IMG/VR virus record: IMGVR_UViG_3300029742_000285
Span: 1,475 to 65,474 of that record
Direction: 5' to 3' (one strand)
From: a virus
Lineage: Duplodnaviria > Heunggongvirae > Uroviricota > Caudoviricetes
DNA length: 64,000 bases
The translations under genes and the position numbers were made by a program. The notes beneath the pieces are model-generated. The model did no database searches, was not told the origin of the DNA, and was given only the letters and a program-made list of their open reading frames with translations. How positions within the stretch are numbered: the stretch's first letter is position 1; every line of letters starts with the position of its first letter. Below are positions 1 to 64,000 of this stretch, in pieces.

Positions 1-2260
1 ATAACCCCAAATTTCGTTAATAGAACTACTGTTATCTGGAAATCCGTAGTATATTTCTTTTGCGGAAGGTAAAAATATACTGCGAGATAGAGTAGACACA
101 GCAGAAGGTACGTAATTGTTAGAATCATTTTTTTTGAACGCTGGGGTATAATAAAAAGTAGTTTTGCCGATTTTTTTCTGCATGAAATCAGAAAAAGAAT
201 TTTTTATGTTTCCGTTCAATAAGGCATCAATACTGCTGGTCGAATACTCTGCGGGAGTTGTCATTTTACTATCCCACGCAATGTTTTCTGTTTTCGCGTC
301 TTTAAGAGCAAGAAGCGTTCTCCCTTTGCCATTTAATTCTGGCTCGTAATTATGCTTTGAGACAAGAAAAGCGGTATAAGCGCCAGCGACGGAGATGTAA
401 ACGGTATCGCCTTCTTTGAGGTTGGAAATCTCATCCGCAATCGCAGTAGCATTGCAAGAAGCAGAAAGGCTCGCAACTGTAGCTGTAATCGTTGCATTTC
501 CGCTGTGTAAATACGTAACGTTGCAGACAGATACGCCGCGTTCGTTCTTGATGACATTCAGCTCAACGATACCAGCGGGAGATGCATTCCAAACAATAAC
601 AGGGGAATCGGCAGATGCGGGGGTAAGCGTCGCAGTGAGCGTAATCGTGTCGGAAGGATGTAAGTAAATCTCAGAAGCGTCGATTTGTAACGAATCAACA
701 TCTTCAATCATATACCCGGTAACGGAGCCCTTGAAGCTGCCATTAAACGTGTAAGAAACGTCCGTGATCAACAAGTTAGAAGAATATCCAAATTGATGAT
801 TGAGCTTGACAAAATCAAGAGCGTCGTTGTGTGGGCTGGCACGATAAGACAGGGTGGCTTTTCGACGGTTAGAAAGTACTTTATAACTTTCAGTTAGAAC
901 ATTCTTTGGCTGGGAGACGATGGAAGAAGAGATAAGTGCATTATTTACACTTTGCGTAACGCCATCACCAGTAGCACCATTCGGATACAATGACGAAACT
1001 CCATTTAGAGAGTAAGAGATGTTTTTTAACTTATTAGAAAAAGTGATTTCCGGATACTGATAATCATTGATTTCAGTGATTTCATAAATGTCGGACTTGT
1101 TTTCAGGAAGGTACGGAACCCGGTCAATCCGAATCTCACCGTTTCTTGTCTGATACAAAGCCATACCGGCTGCGTTAGCAGAAAGCTGTAGCACATCAGC
1201 GTTTTTATACGAAGAATTTCCGTTGCTAAAATCAGCTGTATAATCCTTCAAAGATTCATTGATGTAATAGCTGATACCGGAAACATCAAGAAGTTCCAAA
1301 GCGTCATAACACATTTCGTATAAAGTTCCGCTTTTCCTTCCGGTATATAGTGAATCGATTAAAAACACCAAAGCATCTCGAGCTTCAAAGGAAGCGGTAA
1401 TGCCATTAGAAGGAATGTTCCAACTAGAAAGGTAAAACTTACCTCCGTTAATCCATTCAGTCTGTCCGTCCAAGTCCATGCCATACTTTACAAAAACAGC
1501 TTGGCGTTCATACAAATACTTATAGAGGCCGTCTGGGTTGATAGGATTCCATTTTTGGTCGCTGTTATCAACGGAAAAAGAAATTGAATCCTTGGAAAGC
1601 TGACCGGAAATTGGGTCTCGCTTTGATTTATGGGAATACGACAGAAGGTCTGTTTTGCTAAATTTCACACGTTGTCCAAATTCCACTTGCGAGATACGAG
1701 CTCTTCGGTTTGGAATACACCATTCAAGAATTTCAATAATAACCGAATCATAATTGGAAATCTCAAATTCAATTGAAGTTTCGGTGGAATCGTTGTTGTC
1801 AATTTGCTTTTCCAAAAGAAGAGCGGTTCCTTTGTAAGCGGAAACTTTAAATGATTTTGCCCATTCATTTAAAATTTCAGACCAAACGATTGTCAGGCCC
1901 GGTATTTTTTCTTCGTGGATTTTACTAAAAGAAAATGTGATGGTTGGATGATTGGAGCTTGATACGCATTCACCGCTTACATAGCCGCATTCTTGATACG
2001 GTTCAGAATTCGGGACGATATCAAAGCTTCCATCTAAAACCCAAAAATTAGTTTCAGCAGTCGCGTAATTTCCAGAAGTGGAAATGTCCAGGTCAGTGAT
2101 GGATGCCGCATTACTAAACACGGTTTGCGAACCTGAACTTGCAATAGCGTCCGTTTGCGCCGCATCATCAGCTGCATGATAAGTAATCTGAATAAAAGTT
2201 TCGGGTACAAGCGTATTATTATATTGTGAAAGCCACTTATCGGACGGCTTTACAGACATA
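1..2260 (-). CDS. Tail tip / tail-associated protein with Ig-like (Big_2-like) region. The gene is partial and runs off the window start.
   Basis: Hand translation of the reverse strand from ATG at 2260 (MSVKPSDKWLSQY...), RBS AAAGGTGGTGA upstream. No stop before position 1, so it is absent from the ORF track. Lies immediately downstream of the TMP and a small tail gene. Contains an ITLTATLTPASADSPVIVWNAS Ig-like motif. Confidence 0.45.
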
Positions 2261-2274
2261 TAAAATCACCACCT

Positions 2275-2643
2275 TTAGACCTCAACTAGGCTCAAAGAAC
2301 AATCCGTCCAGCCCATCACATTTCCGGTGTTTGGGCCCCTTCGCCACATTCCGGCTGTTCGATCGGAAACATACATCTGACGTGTGGAATAAGAAGCTGT
2401 TGCTTGATTGTAAAATCGTACCGTGCAATAAAAGTTTGTAGTGAATGGGCCGATGACGGAAGCCCATTGTTTTGCGGTAAGGTATTTCCACTTAAGAGCC
2501 ACTTTTGCAACATCGTGTCGAACCACAGAGCCAACAACCTTGCCTTGCACGTTTCGGCCAGAATCAACGATGGTTGAAGTCGTTGCGCTATAAGAGGAAG
2601 GCTCTGGCAAATCTACGCCGTTCACTGATACAAGAGCTTGCAT
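2275..2643 (-). CDS. Small tail protein, possibly a distal-tail (Dit)-like N-terminal domain protein
   Basis: 122-aa ORF immediately downstream of the tape measure in the tail operon. Beta-rich composition. Confidence 0.3.
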   Translation of the reverse strand: MQALVSVNGVDLPEPSSYSATTSTIVDSGRNVQGKVVGSVVRHDVAKVALKWKYLTAKQWASVIGPFTTNFYCTVRFYNQATASYSTRQMYVSDRTAGMWRRGPNTGNVMGWTDCSLSLVEV

Positions 2644-2660
2644 AATTCACCGTTCCTTCC

Positions 2661-5600
2661 TTAATAGCTATACACTTCCGTCCCCATGATTTGCACGCCG
2701 CGGTCAGCCTGCTGCTTTTCAACCGAAGCGGTAATCTGCTTTCCGTCAATGAACAGCCTGACTTCCTTGCCGCCGGTAATTTCGTCACCATAGCGCTGGA
2801 AAATATCAAGAAACGCATTATAGCAGCCGTTGTAAACCGCGCCTTGCAGGTCGGAAGAGCTTGTTGACCCGGATGATGTATTGCTGTAGTATCCATTTGC
2901 AGAAGTGGTGGAACCTGTAGAAGCATCGTATTCAGGGGTTCCGACGTAAGAAGAATTGTCAGCTGAATATTTCCCACCGAGATTGCTCACAATACCCGCA
3001 ATCGCAGCGCCTAAGGCAATTGCGGCCGCGCCCACAATAAGCGCTACAGGAATGCCGAAAACTGTAGACGAAAGCGCACCGGCAATAGAAGTAAGAAGGC
3101 CAACAAACGCAGAGCCAACACTTCCAATCAAGCCGCCCATTGCAGCAAAAATTTCAGGGAAAGAGCTTACAAGACCACCGAAAAGGCCTTGACTGATCGC
3201 AGTGCCAGTGGTAGCTAAAGGCACCTTCAACGCGCTAATTGATGTAGAAATCGTAGTTCCAAGATTGGAAACGCTCTTTACGATTTTTCCAAAATTGCTT
3301 GTTATGCCGCTCCAGATAACCTTGCCAACTTTTAACGCTTCGTTAAACAAGGTTTTGGATGCATCCTTCAAAATTCCAGCAATGTTGGAAATAAAGCTTT
3401 GCGCATATGCTTTTACCTGATTTCGGTTGCCTTCTCCCATCGCCTGCCAGATAATAGCAGCGGCAGTTGTACCAATTGTTTTTAAGTCGCCGTTCTGCAC
3501 AGCATTCCAAAGATTCTGCACTGTGCCGAAGAAGTCATTCTGCAAGCCGGAATCAAGTTCTTGCCACTTACTGTCCAGACCGTTGAAGAAGCCATTAACA
3601 AAATTCGTTGCGGTGGTCGTGCCATAGTCAATCATCTCGTTGCCCTTCTGCTGAACAACGTTTGCCAGATTAGTCATAGCCTGTTCAACGTAATGAAGTG
3701 CTGCAGTGATACCGTTTGCAAGGCCTTGGTCGATGTAGATACCGAACTGTTCAAAGACTTTAGAAGGAGAGTGGATGCCAGTATCTGTCGTGAACTTATC
3801 TAGAATAGCCTTTGCAAGTCCACCAACAGTTTTCTTTGCATTCTCAATTCCTTTGTTGATACCATCAATCAAGCCCTGAACGATGTTTTTGCCATAGTCC
3901 AAAAATTTTGCAGGGAGATTTTTAATTGTATCAACCAAACTGTTCCAAGCCTTGTCCCAGTTTTCTTTGAATCCGGCCCACTTCTGGTTCCACCACTCGC
4001 CAACACCAGCAAACCACTGCTTTAAGCCTGCGCTTGCTTGGTTAAGCGCCTGAATTGGATGCTGAACAAATCCGGGCAAGCTGTCCCATGCAGTCTGAAA
4101 ATTAGCGCTGAACCCTTGCCACTTTTCATTCCACCACTCGCCAACGCCGACAAACCAGTTTTTTAAGCTCTCGCTTGCCTTGTCGAGAGATTCTGTAATT
4201 TTGTCCCAGTTTTGATAAATCGCAATTCCGACATCGGTCAGACCACCAACAATCAAACCAATCAGCGTACCGATGCCTGTACCAATCGGGCCACCAAGAG
4301 AACCGATAATTGCACCAATGCCTGCGCCAGCCATTGTCGAGCCAAGCGGAATCAAAATTCCGTTTAACGTGTTTAAGCCATTCTTGACAGCATCGTAAAC
4401 GCCCGTTACAAACATAGGTATGCCGGTTACTACTCCGCCAACTGCTGCTCCAATAATCGCGCCAGCAGTAGAGCCACCAGCCGCTTTAATGGCCGCTCCA
4501 ACAGCAGTATTGCCAAAGCCGGTCACGATAAACTGAGCAATTCCTTTACCGAGAATGGCTGCGCCTGTAGTTCCAATCAAAGCACCAAGAACAATTTCGG
4601 CGAAATTTTTCCCATTTACGCCATTTTCAATCGCGTCTTTAATGCCTGTAATTTCAAGAACGACACCTACTGTAAAAACGCCAAGACCCAAAACAATGGA
4701 TTTCAATGCGTTCATTTTGGAAATAGCATCCACAATATCCGTAATAAGATTTGTGAGCTTCCAAGCAGCAAGGGCGGTTGCTACAGTCGCTATAAGAGGA
4801 AGCATAGCCTTGATTTTCTGCTTGATAGCATCAATCTGCTTTGCAAACTCTTCGTTGTACTGCTTGAACATATCGTAGCCGGACAGGTCTACATCGCCCA
4901 AGATGTTGCCGGCAGATGCACCGCCGCCAGAGCCGGAGCTTCCTTGTGTTGGGTCAATGATGTTCAGTTCATCAAAACCCATCGTGTAGTCCTTGAGAGC
5001 TTTGGCGGCTTTCTTTGTCGAATCGGTTGTGTCATCCATTGCGTCACCGATGCCGCCAACGCTGCCAGCACTCTTAGTGAAATCGGTGAACACGACCTTC
5101 ACGCCCATCAGCTTTGCCACCCACTGAACGAACTCCCGAATGAGCTGAACGGCGGCAATCAGCGGGGGAAGAATAGATTTCATGGCAGGGTAGAGCAAAG
5201 AGCCAACAGACTTCGCCAGCATATCCAATTGCGCTTTCAGAATCTTAATCTGGTTCGCAGGGCTCTGGATGGTCTGTGCAAGGTTGCCCTGCACGTTGGC
5301 AGTCTGCTTCATAATGGCAATGTAACGCAAAACTGCCTTATCCGCCTGAGACAGACTAGATACCTGTTTGTTAAAGCCCAAAGCAAGAAGCTCTTGCTGT
5401 AACCGCGCCTGAGACAGGTCGATGCCCAAACGGCGAATAGGCTCAATCTCACCAGAGATTGCGGAGGACATTGCAGTAAAGGTCTCTGCAACGTCCTTGT
5501 TCCAATAGGAGCCTTCGTCATAGGCAAGCTGAGTCAGGTTCTTGGATAAGATATACGCTTTATCGCTGGCCAGACCAAACGAAGTACCCAAGCTCTGGAT

Positions 5601-6503
5601 GGTAGCCATGTAGGTCATCGCTTTGGTCGGGTCAACGCCAAGCAAACCCTGCATCTTGCCAATGAGCGTATCAGCTTCACCGCTCAAATTGCCCATAGCA
5701 TTATGGAACAGGTCTGTTGCTTCGTAGAAATCATTAAACTTCGCAACAGCGTTGCCAAGATACTCAGCGATAGCTTTCAACGAAACCAGCTTTGCCATGT
5801 TCCGTATAAAGCCGTTCATCTGATTGGACAGGCTGAGATAGCTCTTGCGCTGCTTTTCGTTGGCAGCAGTCACACGGTTTGCCTGTGTGACCACCTTGCT
5901 CAACTGCGGAGGAAGCTTTGCAAAAGCGTTGCCCACCTTTTCAAGCTGAGATGCAAGGGGAGCAAGAGCGGTAGAAATTTTCTGACAAAAGCTTGCAAAA
6001 GAATCAAGGTCAGTCGCTTTCAGCTTGTCGGTCAGGTCAGGAACCTTTCCGATTGCATTGAAAGCGCTGCCAAGAGCTTTAAGATTCGATGCGTCCAGAA
6101 TGGACAGCGGAGCTAAAGCGTTAGTGAGCTGAGTAATGCTGCCAGACATGGAGTAAAAGTCCACGCCGTTCAAGCCAGACACAGCCGCAGGAATCTTCTT
6201 GATTGCATTCACGACCGTGTTGATGCTCTTTGCGCTTGCGGTCGTGTTGACGTTGGAAAGCCCATTCAGAAAGCTGGTGATTTTGTCCAGCCCGGACATT
6301 CCAGCGGATGCCTGTTTAAGCGTTGCAATGGAACCAGCCAGCTTATCAAGGCTATTTACAACCTTTGTGACGTTGCCTTTCGTCCGCAAATTAGAAATGG
6401 CGGTAGCGAGCTTGTCGATATTAAGCTCTGCGCCCTGCGATTCCGCAGAAATCTCTACGGATAAGCTCGTAATATCAACATCAGCCATCACTACCACCAT
6501 CAC
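2661..6503 (-). CDS. Tail tape measure protein (element A)
   Basis: 1280 aa, Ala/Gly-rich repetitive segments, coiled-coil N-terminus. Sits downstream of the G/GT chaperone pair. Confidence 0.85.
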   Translation of the reverse strand: MMVVVMADVDITSLSVEISAESQGAELNIDKLATAISNLRTKGNVTKVVNSLDKLAGSIATLKQASAGMSGLDKITSFLNGLSNVNTTASAKSINTVVNAIKKIPAAVSGLNGVDFYSMSGSITQLTNALAPLSILDASNLKALGSAFNAIGKVPDLTDKLKATDLDSFASFCQKISTALAPLASQLEKVGNAFAKLPPQLSKVVTQANRVTAANEKQRKSYLSLSNQMNGFIRNMAKLVSLKAIAEYLGNAVAKFNDFYEATDLFHNAMGNLSGEADTLIGKMQGLLGVDPTKAMTYMATIQSLGTSFGLASDKAYILSKNLTQLAYDEGSYWNKDVAETFTAMSSAISGEIEPIRRLGIDLSQARLQQELLALGFNKQVSSLSQADKAVLRYIAIMKQTANVQGNLAQTIQSPANQIKILKAQLDMLAKSVGSLLYPAMKSILPPLIAAVQLIREFVQWVAKLMGVKVVFTDFTKSAGSVGGIGDAMDDTTDSTKKAAKALKDYTMGFDELNIIDPTQGSSGSGGGASAGNILGDVDLSGYDMFKQYNEEFAKQIDAIKQKIKAMLPLIATVATALAAWKLTNLITDIVDAISKMNALKSIVLGLGVFTVGVVLEITGIKDAIENGVNGKNFAEIVLGALIGTTGAAILGKGIAQFIVTGFGNTAVGAAIKAAGGSTAGAIIGAAVGGVVTGIPMFVTGVYDAVKNGLNTLNGILIPLGSTMAGAGIGAIIGSLGGPIGTGIGTLIGLIVGGLTDVGIAIYQNWDKITESLDKASESLKNWFVGVGEWWNEKWQGFSANFQTAWDSLPGFVQHPIQALNQASAGLKQWFAGVGEWWNQKWAGFKENWDKAWNSLVDTIKNLPAKFLDYGKNIVQGLIDGINKGIENAKKTVGGLAKAILDKFTTDTGIHSPSKVFEQFGIYIDQGLANGITAALHYVEQAMTNLANVVQQKGNEMIDYGTTTATNFVNGFFNGLDSKWQELDSGLQNDFFGTVQNLWNAVQNGDLKTIGTTAAAIIWQAMGEGNRNQVKAYAQSFISNIAGILKDASKTLFNEALKVGKVIWSGITSNFGKIVKSVSNLGTTISTSISALKVPLATTGTAISQGLFGGLVSSFPEIFAAMGGLIGSVGSAFVGLLTSIAGALSSTVFGIPVALIVGAAAIALGAAIAGIVSNLGGKYSADNSSYVGTPEYDASTGSTTSANGYYSNTSSGSTSSSDLQGAVYNGCYNAFLDIFQRYGDEITGGKEVRLFIDGKQITASVEKQQADRGVQIMGTEVYSY

Positions 6504-6903
6504 TTTCCATCATAGAGAACATCATTCTCTTGATTCGCTCCTGCGCCTCAACTGCGCGTTGGTATTCATACTCGTCTTTCTCCTTTTGGGTAAGGGGAAG
6601 CGGTCTATCCATGTACTTGATGGGGCTAGACCCTTTCTTTCGGAACATATTGCCAACCGTAGAGGAAAGTGCAGATGCCATGTAAAAGCCGTTTCTCCAC
6701 GCTTCTGTGTTGGCTCTGCGTTCCCGCAGCTCCTCTGCGTCACGGTAAACTTTCGCCAGCCAGACATCGCCGTACCAGAACTGGTCGTAGGTCATGCCGA
6801 TAGAGATGTAATAGGCTTCTACATCGTGGAACAGCTTGGAAAAGGAGAACGGTTCTCCATCTCCGTCTGTTTCTTGAGATTGTGCGGTTACACAATCTCC
6901 CAC
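6481..6903 (-). CDS. Tail assembly chaperone T-extension frame, expressed by -1 frameshift as a G-T fusion
   Basis: Overlaps the 3' end of the G-like ORF. Slippery AAAAAAC lies on the minus strand at 6909-6915. Canonical siphovirus position between major tail and TMP. Confidence 0.5.
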   Translation of the reverse strand: MGDCVTAQSQETDGDGEPFSFSKLFHDVEAYYISIGMTYDQFWYGDVWLAKVYRDAEELRERRANTEAWRNGFYMASALSSTVGNMFRKKGSSPIKYMDRPLPLTQKEKDEYEYQRAVEAQERIKRMMFSMMESDGGSDG

Positions 6904-7235
6904 GTTGCGTTTTTTGCGGTCTTGTCCTCAGTATCAGTTGCCAGCAGAGACTTGGAAGCATCCATGAACATCTCAAGCAGAACGCCCATCAGGTCTTCCT
7001 TATCCTCGATGTGCTGGAACATCTCGTCCACGACCTTGCGCTTGATGCCCTTGTTCCGTGCGATGAAAGCGCCGTAGAACAGGGCACGAGAGTTGGACAG
7101 CAGATTGGTCATCTGGGTGTACTGACCAATCTGAAAACCTGCACGTTCAGTGGCTTCCACGCTGTCACGGGTGAAAGTCAGCTCGTAAGTGTTCTTGCAA
7201 TCGGGGGAATGAAAATTGATAACCTTAGCAGCCAT
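6888..7235 (-). CDS. Tail assembly chaperone (G-like)
   Basis: 115 aa, acidic, directly upstream of the TMP and ending at the slippery site. Confidence 0.5.
   Translation of the reverse strand: MAAKVINFHSPDCKNTYELTFTRDSVEATERAGFQIGQYTQMTNLLSNSRALFYGAFIARNKGIKRKVVDEMFQHIEDKEDLMGVLLEMFMDASKSLLATDTEDKTAKNATWEIV
6909..6915 (-). promoter_or_regulatory. Programmed -1 ribosomal frameshift slippery heptamer A AAA AAC
   Basis: T6 run on the plus strand equals AAAAAAC on the coding strand, at the G/T chaperone overlap. Confidence 0.5.
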
Positions 7236-7319
7236 AATAAATGCTCTCCTTTATAAATAGGGGCAGAACCAAATCCGTTGTTCAGTTCTGCCCGGTTTGA
7301 TTGATTCGATTTTTGCGGT

Positions 7320-7757
7320 TTAGCCGCCAGTAACAGTCAGGGTCTCGCTGAACTCAGGCTTCTTGGTGAAGATGCAGTTGATAGTCATTTCCACAACCTC
7401 GTCCACGCCGAAGCCGGACAGACCAACCTGATGCATACCCTGCCAAGTGAAGCCGGAACCGTCCTGCATCTTCAGGGCGTAGTACTTCACGGCGTTGCTC
7501 TCGGAAGTCTCATCATAGCCAGCGGTCTTGACCTTCGTATAGTCAGCCTTGTTGTAGTTGGCGGTAAAAGACTTAGTGTCGCTCTGGATGATGCCAAAGA
7601 TGTTAACCTGCATGGGGTCAGACAAGGTGGTGGCATCCAAAAGGTTCGGCTCGGAGATCAGGTCGGGCACATCCTTGATGTCGCACAGCTTCGTCAGAGC
7701 GGTTGCGCTGTCGCCACAATACAGGGTGGTATTCAGACCGGAGATAGCAGTACTCAT
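7320..7757 (-). CDS. Major tail protein
   Basis: 145 aa, positioned between the tail terminator-like gene and the chaperones. RBS AAGGAGG upstream. Confidence 0.5.
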   Translation of the reverse strand: MSTAISGLNTTLYCGDSATALTKLCDIKDVPDLISEPNLLDATTLSDPMQVNIFGIIQSDTKSFTANYNKADYTKVKTAGYDETSESNAVKYYALKMQDGSGFTWQGMHQVGLSGFGVDEVVEMTINCIFTKKPEFSETLTVTGG

Positions 7758-7772
7758 AGAATGTTTACCTCC

Positions 7773-8174
7773 TTAGTTTCGGTAAATCATTCCGTCCTCT
7801 CCGATTGTTGCCCCATAGCTGCAATCAATCCGATAGACGGAATTGTTATACAGCCCATTCAATGGGGCAAACGACTTGCGATAAAAGTTAAGCGGTTCAA
7901 GAATAGAATCCACGATTCCAACGATGGAACGTGCTTCTGCAATGCGTCCGCTGGTTTTGTTGGAATATACACGCACACGAATGGAAACAGCGGCGTACTT
8001 GCTTCGGCTGGCAGAATCCCGGTGAACCGGGAGATTACTGTTTTCCTCTATCTGCACACACGGAAACTTTTTGACGTTACTGTCATTGATTTCGCCAGTG
8101 ACGAAGATACCGGGCACTTGCTTTCGCAGTTCCTTGGCAACAGCCGTGAAGATAGAATTGAAATAATCAATCAA
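7773..8174 (-). CDS. Tail completion / tail terminator-like protein
   Basis: 133 aa. Assigned from order in the head-tail joining block. Confidence 0.35.
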   Translation of the reverse strand: MIDYFNSIFTAVAKELRKQVPGIFVTGEINDSNVKKFPCVQIEENSNLPVHRDSASRSKYAAVSIRVRVYSNKTSGRIAEARSIVGIVDSILEPLNFYRKSFAPLNGLYNNSVYRIDCSYGATIGEDGMIYRN

Positions 8175-8692
8175 CTATTCCAAACCTCCCTCCACGTTGC
8201 TTCGACCTGAGAAGCCATTTCCTCAACAGCCCCCCACATAGCCATAGCTGGCTCGTTGCCATCGGTGTAATTCAACTGACCTTTGCCATCCACCTGTTTG
8301 ACAGGCGTACCAGCATTGCCAGATTCTCCGTAGTAGTACCACCTGCGGTTTGCGCCTTGCCCTTTGCCGTAGGAGCCATGCGCCCCAACACCGGGCGGTA
8401 GTTCACCGCCATATCCGTTGTGATGTGCGCCAGTGCCAAACTCGATAAAAGCAACCGCCTTGCCCTCAGCAACGATGGTGCAAGTCTTGTCTTTTTGGTT
8501 AATATGGCATTTCACGTCATTTGAGCCAGCGTATTCCGCATTAGCAAAACGCACCTTTGCGACTTCAAGCCCCAGCCACGAAAGGCGAAAAGCAAACGCT
8601 CTAGCTTTCTTGTTCAGGGTGGTCTTGTACTCCTGTATCTGACGTTCCGCATCACGAAGTCCAGCATCGCTCAACCTCACTTTAATTTTCAC
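8171..8692 (-). CDS. HK97 gp10-like tail-component protein
   Basis: 173 aa, AFIEFGTG motif typical of the gp10 family. Position after the head-closure genes. Confidence 0.4.
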   Translation of the reverse strand: MKIKVRLSDAGLRDAERQIQEYKTTLNKKARAFAFRLSWLGLEVAKVRFANAEYAGSNDVKCHINQKDKTCTIVAEGKAVAFIEFGTGAHHNGYGGELPPGVGAHGSYGKGQGANRRWYYYGESGNAGTPVKQVDGKGQLNYTDGNEPAMAMWGAVEEMASQVEATWREVWNS

Positions 8693-9059
8693 TTGCAGCC
8701 ACCTCTTTCAGCGCATACTTCGTGTCTGTAATATGCTCTGCTACCTTGACCACAATGTAATTGAAGGGCTTTGAAACGTCCGTCTGAAACCAGACGTGTG
8801 TGCCTTCATAAAGCGGTGTGTTGCGCTTTTTGCTGGACGAACTGACAACGTAGCTGTAATCCGTGAATGCTCCAAAAGGGTTTGCTTCCGCAGAACCAGT
8901 AGGGGGGCTGACGTTCAGCATCAGCTTTGCGGGGGTACTCCACGATTCGTATGCGGATTCGCCAGTCTCGTTTTCCCACTCGTCCACGAGAGGCGTTTTT
9001 TTGCCGACCGGGTTTGAATACCACAGCGGGCGTTTATCCAGCGGGCTTCCATTGAACAT
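8682..9059 (-). CDS. Head closure / neck protein
   Basis: 125 aa, located between connector and gp10-like genes. Confidence 0.3.
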   Translation of the reverse strand: MFNGSPLDKRPLWYSNPVGKKTPLVDEWENETGESAYESWSTPAKLMLNVSPPTGSAEANPFGAFTDYSYVVSSSSKKRNTPLYEGTHVWFQTDVSKPFNYIVVKVAEHITDTKYALKEVAASEN

Positions 9060-9403
9060 CAGCCAATAACACCTACTCTCGGAACCACTTCATTCAGCAG
9101 GGACTGCGCCACATCAGAGCTTTCCCACACACGAGTAATGCCATTGTTGGTGTAGCTCGTCTGTCCGTTTGCGCCGATGTGGTTGTACAGTTCCGCTGCA
9201 ATGCGTATCTGCAACGACTGATACTGCGAGGGCAACTCGTCTGGTCTGTTACCAAATGGGTAGCCCTGCGCAAATATCTTGTCTTTGGCAAAATCAAGCA
9301 GCAGGTCGAAGAGTGGGTAGTCCTCGTCCGTGATTTCACGGTCAAGTGCTGGGGCGATGTACTGCCCCAGCTTGACTGCCGCTTCGGAATACTGGTCTCC
9401 CAT
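9059..9403 (-). CDS. Head-tail connector (gp6-like) protein
   Basis: 114 aa, immediately downstream of the major capsid gene. Typical size and acidic character. Confidence 0.4.
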   Translation of the reverse strand: MGDQYSEAAVKLGQYIAPALDREITDEDYPLFDLLLDFAKDKIFAQGYPFGNRPDELPSQYQSLQIRIAAELYNHIGANGQTSYTNNGITRVWESSDVAQSLLNEVVPRVGVIG

Positions 9404-9423
9404 GCTGCTTTCCTCCTTTCGCC

Positions 9424-10500
9424 TTAGTAAGCCTTGATGCAGTACACAGCGTCCATACGCTCAAAGGACGGCAGGACGATTTCGGAGACGTAGATGTTGG
9501 TGTTGACAGGATGCACGGTCTGCTCGGTGGTAACAGCAACGCCAGTGTTCACAACGGAAACCTGTGCGTTGGAGATTCCGGCCATCAGGTCGGCTTCCTC
9601 AGGGGTGGCAACATAGTACATATTGCCCAGAGAGCCGGAAGGAGCCAGCACAACATAGCCATCAGGCAGATACTTCTCAGCAGCTGCAGTTTCCTCCGGC
9701 TTGTACATCTTGTCGTACAGATGAATGCGGATGCCGGAAGCGCTTTCGACAACGGAACGTGCTTCGGAATCAACCAGCACAGCGGTGGCGGTCTTCATAA
9801 CCGTCAGGAACCGGTTCTTGATTTCATCCGCAGCAATCATCTTGTGGAAAGTGTTGGTGTTCATGTAGGCATCGGTGATAATCTCACCAGTGTTTGCCAG
9901 CACGGTGTTTGCGGCAGTGGTCATCGTGGCGATGGGGGTTGCAGTAGTAGGAGCATCCCACTTCTCCTTGGTAGCCAGAGCCTTGTAATTGGACTGCTGC
10001 CAAGTGCCGTCAGGGTCGTAATCGTAGACGTAACTCACGCCGTTAGATTCGATGGAGATGCCGGGCTTGCCAGTCTTAGGAGCCAGAAGCTGCCACACCA
10101 TTCGCTCAGGCACAATGCGAGCACCGGTAATAAGCTGTGCGGTATCATCGTAGACACGATTGATAACGTCTGCCGCAAACTCCTGATTGGTAGCCAGAAC
10201 AGAGATAATCTTGCGGCGGTCTTCCTCGTCAATGTGAGTGCCCTCACGGAAGAACGGCATACTGGTCTCGGTCATCTTGATGCCCTGACGAGTACGGAAC
10301 GTAGCCTTAGTGTCAAACACGCTAGGCTTCAGCGAAACGCCAACGCCCTTGTGGCCACGCAGCCACTTCAGTTCCATGCTGACCTTCTTACGGGCGGGGA
10401 ACAGAGCATCAGAAGCATAGGGCTGCGCATTGGTCGGGTCATTCGTCCAGTAGGCGGCAATCGCAGCAGGGGAGAAGATTTCATTCAGATTCAGTGCCAT
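9424..10500 (-). CDS. Major capsid protein
   Basis: 358 aa downstream of the scaffold gene. RBS AAGGAGG upstream of ATG. Position and size typical. Confidence 0.7.
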   Translation of the reverse strand: MALNLNEIFSPAAIAAYWTNDPTNAQPYASDALFPARKKVSMELKWLRGHKGVGVSLKPSVFDTKATFRTRQGIKMTETSMPFFREGTHIDEEDRRKIISVLATNQEFAADVINRVYDDTAQLITGARIVPERMVWQLLAPKTGKPGISIESNGVSYVYDYDPDGTWQQSNYKALATKEKWDAPTTATPIATMTTAANTVLANTGEIITDAYMNTNTFHKMIAADEIKNRFLTVMKTATAVLVDSEARSVVESASGIRIHLYDKMYKPEETAAAEKYLPDGYVVLAPSGSLGNMYYVATPEEADLMAGISNAQVSVVNTGVAVTTEQTVHPVNTNIYVSEIVLPSFERMDAVYCIKAY

Positions 10501-10513
10501 AATTTAGTCCTCC

Positions 10514-10888
10514 TTACTCGCTCTTTGCGCCAACATCGGTACGGCAGAAAACGGCGGGAACAGCCTTTTTCAGAGCGGCAATATCGTTTGCAGAATAGTC
10601 AAAGCCAGACAGCTTTGCCTTGTCCACATCAATAACGCCCTGAATCAGCAGTGCGCCATTGGGGTTGACGGCAGGGTCAACAGTGTGCAGCAGAATGCCA
10701 ATGGCATCGGTAGCTGCATCAGCAGCACTGGTGCCAGTAGTGGCAGCAGCTTTTAGGCCAGTCTTTGCCATAGGATAGCCAGCCGGAACAGCATTGGTCT
10801 CCTTGACGGTAAAGGGAATGGCAACGTAGGTATCAGCAGCCAGAATAGTGCTTTCAGGAGCCGATACCGGAGTATTGGTGTACTTCAT
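10514..10888 (-). CDS. Hypothetical head-module protein
   Basis: 124-aa ORF between scaffold and capsid genes. Confidence 0.3.
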   Translation of the reverse strand: MKYTNTPVSAPESTILAADTYVAIPFTVKETNAVPAGYPMAKTGLKAAATTGTSAADAATDAIGILLHTVDPAVNPNGALLIQGVIDVDKAKLSGFDYSANDIAALKKAVPAVFCRTDVGAKSE

Positions 10889-10898
10889 GTTTTCCTCC

Positions 10899-11483
10899 TT
10901 AATGGAAAGCAGTCATTGCGTCACTCGATGCCTTGTTTGCGTCTGCACGCTCCTTCGCAAAGCGTTTAGCAAAGGCAACGCCTGCGCTATCTGCGCCGTC
11001 GCCATTGCCATCCGCACCCGGAGGTGTGGGCATATCCTTCAGCAGAGAAGCCTTGTATGCGGTGTCGTGGGCGGTCATAAATTCCGACTGGAACTTAAAC
11101 ACCTTGTCCATGTCACCGTCAGCCAGTGCAGATGCAGCCTTGTTGGCAAGTTCAGCGTCATAACCCTGTGCAACGAACTTCTCCCGGTAAGATGCAAGGG
11201 TCTTTTCCTTGACAAGGTTCTCCTTGTCGGCAGTCAGGGCTTCAATCTGCTTCTGCATCTCTGCCAGCTTGTCAGCCTGTTCCTGTGCAGCATTCTCGTC
11301 ATCGGTGCGCTTTGCCTTGAGCTGCTTCTTGTACTCAGCAGCTTCGCCGTTGGCTTTCGTCACGGCGTTACGCAGCTTCTCCACCTCTGCGCTAGGGTCT
11401 GCAACCTTTTCAAGCGCAGAAATGATTTCATCGGCGGTCATGCCCTCTTTGTAGGCATCACCAAGCAACACATTGAGTTTCAT
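10899..11483 (-). CDS. Capsid scaffolding protein
   Basis: Acidic, coiled-coil, Ala/Lys/Glu-rich. Internal start MKLNVLL at 11483 preceded by CAGGAGGAAAT. Lies between portal and capsid. Confidence 0.5.
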   Translation of the reverse strand: MKLNVLLGDAYKEGMTADEIISALEKVADPSAEVEKLRNAVTKANGEAAEYKKQLKAKRTDDENAAQEQADKLAEMQKQIEALTADKENLVKEKTLASYREKFVAQGYDAELANKAASALADGDMDKVFKFQSEFMTAHDTAYKASLLKDMPTPPGADGNGDGADSAGVAFAKRFAKERADANKASSDAMTAFH

Positions 11484-11594
11484 ATCGTTAATTTCCTCCT
11501 GCGTTTTTTTACCGTTGCTTCCCTGCAACGCTGCGAAATTTGTATCCCGGCTTCCCTGCCGGAATATATCAGCCCAAAGATTCGGGGTGATTCT

Positions 11595-11840
11595 TTATTC
11601 CTTTGGGTAAATTCTTTTGTACGGCTCAATGCCGCTGTCCAAAATAGATTTTTCTCGCGCCGAATTCCGGTCAGGGTGCGTCCATTTGAATTTTCCACAT
11701 TTCGTGCAGATATACTCGCACTCCATTTCGCGTGGTTCGTCTCCGTTGATACCGTGCGTCCAATGCCAACGAGAAAGCGTATAGTCATGTTTGCAAAACA
11801 ACTGTTTCCAAAAATCACGCATTATCTTTTTCTCCATCCG
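11595..11840 (-). CDS. Small Cys/His-rich (zinc-finger-like) protein
   Basis: ORF overlapping the portal 3' end. CxxC and H-rich motifs. Confidence 0.25.
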   Translation of the reverse strand, partial: RMEKKIMRDFWKQLFCKHDYTLSRWHWTHGINGDEPREMECEYICTKCGKFKWTHPDRNSAREKSILDSGIEPYKRIYPKE

Positions 11841-13341
11841 CATTGTTTGGCTGTTTATCAACCGTGTTCCCGGCATTTGTGTCGGTGATGTCCTGTTTAG
11901 GCTGTTCCTGCGGTTTCGGCGCCTTTCCATCCTCTCCCAGCTTGCCAGCGGCAATCAGGAAGGGCTTGCTCATTTCGTAAGCAGCCTGCGGGTCAGGGAA
12001 CAGACCGGGCGTAGTGAACGCCAACTGCGGGTCAATGGTCTGCTGCAACATCTGTGCAAAAATCTGAACCTTACTCTGCTGGTTGTCATACTGACGGCGG
12101 GGCAGTTTGATGTTGATGTCACTTGCCATCAGCTTAGAACCAGCTGTATCACGCAGGATTTTCAGCATCACAGACAGGCTCTGTCGTTCAGCGTACTTGA
12201 ACATATTCTCGTACTGCTGCGCCCTTGCTTCGGTGTGATTCCAGCCGTTTCGGACAATGACTGCGCCCACGTTGTCGGACGTTGCGTTCTCGCTGCCAGT
12301 GGCACTGGGCATGGCAGTCAGACTGCGGTAAACGTTCAACATGGAATCAAGCAAGGTCTGGCTTTGCTGCTGGTCAAGCTCATTTGCAATCTGAGAAACC
12401 GAAGCGGTCAGACCAGAAGTGGATTTCAGGCACATTGCGCCAAGTTCCTTCACTTGGTCGAGAGCATCCTTGTCCACAAGGCAGTTGGTAAACACCATGA
12501 TGGACTGGATGAACTGTGCCACGCCGTCCAAACGGTTGCTTTCAAGGTCGTTGATGGCATCTAGCACAGGGATAGCAGGTTCAAACAGACCCATCCGCTC
12601 CGGGTTTAGCTTGTATTCGACCATCGGCAGCATTCCAAGGGAATGATATTTACCATTTCCTCCCTCGTTAACTACCTTGCCGTTGTCGATTTCAAAGTAC
12701 TGGTTCGGCGTATACACGCAAATCAGGTCATTCAGGTCATTCTGATAATTGCGTGGGATGTGCAGCACGTTGGCGATTGGCTTGTGCCCGATGCCGGAGT
12801 TGTAAATCACATACGCCATATCCGGGTCGGGAACGTCCACCAACAGGGGCGTTTCATCTGGGTAGTTGCCGTTGTACCCCTTGTCAGGAAGAACAATGCG
12901 GTATCCCTGCCCGCACTCCAACATCCACTGCCAGAGCCTCCGATCAAGTGCATCCTTGCCCTCATACTGCAAAGCATTGGACAGGCGGGCGATTTCCTCG
13001 CCGTCACCAGTTGCCGTTTCAGACCGCACATAGGAGCAAGGAGTGCCGCTCATGTAACCTGTGTAGAAGCCCACGCATTCATTGGCGTGGTTCTCCACAA
13101 TGCGGTTGGTGATTTCAGCGCGGTACTCTTTCGTGCGATGGAGGACAGGCTGACTGCCCAAGTAGTAGTTGTGCAAAAAGCGAATCTCGTTCTTGTTCAG
13201 CAGATGAATAGGTTCTGCCTTGCCCATAACCACTTTCAGCACGTTTGCCCGATTGATTTCCGTCTCCGGCGTTTCAATCGGTCTACGTCCGGTCAGCGGA
13301 TTATTCAAAAAGCCGTCAACGACTATCTGATACTCAGCCAT
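11815..13341 (-). CDS. Portal protein
   Basis: About 508 aa from MAEYQIVVDG, with RBS GGAAAGGAGGAAC upstream. Immediately downstream of TerL. Acidic C-terminal tail. Confidence 0.8.
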   Translation of the reverse strand: MAEYQIVVDGFLNNPLTGRRPIETPETEINRANVLKVVMGKAEPIHLLNKNEIRFLHNYYLGSQPVLHRTKEYRAEITNRIVENHANECVGFYTGYMSGTPCSYVRSETATGDGEEIARLSNALQYEGKDALDRRLWQWMLECGQGYRIVLPDKGYNGNYPDETPLLVDVPDPDMAYVIYNSGIGHKPIANVLHIPRNYQNDLNDLICVYTPNQYFEIDNGKVVNEGGNGKYHSLGMLPMVEYKLNPERMGLFEPAIPVLDAINDLESNRLDGVAQFIQSIMVFTNCLVDKDALDQVKELGAMCLKSTSGLTASVSQIANELDQQQSQTLLDSMLNVYRSLTAMPSATGSENATSDNVGAVIVRNGWNHTEARAQQYENMFKYAERQSLSVMLKILRDTAGSKLMASDINIKLPRRQYDNQQSKVQIFAQMLQQTIDPQLAFTTPGLFPDPQAAYEMSKPFLIAAGKLGEDGKAPKPQEQPKQDITDTNAGNTVDKQPNNADGEKDNA

Positions 13342-13433
13342 GCGTTCCTCCTTTCCGGCAAAATAAAAAGCGCAGCAAGACAAACCTGTTAAGGTCTATC
13401 TCACTGCGCTTACAACTGCGCTTCAAAAGCTAT

Positions 13434-13622
13434 TTAGTTCTTAAACTTTGGTACGGAGACCCATGTATCTTTTGGAAGGTTGGAATCTCCAATTGTAATC
13501 CAATGGCAAAGAGGACACAGAAGGGAGAACTTGCCTTCCACTTCGCCAAGATAACGTCCGCAATCACACGGATTACCGTTTGCGTCTTTTCGAGGACGCT
13601 TGCATCTGACTTTTGCTACCAT
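13434..13622 (-). CDS. Small zinc-ribbon protein
   Basis: 62 aa with CDC...CPLC motifs, between the tRNA and the portal gene. Confidence 0.3.
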   Translation of the reverse strand: MVAKVRCKRPRKDANGNPCDCGRYLGEVEGKFSLLCPLCHWITIGDSNLPKDTWVSVPKFKN

Positions 13623-13788
13623 CTGTGCTCCTTTCGTTGAATTTCTGGAAACAGGCTGTTGAGCACAGACCTGTCAGAAGCTACTGGGAAACTGTTCGCA
13701 CTTCCAGCCGTGCTATTCTTCGCCCGAAGAAAACCATTGCAGCCTTTACATTCAGTTTGACGGACAGTCAACGGGTCAGCTGCAATTT

Positions 13789-13866
13789 TGGTGCTGCATA
13801 CTGGATTTGAACCAATGTATGCTCGGATATGAGCCGAGTGCTCTAACCATACTAAGCTAATGTAGC
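13789..13866 (-). tRNA. tRNA-Met (CAT anticodon), phage-encoded
   Basis: Manual fold of the reverse strand: acceptor GCTACAT/ATGCAGC (one A-C mismatch), D-arm GCTT..GAGC, anticodon arm CTCGG-CTCATAT-CCGAG, T-arm ATTGG-TTCAAAT-CCAGT, discriminator A, encoded CCA. Confidence 0.55.
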
Positions 13867-13993
13867 ATAAAAACCCGGCTTGATTGGTTAACCGCTGCTC
13901 TTTGCAATGCCATGCCTAAACATTACATTGAGAGCCGGGAATAGCGGTGGAGGTTTTGGAGAATAAGTCCATGCAAAGCTAGGTAGTTGGTTG

Positions 13994-14074
13994 TGCTGCG
14001 TAACGGAATCGAACCGTTGCTTGCCAGCCGTGGGGGAGACGGGCTGGCATTCCCCAAACAATTGGAAACGCAAC
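13994..14074 (-). ncRNA. Degenerate tRNA-like element (paralogous to the adjacent tRNA 3' half). A 7-9 bp hairpin replaces the anticodon arm.
   Basis: Perfect T-arm AACGG-TTCGATT-CCGTT and acceptor 3' strand ACGCAGCA, nearly identical to the tRNA-Met 3' end. The D and anticodon regions are non-canonical. No encoded CCA. Confidence 0.3.
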
Positions 14075-14289
14075 ATATAAAGCCCGGTGAAGGCGAAAGA
14101 GTGAGAAAACCTCCACCGGTGAAAGGAGGAATATGCTTGTTGACACGCACGCAAGTAAAAATGACAAAACCCCGCGTGTAAGCTATTCCTTTAAGGAAAG
14201 CTGCAAAACTTCCTGCGTACATTATAAGCCTTGTCAAGTGGTGAAATCAAATAAATAGACCCAGCGAACACAATATATTGTGTTTTTAA

Positions 14290-15957
14290 TCAAAAAGGTC
14301 TCTTGACAGGCTCGATTTTACTGATTCCGTTATACAATTCATCGGCAAGCTGTGCCAGACTGTCCGGTGCATCATCGTGCGGAACTTTGCCAAGCTGCGT
14401 GAACATCGTGACCTGTTCCATGAACGCTTTGTACTCTTTCGACTGGTGTTTTTCGTCAAGGAAATAGAACCGTTTGATATCCGGCGCATACTGGATGATT
14501 CTTGACAGCTTGCTTTGACCACTAGGCGCACGCTGGCTGCGAACAGAACAGTGATACCCTTGCTGCCGGAGCTGGCTGTCCACCACATCACAGTATTCAT
14601 CACCGCCGTTGTTGGCTTCGCCGCGCACCACGTTGATTTTGTGTTGGATGATTTTGCCCACGACTTCCGGTCTGGTCACGGTTTTGTCGCCGTTGTTGAA
14701 CACAAGGTCAGGGATGAACACGGCATCGCCGTACACATAAGCGATAGGACAGGCGGTAAAGTCACCGCCACCCCATGCAATATCCATGACCATGAGCTTG
14801 CGATCAGGCTCGCCATCAGGCAGAATGCCGTTGAAATACCGCAGTTCATCGGCAGGAAACAGCAAACCTTCACGCACATAGGGCTTGCCCATGTACTTTG
14901 CCCACCATGTTGCATCGTCAATACTGGCTTTCATATCGGCATAGTAGGCATCGTCAAAGCCAACGCCGTAGTCATAATTAAAGTTGCTGTGTCCGTTCTC
15001 GTCCACCGCAGGAATCACCCGGAATCTGTACTTCGGGTTGTCGGCATACTGGTTCTGGATGCGTCCCAAAGGGTCAAGCACGTTCCAGCGCGTACCGACC
15101 ATCAGCTCTAATGCGCCTTGCTTTTTACGGTCTTTCAGCTGATTCAGATAGGCATCGTACTTGTTGTTCAGACGTTCAACGTTCAGGCTTTCCTCCAAGT
15201 CCTCGATCAAGTCATCGCTGTACAAAACGCCACCCTCACCGATTTCAACAGCACCAGTCAGCGTGCCACCGATCGAGCGGCAAGTCAGGGTGGGGAAGCG
15301 TTTCTTTCGGTTCAGGTCAACGCTTTCATCCTTTGCGCTTTTGTCCACAAGCTGAACATCAGGGAAGATTTTGCCCCAGTTGTAGGTTACGGGGTCGGTG
15401 ATGATAGACAGCACTTCGCCGTAGAAACCGTTTGTCAGCTTGTCAGAGTGTCCGCTCATAACCGATGCAACGTCAGGGCGGTTGCCCATCAACCATGTAA
15501 TGAAAAAAATACATAGCGTCGATTTTCCGACGCGAGCGGGTAAGCTAACTCCCAAGAAGTCAATCCGCTTATAAAACAAGTCCTCCAGGTCATCTGCCAG
15601 CACTTTCAGAACCCTGCGTCTCGGCTGATAGAACTTCTTCTCCGGCGCACGATTCCATTCAAGGTAGATGCAATAGCTGTCAAACACGTCCTTTGCTTCA
15701 AACAGGTACGTCCGGCCGATAATGTCATAGACCTTCGCCACGTCCTCGCCTGTTTTCATCTTGCCCATCATGGCTGCACAGACAGAGCGCAGCTCACCAG
15801 AGTATTTGTAGGCATCGAACCGCTTGTCTTGCGGCAGAGCATCTCTCAGGTTCACCACCGCCTGAAACCAGTCCTCGTAGACCTGCGCTTCTGTCGGATT
15901 CTGCTTTGCATATGCTTTGATACTGTCAATGATGGCGATACACTGCTTTGGCTGCAT
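14290..15957 (-). CDS. terL: Terminase large subunit
   Basis: Walker A LPARVGKST. ATPase-plus-nuclease architecture of about 555 aa. Directly upstream of portal. Confidence 0.85.
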   Translation of the reverse strand: MQPKQCIAIIDSIKAYAKQNPTEAQVYEDWFQAVVNLRDALPQDKRFDAYKYSGELRSVCAAMMGKMKTGEDVAKVYDIIGRTYLFEAKDVFDSYCIYLEWNRAPEKKFYQPRRRVLKVLADDLEDLFYKRIDFLGVSLPARVGKSTLCIFFITWLMGNRPDVASVMSGHSDKLTNGFYGEVLSIITDPVTYNWGKIFPDVQLVDKSAKDESVDLNRKKRFPTLTCRSIGGTLTGAVEIGEGGVLYSDDLIEDLEESLNVERLNNKYDAYLNQLKDRKKQGALELMVGTRWNVLDPLGRIQNQYADNPKYRFRVIPAVDENGHSNFNYDYGVGFDDAYYADMKASIDDATWWAKYMGKPYVREGLLFPADELRYFNGILPDGEPDRKLMVMDIAWGGGDFTACPIAYVYGDAVFIPDLVFNNGDKTVTRPEVVGKIIQHKINVVRGEANNGGDEYCDVVDSQLRQQGYHCSVRSQRAPSGQSKLSRIIQYAPDIKRFYFLDEKHQSKEYKAFMEQVTMFTQLGKVPHDDAPDSLAQLADELYNGISKIEPVKRPF

Positions 15958-16090
15958 AAAAAAATAGGCACCCCCTACCTGAAAATGTAAAGAGTGCCTA
16001 CAACTGCACAAAAATCAAATATTCGGTTTTATAATGCTATTTTCGGAAAATTATTTGCTAAAATCCATCTTAATAAATGGGTTGCTCAGT

Positions 16091-16252
16091 TTATTTGACT
16101 TCTTCTGCAAGCTGGTTGAGCCTGCGTTTCAGCTCGTCCGCATCGTAGTACAAAGCGTCTGCGATGGCATTGAGAATATCGGGCTTGTCGGTGTAATCGC
16201 ACAGCGTTTCAATGAGTTTCAAACTCTGATCTGACAATTTTACGGTTTTCAT
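16091..16252 (-). CDS. Hypothetical 53-aa protein between RtcB and terminase
   Basis: ATG preceded by GAAAGGAAAACGAC. Below the ORF-track size cutoff. Confidence 0.3.
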   Translation of the reverse strand: MKTVKLSDQSLKLIETLCDYTDKPDILNAIADALYYDADELKRRLNQLAEEVK

Positions 16253-16270
16253 GTCGTTTTCCTTTCGGCT

Positions 16271-17503
16271 TTATTCTCCCGCTTTGAAATTGTAAATGGG
16301 CTTAATGTGTTTTACAATATCAACTGTTGTGGAAATTGTGTTGATAATTTCCTGCGCTGGCTTATATGCCATCGGGCATTCATCCAACGTGGATTCATCG
16401 GCTGACGTAGTATAAATTCCGTTCATCTGCTTTTGGTATTCCTCAACGCTGAATGCTTTTTTAGCCGCTGTTCTGCTATATAGTCTGCCAGCACCATGCG
16501 GAGCAGAGAAATTCCAATCAGGATTTCCCTTACCAACACAGATAAGGCTTCCGTCTCTCATATTAAGAGGAATAATCAGCTTCTCGCCCTCTCTAGCGGA
16601 TACGGAGCCTTTTCGGATAATATCATCCGATTCATCAATATAGTTGTGAACGGTTTCAAAGAAGGACGCATGGGTCAGCATAGAATTGATTCCAACGCCG
16701 TCTAAAATGGTATGCATGATTCTTGCTCTGTTCATCCTCGCAAAAGCCTGACAAATTCGCATATCATTAAGGTAGGAATCACGTTCTTCGCCTTCAAGAT
16801 AGCAAAGCTCATTCGGAATATTAGGGAACTGAACATCCAATTCTTTGATTTTTTGCGAGATTTCCTGTTCACGGCCTTGTTCTTTCAGTTCCGCAATCAC
16901 GCGTTCCGTAGCTTCTTTTCTTTTGTTCTTTCCTTTGATATTTGAGATAGCTACGTTTTGATGATACTCTGCGACTTGCTTTCCGAGATTTCGGCTTCCA
17001 GTATGAATAACAAGATACTGGTTTTTTTCTTCATCTTCGTCCAGCTCGATAAAATGATTGCCCCCACCCAAAGTGCCCATGCTGCGAAGAATCCAGTCAA
17101 CATTATGTAGACTATCTTTGCAGTCAAGCTGGCTAAGGAAAGAATCTGACATTTTCTGCGATTCGTGAACATTCATCCCAGCCGGAACTCGTTCTCTGAT
17201 TACTTTATCTAACTTTTTCGGGTCGATGTGTTCAATACCGAGTTCAGCGACAAGCATCCCGCAGCCAATGTCCACGCCGACAATATTCGGAATGACTTTC
17301 TTGCCCAAGTCTGCCGTAAACCCAATTACGCACCCGGAACCAGCATGAACGTCTGGCATAATGCGAATTTTGCAGCCATCAACAAAGCTCTGATTGCAAA
17401 GCGTCAAAATCTGCTCAGACGCTTTGTCTTCAATATTGTCCGTGAACACCTTTGCGGACGCATATTTTCCATCAATCGTTTTCAATGTATTCTCCTTTCT
17501 CAT
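16271..17503 (-). CDS. rtcB: RNA-splicing ligase RtcB (3'-phosphate/5'-hydroxyl RNA ligase)
   Basis: Signature motifs MPDVHAGSGCVIGF, GGGNHFIEL and APHGAGR. About 410 aa. Confidence 0.85.
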   Translation of the reverse strand: MRKENTLKTIDGKYASAKVFTDNIEDKASEQILTLCNQSFVDGCKIRIMPDVHAGSGCVIGFTADLGKKVIPNIVGVDIGCGMLVAELGIEHIDPKKLDKVIRERVPAGMNVHESQKMSDSFLSQLDCKDSLHNVDWILRSMGTLGGGNHFIELDEDEEKNQYLVIHTGSRNLGKQVAEYHQNVAISNIKGKNKRKEATERVIAELKEQGREQEISQKIKELDVQFPNIPNELCYLEGEERDSYLNDMRICQAFARMNRARIMHTILDGVGINSMLTHASFFETVHNYIDESDDIIRKGSVSAREGEKLIIPLNMRDGSLICVGKGNPDWNFSAPHGAGRLYSRTAAKKAFSVEEYQKQMNGIYTTSADESTLDECPMAYKPAQEIINTISTTVDIVKHIKPIYNFKAGE

Positions 17504-17531
17504 TCGGTTTTATTCTAGGTTGCGAACACTT

Positions 17532-18089
17532 TCACCTGTTCTGTTCAGCAATCCGATACCATGTCTGGCGGGTCACGCCAAGCTGCTTGGCAGCATCCGT
17601 GACCGTAAGAATGCGTTTCTCCACCTGTTCATGGAGAACGTCAAAGAGGTTTCGGTCATACTCGGTGGGCTTGCGACCTTTATAAACGCCTTTCTGCTTT
17701 GCCACTTCGATGCCCTCTTGCTGGCGGTCAAGCATATTCTGCCGCTCGAACTCGTTGATAGCCGCAATCATCGTGAGCATCAGTTTACCGGTGGGAGTGC
17801 CTGTATCTAGGTTTTCTTTATCACTTGCAAGGTGCACGCCGTTAGCTTGCAGCGTTTCGACCATTTCAAGCAAATCCTTTGTGCTACGGGCAAGGCGGCT
17901 GAAATCGTGGATAAACACGGTATCGCCCGGCTGAACTGATTTAAGCATCTTCTGCAACTCTGGTCTATCCATATTCTTGCCAGAGACCTTCTCGATAAAC
18001 CAACGGTCAATGTTATGCCGCTTCAACGCTTCTACCTGTCGTGCTTCATTCTGTTCGACAGTAGATACGCGAACATACGCTACGTTCAT
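17532..18089 (-). CDS. Small serine recombinase (resolvase/invertase family)
   Basis: N-terminal YVRVSTVEQ catalytic-serine motif, C-terminal HTH. 185 aa, too small for a large serine integrase. Confidence 0.8.
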   Translation of the reverse strand: MNVAYVRVSTVEQNEARQVEALKRHNIDRWFIEKVSGKNMDRPELQKMLKSVQPGDTVFIHDFSRLARSTKDLLEMVETLQANGVHLASDKENLDTGTPTGKLMLTMIAAINEFERQNMLDRQQEGIEVAKQKGVYKGRKPTEYDRNLFDVLHEQVEKRILTVTDAAKQLGVTRQTWYRIAEQNR

Positions 18090-18397
18090 TCAGAATCACT
18101 GTCCTTTTCAATTACAGTGCCTTCAACAAGATATTTCCCAGCTCCAACAGTTCCAACATCAGGCTCAATAACAATGCGATAATTCAATGCTTTCAAGAAC
18201 CTAAACAAAGTAGAAAGTTTCATGTTATCATCTTGAAGTCTGCGGTAAACAGCCTGATTGGAATTGTAATCAACGCTATCTGCCAACTGAACCATGCTTA
18301 CGCGCTGGTTCTTCATAATGTCTTTTACAATTTCGGATCCATTCGTTGATATTTTTACAGGTTTCTTCTTTTCCGCTTCATTTTTTCGCATCGTCAT
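18086..18397 (-). CDS. HTH (XRE-like) DNA-binding protein, first gene of the RtcB operon
   Basis: 103 aa. Segment VSMVQLADSVDYNSNQAVYRRLQ fits a helix-turn-helix. Stop overlaps the recombinase start (ATGA). Confidence 0.4.
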   Translation of the reverse strand: MTMRKNEAEKKKPVKISTNGSEIVKDIMKNQRVSMVQLADSVDYNSNQAVYRRLQDDNMKLSTLFRFLKALNYRIVIEPDVGTVGAGKYLVEGTVIEKDSDSE

Positions 18398-18422
18398 TTT
18401 CCTGTCCTCTCTTTCTGCTACA

Positions 18423-18451
18423 ATTATAAACGCTTCCGTTCACATTGTCAA
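18423..18451 (-). promoter_or_regulatory. Consensus sigma70 promoter (TTGACA-17-TATAAT). The operator TGAACGGAAGCGTT sits in its spacer.
   Basis: Reverse strand reads TTGACAatgtgaacggaagcgttTATAAT, 25-30 nt upstream of the 103-aa ORF start. Confidence 0.55.
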
Positions 18452-18683
18452 GAGTTTTCTCAATTTTACTATCACCAAGTCCAGATATTTCTGAGGTCTC
18501 ACTTATGTGACTGAATTATATTTACAGAATGTATATATTTTATAAAAAGAACGATACTTCGTAATGTGAAAAATCTGTTTGTAAACTTATTTATTTACAT
18601 TCCGGGAGTGAACCGCTATCAAATATCACATATTTGTGACATAAATTCAGATATATCTGATTAAAATTATACAAATTGGGTTG

Positions 18684-18712
18684 TTGACAACTATATACCA
18701 AGCGTCTATAAT
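18684..18712 (+). promoter_or_regulatory. Consensus sigma70 promoter (TTGACA-17-TATAAT), divergent from the RtcB operon promoter
   Basis: TTGACAactatataccaagcgtcTATAAT. Drives the plus-strand cassette starting at 18925. Confidence 0.5.
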
Positions 18713-18924
18713 CTAAGACAGCAGAACACACGATGAATCAGCCAGCAACGGTAGATTTATCCTTTGTGGCATAAAAAATAGGCCATCAGCACGACCGACC
18801 AAAGTAGCACTGATGACCTATTCCACCACAAAACAGAAGCTACGCAACCAAGGGCGCAGTCTCGGTTTCTGTCAATTATTATAGCAGAAGCAGACCGCTT
18901 CTGCAATAGAAAGGAGCAAAAAAC

Positions 18925-19089
18925 ATGAACTTTCCCACGACAACCGAAGAATTTCTAAAAACCCTCGCACACGGCAAAGAGCCGACCAACGAGGACAGAG
19001 AGTACGCCGAAGCACTGGGTAAGCTGTCCGAACTGAACTATCGGGCAGGGTACGAAGCGGGATCAGCCAATAAGAACGACAAAATCTGA
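18925..19089 (+). CDS. Hypothetical 54-aa protein
   Basis: ATG with RBS GAAAGGAGCAAAAAAC. First ORF downstream of the consensus promoter. Confidence 0.3.
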   Translation: MNFPTTTEEFLKTLAHGKEPTNEDREYAEALGKLSELNYRAGYEAGSANKNDKI

Positions 19090-19185
19090 TGTCAACACTA
19101 GCGAACACAATATCTAGTGTATTTTTGATTGACATTCAGATATTTTGCAGTTACACTTATTGCACAGCAAAACGAAAGGGGGTGA

Positions 19186-19368
19186 ATGTGTATGAGCAGT
19201 CCTTACGCAGAGCGTTACGGTCACACCGTTACCATCAGCGTGACGGAGCGACAGTTTGCAAGCTTGCAGGAATACTGCATCAAGAACCGGGTCTCCATTT
19301 CTGCTGCGTTCCGTGAAGCGTTCTTTACGCTGCATCCGATGGATTCCACCAATGAAAACGAAAAATGA
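19186..19368 (+). CDS. Small putative DNA-binding (RHH-like) protein
   Basis: 60 aa, RBS AAAGGGGGTG upstream. Confidence 0.3.
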   Translation: MCMSSPYAERYGHTVTISVTERQFASLQEYCIKNRVSISAAFREAFFTLHPMDSTNENEK

Positions 19369-19487
19369 TACGCTCGCTAAAGTTTGCCGACCACAGCGAA
19401 CGTATCATATCAACCCTGAGAGAAGCATTCTCTCGCCGTTATTATAGCAGAAAATTGCTTCTCTCACAAGTGAAAAGGAGCTTTTTA

Positions 19488-20282
19488 ATGCAACTTTCTT
19501 TGTCTGAGAACATCAAAATCTTCAACAACGCCGAGTTTGGCGAAATCCGTGTCATGCTCATTGACGATGACCCTTGGTTTGTTGGCAAGGACATTGCCGC
19601 AGCACTTGGGTACGTCAACACGAAAGACGCTCTTGCAAAGCACGTTGACGAGCAAGATAAGCGTCAGGGAGATGGGGTAGCGTTTTGCGACCCCATGGGC
19701 AGAGAACAGCATCCGACCATCATCAACGAATCCGGCCTATACAGTCTGATTTTCAGCAGCAAGCTGGAAAGCGCACAGCGGTTCAAGCACTGGGTCACTC
19801 ACGAAGTTCTGCCGTCCATCCGCAAGCATGGGATGTACATGACCGACAACCTGTTGGAGACGGCTATTGCCAACCCGGACTTCGTGATCGGGCTGATTCA
19901 GAACATGAAAGCTGAAAAGGAAAAGAACGCAGCGTTGCAGACGCAGAACAAGCAACTCTGTGAGAAGAACGAGGAGATGCAGCCTAAGGCGGACTATTTT
20001 GACGACCTTGTGGCATGGAACTTGGCTGTTTGTTTCCGTGGCACGGCAAAGGAACTGCGTATTCCTGAACGCAAGTTCATCCAATCGCTTATTGAAGATG
20101 GTTACATCTACCGTGACAAGAACAGAAATCTCCTGCCGAAAGCTGGCAAAGGTGATGAACTGTTCGTTGTTAAGGAATTTCTCAATCGGAAGAATAAGCA
20201 TGGCGGTTTGCAGACCAGAGTAACGCCGAAAGGCCGTGAGACCTTCCGTCTGCTCTATGCAAGCATTCGTAAAAGCGTATAA
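19488..20282 (+). CDS. Phage antirepressor (Bro-N domain plus KilAC-like C-terminal domain)
   Basis: Bro-N motif FNNAEFGEIRVMLIDDDPWFVGKDIAAALGY...HWVTHEVLPSIRKHGMY. RBS AAAAGGAG. Confidence 0.65.
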   Translation: MQLSLSENIKIFNNAEFGEIRVMLIDDDPWFVGKDIAAALGYVNTKDALAKHVDEQDKRQGDGVAFCDPMGREQHPTIINESGLYSLIFSSKLESAQRFKHWVTHEVLPSIRKHGMYMTDNLLETAIANPDFVIGLIQNMKAEKEKNAALQTQNKQLCEKNEEMQPKADYFDDLVAWNLAVCFRGTAKELRIPERKFIQSLIEDGYIYRDKNRNLLPKAGKGDELFVVKEFLNRKNKHGGLQTRVTPKGRETFRLLYASIRKSV

Positions 20283-20343
20283 CAACCTATAAGAAAAGCC
20301 AGTGGTTAGAGAACATCTAGCCGCTGGCTTTTTGTGTTATAGG

Positions 20344-21099
20344 TCAATCCTGCAAAGCAATGACTTCGTAGGAACTATATCCAACAAAACCGGACGATGG
20401 GTAAAGTTCAAATGTTGTCGTTTGCCCAGACGGAAGTGCATCGGTTATGTATGTGTAATCGCCACCCACAGGAACTTCGTTTCCTTCGGTGTCTTTCATT
20501 TTATAAATGACGATAACTTTTATCCAGTTGCTCGTGAACTGGCTATTGTTTGTAATTTGACCTGTGTAACGCAGATCGTACCCAGAGCCACGTTTAGAAA
20601 CATTGGTAACGGAAAGCTCACCAGCACGAATAACCTGATTGGATGCGCTCGCTTTATGGAAATTCCACTCATCCGCACTAATGGTGTATTCCATTCTGGC
20701 CGGAGCAATGCCTTCAGAATCAAACGACACATATCCAGCGTACCAATAAGAGTCTCCCTCTGCAATCCAGTCAAGGGTTTGTTCATCGGTTTTTAATACT
20801 GAACCGTCAGAACCGAAAACAGAGGCCTTTAGAGATACAAAATCAACGGCGTAATCGGGGTACGTATTCTCAACCAGTACAGCGTAGTAGACATAGTATC
20901 TCGTTTTTCCGTATTCGTACTTGGTTTCAAGGTGACTATGGGATTCCTTAATGTTTATTGGCTGAACTTGCGTTGCGTTAGTTTCTTCCAGCTCAACGGG
21001 AGCAGACCATTCATCAGGCTTTGCAGTTGCCATTGCGCTAATAGGCATAGCAAGCATCATAGCTGCTGCTAGAGCCGCCGCAATGATTCTCTTTCTCAT
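20344..21099 (-). CDS. Secreted / cell-surface protein of unknown function (moron candidate)
   Basis: N-terminal signal peptide MRKRIIAAALAAAMMLAMPISAMA, beta-rich. Opposite orientation to its neighbours. Confidence 0.45.
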   Translation of the reverse strand: MRKRIIAAALAAAMMLAMPISAMATAKPDEWSAPVELEETNATQVQPINIKESHSHLETKYEYGKTRYYVYYAVLVENTYPDYAVDFVSLKASVFGSDGSVLKTDEQTLDWIAEGDSYWYAGYVSFDSEGIAPARMEYTISADEWNFHKASASNQVIRAGELSVTNVSKRGSGYDLRYTGQITNNSQFTSNWIKVIVIYKMKDTEGNEVPVGGDYTYITDALPSGQTTTFELYPSSGFVGYSSYEVIALQD

Positions 21100-21126
21100 T
21101 TTTGATTCTTCCTTTCTTTGGCCAGA

Positions 21127-21270
21127 ATTTTATATAACGTTTGAAATACCATGTGCCATAAGATACACGCCAAAAACCAAAAGAGCGGCGCCGATAATGA
21201 TGCCCCATATTGAAGCGGCGATCTTTTCGTTCTTTTCGCGTCTTTCTTTATTTTTGTCATTCTTTTGGTT
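21127..21270 (-). CDS. Small single-pass membrane protein (47 aa)
   Basis: RBS AAAGGAGGAATATGAA. Lys-rich N-terminus followed by a hydrophobic helix. Confidence 0.3.
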
Positions 21271-21767
21271 CATTTCATATTCCTCCTTTGTGACACCACA
21301 AAGTGATTATAGCACAATCTAGGCTCCGAAAGGGGTCTTTTTGTATTTTTTGGAATTTTTGGAGACTTGCACAATCGGATGGGTTTCATTTTGTGAAGGT
21401 GGGGTGGGTGTTGGCAAGGGGAACCCCGAAAACGGCCTTTTTCTTTTAAAAATTTTATCGCGGGCATGACCCACCCCACCCACAGCGCTCCCTGTATACC
21501 CCTCCGGTGGATACCCCAGCCCCCAGCGCGTCCGGGCAGACTGCGGAGCACAGGCAGCACCAGAACCAGGGCGGGCAAGTATCAGGGCAGACCGCCCACC
21601 CAAAAGCTGGACACGCTGCACCGGTCTGCACTTGATACCAGACAGACCGCGCCGGGCAAATCGGGGCGGCGGCGGGGCTGGAGTGCCTGCGCAGTGTGTC
21701 CGATAGGGCACGCCCAAACGGACATACAAGAAATAAACTTTTCCGTTTATTTTTTTGTTCAAAAGCC

Positions 21768-21820
21768 TTGACAAAATGAACGGAAACGTTTATACTATAG
21801 ACAGTGAACGGAAACGTTCA
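21768..21820 (+). promoter_or_regulatory. Sigma70 promoter (TTGACA-17-TATACT). Two copies of the operator TGAACGGAAACGTT(CA) lie in the spacer and at +1.
   Basis: TTGACAaaatgaacggaaacgttTATACTatagacagtgaacggaaacgttca. Second operator is the palindrome TGAACG-gaaa-CGTTCA. Confidence 0.5.
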
Positions 21821-21851
21821 TACACCACCACAAAACAGGAGGACAAAAACC

Positions 21852-22280
21852 ATGAAAAAGACCATCGACTATACCGCACTCGCCGATACCATCCGCGCAG
21901 AACTCAACGCCCGCCACGATCGCAGCGCGTGGGATAAAGCCGTTACGTTATACGCTCTCGACCTGCTGGACGATGTGCAGGAGGGTGCAGACAATATGGA
22001 GCGCTTACCCCTTGACGGCGCAGAGCTTGAGCGGTGGGCGCTTAACGGTGCAAGCTGCTGGGAGCAGTATAGCAACGGCGGTTGCTCCATCTGCTATGAC
22101 GCCGATATCGCCGCCCGCGTATGCACACCGTCTGAACTCAAGCGCAAGCACGGCGGAGCGTATGAACCAAACAGCCGGGAAACGTGGCTTGACGTGCAAG
22201 CCCGCGCACTGTACCAAGCTTGCAACCGTATCCGCACCATCTGCCGCACAAACGGCCTGTATTGCAAGGGGGTGCAGTAA
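21852..22280 (+). CDS. Hypothetical protein (143 aa) under the operator-controlled promoter
   Basis: RBS CAGGAGGACAAAAACC ATG. No recognisable motif. Confidence 0.4.
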   Translation: MKKTIDYTALADTIRAELNARHDRSAWDKAVTLYALDLLDDVQEGADNMERLPLDGAELERWALNGASCWEQYSNGGCSICYDADIAARVCTPSELKRKHGGAYEPNSRETWLDVQARALYQACNRIRTICRTNGLYCKGVQ

Positions 22281-22390
22281 AATGATTACTCTTGATTTTG
22301 CCCAGTGGGCCGCCCTCTGGTACGTGGGCGGCATGATTTCCGGCGCACTCGTTATGATTGCTTTTTTAAACAGCTGAGGAGGGCGAAAAA

Positions 22391-22588
22391 ATGACAATCG
22401 ATATTTACAAGCCGGAACTTGCTGCAGAGTATCGCGGCAACGTAAAAGCCGCTATCCGTGCCGGTGCTTATAGTGTATGGGACGCGGAACGCATTGCAGG
22501 CGCTTTTAATTTTGGACACGGTACGCAGGCCGATTTTGAGCGGCACAAAAAAGCAAATTCTGGCTTGCATCTTTTTATGGAGGTATAA
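22391..22588 (+). CDS. Hypothetical 65-aa protein
   Basis: RBS GAGGAGGGCG upstream. In the operon with the 21852 gene. Confidence 0.3.
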   Translation: MTIDIYKPELAAEYRGNVKAAIRAGAYSVWDAERIAGAFNFGHGTQADFERHKKANSGLHLFMEV

Positions 22589-22590
22589 AA

Positions 22591-22854
22591 ATGACGACTT
22601 TCGAAGAAAAGGTGAACGCATACCGCGAAAACAAACGGTTGATTGAAGAGCTTGAAGCAATGAATGACGCCGTAAAGGCTGAAATCATCGACATGATGCA
22701 CGGCGCGCCGGAAATGGTACAGGGCACTGCAAAGGCCATTTATAAGGACGTGCAGAGCATCCGACTTGATAGCAAGCTGCTTAAGACGCTACACCCTGAT
22801 GTATACGCCGAATGTAGCAGCAAAACCAGCTACAAGCGTTTTAGCGTGGTATGA
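22591..22854 (+). CDS. Hypothetical 87-aa protein
   Basis: RBS GGAGG upstream, translationally coupled to the 65-aa ORF. Confidence 0.3.
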   Translation: MTTFEEKVNAYRENKRLIEELEAMNDAVKAEIIDMMHGAPEMVQGTAKAIYKDVQSIRLDSKLLKTLHPDVYAECSSKTSYKRFSVV

Positions 22855-23079
22855 TGGGATGCGACAAGTGATATTATCTTGCATCTTGTTTTTCTTCTGG
22901 TTTTTCTCGGCGCTGTTTAAGGCGTCCAAGTGATACCGCACGGACACTTTAGCGGGGCTGCACCGTAAAGCAACCCCGCCCCAGCCCAAAAGGGTAAAAA
23001 ACTTTCTGCAAGTCCTGTTTTCGGGGCTTGCAATATGCTATACTGTAAAAAAGGGCAAAGCCCGGAAAAGAGGAAAACC

Positions 23080-23235
23080 ATGTTAAAAGACATTTCTAGC
23101 AGTGCCGCCGCCCTGTATGATGGAGGATGGAGAAGTACAGACGCCGACCAGCTCCGCACAGAATACGACTTGACAGAAGAAGAAACGCAAGAGCTTTGCG
23201 CCGCCCTTGCAGACCTTGAAGGAAAAAATAAATAA
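23080..23235 (+). CDS. Hypothetical 51-aa acidic protein
   Basis: RBS AAAAGAGGAAAACC ATG. Followed by a terminator. Confidence 0.3.
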   Translation: MLKDISSSAAALYDGGWRSTDADQLRTEYDLTEEETQELCAALADLEGKNK

Positions 23236-23241
23236 TTCCTA

Positions 23242-23270
23242 CCCCGTCCGCGTGGCGGGGCTTTTCTTTT
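23242..23270 (+). terminator. Rho-independent terminator
   Basis: CCCCGTCCGCGTGGCGGGG hairpin followed by CTTTTCTTTT. Confidence 0.5.
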
Positions 23271-23865
23271 GCCTTGCATCTGCTGAGGGTGCAGGGCTTT
23301 TATTTTGTCCTGCTGCAATACAGCCACGCGCAAGCGTTTACAGCGCGTTTTGTGTCGTCCATGTAAATTATACCGCCAACGCTGCAAAGCATCATACAGT
23401 GCTTTACTGCGGCTTTTCCGGCGCTTGTGCCCGCTCAGCCGCCCACGATACCAGACCGACACAAGCGGCTATAATACCGCCTGCACCACGCTGGAGCGCA
23501 TCACAGCGCCGCAACGCATCCAGCGCATACCAGATAACACCGCCACGCCAGACGCTGTACAGACCAGCGCAACCGCCCTATTATAATAAGGTATATAAGG
23601 GTGCGTCCCTGTTATGGATTCATGCCAGCCCGGCGGGGTCAGCTACTGCCGTCTGTGGATTGCTGGCAAGTGCTGGCAGCGTGTCAGCAGTACAGACCCG
23701 GCGCACCCGCTGAGGGGTCAGCGTCTCCACCTGTACAGGGTCAGCCCGGCAGCTTGCAATTTAGCACCGGCTGGCGCCCTCCACCCGGCGGGGCAGTCGG
23801 GCAGTGGCGCGGCGGGCGGCGCGGAACCATTGGCGGCTCTCGCCGCAGCTCTTTTCGGGCTTTCG

Positions 23866-24146
23866 CCCGATAGCCAATAGAGGTCAGCAATAGTCGTAAC
23901 AGATTCTGGAATAGTCATAGCCAATAGTCGTAGTTTCTCCAATAAAATAGTCGTAAAATAGTCGTAAAGTCGTCAGACGACTAGCTTTTGAAAGTCCTAT
24001 ATATAGTATATTAACGAACAGTTTGCTAATAGTCGCAAAGCAATAACAGCAGCACTTTCTTGCGAATCATCGTCAAATAGTCATGTATTTTTTGTGCGAA
24101 ATAGTCGTTCGTCTTTTAGAGAAAGAGAGGCGCGATAGTCGCTAAG
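23866..24146. repeat. Iteron array: at least 9 direct copies of (A)ATAGTCG(T/C)(A), plus the palindrome GTCGTCAGACGAC
   Basis: Copies at 23888, 23909, 23922, 23945, 23958, 24027, 24076, 24098 and 24134. Further copies at 24447 and 24869. Confidence 0.5.
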
Positions 24147-24159
24147 TCATCCGACCACT

Positions 24160-24900
24160 CCAAAATCACCTCTCGTTCCAATTTCGCATAATTTATTCCT
24201 ACACCAGTTATATCTGTTTCGTATAATAACCGTACTTATTATAGTATACAGATATAGTTACTCCCGATAATCACGGATTATTTCGTATAATAGCTTGTAC
24301 CATCCGATTCTGTTCGTTCCTGCTCGTTTTAATTCCCAGTAAAGCGCTATGGTATTTTAGCTAATCTATAGCATTCTGCTATGAATAGTATATGCAACAT
24401 TTCTACATATTCAACTGACAACAAAATTACGTCAATTCTCCATTTGAAATAGTCGTAGACCATCCACTAGTCCGAGCCCCACGCCAGCTCTCGTCTACGG
24501 TCTGCTTTGCTGTCTAACGGTATAGCTTTGGAGATAGAGGGTTGTAGGGGGAAAGAACCTTTGCAAGACATTTGGTTGTCGTTTCAAGTTGTCGCAGTTG
24601 TCGCACCATTTTGGCGTGGGGACATGAAATAGCTTGTCTATTTCATGGAAGGGAGATAGAGAGATAGATAGATAATAATAGGGGGTTGTAGGGGGGAAGA
24701 AGAAGGAAGGAAGAGAGGAAGATTGGTATGCAAACGCATCATGTGAATCCATTCGCATTCAAACGCATCTCGCTGACAGTCGCTCTCAAACGCTACCCAA
24801 TCAAGACGGCTCCTGTTCAAAAACCAACTTTGCCGTTTTCTCCCGATAAATAACAGGCAAAAAAGCACGGAATAGTCGCAGAGGGTAGTTTTACCACCCG
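24160..24900. repeat. AT-rich origin-like region with direct repeats, a 10-bp perfect IR hairpin and flanking GAGATAGA...GGTTGTAGGGGGAAGAA direct repeats
   Basis: Direct repeats TTTCGTATAATA at about 24218 and 24282. IR CATGAAATAG/CTATTTCATG at 24623-24647. GTTGTCGC x3 at about 24577-24610. Confidence 0.4.
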
Positions 24901-24952
24901 ATAACATTCCATGCTTTCCGATACGTTTGTTGATTGGGGATTTTAGCGGAGA

Positions 24953-25234
24953 TTAGATTCTGCCACCTGCTTGCATCTTGCGCATACGTTCTGCGGCAGC
25001 TTCCTTCTGCTCGTCCGTCATAATCCTGCTGGTCGCAAACCGCACAAGCCGCTTAGGCATCTTATACCACTTGCCGTCCTTGTCCTGCTTGACCAGCTTG
25101 TACGATGCAGGCTCGCGCTCACACAGCTTGTCCAACTTACGCATATACACCGGGTCAGCGGTATAAACCGATGCAGTATCTTCCGCTGCATTGAAGTTGA
25201 CGATGGTCTCCTGTTCCAGTCGAGTGATGTTCAT
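24953..25234 (-). CDS. Hypothetical phage protein (93 aa)
   Basis: RBS GGAGGAAAACG upstream of ATG at 25234. Confidence 0.35.
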   Translation of the reverse strand: MNITRLEQETIVNFNAAEDTASVYTADPVYMRKLDKLCEREPASYKLVKQDKDGKWYKMPKRLVRFATSRIMTDEQKEAAAERMRKMQAGGRI

Positions 25235-25364
25235 AATCGTTTTCCTCCGTTTGTTGATTGATGAAAAATATTTATGGGGTGCAAGCGGTAACTCTTTATC
25301 GCCAAGACCCTGTTATCTGTTTTTCTTGCCTATTCTACCGTGACGATACGAGCGCAGAAGCGGT

Positions 25365-26282
25365 TTAAGCCATGTAGTCCTCAAATCGTTTAACCGACTT
25401 GAAGATAATTTTGTTGTTACACCATCTCTGCAAGTGTCGAATCTCTTTCGGTGCGGATGGCTTGTTATAAATCATCACATAAGGGTCGTAGCCCAGATCA
25501 CGAAGCGTGTAGATGCGATACAGGTCTTGTTCCAACGTGCTGTTAAAGTTCGTTAGACAGTAAACCATTCCAATGTTCGACTTACGCCGAAATCCCTTTG
25601 CAAAGTCCTCAAACTTGCCTTTCAAGTCATCGTTAGGGTTATCCCACGCAAAATGTAGCGTGCCAATCCGCATTTTGTTAATGTCCTCAATGTCTGCTTG
25701 ATTCAACAATCGAATGTCCAGACCTTGCGTGAAGTCGATTTTGGCGTGGGTGTCAATGTACTGCTGCATGAGGTCACGCTTCTCTCTGCAAGCTGTGATG
25801 TTCGGGTCTAAAACTTTGATTTCGTCCTGACCGCACCAAAAGTCGCTTACATCTGCCACTTTTACGGCACATCTTCCCTCTTTTGCTGCAACATGGCAGA
25901 AGGAACATCCTCTAGGGCATCCCCGGCTTGTCATGCTGACTGCAAACGGGAACTGTGGGTAAATGCTATAATCAGGAAAAGACTTTTCGATTTCAGGCGG
26001 TAAATCAACGTCTTTCGATTTATCGAATATTTCTTTGCCGTCCACTGTGCGGATTGCGTATCCTGTGCCGCCTTTAATCACCTTGTCAGCGTTCAATGGT
26101 TCTGGCACGTCAGGGCTGTACACGTCTGAAAAAATCTTGCTCATGTACACAATGTCATAGTGGACAAAATCACTCCACCACCATTCAACATCATCGCCTT
26201 TTGCCTTGTGATAGCTTGAAATCCGCATCAATGCAAGGTTCGGGAAATTGTGTCCGTCTACGTCAATCAATCCAATTTTCAT
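25365..26282 (-). CDS. Radical SAM domain protein with B12-binding-like N-terminal region
   Basis: CPRGCSFC (CxxxCxxC) motif at about residue 120. N-terminal MKIGLIDVDGHNFPNLALMRISSY resembles a Rossmann-like cobalamin-binding fold. Confidence 0.55.
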   Translation of the reverse strand: MKIGLIDVDGHNFPNLALMRISSYHKAKGDDVEWWWSDFVHYDIVYMSKIFSDVYSPDVPEPLNADKVIKGGTGYAIRTVDGKEIFDKSKDVDLPPEIEKSFPDYSIYPQFPFAVSMTSRGCPRGCSFCHVAAKEGRCAVKVADVSDFWCGQDEIKVLDPNITACREKRDLMQQYIDTHAKIDFTQGLDIRLLNQADIEDINKMRIGTLHFAWDNPNDDLKGKFEDFAKGFRRKSNIGMVYCLTNFNSTLEQDLYRIYTLRDLGYDPYVMIYNKPSAPKEIRHLQRWCNNKIIFKSVKRFEDYMA

Positions 26283-26291
26283 GTTTTTACC

Positions 26292-27515
26292 TCACATCCA
26301 TACGCATTCTTTGAACTGCTGCGTCTCCGTCTGGAACGTGATGTCCAGTGACCCAACGTTGCCCTCTTTGTTCTTCTCAAGTGCAAAGTGATAATGCTGC
26401 TCCGGTCGTTTTTTTGTGGTCACGTTCTGTGCCAGCAGGATAATCGCATCTGCGTCCTGCTCGATTTGCCCGGATTCTCGTAAGTCTGCGGCGGTTGGTG
26501 GGATACCTGCTCTTGCGGTCTCTCGATTGAGCTGCGCAAGTGCTACCACCAGCGTTCCTGTGGACTGTGCGAACTCATGCAGTGCCATGCTAATCTCCGT
26601 GACGGCACTGTATCGGTCTTTCGCTCCAGCTTGATGGATAAGTTGCAAATAGTCGATGAACACTACTTTGGCTTGCATCCTGATGGACTGCGTTCTAATC
26701 CACCCAACGCTCTTACCAGCGGCAGAGCGGACGAACAGCGGATATTTCTTGATAGCTGCCAACCGGTCAAGCTCATCAATGCTGACGGTCTTGTTTTTGA
26801 CTGTGTGCAGCGGTACGCCTAGCTGGTTTGCGATAATACGGGCATAGAGTGTATCCGGGTCTGTCTCTAGGCTGAAATACGCCACCTTACGTCCGTTCTT
26901 GGCTATTTCACAGGCAAGTTGCAGGGATAGAGCGGTCTTACCGGCAGACGGTCTGCCGCCGATCACAACGAAGTTGCCCGGCACAAGATGTAAGTTGTTA
27001 TCCAGCACTTTAAGCCCTGTGCTGATATACTCCGGTTTATCATCCAGCTTGCGGATGTAATTGTCTATGCCGTCACACATGGGTATAAAGTCGCTTCTCT
27101 CGGTGTGCAGATTGATTGCTTCGCCTAGCTGCTCATAAATGCCCGTCAGGTCTGCGTATCTGGTCGAGCCATCAACGATTTTGAACGCAATCTCTCTGGC
27201 TCTGGACAATGCTGCCTGTTCCTTGACGATTCCAGTCCATCCAAGCATCATGTCATGGGTGACGTTTCGGATGAACTCTGCTCCGAAGGCATCCAGACAT
27301 TCACCCATTGCTTTCTTGCAGTTATCGTACCGCCCCATAACTTCTACCGGGTTCCATTTGTCGTTGTGTTCCCAATAGCCGCGAATGGCAGCGAATGTAT
27401 CACGCAGTTCTGGGCAAAAATCGTCGATTTTAAGGTCTTGCAGCACATCGGCATACTCAGAGAACGTGAGGACTGCCCCCAGCAGGATGTATTGGGTCTG
27501 ATTTTCAATATTCAC
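26292..27515 (-). CDS. dnaB: Replicative DNA helicase (DnaB family)
   Basis: Walker A GGRPSAGKTALSLQLA, Walker B VVFIDYLQL. About 407 aa. Confidence 0.8.
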   Translation of the reverse strand: MNIENQTQYILLGAVLTFSEYADVLQDLKIDDFCPELRDTFAAIRGYWEHNDKWNPVEVMGRYDNCKKAMGECLDAFGAEFIRNVTHDMMLGWTGIVKEQAALSRAREIAFKIVDGSTRYADLTGIYEQLGEAINLHTERSDFIPMCDGIDNYIRKLDDKPEYISTGLKVLDNNLHLVPGNFVVIGGRPSAGKTALSLQLACEIAKNGRKVAYFSLETDPDTLYARIIANQLGVPLHTVKNKTVSIDELDRLAAIKKYPLFVRSAAGKSVGWIRTQSIRMQAKVVFIDYLQLIHQAGAKDRYSAVTEISMALHEFAQSTGTLVVALAQLNRETARAGIPPTAADLRESGQIEQDADAIILLAQNVTTKKRPEQHYHFALEKNKEGNVGSLDITFQTETQQFKECVWM

Positions 27516-28222
27516 CGCAGAAAGTCTCCCTCGTCAGGCAATTCAGCCGTTGTCTGCTGGTAGCCACCGTTCCAGTCCTTCACGTTACGAATCCAGTTTC
27601 GTGCAGCAGCTTTCCAGTCCTTCATAGGCGATTTACCGACCTTCCAGCCATTTGCCGTGAAGTGATCAATGAACCGCTCCGCTTCCAGTCCGCCGTATCC
27701 CTTTTCGGCAAAGTAGGATTTCGCTTCTTCGACAGTCGGAGCTTTGAAGCGTTTGACTTCGTTGGTATTTTTCTTTTCACATTTTTCTTTTTTATCAGAT
27801 TCAGATACAGAATCAGATACAGATAAGCTACCATTCGTATCAGTTGGTATGTTTGGTATACCATTTATACCATTCGTATCCTGTGGTACCATTGGTATGC
27901 TTTCGTGTTTTTTATCGTTCCAACGCTTGTTTATATTTTTCTTGTTTGCTTCTCGTCTACGCTTATCACGTTCTTCCATCTTCTGCACGTTCATATCATC
28001 GAACGCCTTAACAACTTTCCAGATCATCCGCATAGCACGGTCGTTGTCGTATGCTGGCTCAAGTCCAGTCTCAACATACTGTGCGTAGTTGCGGATGAAT
28101 GCTCCAAATTCCTCGTCTGTCAGCTCGTCCATCGCATGAACGTGTTCCAACAGAAGAATCATTGATGTTCTTGGTTTGCGTTCCTGCTCCATACTTAATC
28201 CTCTTTGTAGCGTTTGTTCCAT
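27512..28222 (-). CDS. Replication initiation / replisome organizer-like protein; its low-complexity linker is encoded by a repeat array
   Basis: Located just upstream of dnaB with start/stop overlap. Conserved C-terminal domain (EEAKSYFAEKGYGG...WKAAARNWIRN). Confidence 0.4.
   Translation of the reverse strand: MEQTLQRGLSMEQERKPRTSMILLLEHVHAMDELTDEEFGAFIRNYAQYVETGLEPAYDNDRAMRMIWKVVKAFDDMNVQKMEERDKRRREANKKNINKRWNDKKHESIPMVPQDTNGINGIPNIPTDTNGSLSVSDSVSESDKKEKCEKKNTNEVKRFKAPTVEEAKSYFAEKGYGGLEAERFIDHFTANGWKVGKSPMKDWKAAARNWIRNVKDWNGGYQQTTAELPDEGDFLR
27785..27900. repeat. Intragenic direct repeats (putative origin iterons): CAGAT(T/A)CAGATA tandems and TACCATTCGTATC x2
   Basis: Seen directly at 27785-27900 inside the organizer gene. 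Analogous to lambda ori inside gene O. Confidence 0.4.
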
Positions 28223-28425
28223 GCTTCGATAAGGTCGGCTTTGATTCTTGCTTTTTCGCTTTCAGGAGAATCAAGCGTATAACTCCTGCTCTCCATGAAA
28301 ATTCGACATTTGCATTTATTATTTCCATGTCCTCTTGTAACGAACATCCATAATTCGGAATCATGGCTTGTTTCCGCAATAGCCACTTTCCCGCCGCAAA
28401 ACGGGCATCTCTTAAGTTCTTCCAT
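28195..28425 (-). CDS. lar: Restriction alleviation protein, Lar family
   Basis: 76 aa. N-terminal CPFCGG zinc motif and C-terminal AWNKRY, both characteristic of Lar. Confidence 0.55.
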   Translation of the reverse strand: MEELKRCPFCGGKVAIAETSHDSELWMFVTRGHGNNKCKCRIFMESRSYTLDSPESEKARIKADLIEAWNKRYKED

Positions 28426-28437
28426 CTTTAATTCTCC

Positions 28438-28719
28438 TTAAAACAGGCACTCAGCGTCAGGTTCACGCAGCCATCCTTCGCCCGGAATATTGACTATCTC
28501 ATAATACTGCCGTGCAACGTAGATTGTTTTCTGCCCATCCTCAGCAATCAGACCGACAATCAGATAGCTGCCATGAGCCATAAAGAACCAAGGTTCGCTC
28601 TTGTAAGTCTCGCCCTTCATCCAGTTTTTCATCCTGTTCACGGCTTTTTCAATATCCTTATCTGGGCAGTCCGGGTTGTCGTATGCAAAGAAGTCCTCAG
28701 GAAATTTAAGTTTTTTCAT
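28438..28719 (-). CDS. Hypothetical protein (93 aa)
   Basis: Complete ORF in the early operon. Confidence 0.3.
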   Translation of the reverse strand: MKKLKFPEDFFAYDNPDCPDKDIEKAVNRMKNWMKGETYKSEPWFFMAHGSYLIVGLIAEDGQKTIYVARQYYEIVNIPGEGWLREPDAECLF

Positions 28720-28904
28720 TTTCTGAACCCCTCTCTTGTTCTCGTGATTCGCTTATGAGCCTTTACAGGCCTTTCGCCTTTGCCGTAAGCTGGGCGAATA
28801 TGTTTTGCCTTGATATACCCACAAGGCGGTTTCGGCCCGAAATCAAAAAGGCTCAAGTCCATAATGATGATGCCAAACTTCTTGTTCGTCATGTTTACTG
28901 CTCC

Positions 28905-29102
28905 TTACGCATACCATTTCGGCGCTTCATTGAAGATTTCCACGCCTTTTGCAAAGCCAAGCTTTTCTAAGGTTTCACACATTATGCCGTCCATCATGCT
29001 GTGAACGATTTCTTCATCATCGCCGTACTTTTGGTATGCTTCCTGCATTTCTGCCGTGAATGCGTCAACCATATCTTGCGTAATAACGATATTGTTTTCC
29101 AT
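28905..29102 (-). CDS. Hypothetical acidic protein (65 aa)
   Basis: Internal start MENNIVITQ preceded by AGGAGGG. Confidence 0.3.
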   Translation of the reverse strand: MENNIVITQDMVDAFTAEMQEAYQKYGDDEEIVHSMMDGIMCETLEKLGFAKGVEIFNEAPKWYA

Positions 29103-29110
29103 GAGCCCTC

Positions 29111-29344
29111 CTATACCATAGGAAACGCCATCCAATGCGTCACCGTCACATCTTTCGGCAGTCTCTCGCCTATCTCATCCCAAAACTGACCGTCTGCATA
29201 ACAGCCAAGAAAGTACGCTGTCGGCGAGATTCCTTGCAACATTTTTCCATTTTCATCACGCCACGTTGTCTTAGTCGCAAGCAACAAAGGCTGCGTTCGC
29301 TCTCGTGGCGGTTCGTTTGCTGGATGCCAGAGTGTGTTAGCCAT
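29111..29344 (-). CDS. DUF551-like phage protein
   Basis: WHPANEPP...THWMAFP pattern typical of DUF551. Confidence 0.35.
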   Translation of the reverse strand: MANTLWHPANEPPRERTQPLLLATKTTWRDENGKMLQGISPTAYFLGCYADGQFWDEIGERLPKDVTVTHWMAFPMV

Positions 29345-29358
29345 CACCCTTTCTCCCT

Positions 29359-29724
29359 TCAATCTCCATCCCACACGCCGTCAGGCCGCATCTTCGCAAA
29401 CGCAAGCAGACCGTACAAGGCGCGTTTGGCGTTACCCTCTGTGGCGTTCCAGTAGTCGCTATCGTCTACATCGTCGCCTAGTGCAGAAATAGCCTTTTCA
29501 AGCATCGGAATGCTCTCTGCGCCTGTTTTACCATAGATGGAGCGAATGCCGCCCTCCCCAAACACTTCCGGTCGATAATAGAAGTGACCGTAATTATAGG
29601 TGACGTTGAGCCACAGTTCTTTCGTGCCGCCCATAGCGCGCATACCGCCTGCGATAAAATGCGTACTATCCGCTTTGAGCGTTTCATGCGTTACAGGGTC
29701 GCACAGCGAAATATCATAGCTCAT
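29359..29724 (-). CDS. Hypothetical protein
   Basis: ORF in the early operon. Start chosen at MSYDISL. Confidence 0.3.
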   Translation of the reverse strand: MSYDISLCDPVTHETLKADSTHFIAGGMRAMGGTKELWLNVTYNYGHFYYRPEVFGEGGIRSIYGKTGAESIPMLEKAISALGDDVDDSDYWNATEGNAKRALYGLLAFAKMRPDGVWDGD

Positions 29725-29917
29725 ATTCGTCCAGCTCCTTTTTGATTTGCTGGCGTTCAATCTGCTTCAATCTTGCCTTTGCCAGCTTGCGGTTGTCAGC
29801 CTTACGAATAGCCCAGTTGTTGCGGTGGTTTGCCCACGCGGCAAAATAGTGACTGTATTCGCTTTGGTCGTACCAGCCCTTTCCAATAAGCCCTTTATAG
29901 GTCTGCTGACGTTTCAT
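29714..29917 (-). CDS. Hypothetical basic protein
   Basis: Start chosen at MKRQQTY. Confidence 0.25.
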   Translation of the reverse strand: MKRQQTYKGLIGKGWYDQSEYSHYFAAWANHRNNWAIRKADNRKLAKARLKQIERQQIKKELDEYEL

Positions 29918-30146
29918 CTTTCTTCTCCCATTCTTTGCATCCACGTTCGTCCCACACAAAGTCTGCAACGTGTTCTGACTGGTCGTTCACACACACGCCC
30001 TCCGGCTCTGCGTACCATTTGCAAGAGCCACAGGACGGCTCAGATTTGTTCTTGCAGGATTCTGCCGTGCATCGGATAGCCTTACCAGCGGAGAACTGTT
30101 TGATGCCCATGCAAGAGCAGCGTTCGGCGGTGCAGTAAAAGTTCAT
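29895..30146 (-). CDS. Cys-rich small protein
   Basis: Multiple CxxC motifs. Confidence 0.3.
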   Translation of the reverse strand: MNFYCTAERCSCMGIKQFSAGKAIRCTAESCKNKSEPSCGSCKWYAEPEGVCVNDQSEHVADFVWDERGCKEWEKKDETSADL

Positions 30147-30370
30147 TCCTTCTTACCTTCCTCTCCAATTTCGTAAATTCCTACGCAAATTCCAGCTTTT
30201 CCATCGCCACACGGGTGCGACTGTAAGTTATCTTGGAAAATTTTACGGATTCCACCATTTTTGTAAGCCCTAAACACGACGTCAAGGTTGGCGTAATCCA
30301 AAAATTTTTTTCCATCCCAATACAAAAGCTTCCCATATCGTTTGCATTTGCAAACTATCACATTCCGCAT
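30143..30370 (-). CDS. Hypothetical small protein
   Basis: 75-aa ORF. Confidence 0.25.
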   Translation of the reverse strand: MRNVIVCKCKRYGKLLYWDGKKFLDYANLDVVFRAYKNGGIRKIFQDNLQSHPCGDGKAGICVGIYEIGEEGKKE

Positions 30371-30374
30371 TTTG

Positions 30375-30578
30375 TCATTCCTTTCTCACGCGCTTTCCTC
30401 TGTTGAATCGCCTGATCACTCGCTTATACTCTGCATAGCACTCCGGGCAAAGGTCGCCTGTGTCTCTGCGCCACGCCCAGTCCTTGAAGTATTCGTCAGG
30501 GTTCATCATCCTACCGCCCAGAACTGCTCCACAGCGGTCGCATACTCGCTTGTGGTAGATTCCTCTGTCAGTTTGCAT
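30375..30578 (-). CDS. Zinc-ribbon small protein
   Basis: CDRCG...CPEC motifs. Confidence 0.3.
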   Translation of the reverse strand: MQTDRGIYHKRVCDRCGAVLGGRMMNPDEYFKDWAWRRDTGDLCPECYAEYKRVIRRFNRGKRVRKE

Positions 30579-31360
30579 TAGTCGTCCTCCCCCACGTCCT
30601 TAAACAGAATTTCTTTGTAGGCTTTCCAGTCTTTGATTTTGCACAGAATGTCTGTGCCGGGTACGGTCTTTTTCAGCCCATCCATCTGCCAGACGTTCCA
30701 TGAGATAGTATCTGCGATGCAATCAAGAAAAATGGGCATAAAGCCAATTTCCAGCTTTTCAGCATCAAACCGATACCTAAAATTTTCGATCAGTGTCAGG
30801 AACAGATTGCACCTTGCCAGCAAGAGATTGTCTCCCTGCCACTCATAGCCGTATGTCGATGCATAGGCATTGATTGCCCAGCACATCCACACATCGTAGT
30901 CATGGAACTGCTCTGCCAGAACATTTAGCTTCCTATCCAGCAGACCGATTCTGTCCGGCACAGCAATCATCTTCCCTGTTGTTGTATCATATCGACTTGT
31001 CAGGAACGGTGCTTCTCCACAGGTGACTTCAAGACAAGTCTTGTTGATGTACTCCTTCCAGTCTTCGCCCTTCAGGTCGTTTTCGGCAACGTCTGCCATC
31101 TTCTTGCAAACCCAAGTCGGCGTGAACACCTCTGCTTTCTTGCTGGTTCGCTTCTTCTGGTCTGCAAGCCGTTTCTGCACACGAGGGACAAGCTGAATTT
31201 TGTCCAACTGTTCCAGTGTGATTTCATCTGCAAAGTCAACGCCCAGTTCAGGTGGCGGGTCTGTCGCCCAGATGATGTTCTTGCCTGTCGTGTGGTCTTG
31301 CAATAGAACAGGCAGGAACGTGCGTAGGCATGGGTCGGAGAAGTCAATCAAAGTTACCAT
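30578..31360 (-). CDS. Hypothetical protein with weak gamma-class N6-adenine MTase-like N-terminal motifs (EVFTP, xxxCGxxxFL) but no NPPY
   Basis: AEVFTPTWVCKKM and LEVTCGEAPFL resemble the HsdM pre-motif and motif I. No catalytic (D/N)PP(Y/F) motif follows. Confidence 0.25.
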   Translation of the reverse strand: MVTLIDFSDPCLRTFLPVLLQDHTTGKNIIWATDPPPELGVDFADEITLEQLDKIQLVPRVQKRLADQKKRTSKKAEVFTPTWVCKKMADVAENDLKGEDWKEYINKTCLEVTCGEAPFLTSRYDTTTGKMIAVPDRIGLLDRKLNVLAEQFHDYDVWMCWAINAYASTYGYEWQGDNLLLARCNLFLTLIENFRYRFDAEKLEIGFMPIFLDCIADTISWNVWQMDGLKKTVPGTDILCKIKDWKAYKEILFKDVGEDD

Positions 31361-31569
31361 TTGCCAGCCCTCACCATGATTTTGTTTTTTTCTTTCAGCC
31401 AGTCCTTGACGCAATGAAAGCAATGCTCACGGTTTTGGCAACGCTCCGGGTCACGATGTTTGATAAGTTCGCAGATGCCCGGCGTAAAGTTTTCTGTAAT
31501 ATCTTCGTCCGTCATAGAGCGGATAAAATCGCCATTAGTCATGTTTTTCCTCTTTATGTTCCCCATCAA
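31354..31569 (-). CDS. Hypothetical Cys/His-containing small protein
   Basis: 71-aa ORF. Confidence 0.25.
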   Translation of the reverse strand: MMGNIKRKNMTNGDFIRSMTDEDITENFTPGICELIKHRDPERCQNREHCFHCVKDWLKEKNKIMVRAGKW

Positions 31570-32429
31570 TCAGCTTTTGTTACGACTGTATCTGCTCCGT
31601 TGACAGTAACCCATCCATGCTTCAGTCTGGCTTCAGCTTCTTTCATCTGAATCAGTTCGGGAGTGATGGATTCCGACACGATACGATTCGATTCTGCTTC
31701 TGCCTGTGCTTCGATCACTTTCACATCGGCTTCCGTCTGAGCCTTCACCTTGTCCGTCTCAGCCTGTGCAAGAGCAGTCTGCTTGTTCAGCTCAGCGATT
31801 TCAGCGTCCTGCTTTGCTTGTTCTTTCGCTCTAATCTTTTCGGTCAGAGTGTCATCCAGCTCTACGTCGATCACGAGGGCACTTGAAACGCTGATTCCGT
31901 ATTCATTAGTGAGTTTTTCATTCAAATAATTTGTGATTGCGTTGTTTACTTCCGTTTTCTTTTCAGAATAAATATCCATTACGGAAAACTGGGGCGTTAC
32001 CTCCTTAACGTAAGCGATAATGCTGTTCTGGATGCGGCTTTCCACAAGCGTTTCACCATCCATTCCGTTAAAGCGGCTGTAGAGTTCAACAACGCGGTCT
32101 GGAATGAAGTTATAATTTACGGTAAGGTTTACTCCGACCATTCCACCGCTTGCAGGAGCATCAATATGCCAGTCTGCGTGTTCCTTTGCATTATAATCTG
32201 CCGGGTCATCCGAAAAAATAAGTTGCTGCTGGCTGATAGGGAACTTGCTAACGTGCTTCATGGGAGAAAGAAAGTGCCAACCCTGTGACAAAGTGTTCTG
32301 CTCAACGCCTCGTGCCGAATAAACGACTCCAACATAACCAACAGGCACTCTCTCCAAACACAGCAAAAGAACCACTGCAACAAAAAATGCTGCTACCACA
32401 GAAGAAATAATAGTTGCTACTTTTTTCAT
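31566..32429 (-). CDS. SPFH / band-7 (prohibitin-HflK-like) domain membrane protein
   Basis: N-terminal TM helix, SPFH-like core, C-terminal coiled coil (AELNKQTALAQAETDKVKAQ...). Confidence 0.6.
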   Translation of the reverse strand: MKKVATIISSVVAAFFVAVVLLLCLERVPVGYVGVVYSARGVEQNTLSQGWHFLSPMKHVSKFPISQQQLIFSDDPADYNAKEHADWHIDAPASGGMVGVNLTVNYNFIPDRVVELYSRFNGMDGETLVESRIQNSIIAYVKEVTPQFSVMDIYSEKKTEVNNAITNYLNEKLTNEYGISVSSALVIDVELDDTLTEKIRAKEQAKQDAEIAELNKQTALAQAETDKVKAQTEADVKVIEAQAEAESNRIVSESITPELIQMKEAEARLKHGWVTVNGADTVVTKAD

Positions 32430-32509
32430 GTTTTACTCCTTATCGTTAAAATTGTTGATAATCAAAAAGGCGACCGCCCAAGATAATAAAAAGAAAGCAA
32501 TTAGTTCTT

Positions 32510-33262
32510 TCACTTCTCCGCCACCTCTCTGTATTCCACGTCAATCCCCTTAGGCAAAGCCGTCTGGTACTTCTGAGCCAACTGCTCTGCGCTCTGGGCA
32601 TCGCCCAACGGCTGTTCAGGCGGTGAAACGGCGATCTCCACGTTGTCGCGCATACCAAAGTAGTTCTTGGCTCGGAAAATCCACTCTGCCGGGTTCTCCT
32701 GACCGTACATACCGTTGTACGCCCACATGGACTGCATTTGCAGAATCAGCTTTAGGATGTATTTCTGCTGTAAGCTGTCGTCACGGCGCTTGCCCGCCAT
32801 AATCTGCTTCAGGCTCACCCATTCGATGCCCAGCACCAGTGCAATCCATTCGACAACAGGGGAGATTCTGGCTTCGATACAAGCGTCAAAAAAGAAGTCA
32901 AGGCGTTGCTGAACTTCAATCGGGTTGTTCATGTCCACGCTCGGAAGGTCGCCAAAATACTTGGCGGCAATCATGCCGATGACTTTCTTGTCCTCTTCAT
33001 TACCGATTCTTGACTGCAAATCGCCTGTATTCAGCATCTTAGACCTCGTGATCGCCAATTCCTGTTGTTCTTTCACCTTTTTACTCACCTGTGAGCGGAT
33101 AGATTTCCGCTTGTTAAGCATCTGTTGTTTCTTCTTCTCGCGCTCTTTCTCACGCTTCACAGCGGCTTCTTCTTTCGCCTTTTGCGCCCGCTTCTCGCGC
33201 TTTTTCTTTTCAGCTTCGGTCAGCGGCGGTCTGCCACGACCACGCTTCGGGGGTGTTGCCAT
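32510..33262 (-). CDS. Basic DNA-binding protein with N-terminal AT-hook (KRGRGRPP). Possibly terminase small subunit-like.
   Basis: AT-hook core RGRGRP, Lys-rich coiled coil, conserved C-terminal globular part. Confidence 0.3.
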   Translation of the reverse strand: MATPPKRGRGRPPLTEAEKKKREKRAQKAKEEAAVKREKEREKKKQQMLNKRKSIRSQVSKKVKEQQELAITRSKMLNTGDLQSRIGNEEDKKVIGMIAAKYFGDLPSVDMNNPIEVQQRLDFFFDACIEARISPVVEWIALVLGIEWVSLKQIMAGKRRDDSLQQKYILKLILQMQSMWAYNGMYGQENPAEWIFRAKNYFGMRDNVEIAVSPPEQPLGDAQSAEQLAQKYQTALPKGIDVEYREVAEK

Positions 33263-33265
33263 GTA

Positions 33266-33583
33266 TCAGGCCTCCTTTGGTGGTTCAGGAAACGGCATCC
33301 AAAACTGAAATAAGTCCGGCGCATCAGCCACAAAATCCCACTTAGCCGGTTGCGAAATTGCTGAGCCTACATACATTGCAATAACTTTTCCGTATGCGGA
33401 ATCTTTCTTTGTTGGCGGGTTTTCTTTTGTATTTCTCCACTTATCCTGAAAACCATTTTCGCTATAAGAAACGATTTCAAAATAATGTGTAGCCATCCCA
33501 AGTTCTTGCTCAATATCGCTACGGATGCTCTTGTCATCCTCGTCCACTTCGGTTTCGAGAACAAGGTAAATTCGCTTTTTCAT
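33266..33583 (-). CDS. DUF551-like phage protein
   Basis: C-terminal FQFWMPFPEPPKEA. Confidence 0.35.
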   Translation of the reverse strand: MKKRIYLVLETEVDEDDKSIRSDIEQELGMATHYFEIVSYSENGFQDKWRNTKENPPTKKDSAYGKVIAMYVGSAISQPAKWDFVADAPDLFQFWMPFPEPPKEA

Positions 33584-34315
33584 GCTCTCACCTCTTCATC
33601 TTCTTTTCGATGTTGTCCAGCTTCCATGTAATCTGCCAGACGGAACAGCAGTTGTCCAGCTGCCGCCACCAAGCGCACTTTTCCTTCTCGCATACGCACC
33701 GACCAAGCGGATTGCTAGTCATCTTCATCGGGCAGTAAAGTTCGTTTTCCATTGGCTACTCTCTCTCAATATGTACCTTAGCTCTTTGAACGTTTTCTGA
33801 ACCGACAAAACTTTTGAACGAACCGTTTTTCAAATTTACAGCGTTATAAACCAGCGTAGTAAAATTTCCGCTTGCTACCGTAGTTGAAACGTTCTCTGTT
33901 TTCATGTAAAGTTCCGAATGATGATAAAACGCTTCCGCAACATCAATGTCGCTAAACGGCATTGGAATATCGTTTATTGATTTAATTTCCATACTTACCT
34001 CAGCTCCACCTTTCTCTCAGTTCTTTTTCGACCTGCTCTGACTTTGCGGTGATGTAATCCGCAAACTCGTCAGGGGTCATGTCCTCTTCTTTGAACTTGC
34101 CGACCATCTCCCAGTACCTATCACCGATGCGGATAATTTTCTGCACCTGTTCATCGGTCAGGTCTGCATCGCACCGAAGATTCTGGATCAGTGCGCCCCA
34201 TGTGGCAGCGATGCCATCCAGAGCCATGCGAAAGCCGTACAACTGGTTCTGCCGTGCAATTTTGCGGAGGTTGGTTGTCTTGACCTGTTTGCCACACAGG
34301 GGGCAGTTTCCAAAT

Positions 34316-34624
34316 TTATTCATCTGACTGCTCCTTGTCTTGAAGGCGATGGAGCCAACGGTAGTATTTTTCGCTTGCAATAATTCCAATTCGCTCATAC
34401 GCTTTTCTGTCATCCGAAAAACCAAGAGCGGCCATGCACACCATAACGTCTGCGTATTCCTCTTCAAACGCCTTTCGGCATTCCTCTACGCTCTTCGGTG
34501 TCGGGTTCGTGCCATCCAGCGCCCGGCGCAACTTCAACGTAGCCTGTGCCAACTCAGACGCTTCTTCTGCCAACTGTGCCAAGATTTCCGTCTTTGGCAG
34601 GATGTCTGAAACTTTCTTACTCAC
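34316..34624 (-). CDS. MazG-like nucleotide pyrophosphohydrolase domain protein
   Basis: About 100 aa, all-helical, with EExxE acidic motifs (EEASELAQATLKL...EEEYADV). Confidence 0.3.
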   Translation of the reverse strand: MSKKVSDILPKTEILAQLAEEASELAQATLKLRRALDGTNPTPKSVEECRKAFEEEYADVMVCMAALGFSDDRKAYERIGIIASEKYYRWLHRLQDKEQSDE

Positions 34625-34829
34625 TTTTTTCTCCTTTCAGCCAGTCGTTCAGCTTTGCCATGCAAGAGGGGCAAAGAAATGGTTCATCATAGCAATCGCA
34701 ACTCCAGTAGTCCCATGCGTCATGCACATTCTTGTCAACCAGAATCACGGCATTGGGCTTATGCCTCCCCATCTCATCGGGCGGTTCAGGATTAAACACT
34801 TCTCCGCAGCGGTCACATTTCATGCTCAT
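34617..34829 (-). CDS. Zinc-ribbon small protein
   Basis: CDRCG...CPSC. Confidence 0.3.
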   Translation of the reverse strand: MSMKCDRCGEVFNPEPPDEMGRHKPNAVILVDKNVHDAWDYWSCDCYDEPFLCPSCMAKLNDWLKGEKSE

Positions 34830-35346
34830 GTTCTTTCTCCAATCTCTTTAGCAGCCCATCCACGTCATACCGCCAATGAACACGCAGCTTTTTTGCCTCG
34901 ACTTCTATCCCCTCTTGTTCTGCCCACTGCCAAGGGATGCTCTTGCGGCTCTCGTTGTAACGGAACGCCAGAACCTTGCTGGCAGGGATTGCAAAGGTGC
35001 GATTGACTGCCCGGTAGTTGACTATCACATGGGCGGTCTGGCCGCTGTATCCCATTGCATCCACCATGTCAGTGATGTGCTTTTCCTTGCGGTATTTGCA
35101 CTTTGTCTTGTCGTACTTGCCGAACACCTTTTCCAGAGGGATAGAGGGCGTTTCGATGGTTTTCAGCTCAAACAGGTGGTTCATCGGGTATCGGTACACA
35201 ATGAAATCACAGATATTGTCGATGGAAAACGACAGGTTCTCGTTGCCGCCGTAGTAGGTTGCGGCACTGTCTTTCAGGCGGTAGCACCACGCATCGGATG
35301 GGACGGATGCCTTGAAGTCTGCTTCAAACTGCTTGCCGGTGTTCAT
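34813..35346 (-). CDS. Putative PD-(D/E)xK-type nuclease (Holliday-junction resolvase-like)
   Basis: D...ELK arrangement (DFIVYRY...FELKTIE). Size 177 aa. Confidence 0.3.
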   Translation of the reverse strand: MNTGKQFEADFKASVPSDAWCYRLKDSAATYYGGNENLSFSIDNICDFIVYRYPMNHLFELKTIETPSIPLEKVFGKYDKTKCKYRKEKHITDMVDAMGYSGQTAHVIVNYRAVNRTFAIPASKVLAFRYNESRKSIPWQWAEQEGIEVEAKKLRVHWRYDVDGLLKRLEKEHEHEM

Positions 35347-35531
35347 TCGTTGCCCTTTGGTCGTTTTGGGAGTGGCATCCAGAACGGCATATTGTCAGGA
35401 AACGACTCCGCAAGGGTCATATTCACAATTCCTGCACGTTCCGTATTGCTATACCAAACCAAAATGTTTCCCATCGAATCTCCGTCACATTTGTGAGGTG
35501 GATTTTTCACTATATCTTTCCATTCATTCAT
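35343..35531 (-). CDS. DUF551-like phage protein
   Basis: W...P...VLVWY...FWMPLPKRPK. Confidence 0.4.
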   Translation of the reverse strand: MNEWKDIVKNPPHKCDGDSMGNILVWYSNTERAGIVNMTLAESFPDNMPFWMPLPKRPKGNE

Positions 35532-35825
35532 CCTCGTTTACCTCCAAATTCACGGAATATGGGTTTCCTTTTCAGCAGGTTCTTCCATTTCTTTCATAAT
35601 CCGCTTGTGTTCTTCGATTGTCATGTTGTTCGGGAGGAAATACCTGTCAACCATTTCAAACGGCTTAATATAATGGTCAAGAACATCTCGTGCTTCTTTT
35701 CGTGCCTTTTCAGCACACATCTCGATATATTCTTCTTCGGTCATGTTGTAATCGGTGACACAATCGACCACCGAAGAAAACCGACACAGCAAACCGTTAG
35801 GCTGTCTTGCAATAAAAGCTCCCAT

Positions 35826-36493
35826 TTATCGTTCACCTCTAAATTCACTTCCGAGAAACCGTTTCTTGCCACGTTCCCGGTGCTTATCCTCGTAGTCTCT
35901 GCGGTATACGCTCTGGCTGTGGTTCAGCTCATACACGAATGCCTTGCGTTCCTCGAAGTCTTTCTTCTCCGTCTTGTACTTCTCGCAGGTGTCGTGACAG
36001 GCTCGTGCGCTCAAATAGTATTTTTGCGGCACGTTGTCCTCCAAAATCCACGACAAGAGCGATTCTCTTTCGGCGTTGGGGAACTCCCCAATATTGAGCG
36101 TCAAGCTGTCGCCAAGCCAGAGACCATCCGTTTCCGGCGATTGCTCCGGCTTTGCTCCATCCGCCCCCCCTTCGGAGGTTTAGGAATTGAAGTGTCTGGT
36201 TGTTCCACGCGGGCAAGTTCTTCCAGCACGGCTCTGAAATCTTCTCCTCCATTGGAGCTAAATGCTCCGGGCACGTTTTCCCAAACAGCGAAAGTTGGAT
36301 ACAGTCCATTTGTGCTTGACCTCATTTCTTTTATGATTCGAACCGCTTCCATGAACAACCCGGAGCGTTCTCCCGCAAGTCCTGCCCTGCGCCCAGCAAT
36401 GGACAAATCCTGGCACGGGCTACCGAACGTGATGCAATCCACAGGCTCTATCTGGTCTCCGTGAATCTTTGTGATATCGCCCAAGTGTTTCAT
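35826..36493 (-). pseudogene. Cytosine-5 DNA methyltransferase remnant. Lacks motif I and is split across three frames. A homopolymeric G7 tract sits at one frame junction.
   Basis: Motif IV GSPCQDLSIAG and motif VI AVWENVPG in frame 1 (36101-36493). Motif VIII GVPQRRKRIALV in frame 2. C-terminal remainder in frame 3. C7 run at 36164-36170. Confidence 0.55.
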
Positions 36494-36561
36494 CTTTCCA
36501 AACGCCCGTCCAGCCAGATAGCGCAGCTCTTATATAAGGTAGGCGGTCAACGGCTTACAAA

Positions 36562-37134
36562 TCAGAATGGCAGCGAACCATCCGGCTCTTCAATCAGGGA
36601 GAAGTCATCGTTCCCGCCCTGCAAGTAGCCGGAGCCAGACCCGCCAGCCAGCGTTTTCTTCGGTCTGACTTCATAATCGCCGGAACGAATCTTGTCCACG
36701 CTGGTGAAGCGGTCAACAACAAGCTTCGTCTTGAGGTTGCCATCGTTGCCCATGTACTCCTCCTCACGGAGAACCACGCCGACCAGCTTGCCACGCAGGG
36801 TCTTTTCATCGTTGTTGAACTTGTAACCGGGATTGGACTGCTCCACAGCGGTGATAAAGCCCTTGAAGAAGGGCAGCACCTTTTCCTTGTAGCTCTTGAT
36901 GGTCTTGCCACCCCATGCCCATTCGCCAGGATTCAGCTTGCCACGCTCGATAAGAGAAGCAGTCTGCTCACGCCAGTAGCCCTTGAACTCGCCCTCTGCA
37001 ACTTCCCACTCGATGTTCAGGCGTTCCTTTGCGGGTTCGTCCGTTGCCTTGCAGATACCGGCAACATAGCCGCCAACAGGCAGGTCACGGCGTTCGGTTG
37101 CTTCCTGCACGTCATTCCAGTTGATGTTCTTCAT
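36562..37134 (-). CDS. DUF669-like phage protein (putative ssDNA-binding partner of Sak4-like ATPase)
   Basis: 190 aa. Located immediately downstream of the AAA_24-like ATPase. Confidence 0.3.
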   Translation of the reverse strand: MKNINWNDVQEATERRDLPVGGYVAGICKATDEPAKERLNIEWEVAEGEFKGYWREQTASLIERGKLNPGEWAWGGKTIKSYKEKVLPFFKGFITAVEQSNPGYKFNNDEKTLRGKLVGVVLREEEYMGNDGNLKTKLVVDRFTSVDKIRSGDYEVRPKKTLAGGSGSGYLQGGNDDFSLIEEPDGSLPF

Positions 37135-37137
37135 CTG

Positions 37138-37338
37138 TTACTCTCCTTTGTTTTCTAAAAGATCTTCGATAGGGACTCCTAATATTTTGGCGACTAAATA
37201 AACGGAACCGTAAGTGGGTACCCTACCTCTACGGAGGGCTGTTATAAAGGAACAAGGAAGACCCGCTCTATATGCAAGCTCCTGCGTCTTAATGCCCTGC
37301 CGTGACATCTCTGCAATTAGTTCGATACGGTCAATACG
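37138..37338 (-). CDS. XRE-family HTH protein
   Basis: Start chosen at MRIDRIE. Helix-turn-helix segment ELAYRAGLPCSFITALRRG. Confidence 0.35.
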   Translation of the reverse strand, partial: RIDRIELIAEMSRQGIKTQELAYRAGLPCSFITALRRGRVPTYGSVYLVAKILGVPIEDLLENKGE

Positions 37339-37348
37339 CATAGTCTTT

Positions 37349-37978
37349 TCAACTTTCTTGTTCGTTACGAACCGGGATGCCGTAATACTCACGGATGGTC
37401 TTATCTACGGCGGCGAGGTCGTTCTCGATCAGCGCATCGCTGAACATCCCAAGCGGGGTTTTCACGGTGTCCATCCCATCATTGCGGGTGCTGAACAGGT
37501 ATCGCCCATCCTGCACAACGGTTTTCAGAACGATGGTGAAGTACCCTTCCACACAGACCTTCTCGTCCAGCAGTTTGCCGATGGTCTTAAACTTTTCGCC
37601 ACCGTCTCCGTCACGCTCGCTGTGCCCGAAAAAGTAAACCACCACATCGTCCGGCAACTCCTTTGCCCGCATCAGCAAGGCGTTAAAGTTGGCTGCCATG
37701 TCGGTAAACTTCTGGTATCCAGCGACCTTTGCGTTCCGCATGAACTCGCCAGTCATAAGATAGGTGGCATCGTCAATAACGATGGACTTACGTTTGGTGC
37801 TGTGGATTGCAGCGTCAATCTTGCCGTAGTCGTTGGTGATATAGGTTTTCATGTTGCTGCGGAACGGCAGCGGCTTGCCAAGCACGTTGATAACCGCAAC
37901 CTGTTCCGGGTCAAAGTTGCGAAGTGAAGCGGATTTACCGCTGCCGGAGTGACCGTAGACCATTACTAATACTGCCAT
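37349..37978 (-). CDS. AAA_24 / Sak4-like RecA-fold ATPase
   Basis: Walker A VYGHSGSGKS near the N-terminus. About 209 aa. Confidence 0.5.
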   Translation of the reverse strand: MAVLVMVYGHSGSGKSASLRNFDPEQVAVINVLGKPLPFRSNMKTYITNDYGKIDAAIHSTKRKSIVIDDATYLMTGEFMRNAKVAGYQKFTDMAANFNALLMRAKELPDDVVVYFFGHSERDGDGGEKFKTIGKLLDEKVCVEGYFTIVLKTVVQDGRYLFSTRNDGMDTVKTPLGMFSDALIENDLAAVDKTIREYYGIPVRNEQES

Positions 37979-38235
37979 TTTTCTTTCCTTTCTTCGGCTT
38001 CATTAGGCTTCATTGTTCTTGCTTCGGCTTAATACGGCTGTACAGAAATCAACCAGCCAGCAGCTCTGCCAGCTGTGCACGCAGGTCTTTCAGCTCCGCT
38101 TCCCTGTCCTCGATTTCAGACTGCAAGTCCTCAATCTCAGCCAACCGGTCAGCTTCTTTGGCTTCTGATTCCTGCTCACGGGTTAGGAAATACACGCCGT
38201 CCTCCGGCTCGGTCACACCACCGAATCTGTCAAGG

Positions 38236-38445
38236 TTAATCATCTTTTGGTCTTCCTCTCTTACGCCGCTCTTTGATTTGCAGCGCACTATACCACTGGT
38301 CTCTGTCGATTTCGATTGTTGTCCAGCGGTAGTTGCATTCAAGGCACTTCTTGCGGCGAACGACGCTGTCATGGTCTGACCGGCTGTCAATCGTTGTAAT
38401 GTTGTCGCTACCGCACACTGGGCATTTCACCGTACATCCCTCCAC
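38236..38445 (-). CDS. Zinc-ribbon protein (NrdR-like N-terminal finger)
   Basis: KCPVCGS...KCLEC. Confidence 0.35.
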   Translation of the reverse strand: MEGCTVKCPVCGSDNITTIDSRSDHDSVVRRKKCLECNYRWTTIEIDRDQWYSALQIKERRKRGRPKDD

Positions 38446-38690
38446 TTGTTAGTATGAGCGGGAATGCGGTTCAGCTTCCTCGTCCGTTCGGTATCTTCAT
38501 GCTCTTTTTCCGCACTCACTCCAAGCGCGCATAAAACCAGAGCGGTAGCTAGTAACATCAGTGAAACAAATGCCCATCCAAGCATCTGTACTGTAGTCTC
38601 GCATCCATTTATTGTATCGCCACAGCTAACGGCTACGATTGTAGCGACGATACCAAGTATAGTAAGCACATTTCCTTTTACGGTTTTCAT
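38427..38690 (-). CDS. Small membrane protein
   Basis: Two hydrophobic helices. Confidence 0.3.
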   Translation of the reverse strand: MKTVKGNVLTILGIVATIVAVSCGDTINGCETTVQMLGWAFVSLMLLATALVLCALGVSAEKEHEDTERTRKLNRIPAHTNKWRDVR

Positions 38691-38947
38691 TTTGTCCCTT
38701 CTTTCAGAATGATATCGAATAAAAATGGTTTGCTTGCATCGATCATGACTATTGCATTTAGCACTTCGGCTATTTTTGCAAGCGTATCAGCCTTAACTCC
38801 CGTCTTGTACGGTGTTTTATTCGGGCTTGTAATGTTGTATATCGTTGGGGCTGACACGCCACTTCTGCGGATAAGCTCCGATGCCTTCATATCACGTTCT
38901 TCAAGAGCGGCTTCCAGTGTCATTCTTTTCACCACTTTTACTACCAA
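38687..38947 (-). CDS. XRE-family HTH protein
   Basis: ASELIRRSGVSAPTIYNI. Confidence 0.35.
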   Translation of the reverse strand: MVVKVVKRMTLEAALEERDMKASELIRRSGVSAPTIYNITSPNKTPYKTGVKADTLAKIAEVLNAIVMIDASKPFLFDIILKEGTK

Positions 38948-39122
38948 AGCTCAAAATCCAAGCAGATGCCATAATTGCTGCAATGCAGATGACGAGCCAC
39001 GCTCCTTTAGTTCCGATCAGAAGCATAATTTGATGCATCAGCCAGAAGTTCAGAAAAAACGTCGCCAGAACCACGGCAAGCGCTACGCCACCCATCATTG
39101 CGATTTCTACAAGTACTTTCAT
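38901..39122 (-). CDS. Small membrane protein
   Basis: Two TM helices. Confidence 0.3.
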   Translation of the reverse strand: MKVLVEIAMMGGVALAVVLATFFLNFWLMHQIMLLIGTKGAWLVICIAAIMASAWILSFGSKSGEKNDTGSRS

Positions 39123-39294
39123 TTTTCTCCTTTCGTTTTTGAATGTTTTTCAGCCGTTCCTTTTCACGGCTGTGCCAGCGGATTTCCCGCTTTCCGTAGT
39201 ATTTACCATTCATAAGTCAGTTCTCCTGCTGCAAGCATCCTCGACACCTCGCCATAATGCTTGCCCATTTTATCAGCAAGCGCTTGAACTTGCC

Positions 39295-39714
39295 CTACGG
39301 ATGGAATCTTTTTTCTTCCAACGCTTTCTTATTCAGATTTCGTTCTTTCCTCATTTTTTGATTTTCTGCAATGCTTGCAAAAGAAGCGTCTCTTGCACAT
39401 TCTTTATGATACTTTTGCGCCGCAGACATTTTAATCATTGGCTTACCGCACCATTGGCACACGGTTTTTACTGGAGTGAACCCACGTCCTGAACTCAATG
39501 CTTTACGTCTCGCGCGCTTTTGCTCACACGAGACATCTCTTTTACATTGTGTGCAATATTTTTTGCGTGGGTTTACCCTACCCAAAAAAGCTCCGCAGCG
39601 CTCGCAATATTTAATCTCCATCTTCATTCGGTTTACCTGCCTTTTTGGCTTCCCGATTGTGACGTTCAAAGCACTGATTGATAAATTTCTCCATCCACAA
39701 TACCTTGTTGGCAT
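39295..39714 (-). CDS. Zinc-finger-rich basic protein
   Basis: Four CxxC pairs. Confidence 0.3.
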   Translation of the reverse strand: MPTRYCGWRNLSISALNVTIGKPKRQVNRMKMEIKYCERCGAFLGRVNPRKKYCTQCKRDVSCEQKRARRKALSSGRGFTPVKTVCQWCGKPMIKMSAAQKYHKECARDASFASIAENQKMRKERNLNKKALEEKRFHP

Positions 39715-39786
39715 CGTTTCTTGACACGCCCGCTGCCATCTCCAGTTTCAACCGCCGCTTCCGACTCGGTGCTTTGTAAAAATACG

Positions 39787-40170
39787 TCACCAACACTCAC
39801 CAGCCTTTTTGGTGATGAAAGCGGGCACGTTCCTGCCGGTAGCCCGGCACAGGCAGACACACTTGGCGATCCAAATGTTCCAATCCGGCGTATAAAATGC
39901 GCAATCGGATTTCTTTGATTCTGCTTCTTCATACGCTCTAATGTAAGCTACGGTATAACCATCTGAGCCAAACCACTCAATGCTATACCCGTCCAAACAC
40001 AATCGGCTCATAATGCGCATTGCTAAGTGCTGCGCTTCCATGATTTCCGCTTCTGTCCACTTCAGCTTGTCCGCTTCATAAGCCTTGACCGCTTCGTCAA
40101 TGGCGTGGTGCGCTTCGTCTGGGTGTTTAAGGTCTACCTTTAAGGTGATGATCTGTTCCATGCTACTCAT
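39787..40170 (-). CDS. Hypothetical protein
   Basis: 127-aa ORF, first gene after cro. Confidence 0.3.
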   Translation of the reverse strand: MSSMEQIITLKVDLKHPDEAHHAIDEAVKAYEADKLKWTEAEIMEAQHLAMRIMSRLCLDGYSIEWFGSDGYTVAYIRAYEEAESKKSDCAFYTPDWNIWIAKCVCLCRATGRNVPAFITKKAGECW

Positions 40171-40364
40171 TTTCCCTCTCTTTCCTTCAACAGCTCTTCT
40201 AGAGCTTCTTTTACCTTAGCTTCCGCATTTTTAGGCTCACGCTTACCGTTCAGGATTTTTCCCAAGTATTCCGGTGCGCATCCAATTTTTGCAGCAAGCT
40301 CTCTGATTTCGATGCTGTTAACGTGAAGCGTTCCAACAACATCGCCTGTCCACTTAGGAAGCAA
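40167..40364 (-). CDS. Cro-like HTH regulator
   Basis: 65 aa. Helix-turn-helix segment IRELAAKIGCAPEYLGKILNG. Divergent from the repressor gene. Confidence 0.5.
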   Translation of the reverse strand: MLPKWTGDVVGTLHVNSIEIRELAAKIGCAPEYLGKILNGKREPKNAEAKVKEALEELLKEREGK

Positions 40365-40594
40365 ATTTTTTCTCCTTTCTTGTTCTAGTACTTGAACTTT
40401 TTGAAAGAATATGATAATATTATGGTGTCAAGCAAAAACATTATCGAACGTTCTTCTATTTGTTCAAAGCCTTTAATTTGTTCTACCGATTGAACCCGGT
40501 AGCCTTATTAAAGCACAAGTAGTAGAACTTTTCAAGTGTTTTTGTTCAAGTGGTAGAACTTTGTCATCTTGTACAAACACTGGAGGTATGTTTT

Positions 40595-40930
40595 GTGTTT
40601 TTTGACAATTTCGTAAGGCTATGTGAGCAAAAGGGAGTAAAGCCGTCTCGTGCTTTGACTGAAGCTGGCGTTCCGAAATCTGCTTATAGCTATTGGAGAG
40701 CCGAAGCAGGTTCAGGGAACGATGCAAAGCCGACCAATCAAAATGCCGTTAAGCTGGCACAGTATTTCAATGTTACGGTCGACTACCTTCTTACTGGCAT
40801 CCAAAAAGAAAACCCGTCCCAGCAGCCGCAAAGTGAAGTCGATGCAGCAGTGGAGCGGATTAGAAGAAAACTTGAATCCATGCCGAAGGAGCAGCGTGAA
40901 GCTCTGATGAACCTGATCGAGAAGATGTAA
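40595..40930 (+). CDS. CI-like XRE-family repressor
   Basis: GTG start with GGAGG 9 nt upstream. An alternative GTG lies at 40550. Helix-turn-helix segment ALTEAGVPKSAYSYWR. Confidence 0.5.
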   Translation: MFFDNFVRLCEQKGVKPSRALTEAGVPKSAYSYWRAEAGSGNDAKPTNQNAVKLAQYFNVTVDYLLTGIQKENPSQQPQSEVDAAVERIRRKLESMPKEQREALMNLIEKM

Positions 40931-41274
40931 CGTTCATGCCCGGTAAAATAAAAAGAATCCCTTGTGCCGGGCTGGTGTAGCTCTGCGCAAGGGATTTTCT
41001 GTTAATCTAGGTCTAGTGCTTGCTCTGCTGCTGGAATCTTTTCAGGGTGTTCTAGCAGCCATGCAATAAATCTGTCAATCTTGGCTCTTTCTTGTTCACT
41101 CATTGTGGCATATCCTCCCGATTGGCAATCTCTGATGTTCATTTGATATTATTATACATCTTTCAGTTGTGTAGTCAATACCATTTTAACAACTTTCGCG
41201 CTTTTTTAGTTTTTTTCGGGGAAGCCACGAGTGTTCAAGTCAAAAGGGACAACGCCTATCCATCTTTCCTCCAA

Positions 41275-41478
41275 TCACAGCTCTACGAGCTGACCGTCAA
41301 TGCGTTCGATATTGTCTGCCGGGTCGCGCCCATCGTCTAAAGCGGCTACGGCGCGTTCAAGAACGTTTTTTGCTTCTTCATAAGCAAACTTATCAGCATC
41401 GTTGTTCGCAAGGTTGTAGACCAGCTTTAAGGCGGTCTGGCGGGCATATGGAATGAGCATGGTGTCAATCTGATTCAT
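41275..41478 (-). CDS. Hypothetical small protein
   Basis: 67-aa ORF. Confidence 0.25.
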   Translation of the reverse strand: MNQIDTMLIPYARQTALKLVYNLANNDADKFAYEEAKNVLERAVAALDDGRDPADNIERIDGQLVEL

Positions 41479-41696
41479 ACACTAACCCTCCCATGGTTTC
41501 GGCGTTTTGTTTTCGTTCGGTTCAGATGCGGGCATTCCATCAATGATAATCATGTTGTTACCTCCTGTTTTGATTGTTTTTTTCGATGGTACAGTTATAA
41601 CACAGGCTGCTGTTGGTTCTCCATAGCAGCTTTTTCCATTTTTTGGCTTGTCGAATCCGGCAGTTTTGCTGGATTTTGTTGAAAGGGTGAGGATTT

Positions 41697-42290
41697 ATGG
41701 ATGAATATTTAGTAAGAACAGCCAAAGCATTGGAGATAGCTCGAATGCGTTCCGGCTTGAGCCAGCAGAAATTGGCGGCAAAAATTGGCGTGAATCGTGG
41801 CACGATAGCAAATTGGGAGCAAGGTCTGGCAGCCATTTCCCTTCCGATGGCTATGCGCTGGTTCACCTGCTGCGGCGTATCGGCGGATCGATACATGGAC
41901 GCTTGCATTCACCCAGGGCTGCTGGAACACCTGGAAGAAGACCTTTCCGATCTGGAGAAACGGCGGATTCTCATAGATGCTATGATGGAGTGCTCCTCCT
42001 ATGAGATAGACGCCTTGTTGTACATCCGGTACGGAGATCACGGCTCAGACCACATCGGCGTATTGACGGAGATTCTGGCAAACCTCCACACGCCGTTGAA
42101 GGACAGGGTCGCTGTCTGCCGGATGGCATCCGGTAACTATGAGATGGCACAGGCTACCGGAACAGACCCAGACCCGAACGGTACCGCCCCAAAGATGGAA
42201 ATTCTCTATCAGGCACAGGACGCTGGAACAGAAGCAGCCATGAAGTCCAACGATTCCTATACCGTTAATCCAAATAATATAACTGGTTGA
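41697..42290 (+). CDS. XRE-family HTH regulator with C-terminal extension (second repressor-like protein)
   Basis: N-terminal HTH (LSQQKLAAKIGVNRGTIANWEQG). 197 aa. Confidence 0.45.
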   Translation: MDEYLVRTAKALEIARMRSGLSQQKLAAKIGVNRGTIANWEQGLAAISLPMAMRWFTCCGVSADRYMDACIHPGLLEHLEEDLSDLEKRRILIDAMMECSSYEIDALLYIRYGDHGSDHIGVLTEILANLHTPLKDRVAVCRMASGNYEMAQATGTDPDPNGTAPKMEILYQAQDAGTEAAMKSNDSYTVNPNNITG

Positions 42291-42335
42291 TTGTCGAATT
42301 ATCGCAGTTTTTGAAGAACATTCTGTCCACATTCA

Positions 42336-42526
42336 TCCACTTTTTGTACACCTATCGGGCAAAATTGCCTTGTCATTTCGTCCCCCATAGGCTGTAAATC
42401 GACAACATTCGTGCGGAATAAATAACGAATTAGCGTTAATATACTGTTTGTGATTGAGTGGCTTGTCAATCCGTCCCCCATCGTGCAGATTAGGTATACC
42501 TTTCCATCCACTTTTTGTACACCTAT
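42336..42526. repeat. Origin-associated repeats: two identical 21-bp direct repeats TCCACTTTTTGTACACCTATC, two inverted RepA iterons (GTCAWTYCGTCCCCCAT) and one DnaA-box-like site CTATCCACA
   Basis: Direct repeats at 42336-42356 and 42506-42526. Inverted iterons at about 42362-42380 and 42463-42481. DnaA-like box at 42523-42531. Confidence 0.5.
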
Positions 42527-42723
42527 CCACAGTCCGTCCACGTTTGGTATAGCTAATGGAAAGTCACTTCATCACCGGTACAGTCCTATTCAGCAAGCGA
42601 CAACTTGAGTTATCAACAAACTGGAATGGAAAAATAAAGAAATTGTTGAAAATTATCGTCATCGACTATTTAACGATGATATTTAACCTCTTGTTTATTT
42701 CTTGTTTAATATATAATATGTAG

Positions 42724-42835
42724 ACGGGGGACGAAATGACAAAGCATGGGGGACGTTTTGACAAGTCATGGGGGACAAAATGACGAGGATATGGGGGACA
42801 AAAAGACAAGTCACGGGGGACGAAAACGGTTGACA
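42724..42835 (+). repeat. Five tandem 22-bp iterons A(T/C)GGGGGAC(R)AAATGACAAGYC abutting the repA promoter
   Basis: Copies at 42724, 42746, 42768, 42791 and 42813. Preceded by an AT-rich stretch at 42600-42720. Confidence 0.6.
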
Positions 42836-42858
42836 CGTCCCCCTACTTGTGATATACT
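42830..42858 (+). promoter_or_regulatory. Sigma70 promoter TTGACA-17-TATACT for repA. Overlaps the last iteron.
   Basis: TTGACAcgtccccctacttgtgaTATACT. Confidence 0.5.
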
Positions 42859-42887
42859 GTTTTCAGACCATTAAAGGAAGTGAGCAG

Positions 42888-43964
42888 ATGCCAAAAATAT
42901 CAGACAACAACCTTGTCGAGAAAAGCAAATCCCTTGTTTGGGCGAAGTTCAGGGACTACACCGCAGGAGAACTTCGGTTGTTGGAGGTTTACCTATCAAG
43001 AATAAATCCGAGAGACCCTAACAGTAGCCGTGTGGAGTTCACTTTGGCAGAGTATAGAGACCTGCTCGGACTGAAAAGCCTTGACGCTAGGAGGATTGAG
43101 CCGCAGATCAAGCACTTTTTAGGCAATACGGTTTCGATTCCTATTGACAAGGAGAAAGGAACATTTGAAAGCTTTGTCCTATTCACGAGGGCAAAACTGG
43201 ACTATGTACCAGAAACAAGGTCTTACGTTGTGGCAATCACCTGCAACCCAGACCTTCGTTCTATCTTCTTTGACATCGCAGAAAGCGGCTATGTCCGGTA
43301 TCGGCTACGTTACACGTCACGGATGAAGTCGCAGTACAGCATCTTGCTCTATTCGATTCTTCGGGACTGGATGAACATGGACAGCAAACCGCATGAAATC
43401 AGTCTGAAGAAGTTGAGGGAACAGCTCGGTGCAACGGAAGCCAGCTACGATGTTTACAAGAACCTTCGCAAGCGAGTGCTTGACGTTGCGGTGGACGAAA
43501 TCAATGCTGTGTCTGACATTGTTGTGACTTACGAGCCAGTCCTTGTAGCGCGAAAAGCTGTGGCAGTCAAGTTTAAGCCAAAAATTAAAGCGTCTGAGAC
43601 GTTGATTGAAGCACAGGCAAGCGAAGTGTTGACCGAACCTCAAAAAGTCGTCAAAAAGCCCCGTAGAAGCGGATACGATGATTTTGACTGGTCTATGTGT
43701 GACGAACTAGAAAAGCAGGACTGCATTGATGTGGCGAAGGTAGTTGAGAAGTGGATGAAGAAAGAGCATCCTGAAATCAAGCTGCCAAGACGCAGAGAAG
43801 CGGTTTACGACACGGTGAAGGCGGCGTATAAGGACATTTTGTCTTTGGATAGGTCTCCGTTCCCGGACAGACCTGTTGGCTATCTGATTAGAAGCGTGGA
43901 CAAGGCGGGTATCGTAGACAGGTATATGCCAGCGTTCTATTCCATCGAAGCGTTGCAAAAGTAG
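42888..43964 (+). CDS. repA: Plasmid-type replication initiator (Rep_3 / RepA-like)
   Basis: N-terminal SLVWAKFRDYTAGELRLLEVYLSRINP motif typical of Rep_3 initiators. Iterons directly upstream. RBS AAAGGAAGTGAGCAG ATG. Confidence 0.65.
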   Translation: MPKISDNNLVEKSKSLVWAKFRDYTAGELRLLEVYLSRINPRDPNSSRVEFTLAEYRDLLGLKSLDARRIEPQIKHFLGNTVSIPIDKEKGTFESFVLFTRAKLDYVPETRSYVVAITCNPDLRSIFFDIAESGYVRYRLRYTSRMKSQYSILLYSILRDWMNMDSKPHEISLKKLREQLGATEASYDVYKNLRKRVLDVAVDEINAVSDIVVTYEPVLVARKAVAVKFKPKIKASETLIEAQASEVLTEPQKVVKKPRRSGYDDFDWSMCDELEKQDCIDVAKVVEKWMKKEHPEIKLPRRREAVYDTVKAAYKDILSLDRSPFPDRPVGYLIRSVDKAGIVDRYMPAFYSIEALQK

Positions 43965-44000
43965 TCAGATTATTCAGATAAAGTAGAAAGGAGAAAGAGT

Positions 44001-44282
44001 ATGATTCCGATGTTTCCGAAAGGCTTTGACAAAGACAAGTGGTACATGACTAAAGATGTTATGCCGGATAAAAGCCTAGAAGGATGGCCGCATGGGCTTT
44101 TACTTCGTATCGAAGATGAGAAAACAGGAGAAGAAAGTTTCATAACCGGCGAGTACGATACAATCAACGACAAATGGTTTGATTCCGATAGTAATGAAAT
44201 CAAAGGAACTGTAATTGCATGGCACGTCACGCCTGTGTTGTGGGTCGGAGACGAAATAAAAGCAGCATATCCGTTCTACTGA
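44001..44282 (+). CDS. Hypothetical protein (93 aa)
   Basis: RBS AGAAAGGAGAAAGAGT ATG. Confidence 0.3.
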   Translation: MIPMFPKGFDKDKWYMTKDVMPDKSLEGWPHGLLLRIEDEKTGEESFITGEYDTINDKWFDSDSNEIKGTVIAWHVTPVLWVGDEIKAAYPFY

Positions 44283-44299
44283 AAAGAAAGAGTGATAAA

Positions 44300-45067
44300 A
44301 TGGCAAAAATCATAGCTGTCGCTAACCAGAAGGGCGGCACAGGAAAGACCACCACAAGCACCTGTTTGGCTGGTGCGTTGCAGTTGCTTGGCAAGAAAGT
44401 CCTGCTGGTGGACTGCGATGCCCAGTGCAATGCAACGGACACCTACGGTGCACAGACAGAGAATGTTTGTACCCTGTTTGACGTGATGACCCGGCAAGGC
44501 ACGGTAGAGGAAGGAATCCAGCACTGTGAAGCCGGTGACATTCTTCCGTCTGACAGCGCATTGAAGGACATTGACGAGCAGCTTGTCCGGGACATGGGTA
44601 AGAACTTCCGACTGCGAGAAGCCCTTGAAAGTGTATCCGAGCAGTACGATTACATTGTACTGGACACTCCCCCGCAGCTCGGCCTTGCGCTTGTGAACGC
44701 ACTGATCGCCGCCAACAGCATTATCGTACCTATCACAGCAGACCGTTACGCACTGGCTGGTTTGAGCCAGCTTTCACAGACCATCGGTGATGTTCGTAGA
44801 TATTTCAACCCAACTTTGAAGATTGAAGGTCTGCTTCTGAACCAGTACAAAAGCAGGGAGAACCTGTCCAAAGAGGTTGTGGAGCAGCTTCCTGTGATTG
44901 CACAGAGCATGGGCACAACCCTGTTGGACGTGAAGATTAGACCGTCTATGGGCGTTCGTAAGGCTCAGGCAGAGCGTCACAGCCTGTTTAGCGGTGACAC
45001 GGCAAAGAGTACCAGTGCAGAGGATTTCAAAGCGTTGGCGAAGATGATTGTAGAGGGGGATGTGTAG
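44300..45067 (+). CDS. parA: ParA/Soj-family partition ATPase
   Basis: Deviant Walker A KGGTGKTTTS. About 255 aa. Confidence 0.8.
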   Translation: MAKIIAVANQKGGTGKTTTSTCLAGALQLLGKKVLLVDCDAQCNATDTYGAQTENVCTLFDVMTRQGTVEEGIQHCEAGDILPSDSALKDIDEQLVRDMGKNFRLREALESVSEQYDYIVLDTPPQLGLALVNALIAANSIIVPITADRYALAGLSQLSQTIGDVRRYFNPTLKIEGLLLNQYKSRENLSKEVVEQLPVIAQSMGTTLLDVKIRPSMGVRKAQAERHSLFSGDTAKSTSAEDFKALAKMIVEGDV

Positions 45068-45324
45068 TGAATGTAGTTAGATATAAAGAGCTGGAAAAAG
45101 CCGAGTTTGAATTGCAAAGCAAATTCAGCTCGAAAGATGTTATGTTTTTCCGCCGAGGGGATGGAATAGACAATCCGATTTATTATGTTGTTTCGCAAAG
45201 ACATTGTGGGGCGTTAAGTCCCGAAGAAGCCATAAAAGCCGGAAAAGTTTTGATTGAAGCTGGAAATGCGGCGAAATCTTTTCGGTACAACGGGTATTTT
45301 ATTGATTGGAGTGACACACAGTGA
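45067..45324 (+). CDS. Hypothetical protein (85 aa, GTG start overlapping parA stop)
   Basis: Translational coupling GTGTAGTGA. Confidence 0.3.
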   Translation: MNVVRYKELEKAEFELQSKFSSKDVMFFRRGDGIDNPIYYVVSQRHCGALSPEEAIKAGKVLIEAGNAAKSFRYNGYFIDWSDTQ

Positions 45325-45893
45325 AAAAGTCCAGCAAAAAAACATCCGGCTTGTTGGGCGGGTTTGACTTCCAGCCTATTTCTTCGGGGCGGGCATTAAG
45401 CCAAAGTGAGCCAAAGGAAGAAGAAGTAAGCCAAGCAAAGCCGAACGAAGCCGAACAAGCACAGATTAAGCCTAGTGAAGCCACAGACAGCCATACGCAG
45501 CCTAATGAAGCAATATTAAGCGATATTAAGCCGAAGCAAGCCAAAGACAGCGAAACACAGCCAAGCAATGCCATAGTAAGCGAAAGTAAGCCAAAGAAGC
45601 TGAAACAGGCGAAGGAAGTTCAACGTCTTATCGAACAAGGCGATGTTCCCGGCGCACTAGCCGAAGCTAGCTTGACAAAGAAAAAAATCCCGATGCCGGA
45701 ATCGCATCAGGGCGTTGCAAGTGGTGATGGCAAGCGTTCCAAGCGCATTACCATCCTTATGAGCGAGGAAGAGCGCAAGTACATCAACCGTGAAGCCAGA
45801 CGGCACGGAATGACGATTGGGCAGTTCGTGTACGCTCTTGCGGTTGCGGCGGCAGAAGGAAAGATTGAATTGGAGGATTTCTTAGATGAATGA
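45321..45893 (+). CDS. Ribbon-helix-helix (ParG/omega-like) protein. Long Pro/Lys/Glu-rich repetitive N-terminal region. The functional protein may be the C-terminal ~65 aa.
   Basis: C-terminal KRITILMSEEERKYINREARRHGMTIGQFV. DNA of the N-terminal part carries TAAGCC(A/G)AAG repeats. Confidence 0.4.
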   Translation: MKKSSKKTSGLLGGFDFQPISSGRALSQSEPKEEEVSQAKPNEAEQAQIKPSEATDSHTQPNEAILSDIKPKQAKDSETQPSNAIVSESKPKKLKQAKEVQRLIEQGDVPGALAEASLTKKKIPMPESHQGVASGDGKRSKRITILMSEEERKYINREARRHGMTIGQFVYALAVAAAEGKIELEDFLDE

Positions 45894-46281
45894 CGTATGG
45901 ATTGACATTGGGCAGAAATATGAAGCAATGGCAAATATGGGATGCAAGCCTTATGGCTTCAAGCGGGTTCCATCAAATTTTGTGTTTGACGAAGACAAGT
46001 CGGTAAAGTGGAACAAAGAGCAAGCGCAAAAGAATAACGATGATTACGACAATGAAGTTAAGCGGCTGAATCAAGAGAAAATGAAGCGTAGGGATGAAAT
46101 CTACGCAGAGATTTATAAGACAATTCAAGAAGAAGTCGGTTTTGGGATTTCAGAAAAGAAAGCGGAAAAAATTTGGGAGTACGCTTACGATAGAGGGCAT
46201 TCAGCAGGATGGTATGAAATAATCGTAAATTTGGAAGAAATTGAAGAATTTGCAAAGTTCATATTGGATAAAAAGAACTGA
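45886..46281 (+). CDS. Hypothetical protein (131 aa), first gene of an AT-rich 3-gene cassette
   Basis: ATG overlaps the RHH stop (ATGAATGA). Confidence 0.35.
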   Translation: MNDVWIDIGQKYEAMANMGCKPYGFKRVPSNFVFDEDKSVKWNKEQAQKNNDDYDNEVKRLNQEKMKRRDEIYAEIYKTIQEEVGFGISEKKAEKIWEYAYDRGHSAGWYEIIVNLEEIEEFAKFILDKKN

Positions 46282-46298
46282 GTTGGAGGATTTATTGG

Positions 46299-47180
46299 AT
46301 GAACGATAGTGAACGACACCTTATTCGATTTGTTTGCGATGGCGATATGCGAAACGCGCAAAAAGCCGTTAAAATCATTTTGAATTCTATATCATCCAAA
46401 AAAGATGAGCAGTTCAAGGAAAATATGTTTCGCAAGTTGGAAAGCAAAAGAGAATTTATTGAATTGCCATATAACTTACAGCATCTTTTGATCGCAGAGG
46501 ATACAGAAGAATTTCCAGAAGCAAGATTCCTTCTTAGGAACGAAGAAAAAAGTATAACGCAGAAAATCGTTGCTATTTATCGAGCATCTGAAAAATTGAA
46601 CGAAATGGGCATTCCTTATTTGCCAGCATTGATGCTTTATGGGCAAAGTGGATGCGGGAAAACCATGCTGGCTAGGTATATCGCGCATAAAGCAAAACTT
46701 CCGTTTTTGAGGATTCAATTTTCAAGTCTAGTTGATTCGCACTTGGGGCAAACACAATCTAACCTTGCAAGAATTTTTGATTATGTGAGAACTGCTCCTT
46801 GCGTTCTTTGTTTTGATGAAATAGATGCAGTTGGAATGGCTCGTGGGCAAAAAGATGACGTTGGGGAAATGAACCGTGTGGTTATCGCGATTATGCAGGA
46901 AATGGATAGATTGCCGAACAATGTAATTATTATTGGAACGGCAAACCGATTTGATAGGCTCGACCCTGCGCTTATAAGAAGATTTCCGTTGCAATACGAA
47001 TTAAAGCCGTTGTGCCGTGCGGATGCAGAAATACTTTCTAAAAGGTTCTTTGAATATGCAGGAGCACAATATGAAAACATAGCTTATGAAGATTACGTCC
47101 CAGCATCTACGGTTATCAAAGAATGTACAGAACGAATTGTAAATCAAGTTCTGAATCAAGAGGATTTCTTGGAGGATTGA
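46299..47180 (+). CDS. Classic-clade AAA+ ATPase with about 100-aa N-terminal domain of unknown function
   Basis: Walker A LYGQSGCGKTMLA, Walker B CVLCFDEIDAV, sensor/arginine-finger region TANRFDRLDPALIRRF. Confidence 0.7.
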   Translation: MNDSERHLIRFVCDGDMRNAQKAVKIILNSISSKKDEQFKENMFRKLESKREFIELPYNLQHLLIAEDTEEFPEARFLLRNEEKSITQKIVAIYRASEKLNEMGIPYLPALMLYGQSGCGKTMLARYIAHKAKLPFLRIQFSSLVDSHLGQTQSNLARIFDYVRTAPCVLCFDEIDAVGMARGQKDDVGEMNRVVIAIMQEMDRLPNNVIIIGTANRFDRLDPALIRRFPLQYELKPLCRADAEILSKRFFEYAGAQYENIAYEDYVPASTVIKECTERIVNQVLNQEDFLED

Positions 47181-47183
47181 CGA

Positions 47184-47462
47184 ATGGGCGTAACCATCAA
47201 ATGCAAAAAGACTGGGCGTGAAATGGATGTGGGCTATTTCGGGTTTTTCAAGTTGAGAACGAAGGTTGCAGAACTTGTTGGTTCGGAAGTCGGAGAGCAC
47301 TATAAAAAACTTGATGACATTCTCGACATACCATCTCCCGAAAAAGAACACGTTCTAGAATCATACAATGACGAAACAGAGCGATTGGTTGAAAGCAAAA
47401 TGCTTCCGATTAAAATTGCAGATTTCCTTTATCAATCGGACTGTGACGGAAAAATCCGATAA
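47184..47462 (+). CDS. Hypothetical protein (92 aa)
   Basis: Starts 3 nt after the AAA+ stop. Confidence 0.35.
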   Translation: MGVTIKCKKTGREMDVGYFGFFKLRTKVAELVGSEVGEHYKKLDDILDIPSPEKEHVLESYNDETERLVESKMLPIKIADFLYQSDCDGKIR

Positions 47463-47620
47463 GGTGCCTGCAAGGAAATCTTAAAAGTTATAGGTGATTA
47501 TGACGATAGCATTATTTGCGGATATGCTGGTAGAGAAAACCCCGCAAAGCTCAAAGACTTCAAAGAAATCCTTCAAGATTGTGTAGGCAATAAGTGCTTT
47601 ATGATTTGGAGATAACAATA

Positions 47621-47660
47621 AACCCCTGTGTAGTCACAATGACCGCACAGGGGTTCTGTT
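47621..47660. terminator. Bidirectional rho-independent terminator at the junction between elements A and B
   Basis: ACCCCTGTG-15nt-CACAGGGGT hairpin flanked by AATAAA (5') and TCTGTTTTA (3'). Confidence 0.5.
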
Positions 47661-48299
47661 TTACTTATCAGCAATGCAATCCCAGTAGAGATACGCCTTG
47701 CCATCTGCAGCATCTGCGTCTTCAAGGAACGCCTTTGCCATGTCAGCGTAGAAGCCCGAAGTGTCAACGGACTGACGCTTTGCCACCTGACAATAATCCG
47801 AGTACATCATGTTCATAACAGCCCAGAAATCGTTCGGGTCACAGGTGATATTGCGCTGTTTCGCAACGTCCTGCGTCTGTTCCAACGTCCAGTGACAGCC
47901 CTTTGTGCCGTCAGCGTTGACCATGCTGTCACACCATTCCTCTGCTTCATCGTGGGTGAGGTGCTGGCGTGGCATCCTGATTGAGCGGCTGTCTGCGCCG
48001 CCACGTTCGTACTGTCCAGACCGCTTGTCCCAGTCTCCGTTCTGCGAGAAGCCGATTTGCGGCATCTTGCGCCCATACTCTACGTCAGGGTAGCGGGGGA
48101 TAGGGTAAGGGTCGATGTAGCGGTTTTCCTCCTGCGGATAGTAGGGATAGCGGTCGTTGCCGCCTTCCAGCTTGCGCAGACGGCGTTCCATCTCACGCTC
48201 CCTGCGGTCACGCTCTTCCTCAAGGCGGTCACGCTCCGGCTCACGGTCTTTGTCGTGGTCGCGGAGCATCATCATGCGGCGAAAATTGTTCTTGCCCAT
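47661..48299 (-). CDS. Hypothetical protein with charged RD/RE-rich N-terminus, YPYYPQ segment and Cys-containing C-terminal domain
   Basis: 212-aa ORF, RBS AAGGAGGTATAG upstream. Confidence 0.35.
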   Translation of the reverse strand: MGKNNFRRMMMLRDHDKDREPERDRLEEERDRREREMERRLRKLEGGNDRYPYYPQEENRYIDPYPIPRYPDVEYGRKMPQIGFSQNGDWDKRSGQYERGGADSRSIRMPRQHLTHDEAEEWCDSMVNADGTKGCHWTLEQTQDVAKQRNITCDPNDFWAVMNMMYSDYCQVAKRQSVDTSGFYADMAKAFLEDADAADGKAYLYWDCIADK

Positions 48300-48312
48300 A
48301 ATCTATACCTCC

Positions 48313-48684
48313 TTAAGAAATGGACGCGGGCGCACCAGCGTGGGAACGGCAGAAGCAGCCAAAATACTTGAACGTGCCTGTGCCAGTGGCAGACGTTGCA
48401 ACGCGGGTAGCGTAGCGGGTGCGAGTGTGGATGCTTTCAGCGGTTGCCTGAGCGCAGTTGCAGTCGGTCAGAGGGTATGCGGTCGTTCCTGCACCGATGG
48501 TAATGACCACAGGAGCGTTGATGGTGGTCGTGTCCGGGATGCTCTGGGCAACTACGATGCAATACTTCTCTCCGTTCTGGTATGCGCCAGCAGGGATGTT
48601 GATGGTCAGCGTGTCATTGGCGAACGTCACCGCATCCGAGATGACGAGGTGCGGGCACAGACGGCAGCTTGTTTTGCAAGCCAT
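48313..48684 (-). CDS. Thr/Ala-rich, Cys-containing small protein of unknown function
   Basis: 123 aa. CxxC near the N-terminus, CNC and CFC motifs. Confidence 0.35.
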   Translation of the reverse strand: MACKTSCRLCPHLVISDAVTFANDTLTINIPAGAYQNGEKYCIVVAQSIPDTTTINAPVVITIGAGTTAYPLTDCNCAQATAESIHTRTRYATRVATSATGTGTFKYFGCFCRSHAGAPASIS

Positions 48685-48770
48685 AATGTTTTCCTCCTAT
48701 AAAAATCAGGGGCAGAGGTGTCTTGCCCCTGCCCCGATGGTTCACCCGGTGTTATCGGGGAGTGTGTTGG

Positions 48771-49643
48771 TTAGCAGCAGCCGCAGCAGTTCACGCCCAC
48801 GTTGGGGTTTGCCACCTGATAAGCGGGAATCGGACGAGGATTGACCCGATTCAGGATGGTATCAGTCTGCTGGGACATCACGGTGGTCAGAAGCGCATTC
48901 TGCCGATCCTGAGAAGCGGCAAACTTGAGGTTCTGGTTCTCAGCGGTCAGAGTTGCGATCTTGTCCTGCGTGAAGTAGTCCATCATGCTGCGGAAGTTGG
49001 CGTTGCAGTTGTCCACGATGGCGCGGGCATTGTCTGCGATGGCCTGCCGGGTGGCACAGTCTTCCGTTGCGATGGTGTACTTCAGGTCGCCGATCAGCTG
49101 CTTGTTCTCGCAGCAGCAAGATGCCAGCTGCGTGGCAAGAGCGGTCTGACCCGCCTGCCGTGCGTTGCCTTCCTGCATGATAGCAAGGCTGATGGCATTG
49201 TCGCCGTTGGACACGCTGCGTTCCAGGCCGTTCACCAGCTGTGCGTTCTGGTAGCCAAGCTGACAGATGGCACTGTTCACGCCTGCAAAGCCGTTCGCGA
49301 TGTTGGTGTTGACGCCGTTGATCTGCGCCAGCTGGTCATACCCCAGAGAGCAGATACCGCTCTGGATGCCCGCCAGAGAGCGGGAGGTATCCTGCTGATA
49401 AAAGCCCTCAGACAGAGCCGCGCGGGTGTCGTTGCCGCCCTGCCCGGTTGCGCCAGTGCCGACCAGATAGGGGATGTAGCTCGCCATACCGTTGTCGCTG
49501 CCGTTGCGCCCGTTGCCGTAGTTGCCCCAGCCGAAGATGATAGCGAGGATAATAACAGCCCAAAGACCCTCGTTGCCGAAGAATCCGCCGTTGTTATTGC
49601 CGCCGTCCTGCCCAGCCAGATAGCCAGTTGCAAAATCGTCCAT
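48771..49643 (-). CDS. Gly/Asn-rich membrane-anchored protein with internal repeats and C-terminal CCGCC
   Basis: Starts MDDFATGY. TM helix LWAVIILAIIFGW. Repeats GIQSGICSLGY / VNSAICQLGY. Ends VNCCGCC. Confidence 0.35.
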   Translation of the reverse strand: MDDFATGYLAGQDGGNNNGGFFGNEGLWAVIILAIIFGWGNYGNGRNGSDNGMASYIPYLVGTGATGQGGNDTRAALSEGFYQQDTSRSLAGIQSGICSLGYDQLAQINGVNTNIANGFAGVNSAICQLGYQNAQLVNGLERSVSNGDNAISLAIMQEGNARQAGQTALATQLASCCCENKQLIGDLKYTIATEDCATRQAIADNARAIVDNCNANFRSMMDYFTQDKIATLTAENQNLKFAASQDRQNALLTTVMSQQTDTILNRVNPRPIPAYQVANPNVGVNCCGCC

Positions 49644-49782
49644 AACAAAACTCCTTTCAGTTTTGCGTATGCTATCCCACCGCCGTATGCGATGGGCGAA
49701 GCCAAACAAATGCGGTTTTTGTCAAGTCCGCAAAACTGAGAAGCGTTTCGCTTAGAGAGATGCTTATTTTAGGGTTGTTAAG

Positions 49783-49944
49783 TCAGCTCGGAGGGTTGCC
49801 TTTTTTATCTTTTGAGTCATCCCAATTTTTGCTGGCAGCACCGAAAATGAAGCCAAGCATTAAAGGAACCCATATTTTGTCATCGCCACACAGATTGTTG
49901 ATGTCAAAATCTTTTTCGGAATGGCTGTTTTCAAAATCATCCAT
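49783..49944 (-). CDS. Small membrane protein (53 aa), MDDF-start paralog of the downstream gene N-terminus
   Basis: RBS GAAGTGAGGAGACTTTGCA ATG. TM helix IWVPLMLGFIFGAA. Confidence 0.3.
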   Translation of the reverse strand: MDDFENSHSEKDFDINNLCGDDKIWVPLMLGFIFGAASKNWDDSKDKKGNPPS

Positions 49945-49956
49945 TGCAAAGTCTCC

Positions 49957-50208
49957 TCACTTCGGAAGCGTCAAATTCAGGACGCTTGCCAGCTGGTTCA
50001 GGTCGATGCCACGCTCTTTGGCGAGGTTCTGCGCCATCGTTCGGAGTTGCGCTTCGTTTTTGCCCTGAATCAGGTTCAAGCCCTGCATGATAGGAGCATT
50101 CTGCCCGCTTAACTGCTGGATAAGACCCATCGGGTTTTGTCCGGCACGAGCCAGATTTGCAAGCTGCATGATAGGGCTGTGAGTAATCATATCAAACGGA
50201 GAGGACAT
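49957..50208 (-). CDS. Hypothetical Gln/Leu-rich protein (83 aa)
   Basis: ORF in the operon. Confidence 0.3.
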   Translation of the reverse strand: MSSPFDMITHSPIMQLANLARAGQNPMGLIQQLSGQNAPIMQGLNLIQGKNEAQLRTMAQNLAKERGIDLNQLASVLNLTLPK

Positions 50209-50211
50209 CGC

Positions 50212-50730
50212 TTATTCTCCTTTCTTCGCTGCGGCAGTGGGTTTAGAAAAGCTCTTCTGCCACTTTTCCAGTTCATCCAGACGGTGGACGAGGGTGTTGT
50301 ACTGCTCAATAGGCACATACTGCTGTGTCGGTGCAGCGGTCTGCTGTGCCTGTTGTGCTTGCATCTGCCGCCATGCTTCCGGGCTGTAAAACTCCTGCAC
50401 ATAGGATTCGCAGGTGTCTGGGTTAAGCCGCTTGCAGTAGATCACGCCGCTGCGCAAGTCTGGGCAGTAGGTCGGTCTGCCATACAGGTCTGAAGGTATT
50501 GCCAAAAATTCTTCCCTGCTGGAAACAGGTCTGCCGAGCAGCCAACCGCCATCTTGTGCCGACTGCTGAACAGGCTGCTGCCCATTCATCGGCTGCGGAC
50601 GCTGCGGTTGTGCCTGTTGCATCTGCGTGTTGGGCAGGGAAGTGGCAAGCCCTACCGTGCCCATGCCGCCGTAAGGATTGACAGGCTGCTGCGGAACGTA
50701 AGGCGCTCCGGGTGCCGGATAATAGCTCAT
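50212..50730 (-). CDS. Pro/Gln-rich low-complexity protein with Cys-containing C-terminal domain
   Basis: Start MSYYPAPGAPYVPQQP preceded by CAAGGAGGGATG. Confidence 0.35.
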   Translation of the reverse strand: MSYYPAPGAPYVPQQPVNPYGGMGTVGLATSLPNTQMQQAQPQRPQPMNGQQPVQQSAQDGGWLLGRPVSSREEFLAIPSDLYGRPTYCPDLRSGVIYCKRLNPDTCESYVQEFYSPEAWRQMQAQQAQQTAAPTQQYVPIEQYNTLVHRLDELEKWQKSFSKPTAAAKKGE

Positions 50731-50884
50731 AAAACATCCCTCCTTGTGCATCCAGTGTACCGCATCGGCAGAAACCGAGAGACAACGAACGCACAACGAA
50801 GGGCAAAAAAGAAAAGCGGCAGACCCGAAAGCCTGCCGCTTCAATGCGTTTCGTGAGAAATCACACCCAATTAAAATTATGGTA

Positions 50885-51178
50885 TCACACATCCAGCATT
50901 TTATCAATGATTTTCAACCTATTGCCGATTGATGTCCGACAATACGGCACACGCGCTGCAATATCAACTTGGCATAGCTGGTCAACGTACCGCAACCGGG
51001 CGATTTTCCGGTCATACCTCCCAAGCGGCGCACGTTTTATCACAGCTTTTATCTGTTCTGCATTAAGCCCTTGCAACGCTGGCGGAAAGACTATGCGAGC
51101 CGCCGCCACAGGCAGCACCGAGCCAGAAGGGCTGCGGCAGCTGTCCGGCGTTGCGCACCATAGTGCCAAGCGCGGCAA
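50885..51178 (-). CDS. Sigma-70 region-4-like HTH segment. Possibly the C-terminal part of a frameshifted ArpU/RinA-like late regulator continuing from the 51063-51341 frame.
   Basis: LNAEQIKAVIKRAPLGRYDRKIARLRYVDQLCQVDIAARV resembles sigma region 4. Overlaps a second ORF (51063-51419) in another frame. Confidence 0.25.
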   Translation of the reverse strand: MPRLALWCATPDSCRSPSGSVLPVAAARIVFPPALQGLNAEQIKAVIKRAPLGRYDRKIARLRYVDQLCQVDIAARVPYCRTSIGNRLKIIDKMLDV

Positions 51179-51351
51179 ACCGGTGACAAAACGTCACCAT
51201 TTCGCCAACGTTGTCAAAATGGTATGTTTTCGTGAGACCACGAAAACGTGCGCAGACCATTTTCGTGGCGTGCCGAAATTGCTCTTGTGCGGCGTACATT
51301 TTGCTGGTGTCAACAAAATGCTCGTATGTAGTGCTTGCCATGATATCCTCC

Positions 51352-51576
51352 TTACAGTGTGATTTCCTCAGCGTTCGCCTTGTCTTTCGCATCCAGAGCG
51401 TCGTAGTACGCCTGTGCAAGGGCTTCCACCTCTGCGATATCGTCCTCCGTCAGCAGGCCGCTGTCCAGATGGGTGTACGCTTTGTCCAGCCAGTATGCCA
51501 CATCGCGTCCTGCGGCGATTTCTCGCTTGATGGAGCGCAGGGTCAGGTCGTGGCGGGCTTTGGATTTAATTGCCAT
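51352..51576 (-). CDS. Hypothetical protein (74 aa)
   Basis: RBS AAGGAGG upstream. Confidence 0.3.
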   Translation of the reverse strand: MAIKSKARHDLTLRSIKREIAAGRDVAYWLDKAYTHLDSGLLTEDDIAEVEALAQAYYDALDAKDKANAEEITL

Positions 51577-51586
51577 GTGTGCCTCC

Positions 51587-52759
51587 TTATGTGGTAGTCA
51601 TGGACGCGATTGCGTCCTCCAGCTTTTTGATTGCGATGTTTACGTCCCTCTGATACCCCAGCCGGATTCCCGCACCGTCACCAGCCTGCACCACCGTGTC
51701 AGGGCCGTAAGTGGTAAGGGCTTTGTAGGCGGCGATTTCGTCAGGGGTGAGCGGGGTTTCGATGGGAGTGGCGAGTATTGCATTCTGCTCAGCCAACGGC
51801 TTGGTGCTGTCGAAAGCCGCTTTATCTACCCTCTGCACTCGCACCCCTCTCTCCAAGTCCACCTCGTCACACATCCACTGCTGGCCTGTGCTGTCAGTGT
51901 AGCTGCCGCCAGAGGCGACGGGGATGCCGGGTAAGCCGCCGGGTGTGGGGAGCGTGAGGAGCTGTTCACGGTAGGGGGAGTAGGCGGTGATAGCGTTTCT
52001 TGTTAAAGAAACTTGAACAGTGGTATTTAACGTTGTACCTTTTTTGATTTGTAGGCGGAGTGAAAACTCCACGTCTCTGGTAAGCGTTACTTTCTGGTTT
52101 TGCACATCAGAGGAATATTTCCCGACGAAATAGAAGTTGAGCGTGACAGAAGGACTTAGCCCACTAGCCGTTAGGTAGTAAATACCACGAGTTAAAGGGT
52201 GTGCCACATCATCGTGTAAGAGTATGGTAAAATCGTTGGTAGCCGTACCAGTAATTAAAAAACCATTTTCATAGGTAGTGTAAGTTATTCCGTATACGGT
52301 CGATTTCACACCGGGTTTAGTGCCCTCTAGCATGTTTGCTCCCGTTACTTTCACCGCCACGCTCCCGTTCTCGCCAGCGCTCACGATAGGCACAGGTGCA
52401 TCCGGCGTGGGTGTGCCGTCCTGCGTGCCGCTGTTGGCGCTGACACGGTAGTGCAGGTCTGCGCTGGTGACGGTCTTTGCGCCGTCGCTACCCTCAAAGG
52501 TGACGCACCCGCTCCCGGGCTGTGCGGTCACGCTGGCAGGCACGTCCACATAGCCGTCCACCACCAGCGAGGCGGGAGGATCAGCGCCACCGGGGATGTG
52601 CCAAAATGCCCGGATAGCCAGCCCGGCCCACTCGCCGGTTGCATCGACGTGCAGGCGGTACACGCCTCGGTTCTTGGTGTAGCCAAAGCGCACCAGCTGC
52701 TCATAGCCCGGCACTTTGACGACGCCATTGGATGCGAGAGATACGCTTTGCTCGATCAT
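51587..52759 (-). CDS. Beta-rich hypothetical protein (390 aa) downstream of the lysis cassette. Fiber/receptor-binding-like or cargo.
   Basis: Thr/Gly/Val-rich, no TM. Position after the holins. Confidence 0.35.
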   Translation of the reverse strand: MIEQSVSLASNGVVKVPGYEQLVRFGYTKNRGVYRLHVDATGEWAGLAIRAFWHIPGGADPPASLVVDGYVDVPASVTAQPGSGCVTFEGSDGAKTVTSADLHYRVSANSGTQDGTPTPDAPVPIVSAGENGSVAVKVTGANMLEGTKPGVKSTVYGITYTTYENGFLITGTATNDFTILLHDDVAHPLTRGIYYLTASGLSPSVTLNFYFVGKYSSDVQNQKVTLTRDVEFSLRLQIKKGTTLNTTVQVSLTRNAITAYSPYREQLLTLPTPGGLPGIPVASGGSYTDSTGQQWMCDEVDLERGVRVQRVDKAAFDSTKPLAEQNAILATPIETPLTPDEIAAYKALTTYGPDTVVQAGDGAGIRLGYQRDVNIAIKKLEDAIASMTTT

Positions 52760-52762
52760 AAA

Positions 52763-53098
52763 TTACTCCTTGTTGATGGTAGGCTTCTTTTCTGCCAGTG
52801 CCTTTTTCATCATGCTGACAGCCTTTTCAATCACACTGTCCAGCACTTCATCGGTGATGAAAGGCTTCAGCCAGTCCGGCAGGGCGCCGCGCAGCGCAGC
52901 AAAGACCTGTGCCTTTTTCTTGGCACCCTGACCGCTGCCCATGATGCTGTCCTCGGCGATGGTCACGAGCTCCAGTGCCCACTGCTTGACGTACTGCTTG
53001 TAGCCCAGCCGGATGGCACCAACGGCCAGCGCGGCAAAGCCGATGAGCATCAGTACCAGTGCGATGGGTGCGGGGATAAAATTAAACATTGCTTCCAT
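52763..53098 (-). CDS. Holin
   Basis: 111 aa, two N-terminal TM helices, charged C-terminus. Adjacent to the endolysin. Confidence 0.5.
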   Translation of the reverse strand: MEAMFNFIPAPIALVLMLIGFAALAVGAIRLGYKQYVKQWALELVTIAEDSIMGSGQGAKKKAQVFAALRGALPDWLKPFITDEVLDSVIEKAVSMMKKALAEKKPTINKE

Positions 53099-53101
53099 AA
53101 T

Positions 53102-53359
53102 TTAAGCTCCTTTCTGCTGTTCAAGATCTTCAATGCGATGGTTTGCCACCTTAATTTGTTCTTCCAGCACTGGCACACGCTGAGCGAAATTATTGTGCGC
53201 CCGGACTTCCCGGGCCAGCTCGTCCAGCTTAGTGTCGGTAATGGCCTGCTGTTTTTCCAGCTTGGCGTCCATGTTTTGAGCGGCCCTGCTGTTAGAGATA
53301 AGCACGCCGATCAGGCTCAGGCCGCCAGTTATGAGTGCTACGATGATCGCGTCGCTCAT
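53102..53359 (-). CDS. Holin-like / XhlA-like small membrane protein
   Basis: Start MSDAIIVALITGG overlapping the endolysin stop. One TM helix followed by a coiled coil. Confidence 0.4.
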   Translation of the reverse strand: MSDAIIVALITGGLSLIGVLISNSRAAQNMDAKLEKQQAITDTKLDELAREVRAHNNFAQRVPVLEEQIKVANHRIEDLEQQKGA

Positions 53360-54009
53360 TCGCCCTCCCGGAGACGGGTCAGACCCTTCTTGCTGATGAT
53401 ACCCGTATAGTCCTTGTATGCGTGGGACATGTCCACGTTGGTGGTCACACCGGGTACACGGGCCTTGCTGGTATACTGCCACATGCCAAAGGGCCAGCTG
53501 GGCGCGGGCTTCTTCGTGCGGTAGGCAGCCAGCCACACGTCGAAGGGCTTCAGGGCCGCGCCGCCCATGTAGAGGAAGGTACTGCCAAACCACAGGCCAG
53601 TGTAGAGCAGAGCATACACGCCCCAGCTTTCCACCGTGCTCAGCATGTGAGCCGTCAGGTTGGTCAGTGCGGCCTTGTCCAGCGGCTTCTGCGCCTCGTC
53701 CTCGATGTCCACGGCCACCGGCAGCTCAAAGCTCCGGCCGGTGAGCAGCTTTTTGAAATAGGCCAGCTCCTTGTCGGCCTGTTCCCGGTTGACTGCCTTA
53801 AAATAGCCATACACGCCGCAGGGAATGCCCAGCCGCTTGCATTCTGCATAGTTGCGGGCAAGCTGTGGGTCAGTGTAGGGAGCACTGGGCCTGCCCGATC
53901 CGCTGTTGCCCATGGCACGAATCATCACGCCGTCCACCTTCCCGCTTGCCTTGACCTTCTCCCAGTCGATCGTGCCCTGATATCGGGACACATCCATGAT
54001 TTCAGTCAT
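53356..54009 (-). CDS. Endolysin, glycoside hydrolase family 25 (muramidase)
   Basis: DVSRYQGTIDW motif. Start MTEIMDV with RBS AAGGAGG. Confidence 0.75.
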   Translation of the reverse strand: MTEIMDVSRYQGTIDWEKVKASGKVDGVMIRAMGNSGSGRPSAPYTDPQLARNYAECKRLGIPCGVYGYFKAVNREQADKELAYFKKLLTGRSFELPVAVDIEDEAQKPLDKAALTNLTAHMLSTVESWGVYALLYTGLWFGSTFLYMGGAALKPFDVWLAAYRTKKPAPSWPFGMWQYTSKARVPGVTTNVDMSHAYKDYTGIISKKGLTRLREGE

Positions 54010-54019
54010 AGCGTCCTCC

Positions 54020-54211
54020 TTACTGCGTGATTTCCTCAAAGCCGCTCTTGATGAGAATTGCCTTGACCTTCTCCTTCAGCAGGCGGGGGCAACGCTCGTA
54101 CAGAGCCTTTGCGTCCTCCATAGTCTCAGCGAACATAATTTCCTGTGCCCACAACTTAGCCATCATACGTACCAACCTTTCTAATTTTTGTGTGATTTTA
54201 TGCATAAACAA
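54020..54211 (-). CDS. Hypothetical small protein (XkdX-like position)
   Basis: 63-aa ORF between fiber and lysin. Confidence 0.3.
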   Translation of the reverse strand: MFMHKITQKLERLVRMMAKLWAQEIMFAETMEDAKALYERCPRLLKEKVKAILIKSGFEEITQ

Positions 54212-54590
54212 TCTCGCTCATTTCAAGCAAGCATTGCTTGAGCATCTCGTTTTCTTTTTGCAGTGCCGCCACCGTCTCCGGCAGCTTCTTCCAGGCTTCG
54301 GCCTTTTTGCGCTCTTCTTCCTGCGCGGCCAATTCTTCTTCCGTATAGCGGATGTATCTCTGCACCGGCACCTGTTCGGTCCATGCGGCCTGCGCAGGCA
54401 CGCCCGGCACGTCGATGATCTTCTGCACGTCCCTGCCACCGTTCGGATACTCGGTCACGGTCTCCCAGTGCCACTGCTCCTCCACGCCCTCTACGGCGGG
54501 GTGGGTGACTTCTTCGGTGTCAGCTGTCAGATAACCCAGCGTCAGGTCGGGGTTTTCGATGACCGCGCCGGTCTCGTCAATGATTTTCAT
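54198..54590 (-). CDS. Hypothetical acidic protein downstream of the tail fiber
   Basis: 130-aa ORF, RBS GAGGTTTTGACTT ATG. Confidence 0.3.
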   Translation of the reverse strand: MKIIDETGAVIENPDLTLGYLTADTEEVTHPAVEGVEEQWHWETVTEYPNGGRDVQKIIDVPGVPAQAAWTEQVPVQRYIRYTEEELAAQEEERKKAEAWKKLPETVAALQKENEMLKQCLLEMSEIVYA

Positions 54591-54608
54591 AAGTCAAAAC
54601 CTCCTTTC

Positions 54609-55553
54609 TCAGGCCACGCGGCGCCAGATGTGCACGTAGTAGGCGGCAGGCTGCACGGTGTTGCTGCGGCCGTAGATGGCATTAGACTTGGACGCATCCA
54701 GACTGAACTTATATACATCAGAAAAGGAATTGTATTCGCCCGTAGATGCGATCACGTTGCCGGCAGTGAATGCGCCGGATACCTTATGTTCACCCTTTTT
54801 TACATCCGCGACAAAAGAGCCTGTGATGTTCGGCAGTCCGGCCTTTACTGTGGTGCCCGCTGCGTGGCTGCTGCTGGCACCCATCAGCACGCGCTCCGAT
54901 GCGATCTGCTCCCATGTGCCGCCAAACAGGGCGGCAGGGCTGGTGGGGTCGGTGCTCTGGTAGATGCTGCCCACCGGGTAGTAGCCAAGCTTATCGGCGG
55001 CTTCCCCTTTCAGTGCGTCAATGACAGCTCGAAACTGCTGCACCAAAGTGCCGGTGGGGATGCCGGTCACGCCGTCCCGCATCACGCCGCAGACGGTCTC
55101 ATCTGCGCGCGTGTCGTAGATATCGGCGACGGTGACAGCGGTGGAGCCTGCGGGCACCGAAATGGTGCACAGGCCCAGCTCGTACTGATTATGGTTCTGC
55201 AGGATATCGGGCGGCTGTGCGGCCACGGCAGGCGTGCCGGTCTTGAGCTTGATCGCCGTGATATTCTCCGAGGTGTCAAACTGCAACACGACGCGATCCA
55301 CGCGGTTGAGGGTGTTGTCTGCTTCGGGGACGGTCAAGACGTTCTCTTCCCGACTGCACACAGATACGCCTTTAAAGTCGTCGTAATTGATCCATGCAAG
55401 GCCGGGCGCAACGGTGATCTGCCGTGTACCGGTGATACTGACAGCAAAGTTGGTCTCTTTGGAGTAGACGCCGGATGTGCGGGTGCACAGGTAGGTGGCC
55501 ACGTCCTCGGCGCTGTAAACCACGCCGTTCAGCGGATATGTGATAATGCTCAT
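54609..55553 (-). CDS. Tail fiber / receptor-binding protein with C-terminal phage tail-collar-like domain
   Basis: C-terminal GTWEQI...LPNITGSF pattern typical of the tail collar domain. Confidence 0.5.
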   Translation of the reverse strand: MSIITYPLNGVVYSAEDVATYLCTRTSGVYSKETNFAVSITGTRQITVAPGLAWINYDDFKGVSVCSREENVLTVPEADNTLNRVDRVVLQFDTSENITAIKLKTGTPAVAAQPPDILQNHNQYELGLCTISVPAGSTAVTVADIYDTRADETVCGVMRDGVTGIPTGTLVQQFRAVIDALKGEAADKLGYYPVGSIYQSTDPTSPAALFGGTWEQIASERVLMGASSSHAAGTTVKAGLPNITGSFVADVKKGEHKVSGAFTAGNVIASTGEYNSFSDVYKFSLDASKSNAIYGRSNTVQPAAYYVHIWRRVA

Positions 55554-56563
55554 TGTTTCCTCCTGATGATCGGGGTGCCGATCTCTGTGCTGACCGAGTT
55601 TTCACCTTTTTGGGAGCTCAGGGTCACAGAGGTAATGCGGGCAGCGGCCTGAATGTCCGTTCCGGGCAGGCTGGCCTCCACCACCATGCCCACCGTGATG
55701 CTGCCGGTGGGGGTGAAGCGGAAGTTTTCCAGCCGGGTATGTTTGGCAAGCTCCTGCTCGCCCTGTGCGCGCAGGGCGGCAAGATAGTCCGCCTGAGACT
55801 GGCCGCCTTCCTTCTTTTTGCTGGTAGCATCCACGATCAGCTCCCGCCGGGCAGAGCCGGTGTTCTCCGCTGCACCCACGGTGGCGGTGCCTTCCGCGCC
55901 AACGACCACGCACACATTTTTATAGCCCGTGATGCTCTCGGTATAGGTCAGGTCGGTCAGGTTGCCGTACTGCGGCGCATACCGGGCGTTCGGGTCGAGT
56001 TTTGGCCGGAACAGCTCAAACAGCAGTTTCGCTTCCGGCTGATCGAACCGCACCCGGAAGCCGATGTCCAGCTCCTGACACACCTGTTCGGCCAGCTTCA
56101 GCAGGCTGCCGGGCTTGACCTCGCCGCTGTAGGTGTCCGTCAGTCCTGCAGCATCGCCCAGTTCAAGGCAGGGCCACGCAGCAGCACTGGACACCAGACT
56201 TCGCAACGTTTCCTCTGCGGCAAAATTGCTCAGGGTGTCCGTGTGACCGCGTTCATCCAGAATGCAGGCGGCGTCTTTTGCGGCAATCACCAGCTTGTGG
56301 TCGGATTTCTGGGCCGACACGATGCGCATGAGCCGGTCGCTGCCCACCAGCCAAAGATACCGGTCCGGGCGGCACAGCGCCTGCAAAGCGGTCGTGTCGT
56401 GCAGCTCCAGCTGTGCACCCTGGGTGTCGCTATAGACGTTGTAGCGTTCCGGCCAGACCAGCGAGACCCAGCTTTCAATGCGGCCCAGCAGATTGAGCCG
56501 GATATCATAGACGCAGATGCTCTTGTGCCCGGATGCTGTCAGTGCAGAAATGATCTCAACCAT
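55550..56563 (-). CDS. Tail-associated protein (Tal-like, prophage tail family)
   Basis: 337 aa, directly after the Dit-like gene. Confidence 0.4.
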   Translation of the reverse strand: MVEIISALTASGHKSICVYDIRLNLLGRIESWVSLVWPERYNVYSDTQGAQLELHDTTALQALCRPDRYLWLVGSDRLMRIVSAQKSDHKLVIAAKDAACILDERGHTDTLSNFAAEETLRSLVSSAAAWPCLELGDAAGLTDTYSGEVKPGSLLKLAEQVCQELDIGFRVRFDQPEAKLLFELFRPKLDPNARYAPQYGNLTDLTYTESITGYKNVCVVVGAEGTATVGAAENTGSARRELIVDATSKKKEGGQSQADYLAALRAQGEQELAKHTRLENFRFTPTGSITVGMVVEASLPGTDIQAAARITSVTLSSQKGENSVSTEIGTPIIRRKQ

Positions 56564-57437
56564 TGGAACCCTCCGTGATGATGGTGGAATACGCTGCGTG
56601 CATGGTCAGCGTCAGGAAAAGCCAGCCGTCGCCGGATTTTGCGGTGCGCTGCCATGCCTGCGCACCGTGATACACCGTCCAAAGGGTACTGCTTCCGTCA
56701 AGGATGGAGAGCACGTCGTAGGCTTTACCGTCAATGAGCTGCTGGACCCGCAGCAGGTCGTTTTCGCGGTAGACCTGCAGCTCGTCGCCGTCCTGCAGGG
56801 TCGTAACAAAGCGCAGGTATTCGCCCGTTTCCGGGTTAAGGACGCCGGGATTGACCACGGGCCCTCTGGCCGACAGTGAAAGCCGAAAGTTCTGGGTATC
56901 CAGACCGCTGTTGACGATGCGGATATAATCGCCCTGCTCCCGGATGCCGAACTGGTGCGCGTCGTAGCACACCGGCAGGCGGAACACAGGTGTCACCTTG
57001 ATGGTCGCGGCCAGCGTTCCCTCTACACTGTTCCAATAGGGGTTGGGGCAGTACAGCTGAAAGCTGAAGGTGGGCCAGAGCAGCGCCGCACTGATGGCCG
57101 GACAGCGCTGCACCTCGGCGTCACACCAGTATTTCCCGGCCACGGTGAAACGCCCGGTCACGCCCGGCGCAAACACGTCCCGCAGCTGACGCTTGCAGTA
57201 ATCGGCATTGCGCAGGATACGCCCGGTGATGGTGCGGGTGACGCCGGAAATGCTGCGGCTCTCCACAGGAGCACCCACCTGCTGATAACCCTGACTGGTT
57301 TCCAGATCCACGGGCAGGTCGCCCAGCGGGTCACAGCTCCACAGCACGCTGGCCTTGTAGCCAAAGGCAAAGCTCTGTCCGGTGCTGGAGGTAAAAACAG
57401 CGTCAAACACCCTGCAGCACCGCCCTTTCCTGCTCAT
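56556..57437 (-). CDS. Distal tail protein (Dit-like)
   Basis: 293 aa, immediately downstream of the TMP. Confidence 0.45.
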   Translation of the reverse strand: MSRKGRCCRVFDAVFTSSTGQSFAFGYKASVLWSCDPLGDLPVDLETSQGYQQVGAPVESRSISGVTRTITGRILRNADYCKRQLRDVFAPGVTGRFTVAGKYWCDAEVQRCPAISAALLWPTFSFQLYCPNPYWNSVEGTLAATIKVTPVFRLPVCYDAHQFGIREQGDYIRIVNSGLDTQNFRLSLSARGPVVNPGVLNPETGEYLRFVTTLQDGDELQVYRENDLLRVQQLIDGKAYDVLSILDGSSTLWTVYHGAQAWQRTAKSGDGWLFLTLTMHAAYSTIITEGSNG

Positions 57438-60414
57438 ACTGTGCTTCGCGCATCAGGTCCGCCGCCGTCTGCGCCTTGCTGTAGATGTACTGGTTCACTT
57501 CGATATTGGGCCGCTGGGTGCGCTGGGGCAGCGGAGCTTTCTTCTCGTAGTCCCACAGGCTGCTGGAAGCCTCGGTGATGGTGCTGCCTGCGGCGCTGCT
57601 GGAAGAGCTGCCCGTGCCGGGTGTGCTCTTTTTCTTGAAGGCACCGCCGAGCGATGCAACGATGGCCGCGATCGCAGCCACCAGAGCAACGCCCGCTGCA
57701 ATCATCAGCAGGCCCTTCGGGGTCCCGAATCCGGTCGGCAGCAGCGCCATGCCGATGGATTGCAGCATTGCCACGAACGCGCCGCCAATGGCACCGATCA
57801 GGCCGCCCAGCGAAGCAAGGATCTCCGGGAATGCAGAGATCAGACCGCCCTGCAGGCCCTTGCTGATGGCGAGAGCCGCCGCGCTCAGCGGCCCCTGCAG
57901 ACCGCCGAAAATGTCCAGCAGTGTGCTGCCCAGGCCGGAGAACTGGCTGACCACATCTCCAAAGCCGCCGGTCAGGCCGTCGAAAATCTGGGTGCCGAGG
58001 TCCCACGCGCCATTGGCCAGCTGGCTGATGCCCTCGCCCAGAAAACCATTGACCTGCTGGATCAGATTCTTGCCGAAGTCGTCGATCAGCAGTTTGGTCT
58101 CCGGTGCAAGACCGTTGTACAGGGTGGAAATGACCCACTGCCCGACGCTGAGCCAGTCCTGACTCTTCACGGCTTTGTACAACGTGCCGAAGGTGCCCAG
58201 CACGCCCTTGTCGGCCTCGTCCTGCCAGCCCTTTACAAGGCCAGAAAAACTGTCGGCACTGGCCTTCTTGATGGTCTCGGCCACCTGTTCGGTGCCGTCG
58301 GCGGCAACGTTCTTGACCCGCTCGACCACCACAAGGGCACCGTCCACCACCTCGTTGAAGGTCTCGGTGATCACCTTTTTGGTGGTCTCGGTGCCGTCGG
58401 TCAGTGTTTCCTTGATGGTTTTGGTGCTGGTAGCAATGCCATTTACCACTGTGTCAAAGGTCGATGTGACCGAATTGGCCATCTCCCTCACCGTTTCCAT
58501 GGTCTGTTTGACGGTCGTCTTGCCCATCGCGTCAATCCCAGTGACAGTCTTGATGTCCTTCAGCACGCCGTTCACCATCTGGCGGGAAGTCTCGGTGATG
58601 GTTTGCTTCTGCTGCTTCTGACCGTTGGAAAGCACCTCGTTGGTGGTTTGGGTAGTACGGGTGATATTGCCCAGCACCTCGGTCACAGTGTCGGAGTAAG
58701 AGTTGACAACGGATGCAGCGGTCTTTGCCGCTGTGCCCGCTGCTTTCCCTGCGGCGGCTGCCGCATTGCCAGACTTGGTATAGGCCGGGATAGCGATATC
58801 CGCCACGGTCTGGGCGCTGTCGGCAAGGTCGGTGTTGGCAGAGGTCCAGTCGGCCAGTTCGTCACGGCTGGCAACATCGGCGATGGTAAAACCGGCAGTG
58901 GCTGCGGTAGCGATACCCGCCACTTTACCCTTGCCGGTCAGGCCGTTGATGAAACTCTGGATCAGATTCTTGCCCCACTGAACCGCCTGCGAGGGCAGGC
59001 TCTTGATCCATGCCAGGGCACTGGAAAAACCACCCTTGAAGGCATTCAGCATGGAAGAGCCCATGCTCCTGACGCCGCTTGCCACGCCGGTGAGGATGTT
59101 CTTGCCGATGTTCAGCCAATTCACTGCAGAAATGACCGAAAACACCGCCTGCAGGATCTTCTTCCAGTTGGCCAGCAGGTCAGGCACAGCCTTTACGATA
59201 CCCACGCCCAGCTGCACCACCAGTGAGACGCCCTCTGCAAGGAGCTTCGGCATATTGTCGTTGATGATGCCGCAGATATTGATGATGATATCCGGAACAT
59301 ATGCGATCAGGTCTGGCAAGCCCGCGATCAGGCCGTTGGCCAGCTGGGTGATCATATCCAGACCGGCGTTCACGAACTCCCCGGCATTTTCCCGCAGGTT
59401 TTCCGTAAAGGAAAGCAGCTGCGGCAGAGCATTCGCCAGAAAATCCGGGATGCCTTGCGTGAAGCCCTGCGCCAAAGAGCCGAGAAGCTCGGTGCCGGTC
59501 TGCGCCACTTCGGGCACAAGGCCGTAAATGACCTGCGGGATGCCCTGCAGCACGTTGCCGATCATGGGCAGCAGGTTACCCACAAGGTAGGTCCGGGCCG
59601 TGTCCGTCAGTGCCTGCAGGGGTGCCGTCAGGTCTGCGCCGGTGCTCCAATTGCCCAACACGTTCTGCGCCGCTGCCTTCATGGCCGCAAAGCTGCCGGT
59701 CAGGGTCGTTGCAGCTTCTCTCGCCGTTGTGCCGGTAATGTCCATCTCCTGCTGGATCACATGGATGGCGCTATACATGTCGGCCAGATTGCCCAGATCG
59801 TAGTGCACGCCGGAAAATTTTTCGGCATCATTCAGCAGACGCTGCATTTCAGCCTGCGTACCACCATAGCCCAGCTTGAGGTTGTCCAGCATGGTATAGT
59901 TCTGCTTGGCAAAGCCCTGATAGGCGTTCTGGATATCCTGCATATCCGTACCCATCTTGTTGGCGTTGTCGGCCATATCCACCATGGCCATATTGGCAAG
60001 CTGGGCGGCGGCATTGGTATCCTTGCTCACGCTGGAAAGCAGGCTTGCCGCAAAGCTGGTGGTCTGCTCCATGTAGTCGTTGGCGGAAAGGCCCACAGTC
60101 TTGTAAGCCTGGGCGGCATACTGCTTGACGGTATCGGCACTGTCCTTGAACAGTGTCTCAATGCCGCCGATGCTCTGCTGCAGGGCACCGCCCATGTCGA
60201 TGGAATCCTTGATGATTTTGCCGATGCCTGCGGCGGCAAGCACTTTTTTGATAGTGCCGACCAGCTGGGCACCAATGCTCTGGCCAACCTTTGCGCCTAA
60301 GCCGTCCGTTTCTTCGTCAAAAACGTCAGTCAGTGCAGCCCGGATGCCATCTGCCGACGGCACGATCTGCACATAGGCTTTTGCCATCTCGATTTTGTCC
60401 GGCATCTCCATCAA
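57403..60414 (-). CDS. Tail tape measure protein (element B)
   Basis: 1003 aa, Ala/Gly-rich repeats. Downstream of the G/GT chaperones. Confidence 0.85.
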   Translation of the reverse strand: MMEMPDKIEMAKAYVQIVPSADGIRAALTDVFDEETDGLGAKVGQSIGAQLVGTIKKVLAAAGIGKIIKDSIDMGGALQQSIGGIETLFKDSADTVKQYAAQAYKTVGLSANDYMEQTTSFAASLLSSVSKDTNAAAQLANMAMVDMADNANKMGTDMQDIQNAYQGFAKQNYTMLDNLKLGYGGTQAEMQRLLNDAEKFSGVHYDLGNLADMYSAIHVIQQEMDITGTTAREAATTLTGSFAAMKAAAQNVLGNWSTGADLTAPLQALTDTARTYLVGNLLPMIGNVLQGIPQVIYGLVPEVAQTGTELLGSLAQGFTQGIPDFLANALPQLLSFTENLRENAGEFVNAGLDMITQLANGLIAGLPDLIAYVPDIIINICGIINDNMPKLLAEGVSLVVQLGVGIVKAVPDLLANWKKILQAVFSVISAVNWLNIGKNILTGVASGVRSMGSSMLNAFKGGFSSALAWIKSLPSQAVQWGKNLIQSFINGLTGKGKVAGIATAATAGFTIADVASRDELADWTSANTDLADSAQTVADIAIPAYTKSGNAAAAAGKAAGTAAKTAASVVNSYSDTVTEVLGNITRTTQTTNEVLSNGQKQQKQTITETSRQMVNGVLKDIKTVTGIDAMGKTTVKQTMETVREMANSVTSTFDTVVNGIATSTKTIKETLTDGTETTKKVITETFNEVVDGALVVVERVKNVAADGTEQVAETIKKASADSFSGLVKGWQDEADKGVLGTFGTLYKAVKSQDWLSVGQWVISTLYNGLAPETKLLIDDFGKNLIQQVNGFLGEGISQLANGAWDLGTQIFDGLTGGFGDVVSQFSGLGSTLLDIFGGLQGPLSAAALAISKGLQGGLISAFPEILASLGGLIGAIGGAFVAMLQSIGMALLPTGFGTPKGLLMIAAGVALVAAIAAIVASLGGAFKKKSTPGTGSSSSSAAGSTITEASSSLWDYEKKAPLPQRTQRPNIEVNQYIYSKAQTAADLMREAQYEQERAVLQGV

Positions 60415-60790
60415 CCTCCTTTCAGCGCAGCAATGGCCGCTTCAAATTCTTCCGGGCTGGCAAAGCTCTGCACATCCTCCGTGTCGCTGCCGGAGCCTGT
60501 GCCGGTCAGAGCTTCCAGAATAGACTTGGGCGGCCTGCCGGGCTTGCCCAGCAGCCACCACTCGATGCGGTTCAGCGTGTCGGCAGCAGATGCCTGCAGC
60601 TGATCTTCTATAGGCACCCGCTGCCCGGCCAGCCGCAGCATACTGCGGCTGCTCTCCGGCAGACCTGCAGCAAGGGTGGCCGCCAGACGCGGCGGCAGGC
60701 TGCGCCAGTCCAGAACGTGGTAATACTGCGCAAAATCGCAGATCAGCGCGTCCTCGTCCGATGCGATCAGTTCGGAGAGGATGCAGAGTT
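60411..60790 (-). CDS. Tail assembly chaperone T-extension frame (GT fusion via -1 frameshift)
   Basis: Frame open from the slippery site to 60411. Overlaps the 3' end of the G ORF. Confidence 0.5.
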
Positions 60791-61042
60791 TTTTCCTGCG
60801 GAAAAGCTGCGGATCAGTTCACCGATCGCTGCACCAAAGGCAGCCACCGGCACGCGGCCCTTGGCGTCACGCAGGTGGTCGTAGAGCTTCTTCTTGCCTT
60901 CCTTGCCAAGCAGGCGGTCCGCCACATAGAACAGACGGGTGCCGTCCGTGTTCATTTCCACGATGGCCTCCACCAGCTCAACGTCGTTCATGGCTTCATC
61001 GTCCAGCTCGATCTCAAAACCGGATTCCGTTTTTGCAATCAT
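60767..61042 (-). CDS. Tail assembly chaperone (G-like)
   Basis: 91 aa, acidic, between major tail and TMP. Confidence 0.5.
60787..60793 (-). promoter_or_regulatory. Programmed -1 frameshift slippery heptamer A AAA AAC
   Basis: T6 run at 60788-60793 on the plus strand, inside GCA GGA AAA AAC of the G ORF. Confidence 0.5.
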
Positions 61043-61641
61043 GCCTTTACCTCCTTATTGTCTGCGGTGCTCTCGGCGGCAGACTGGGTGGCGGCAGTGC
61101 CGCCCAGAATGTACTCGTAGTGGGTGTTGCCATCGGTGTCCGGCACCGCGGTGATGGTGGTGTTGTAGCCCACCGCACCGTTGGAATAGACGATATCGCC
61201 CACGGCAGACACTGCCGCATCCGGGATCACGATGCGCTTGAGCGCGTTGTTCTTCATCACCATGTCCACAACCCAGCTGCAGTCCTGCTGTTCGTCGCTG
61301 TTGGCCTTGACCGTGATGCCGGTCTCCAGCGTGCCGGCAACGTTCTTATCGCCGTAGACAGACTTGAGCACCGCCGGGTTCAGGGCTTCCAGCAGGGTGT
61401 AGGCGAAGGTGTCCGGCTTTTCGGTCTGCTGGGTCAGCACGGTATCACCGCCCCATGCCGTGGTGTTCTCGCTGCTGGGAGAGTTCGAGTTGGTCAGGCC
61501 GTCACTGGAAATGTAGCCCAGCGATTCAAAGGCTTCGTTCAGTTTGGACTTTGCATCCGTGGGCAGCGGGGTGCCCAGAGGTGCGCGCCAGACGGCACCG
61601 CCCACCTTGGGCTTTGCGGCGCTTACATTTTTTGCATCCAT
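61039..61641 (-). CDS. Major tail protein
   Basis: 200 aa, position. Confidence 0.55.
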
Positions 61642-61658
61642 AGAGATACTTCCTTTCG

Positions 61659-61991
61659 TCAGTAATGTGTAATAGAAAAGACAGCCTGATATCTTGGCCG
61701 TTTGCGGGTGGTATCCGGGAAATTGTACTCAGTGACAAGGTCGCAGGAGACGATTTCCGGCAGAGTGTCGGCGTCCAGCATGGCCTGCACCACAAAATGG
61801 CTCAACTGGGCGGCAGAAAAGTCGCTGCTGCCGTAGGACTGCACCGCCAGCGTGGCCGTGTAAATGCCTTCGTCCGGGCTGTCGCCGGTCTTTTCGAGGA
61901 TACAAAAATTGCCGGAGGGCTTCTCCGGCATGGACATGTAACAGGAAAAGGCATTTTCCCGCAGGTAGTTCAAGATGACTTCTTCGATCAT
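61659..61991 (-). CDS. Tail terminator / completion-like protein
   Basis: Assigned by position. Confidence 0.3.
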
Positions 61992-62308
61992 TTCTTTCTC
62001 TGATAGCTCCTCACTGTGATGACACGCCCATCTTTCAGGCGGCGCTTGTGCTCATGCACTGTTGCGCCGCTGCGGCTGCCGGAGACGGCTTTCAACAGGG
62101 TGTTGTTGGCCGAGTTGTCGTCATAGGCCTTGCGGGAAGCGGTCTCCACCACAGCCACCGCGCGGGTGGGGGCCACATAGGATTCGTAGCCATCGCCGCA
62201 GCGGTCCTTCACGGTGTCGGCACGGTCTTTCAGCACCGCCTGCATTTCAGGGGAGCGCAGCAGCGCCCGGATGCCGGGACTGTTCAGCTCGATCTTCACC
62301 TTACTCAA
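61988..62308 (-). CDS. HK97 gp10-like tail-component protein
   Basis: 106 aa, assigned by position and size. Confidence 0.4.
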   Translation of the reverse strand: MSKVKIELNSPGIRALLRSPEMQAVLKDRADTVKDRCGDGYESYVAPTRAVAVVETASRKAYDDNSANNTLLKAVSGSRSGATVHEHKRRLKDGRVITVRSYQRKK

Positions 62309-62633
62309 ACCGCACCACCTGCACTTTCTTGTTCCATCGCAGCGGGATCATGCTCTCGATGCCCTGCACAACGCCGCCGCAGGTGCGGAAGGTCTGGCCG
62401 AAGAACTCCACCTTTGCATCCGTCCAGTCGTGGGTGTCGCCCTTGGGGATGGCCAGCGTATAGGCCAGCCGCCGGCCGGTGAGCTGCAGTTCGGTGGTGA
62501 TCTCCTCGGCAGAGGGTTCACCCACCAGCACATTGTGCACGGTGACAGGCGTTTCCTCATAAATGGGGTCGTGGAAGCGATCCTCGCCGGTCTGGGTCTT
62601 GGAATAGAGGGTGATGTCGATTCCTTTCAGCAT
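62301..62633 (-). CDS. Head closure protein
   Basis: Internal start MLKGIDITLYSK. About 110 aa. Confidence 0.4.
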   Translation of the reverse strand: MLKGIDITLYSKTQTGEDRFHDPIYEETPVTVHNVLVGEPSAEEITTELQLTGRRLAYTLAIPKGDTHDWTDAKVEFFGQTFRTCGGVVQGIESMIPLRWNKKVQVVRFE

Positions 62634-63001
62634 AAGTCCTCCAGAGGGCTGCAGGCACCGATGCGGCTGCCGACCCCCAGCAGCTTCTTTTCCAGCTTGG
62701 AAAGATACAGCTCGCCGGAAGAGCCGCCGCTCATCGTCCAGCTCTGGCTGTAGCCCAGCGCCGTGGCAGTGCCCTGCGTGGAGCCTACGGGAAAGGATAC
62801 ACCGCCCCCGCTGTCGCTCTCGCCCAGCTGACGGCGCACCATCCGGCAGGAGACCACCCGCTTGGCGTCTTTGCCTGCATCCGGGTTGTAGCTGTCGATG
62901 ATCACAGCAGCTTCGCTCAGCAGGGCAGCGCACTGTGTCTGTTCGTCTCGGGACAAGGCGCGGAAACCAGCTTCCACGTCCTGCACTTCAGCATAAAGCA
63001 T
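62627..63001 (-). CDS. Head-tail connector (gp6-like) protein
   Basis: MLYAEVQDVEAGFRALSRDEQ start typical of this family. Confidence 0.5.
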   Translation of the reverse strand: MLYAEVQDVEAGFRALSRDEQTQCAALLSEAAVIIDSYNPDAGKDAKRVVSCRMVRRQLGESDSGGGVSFPVGSTQGTATALGYSQSWTMSGGSSGELYLSKLEKKLLGVGSRIGACSPLEDLC

Positions 63002-63016
63002 GGCGGCACCTCACTT

Positions 63017-63178
63017 TGCTTTGGCCTTGCGGGCGGTTTTGGGCTTTTCAGCCGCAGCGGCTGCGGGAGGATCCTGCGCCACCTGCTTATGGCCTGCGGC
63101 AGCATACTCTGCCGTGCGCTCCTCGGCCACATACATAACCGTGCCGGTCAGCTGATTGATGAACTTCATCATCAGCCC
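63017..63178 (-). CDS. Hypothetical 53-aa Ala/Lys-rich protein
   Basis: Lies between capsid and connector. Below the ORF-track cutoff. Confidence 0.25.
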
Positions 63179-64000
63179 GCCGCCTTGGTCAGCTTGTTGA
63201 ACACGGTGGTGTCGCAGCGGAAACCCACCTCGATCTCGGCACGCACGGCAAACATGTTCTGCTGGAACAGGTTAATGGTGTCCTCGCCATCCTGCAGCGT
63301 TGCCTGATCGGCAATGGCAATCTGCACGCCCTCCACAGTGCCGTACATGGCCTGCGTCCAGTCACCGGCAAAACCAACGACATCCGGCGTGCCGGAGAGG
63401 TAAGCGCCCTTGCTCTGCAGGGTGCGGGAGCCAAGGATCATAGGCACAGCGCCCTCGGCAACGTTGTTGATAAACAGCGGACGCTTGTTGCCGTCCACAG
63501 CATTCAGCAGCAGAGCCTTGCCCTTGGGGGACAGCACCCAGCCGTTCAGGATGCCGTTGTGCTCGGCAATGTCGGCGTCAGCGGCCACCAGACCGGCATA
63601 GGCGTCGGTGCCGATCTCCTGCGCGGTGCAGCTCTTCAGAGTGTCAAAGTTGGAACCGGGCGCGGTGACGCCGCCGAACACAGTAGCGTCGAATTTCTGT
63701 GCCAGAGCCAGCGGCAGACGGCTCACCAGCTGCTTGTACAGTGCGGGCACATCGCGGCGGAACTGGTTGGAGAAGGGCACGATCACAGCCAGCGTGTAGG
63801 GCTGCATGATCTTGGTGTCCAGTGTGCCGCGCTTGACCGGCTTCTTTGCGGTCTCCGCCACCCATGCGGCTTCCGGGTCGCCGGTGATAACGGGAATGGT
63901 CACGCCCAGACCCGGCAGCTTGATCGGCTGGGCCAGAGACATGACAGCGGAGCTTTCCTGCGTTTTCTGCAGGATCTCGCTGGATACCTCGCCGGGCAGG
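63172..64000 (-). CDS. Major capsid protein, HK97 fold. Partial; the N-terminus lies beyond the window end.
   Basis: C-terminal 256 aa readable. Frame open to the window edge. Confidence 0.55.
   Translation of the reverse strand, partial: LPGEVSSEILQKTQESSAVMSLAQPIKLPGLGVTIPVITGDPEAAWVAETAKKPVKRGTLDTKIMQPYTLAVIVPFSNQFRRDVPALYKQLVSRLPLALAQKFDATVFGGVTAPGSNFDTLKSCTAQEIGTDAYAGLVAADADIAEHNGILNGWVLSPKGKALLLNAVDGNKRPLFINNVAEGAVPMILGSRTLQSKGAYLSGTPDVVGFAGDWTQAMYGTVEGVQIAIADQATLQDGEDTINLFQQNMFAVRAEIEVGFRCDTTVFNKLTKAAG

What the first reader, a model, noticed from the sequence alone, without database searches (positions are those of the whole stretch)
47661..50730. Unexplained operon of low-complexity, Cys-bearing and membrane proteins at the end of element B (MDDF paralogs, CCGCC terminus)
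Six minus-strand genes follow the lysis cassette of element B. Their products are a Pro/Gln-rich protein, a Gln/Leu-rich 83-aa protein, a 53-aa MDDF-start membrane peptide, a 291-aa MDDF-start Gly/Asn-rich TM protein with GIxSxICxLGY repeats ending in VNCCGCC, a Thr/Ala-rich Cys protein, and a charged RD/RE protein with a YPYYPQ segment. None resembles standard phage structural, lysis or lysogeny functions. The composition is reminiscent of cross-linked coat/exosporium-like or secreted matrix proteins. Moron or lysogenic-conversion cargo is possible.
Basis: seen in the sequence. Interest (0 to 1): 0.6.

Follow-up and report, generated by a model that had tools for sequence, protein, structure and literature searches.

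The report
Conserved unknown-function gut-phage gene module
The six odd genes are real and belong to a tightly ordered gene module found in thousands of gut phages of unrelated hosts, whose proteins match nothing characterised, so the function is still open.

Summary
All six minus-strand ORFs exist as described and are real genes. dN/dS against a 90%-identical relative is 0.05-0.19.

They are not private cargo of this prophage. The order g1-g2-g4(-g5-g6) recurs in 34 of 37 diverse phage loci: Oscillospiraceae prophages, cultured Clostridium perfringens phages, crAss-like and Bacteroides phages, and viruses assigned to Methanomassiliicoccales. The g4 family has 2,566 clusters at 50% identity and no Pfam model.

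The module sits at different genome positions. It is preceded by an intrinsic terminator in 13/22 loci against 26/147 background, and often by a small sigma-region-4/GerE-like regulator.

My best reading (about 0.35) is a self-regulated, very late accessory module that builds a membrane-anchored, Cys- or metal-linked stalk-and-knob complex. The lysogenic-conversion and spore-coat readings are weakly supported.

The element does not end at the cassette. A Rep3/ParA plasmid-type module follows it.

The parts
50885..51178 (-). g0: small sigma-70 region-4 / LuxR-GerE-like HTH protein. The true start is uncertain; about 77 aa in the relative L009. Candidate regulator of the module.
   Evidence: phrog_36 'transcriptional regulator', E 0.0027. 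66% identical to the L009 77-aa ORF. Small Sigma70_r4/Sigma70_r4_2/GerE proteins are the most frequent upstream neighbour across 25 diverse loci. No Pfam hit for the window copy itself.
50813..50842 (-). Intrinsic-terminator-like hairpin (13-bp stem plus T-run) between g0 and g1.
   Evidence: A terminator-like hairpin lies upstream of g1 in 13/22 diverse loci against 26/147 control ORFs.
50212..50730 (-). g1: 172 aa. Pro/Gln-rich N-terminus, a small conserved middle domain and a C-terminal helix. First core gene.
   Evidence: phrog_21718, 3.3e-9. A local HMM finds it directly upstream of g2 in 34 of 37 diverse loci. dN/dS 0.05.
49957..50208 (-). g2: 83 aa, Gln/Leu/Met-rich, probably helical. 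Second core gene; often overlaps the g1 stop codon in relatives.
   Evidence: dN/dS 0.07. No family hit.
49783..49944 (-). g3: 53 aa. Partial duplicate of the g4 N-terminus: acidic tail, TM helix, short Lys-rich tail. A variable indel.
   Evidence: Alignment score 51 against shuffles of 22 +/- 4. Absent in L009 and in most of 65 close relatives.
48771..49646 (-). g4: 291 aa, the signature protein. Acidic Gly/Asn-rich N-tail, TM helix (LWAVIILAIIFGWG), coiled-coil region with 29-residue repeats, invariant CCC, Pro-rich PxPAYxVxNP segment, and Cys-rich tail CCGCC.
   Evidence: phrog_16490, 7e-39. 4,445 homologues. 2,566 clusters at 50% identity. Conserved columns. CCC in 203/212 and at least 3 Cys in the last 15 residues in 170/212 full-length homologues. 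dN/dS 0.19.
48709..48735 (-). Terminator-like hairpin (10-bp stem, 8 GC pairs) between g4 and g5.
48313..48684 (-). g5: 123 aa. Eight-strand beta-sandwich with a flexible N-terminal arm carrying C3-x3-C7-x2-C10 and a Cys-bearing C-terminal tail.
47661..48299 (-). g6: 212 aa. Disordered Arg/Asp/Glu- and Tyr/Pro-rich N-half with one charged helix (residues 23-46), plus a C-terminal all-alpha DUF7841 domain (111-212).
47623..47653 (-). 8-bp GC-rich inverted repeat (CCCCTGTG...CACAGGGG) followed by a T-rich run, just after the g6 stop. Terminator-like end of the unit.
   Evidence: Read directly from the sequence. The 15-nt loop exceeds the limit of the scanner used.

Best explanation
The locus is one copy of a widespread, self-contained accessory module of gut Caudoviricetes. 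Its order is: small sigma-region-4-like regulator (g0), terminator, g1, g2, (g3), g4, g5, g6.

Shown:
- The genes are real and under purifying selection.
- Their order is conserved in phages of Bacillota. g4 and DUF7841 extend to Bacteroidota phages, and g4 alone to viruses assigned to methanogenic archaea.
- The module sits at different genome positions.
- It is usually insulated from upstream genes by a terminator.
- No product has a characterised homologue.

Inferred mechanism:
- g0, made at the tail end of the upstream (late) operon, switches on the module's own promoter. The products would then appear very late.
- g4 inserts in the cytoplasmic membrane through its single TM helix. The acidic N-tail is outside and the bulk is most likely inside.
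- g4 oligomerises into a coiled-coil stalk whose CCC motif and Cys-rich tail form metal- or disulfide-linked knots.
- g5, a fibre-tip-like beta-sandwich with a CxxxCxxC arm, docks on that tail.
- g1 and g2 act as assembly helpers. g6 (DUF7841 with a charged spacer) is a soluble partner.
- The complex acts at the membrane at the end of the cycle, on release, lysis timing or exclusion of superinfecting phage. It does not act as a toxin or a virion building block.
For: Reality and conservation.

Cross-phylum spread:
- The g4 HMM hits C. perfringens phage CPD1 (4e-22) together with g5 (2e-16).
- tblastn and HMM hits in crAss-like and Bacteroides phages are at 1e-26.
- DUF7841 occurs in the Bacteroides phage C3_41T2LP cassette at 5e-16.
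- The vir215 gene is annotated phrog_16490.
- A g5-like plus DUF7841 fusion exists in a crAss-like virus.

Autonomy:
- The insertion site varies.
- Terminators are enriched upstream, OR 6.7, p 9e-5.
- AT-rich stretches with TATAAT-like hexamers follow the terminator in several loci (read by eye).
- Sigma70_r4/GerE-type small proteins are the commonest upstream neighbour.

Membrane anchoring:
- Only g3 and g4 have a hydrophobic helix.
- In 144 family members the N-tail carries 0.5 K/R against 3.1 D/E. The C-flank is more basic than the N-flank in 58 sequences and less basic in 21.

Stalk and knots:
- 29-residue repeats vary in copy number, 0 to 2 copies.
- There is weak similarity to coronavirus HR1 coiled coils.
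- CCC and the Cys tail are near-universal.

g5 fold.

Accessory status:
- g3 is an indel and deletion chimeras exist.
- No match in phiCrAss001 among the 35 records matched by tblastn with cr116_1 gp022.
- The three crAss-cassette proteins and the scaffold-like neighbour that I searched (cr116_1 gp022, gp023, gp024, gp027) match no crassvirus virion chain in the PDB.
Against: - No step of the mechanism has been observed. The g4-g5 contact, the oligomeric state, metal binding and the timing of expression are all inferred.
- Topology is only weakly predicted, because K/R are scarce on both flanks.
- The window's g0 has no Pfam sigma hit of its own. The upstream regulators belong to several sequence families.
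- Promoters were matched by consensus only.
- Position inside head or tail operons in several phages and the fibre-tip fold of g5 fit a virion role equally well.
- Phages already carrying a holin and endolysin have no obvious need for another lysis device.
Confidence: 0.35

Rival explanations
1. Virion-associated accessory fibre. g4 is the stalk and g5 a separately encoded tip or adhesin, in the manner of T2 gp37 plus gp38. g1 and g2 are fibre-assembly chaperones. The Cys residues lock the assembly by disulfides after release from the reducing cytoplasm.
For: - The module lies between portal and capsid genes, between capsid and connector genes, or just after fibre-like genes.
- No signal peptide was seen by eye on the soluble products; no predictor was run.
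- Natural in-frame chimeras join a fibre N-terminus with collagen repeats to the g4 C-half.
Against: - g4 has a strongly hydrophobic TM-type helix (mean hydropathy 1.95 over 17 residues), which is unusual for a fibre.
- The module moves between phages with unrelated virion architectures (siphovirus-type and crassvirus), which is hard for a part that must dock on a specific virion site.
- phiCrAss001 is not among the tblastn matches of the crAss g4 homologue, and the crAss cassette proteins searched match no solved crassvirus virion chain.
- The fold similarity is weak.
- The chimeras may be defective deletion variants.
Confidence: 0.22
2. One reading: lysogenic-conversion or moron cargo expressed from the prophage. 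It would make a cross-linked, coat- or exosporium-like surface or matrix layer, or a superinfection-exclusion device, on the lysogen.
For: - Terminator-flanked autonomous unit.
- Position next to the attachment site or integrase, or at the prophage-host junction, in several temperate phages.
- Cys-, Tyr-, Gly/Asn- and Arg/Asp-rich composition.
- A GerE-type neighbour.
Against: - The same module occurs in crAss-like phages with lysis and capsid genes next to it and no integrase nearby, and inside structural operons.
- Base composition equals that of the rest of the phage (GC 0.54-0.57).
- No signal peptide was seen by eye on the soluble products.
- No homology to coat, exosporium or Ena families.
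- Bacteroides hosts do not sporulate.
Confidence: 0.12
3. Spanin-like or fusion-type last step of lysis. g4 would act as a one-piece membrane-spanning coiled coil with a Pro-rich, Cys-linked distal end that disrupts an outer layer after holin and endolysin have acted.
For: - The architecture (TM anchor, coiled coils, Cys, Pro-rich end) recalls Rz plus Rz1. That comparison is from established knowledge of lambda spanins.
- The module is close to holin/endolysin genes in the window, L002, L008, L021 and cr116_1.
- crAss annotators called it 'spike protein' because of HR1-like repeats.
Against: - I saw no lipobox or lipoprotein signal in any cassette protein by reading the sequences.
- Most carriers infect monoderm Clostridia, which have no outer membrane.
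- The charge pattern favours the bulk being cytoplasmic.
- In many phages the module is far from the lysis genes.
Confidence: 0.08
4. A cytoplasmic host-takeover, anti-defence or metal/redox module that merely uses g4 as a membrane tether.
For: - Conserved Cys motifs that look like metal sites (CxxxCxxC, CCC, CCGCC).
- All partners lack an evident export signal.
- Some versions carry mini HExxH metallopeptidases.
- Spread across host phyla suggests a universal target.
Against: - No hit to any PADLOC model.
- No enzymatic domain in the window's copy.
- Low-complexity and fibrous features are atypical for inhibitors.
- This reading is purely speculative.
Confidence: 0.1

Closest known systems
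Phage 'morons' (autonomous promoter-gene-terminator inserts such as lambda bor/lom and HK97 gp15)
   Same: The module occupies different positions between conserved genes in different phages. It is flanked by terminator-like hairpins and is dispensable, as shown by indels, deletion variants and absence in related phages.
   Different: It has five to seven genes in a fixed order, with a regulator placed upstream. Its base composition is the same as the host phage. It is conserved across host phyla and present in phages with no integrase nearby. Expression from the prophage has not been shown.
Lambda Rz/Rz1 spanins
   Same: N-terminal membrane anchor, coiled-coil segments, functionally conserved Cys residues, a Pro-rich distal segment, and frequent proximity to holin/endolysin genes.
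   Different: There is no lipoprotein partner or lipobox. The hosts are mostly monoderm. The predicted topology is the opposite one. It has four soluble partners. There is no sequence or profile similarity.
Separately encoded fibre-tip adhesins (T2/T6 gp38 on gp37) and tail-fibre tip domains (T7 gp17, Pa193 gp47)
   Same: g5 is a small free-standing beta-sandwich whose fold resembles fibre tip domains. It is encoded directly after a fibrous protein.
Cys-knotted fibres: Ena endospore appendages (DUF3992) and collagen-type cystine knots
   Same: Flexible N-terminal arm with conserved Cys on a beta-sandwich subunit (g5). Adjacent Cys (CCC, CCGCC) at defined points of a coiled coil (g4). This is the same design logic as covalently locked fibres.
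phi29 p16.7 and T4 holin T/antiholin RI (single-pass phage membrane proteins with a large soluble domain)
   Same: One N-terminal TM helix followed by a coiled-coil or globular domain. A truncated paralogue (g3) could modulate the full-length protein.
   Different: There is no sequence similarity. g4 is Cys-rich and repeat-bearing, and it comes with four conserved soluble partners.

Membership tests
Pfam DUF7841 (PF25223) | Match to the family profile above the gathering score | tested here: met
   g6 residues 111-202: 90 bits against a 25.2-bit cut-off, E 1.6e-25. Homologues carry the precomputed PF25223 assignment.
PHROG families of unknown function (phrog_16490, phrog_21718, phrog_36614) | Profile match | tested here: met
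   g4 7e-39, g1 3e-9, g5 6e-4 (the last is weak). All three are annotated 'unknown function'.
Spanins (i-/o-/u-spanin) | Outer-membrane lipoprotein component or lipobox signal | tested here: not met
   I found no lipobox after a signal peptide in g1-g6 by reading the sequences. No predictor was run. There is no spanin hit in PHROGs, Pfam or NCBIfam.
Spanins (i-/o-/u-spanin) | Type II (N-in, C-out) anchor with a periplasmic coiled coil, in a host with an outer membrane | tested here: inconclusive
   A TM helix and coiled coil are present. The flank charges favour N-out/C-in. Most hosts are monoderm Clostridia, which is an inference from the phage relatives.
Holins | Match to a holin family, or a small protein with at least one TM helix and a charged C-tail encoded next to the endolysin | tested here: not met
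   No holin profile hits g3 or g4. The phage has its own Holin_LLH at 52763-53098 next to a GH25 endolysin. g3 has only the generic shape.
Ena / DUF3992 endospore appendage and spore-coat proteins | Sequence or fold match to DUF3992 or coat families | tested here: not met
Tail-fibre tip / receptor-binding domain | Fold match to a known tip domain | tested here: inconclusive
Tail-fibre tip / receptor-binding domain | Presence in the virion | not testable with these tools
   No proteomic data were found for any carrier phage.
Moron | Own terminator and promoter, inserted at variable sites | tested here: met
   Terminators: 13/22 against 26/147. Sites vary. Promoters are supported only at consensus level.
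Moron | Base composition different from the surrounding phage | tested here: not met
   GC is 0.545-0.573 across the cassette against 0.54-0.58 for the adjacent phage DNA.
Moron | Expression from the repressed prophage | not testable with these tools
   Needs transcript data.
Known anti-phage defence systems | Match to a PADLOC model | tested here: not met
   There is no significant hit for g1-g6. The only hit is the neighbouring AAA ATPase, which matches IetA.

The most novel reading that the evidence does not exclude
The module is a previously undescribed, self-regulated 'very late' apparatus shared by gut viruses of Bacillota, Bacteroidota and possibly methanogenic archaea. It would build a Cys- or metal-locked, membrane-anchored stalk-and-knob structure for a step of the viral cycle that has no described machinery. 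Candidate steps are a new mode of egress or lysis control, or a post-lysis protective or adhesive matrix adapted to the gut.
Probability: 0.2. Interest if true: 0.85.

Novelty: categorically new. Interest (0 to 1): 0.62.

Why it matters
The g4 family alone has about 2,500 clusters at 50% identity. It occurs in some of the most abundant human-gut phage lineages: a roughly 58-kb phage-plasmid-like group with dozens of near-identical viral contigs, and many crAss-like phages. No member of the module has a named function, a Pfam family (except one DUF) or a solved fold.

A fixed gene order kept across phages of monoderm, diderm and possibly archaeal hosts implies a host-independent function that current models of the phage cycle do not include.

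Two cultured carriers make it directly testable: C. perfringens phage CPD1 and its relatives, and Bacteroides uniformis phage C3_41T2LP. If the module turns out to be a dispensable decoration, the result still assigns thousands of 'hypothetical' gut-virome genes to one unit.

Tried and rejected
- PDB sequence searches with g4, g5, g6, the g4 profile and the crAss versions found nothing useful. The only hits were E about 0.1 to coronavirus HR1 peptides, which explains the 'spike protein/glycoprotein' label in crAss records.
- The afdb50 fold library was unavailable.
- By eye, the N-terminus of the crAss and Bacteroides g4 looked like a fused g2. The HMM test did not support this (domain E 0.03 in a 12-sequence set), so it was dropped. 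The same applies to g1 against crAss gp024 (E 0.002-0.01, coiled-coil part only).
- Defence-system models gave no hit.
- Rfam scan of 47300-53200 gave only a chance miRNA hit at E 0.69.
- Literature searches for DUF7841, the PHROG ids, the carrier phages and crAss 'spike protein' found no functional or proteomic data. The virion-proteomics paper on phiCP39O/CP26F is not held, and those phages were not among the tblastn matches of the CPD1 g4 homologue.
- Chimeric proteins joining g1, g2 or the fibre N-terminus to the g4 C-half were considered as evidence for a fibre role. I set them aside because the protein search only detects in-frame survivors.
- sigma-70 promoter scan upstream of g1 in the window gave no convincing match.
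Full report
**1. The observation**

The six ORFs are on the minus strand at the stated coordinates and have the stated features.
- g1, 50212-50730: 172 aa, Q/P-rich.
- g2, 49957-50208: 83 aa, L/Q-rich.
- g3, 49783-49944: 53 aa, starts MDDF, one hydrophobic helix.
- g4, 48771-49646: 291 aa, starts MDDF, G/N-rich, two GIxSxICxLGY units 29 residues apart, ends VNCCGCC.
- g5, 48313-48684: 123 aa, T/A-rich, 8 Cys.
- g6, 47661-48299: 212 aa, D/R/E-rich, contains YPYYPQ.

g3 is a significant partial duplicate of the g4 N-terminus. The alignment score is 51 against 22.4 +/- 4.1 for shuffles.

These are genes, not chance ORFs.
- g4 has 4,445 database homologues, g5 has 1,364 and g6 has 228.
- Against the 90%-identical relative L009, dN/dS is 0.05, 0.07, 0.19, 0.15 and 0.16 for g1, g2, g4, g5 and g6.

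**2. Surroundings in the window**

Upstream on the same strand lie, in order:
- tail genes (Sipho_Gp37, Gp10_C);
- a GH25 endolysin (53356-54039);
- a Holin_LLH (52763-53098);
- a 390-aa fibre-like protein whose relatives carry collagen repeats;
- a 74-aa and a 118-aa ORF;
- a small HTH protein, g0 (50885-51178).

A 13-bp-stem terminator (50842-50813) separates g0 from g1. A second terminator lies between g4 and g5. A GC-rich hairpin with a T-run follows g6.

Downstream, on the opposite strand, are a Rep3 initiator, ParA, an IetA-like AAA ATPase and a CI-type HTH gene.

In L009 the same place holds an integrase and a CI-like repressor. In about 60 of 65 near-identical IMG/VR viral contigs (30-60 kb) the ParA block is adjacent to the cassette. 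The element is therefore a roughly 58-kb phage with a plasmid-type maintenance module, and the cassette lies between its late region and that module. It is not at the end of the element.

**3. The cassette is a conserved module, not private cargo**

Local HMMs for g1, g2, g4, g5 and g6 find the colinear order g1-g2-g4, usually followed by g5 and often by g6. This holds in 34 of 37 diverse loci taken from annotated phages, metagenomic contigs, MAGs and IMG/VR.

Carriers include:
- lemur and rodent gut phages;
- cultured Clostridium perfringens phages (CPD1, XP41-N3, 17DYC, HMD-PC1, PMQ04, CPQ4);
- many crAss-like phages and the cultured Bacteroides uniformis phage C3_41T2LP, where g4 scores 1e-26 and DUF7841 scores 5e-16;
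- viruses assigned to Methanomassiliicoccales.

A profile search of 1.84 billion representatives gives 2,566 g4 clusters at E of 1e-3 or better, and 1,409 at 1e-10 or better.

A crAss-like virus protein fuses a g5-like beta-domain to DUF7841. This links g5 and g6 functionally.

In some lineages g5 is replaced by another Cys-bearing beta-rich protein, and small HExxH peptidases are appended.

**4. Position and transcription**

The module is found in several positions:
- after tail and lysis genes (window, L002, L003, L008, L021);
- between portal and scaffold/capsid genes (L001, L016);
- between the capsid and connector genes (L022-L024, L092);
- next to an integrase or the prophage-host junction (L004-L006, L008, L009, L014, L020, L090);
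- in crAss-like cr116_1, between the lysis/terS genes and the scaffold-like and capsid genes.

A terminator-like hairpin lies within 300 nt upstream of g1 in 13 of 22 diverse loci, against 26 of 147 control ORFs. The odds ratio is 6.7 and p = 9e-5. AT-rich stretches with TATAAT-like hexamers follow in several loci (read by eye).

The commonest upstream neighbour is a 76-134-aa Sigma70_r4/GerE-type protein. It reaches Pfam significance in at least 6 of 25 loci, and the same sequence pattern is visible in about 10.

The module is therefore an insulated transcription unit that tends to travel with its own small regulator. Base composition does not differ from the rest of the phage.

**5. The proteins**

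g4:
- It has an acidic, Gly/Asn-rich N-tail of about 30 residues and one strongly hydrophobic helix containing the conserved FGWG.
- A region of 29-residue repeats follows, with 0 to 2 copies among homologues.
- It has an invariant CCC, a conserved coiled-coil segment (DKIAxLxAENQxLKxAASQ) and a Pro-rich PxPAYxVPNP segment.
- It ends in a Cys/Gly tail.
- CCC occurs in 203 of 212 full-length homologues. At least 3 Cys lie in the last 15 residues in 170 of 212.
- K/R are scarce on both flanks of the helix, but the N-tail is acidic (0.5 K/R against 3.1 D/E). The C-flank is more basic than the N-flank in 58 sequences and less basic in 21. This weakly favours N-out/C-in.

g5:
- The AF2 model is good (pLDDT 80.7, pTM 0.74). 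It shows an eight-strand beta-sandwich with floppy Cys-bearing ends; C7 and C10 are invariant.
- Foldseek against viral models finds family members first, then C-terminal tip domains of tail fibres.

g6:
- The N-half is disordered with one charged helix.

g1 and g2 have no family beyond a PHROG of unknown function. I saw no signal peptide or lipobox in any product by eye. No defence model matches.

**6. What it most likely is**

The shown facts point to a portable, dispensable, self-contained module with one membrane protein and four soluble partners. It is kept in fixed order in phages whose hosts have very different envelopes.

That portability argues against a part that must dock on a particular virion. 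The crAss versions I searched match none of the solved crassvirus virion chains, and phiCrAss001 was not among the tblastn matches. The occurrence in crAss-like phages with no integrase nearby, and inside structural operons, argues against lysogenic conversion as the general role.

I therefore favour a very late, g0-activated module that builds a membrane-anchored g4 stalk, cross-linked or metal-bridged through its Cys motifs and capped by g5. g1, g2 and g6 would be helpers. The complex would act at the cytoplasmic membrane at the end of the cycle, on release, lysis timing or exclusion.

Every mechanistic step is inference, and I put the whole at about 0.35. The main rival, at about 0.22, is a virion-associated accessory fibre locked by post-lysis disulfides. 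The g5 fold and the frequent placement among structural genes support that rival.

**7. Comparison with known systems**

The unit meets the structural definition of a moron in two respects, variable site and own terminators. It fails the composition criterion, and its expression in lysogens is untested.

It resembles spanins in outline but lacks the lipoprotein component and the right hosts. It resembles Ena fibres and collagen cystine knots in design logic but not in sequence or fold.

g6 is a bona fide DUF7841 member. g4, g1 and g5 belong to PHROGs of unknown function. I found no paper that mentions these families.

**8. Verdict**

The locus is one instance of a large, uncharacterised, cross-phylum gut-phage module. 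It is distant from every described system, and cultured carriers make it testable.

Noticed in passing
window 41697-47462 (+ strand): A plasmid-type maintenance block sits where the close relative L009 has an integrase and CI-like repressor. It comprises a CI-like HTH_3 gene, a Rep3 initiator (42849-43964) and ParA (44219-45067). The ParA block is adjacent to the cassette in about 60 of 65 near-identical viral contigs, so this abundant ~58-kb gut phage looks like a phage-plasmid.
   Followed up: partly
window 46299-47180 (+): The AAA ATPase matches the defence protein IetA (PADLOC 1.8e-54). The gene after it (47184-47462, 92 aa) is too small to be the IetS protease. The IetA gene is present in only a minority of the close relatives.
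   Followed up: partly
window 51587-52759 (-): A 390-aa protein directly after the holin has no family hit. Its relatives carry collagen triple-helix repeats (P0066). A 105-nt stretch is 77% identical to the gene after the portal in Dulem virus 35. It is probably a fibre gene placed downstream of the lysis genes.
   Followed up: partly
P0054, P0062, P0066, P0068, P0070 (relatives of window 48771-52759): Single-contig proteins join the N-terminus of the fibre-like protein, g1 or g2 in frame to the C-terminal half of g4, at short shared motifs such as AQQAGQTA or IMQEGN. These are apparent microhomology deletions that remove part of the cassette.
   Followed up: partly
window 49767-49967: The g3 gene is an insertion/deletion polymorphism. 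It is absent in L009 and in most of the 65 close IMG/VR relatives, and present in roughly a third.
   Followed up: yes
L009 7566-9019: The close relative has about 1.45 kb of extra DNA, with two ORFs of 146 and 239 aa and no Pfam hit, between the g0 region and g1. The window has only the terminator there.
   Followed up: no
window 51063-51419 and 50885-51178 (-): A 118-aa ORF (MASTTYEH..., good RBS) overlaps the 5' part of the g0 ORF in another frame. The real start of g0 is unclear, and the region has a ~70-nt length difference from L009.
   Followed up: no
window 48204-48243: A 21-bp unit is repeated 1.9 times inside the Arg/Asp/Glu-rich part of g6. This suggests the charged helix grows by tandem duplication.
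   Followed up: no
L015 4600-5223 (CPD1_038) and L019 3934-4554: Homing-endonuclease-like genes sit inside or right next to the module. In C. perfringens phage CPD1 one lies between g2 and g4. In Bacteroides phage C3_41T2LP one lies just upstream of g4.
   Followed up: no
window 1-24000: A second phage-like region lies here, with a 1,280-aa ORF at 2661-6503 and many minus-strand ORFs. It was not examined.
   Followed up: no
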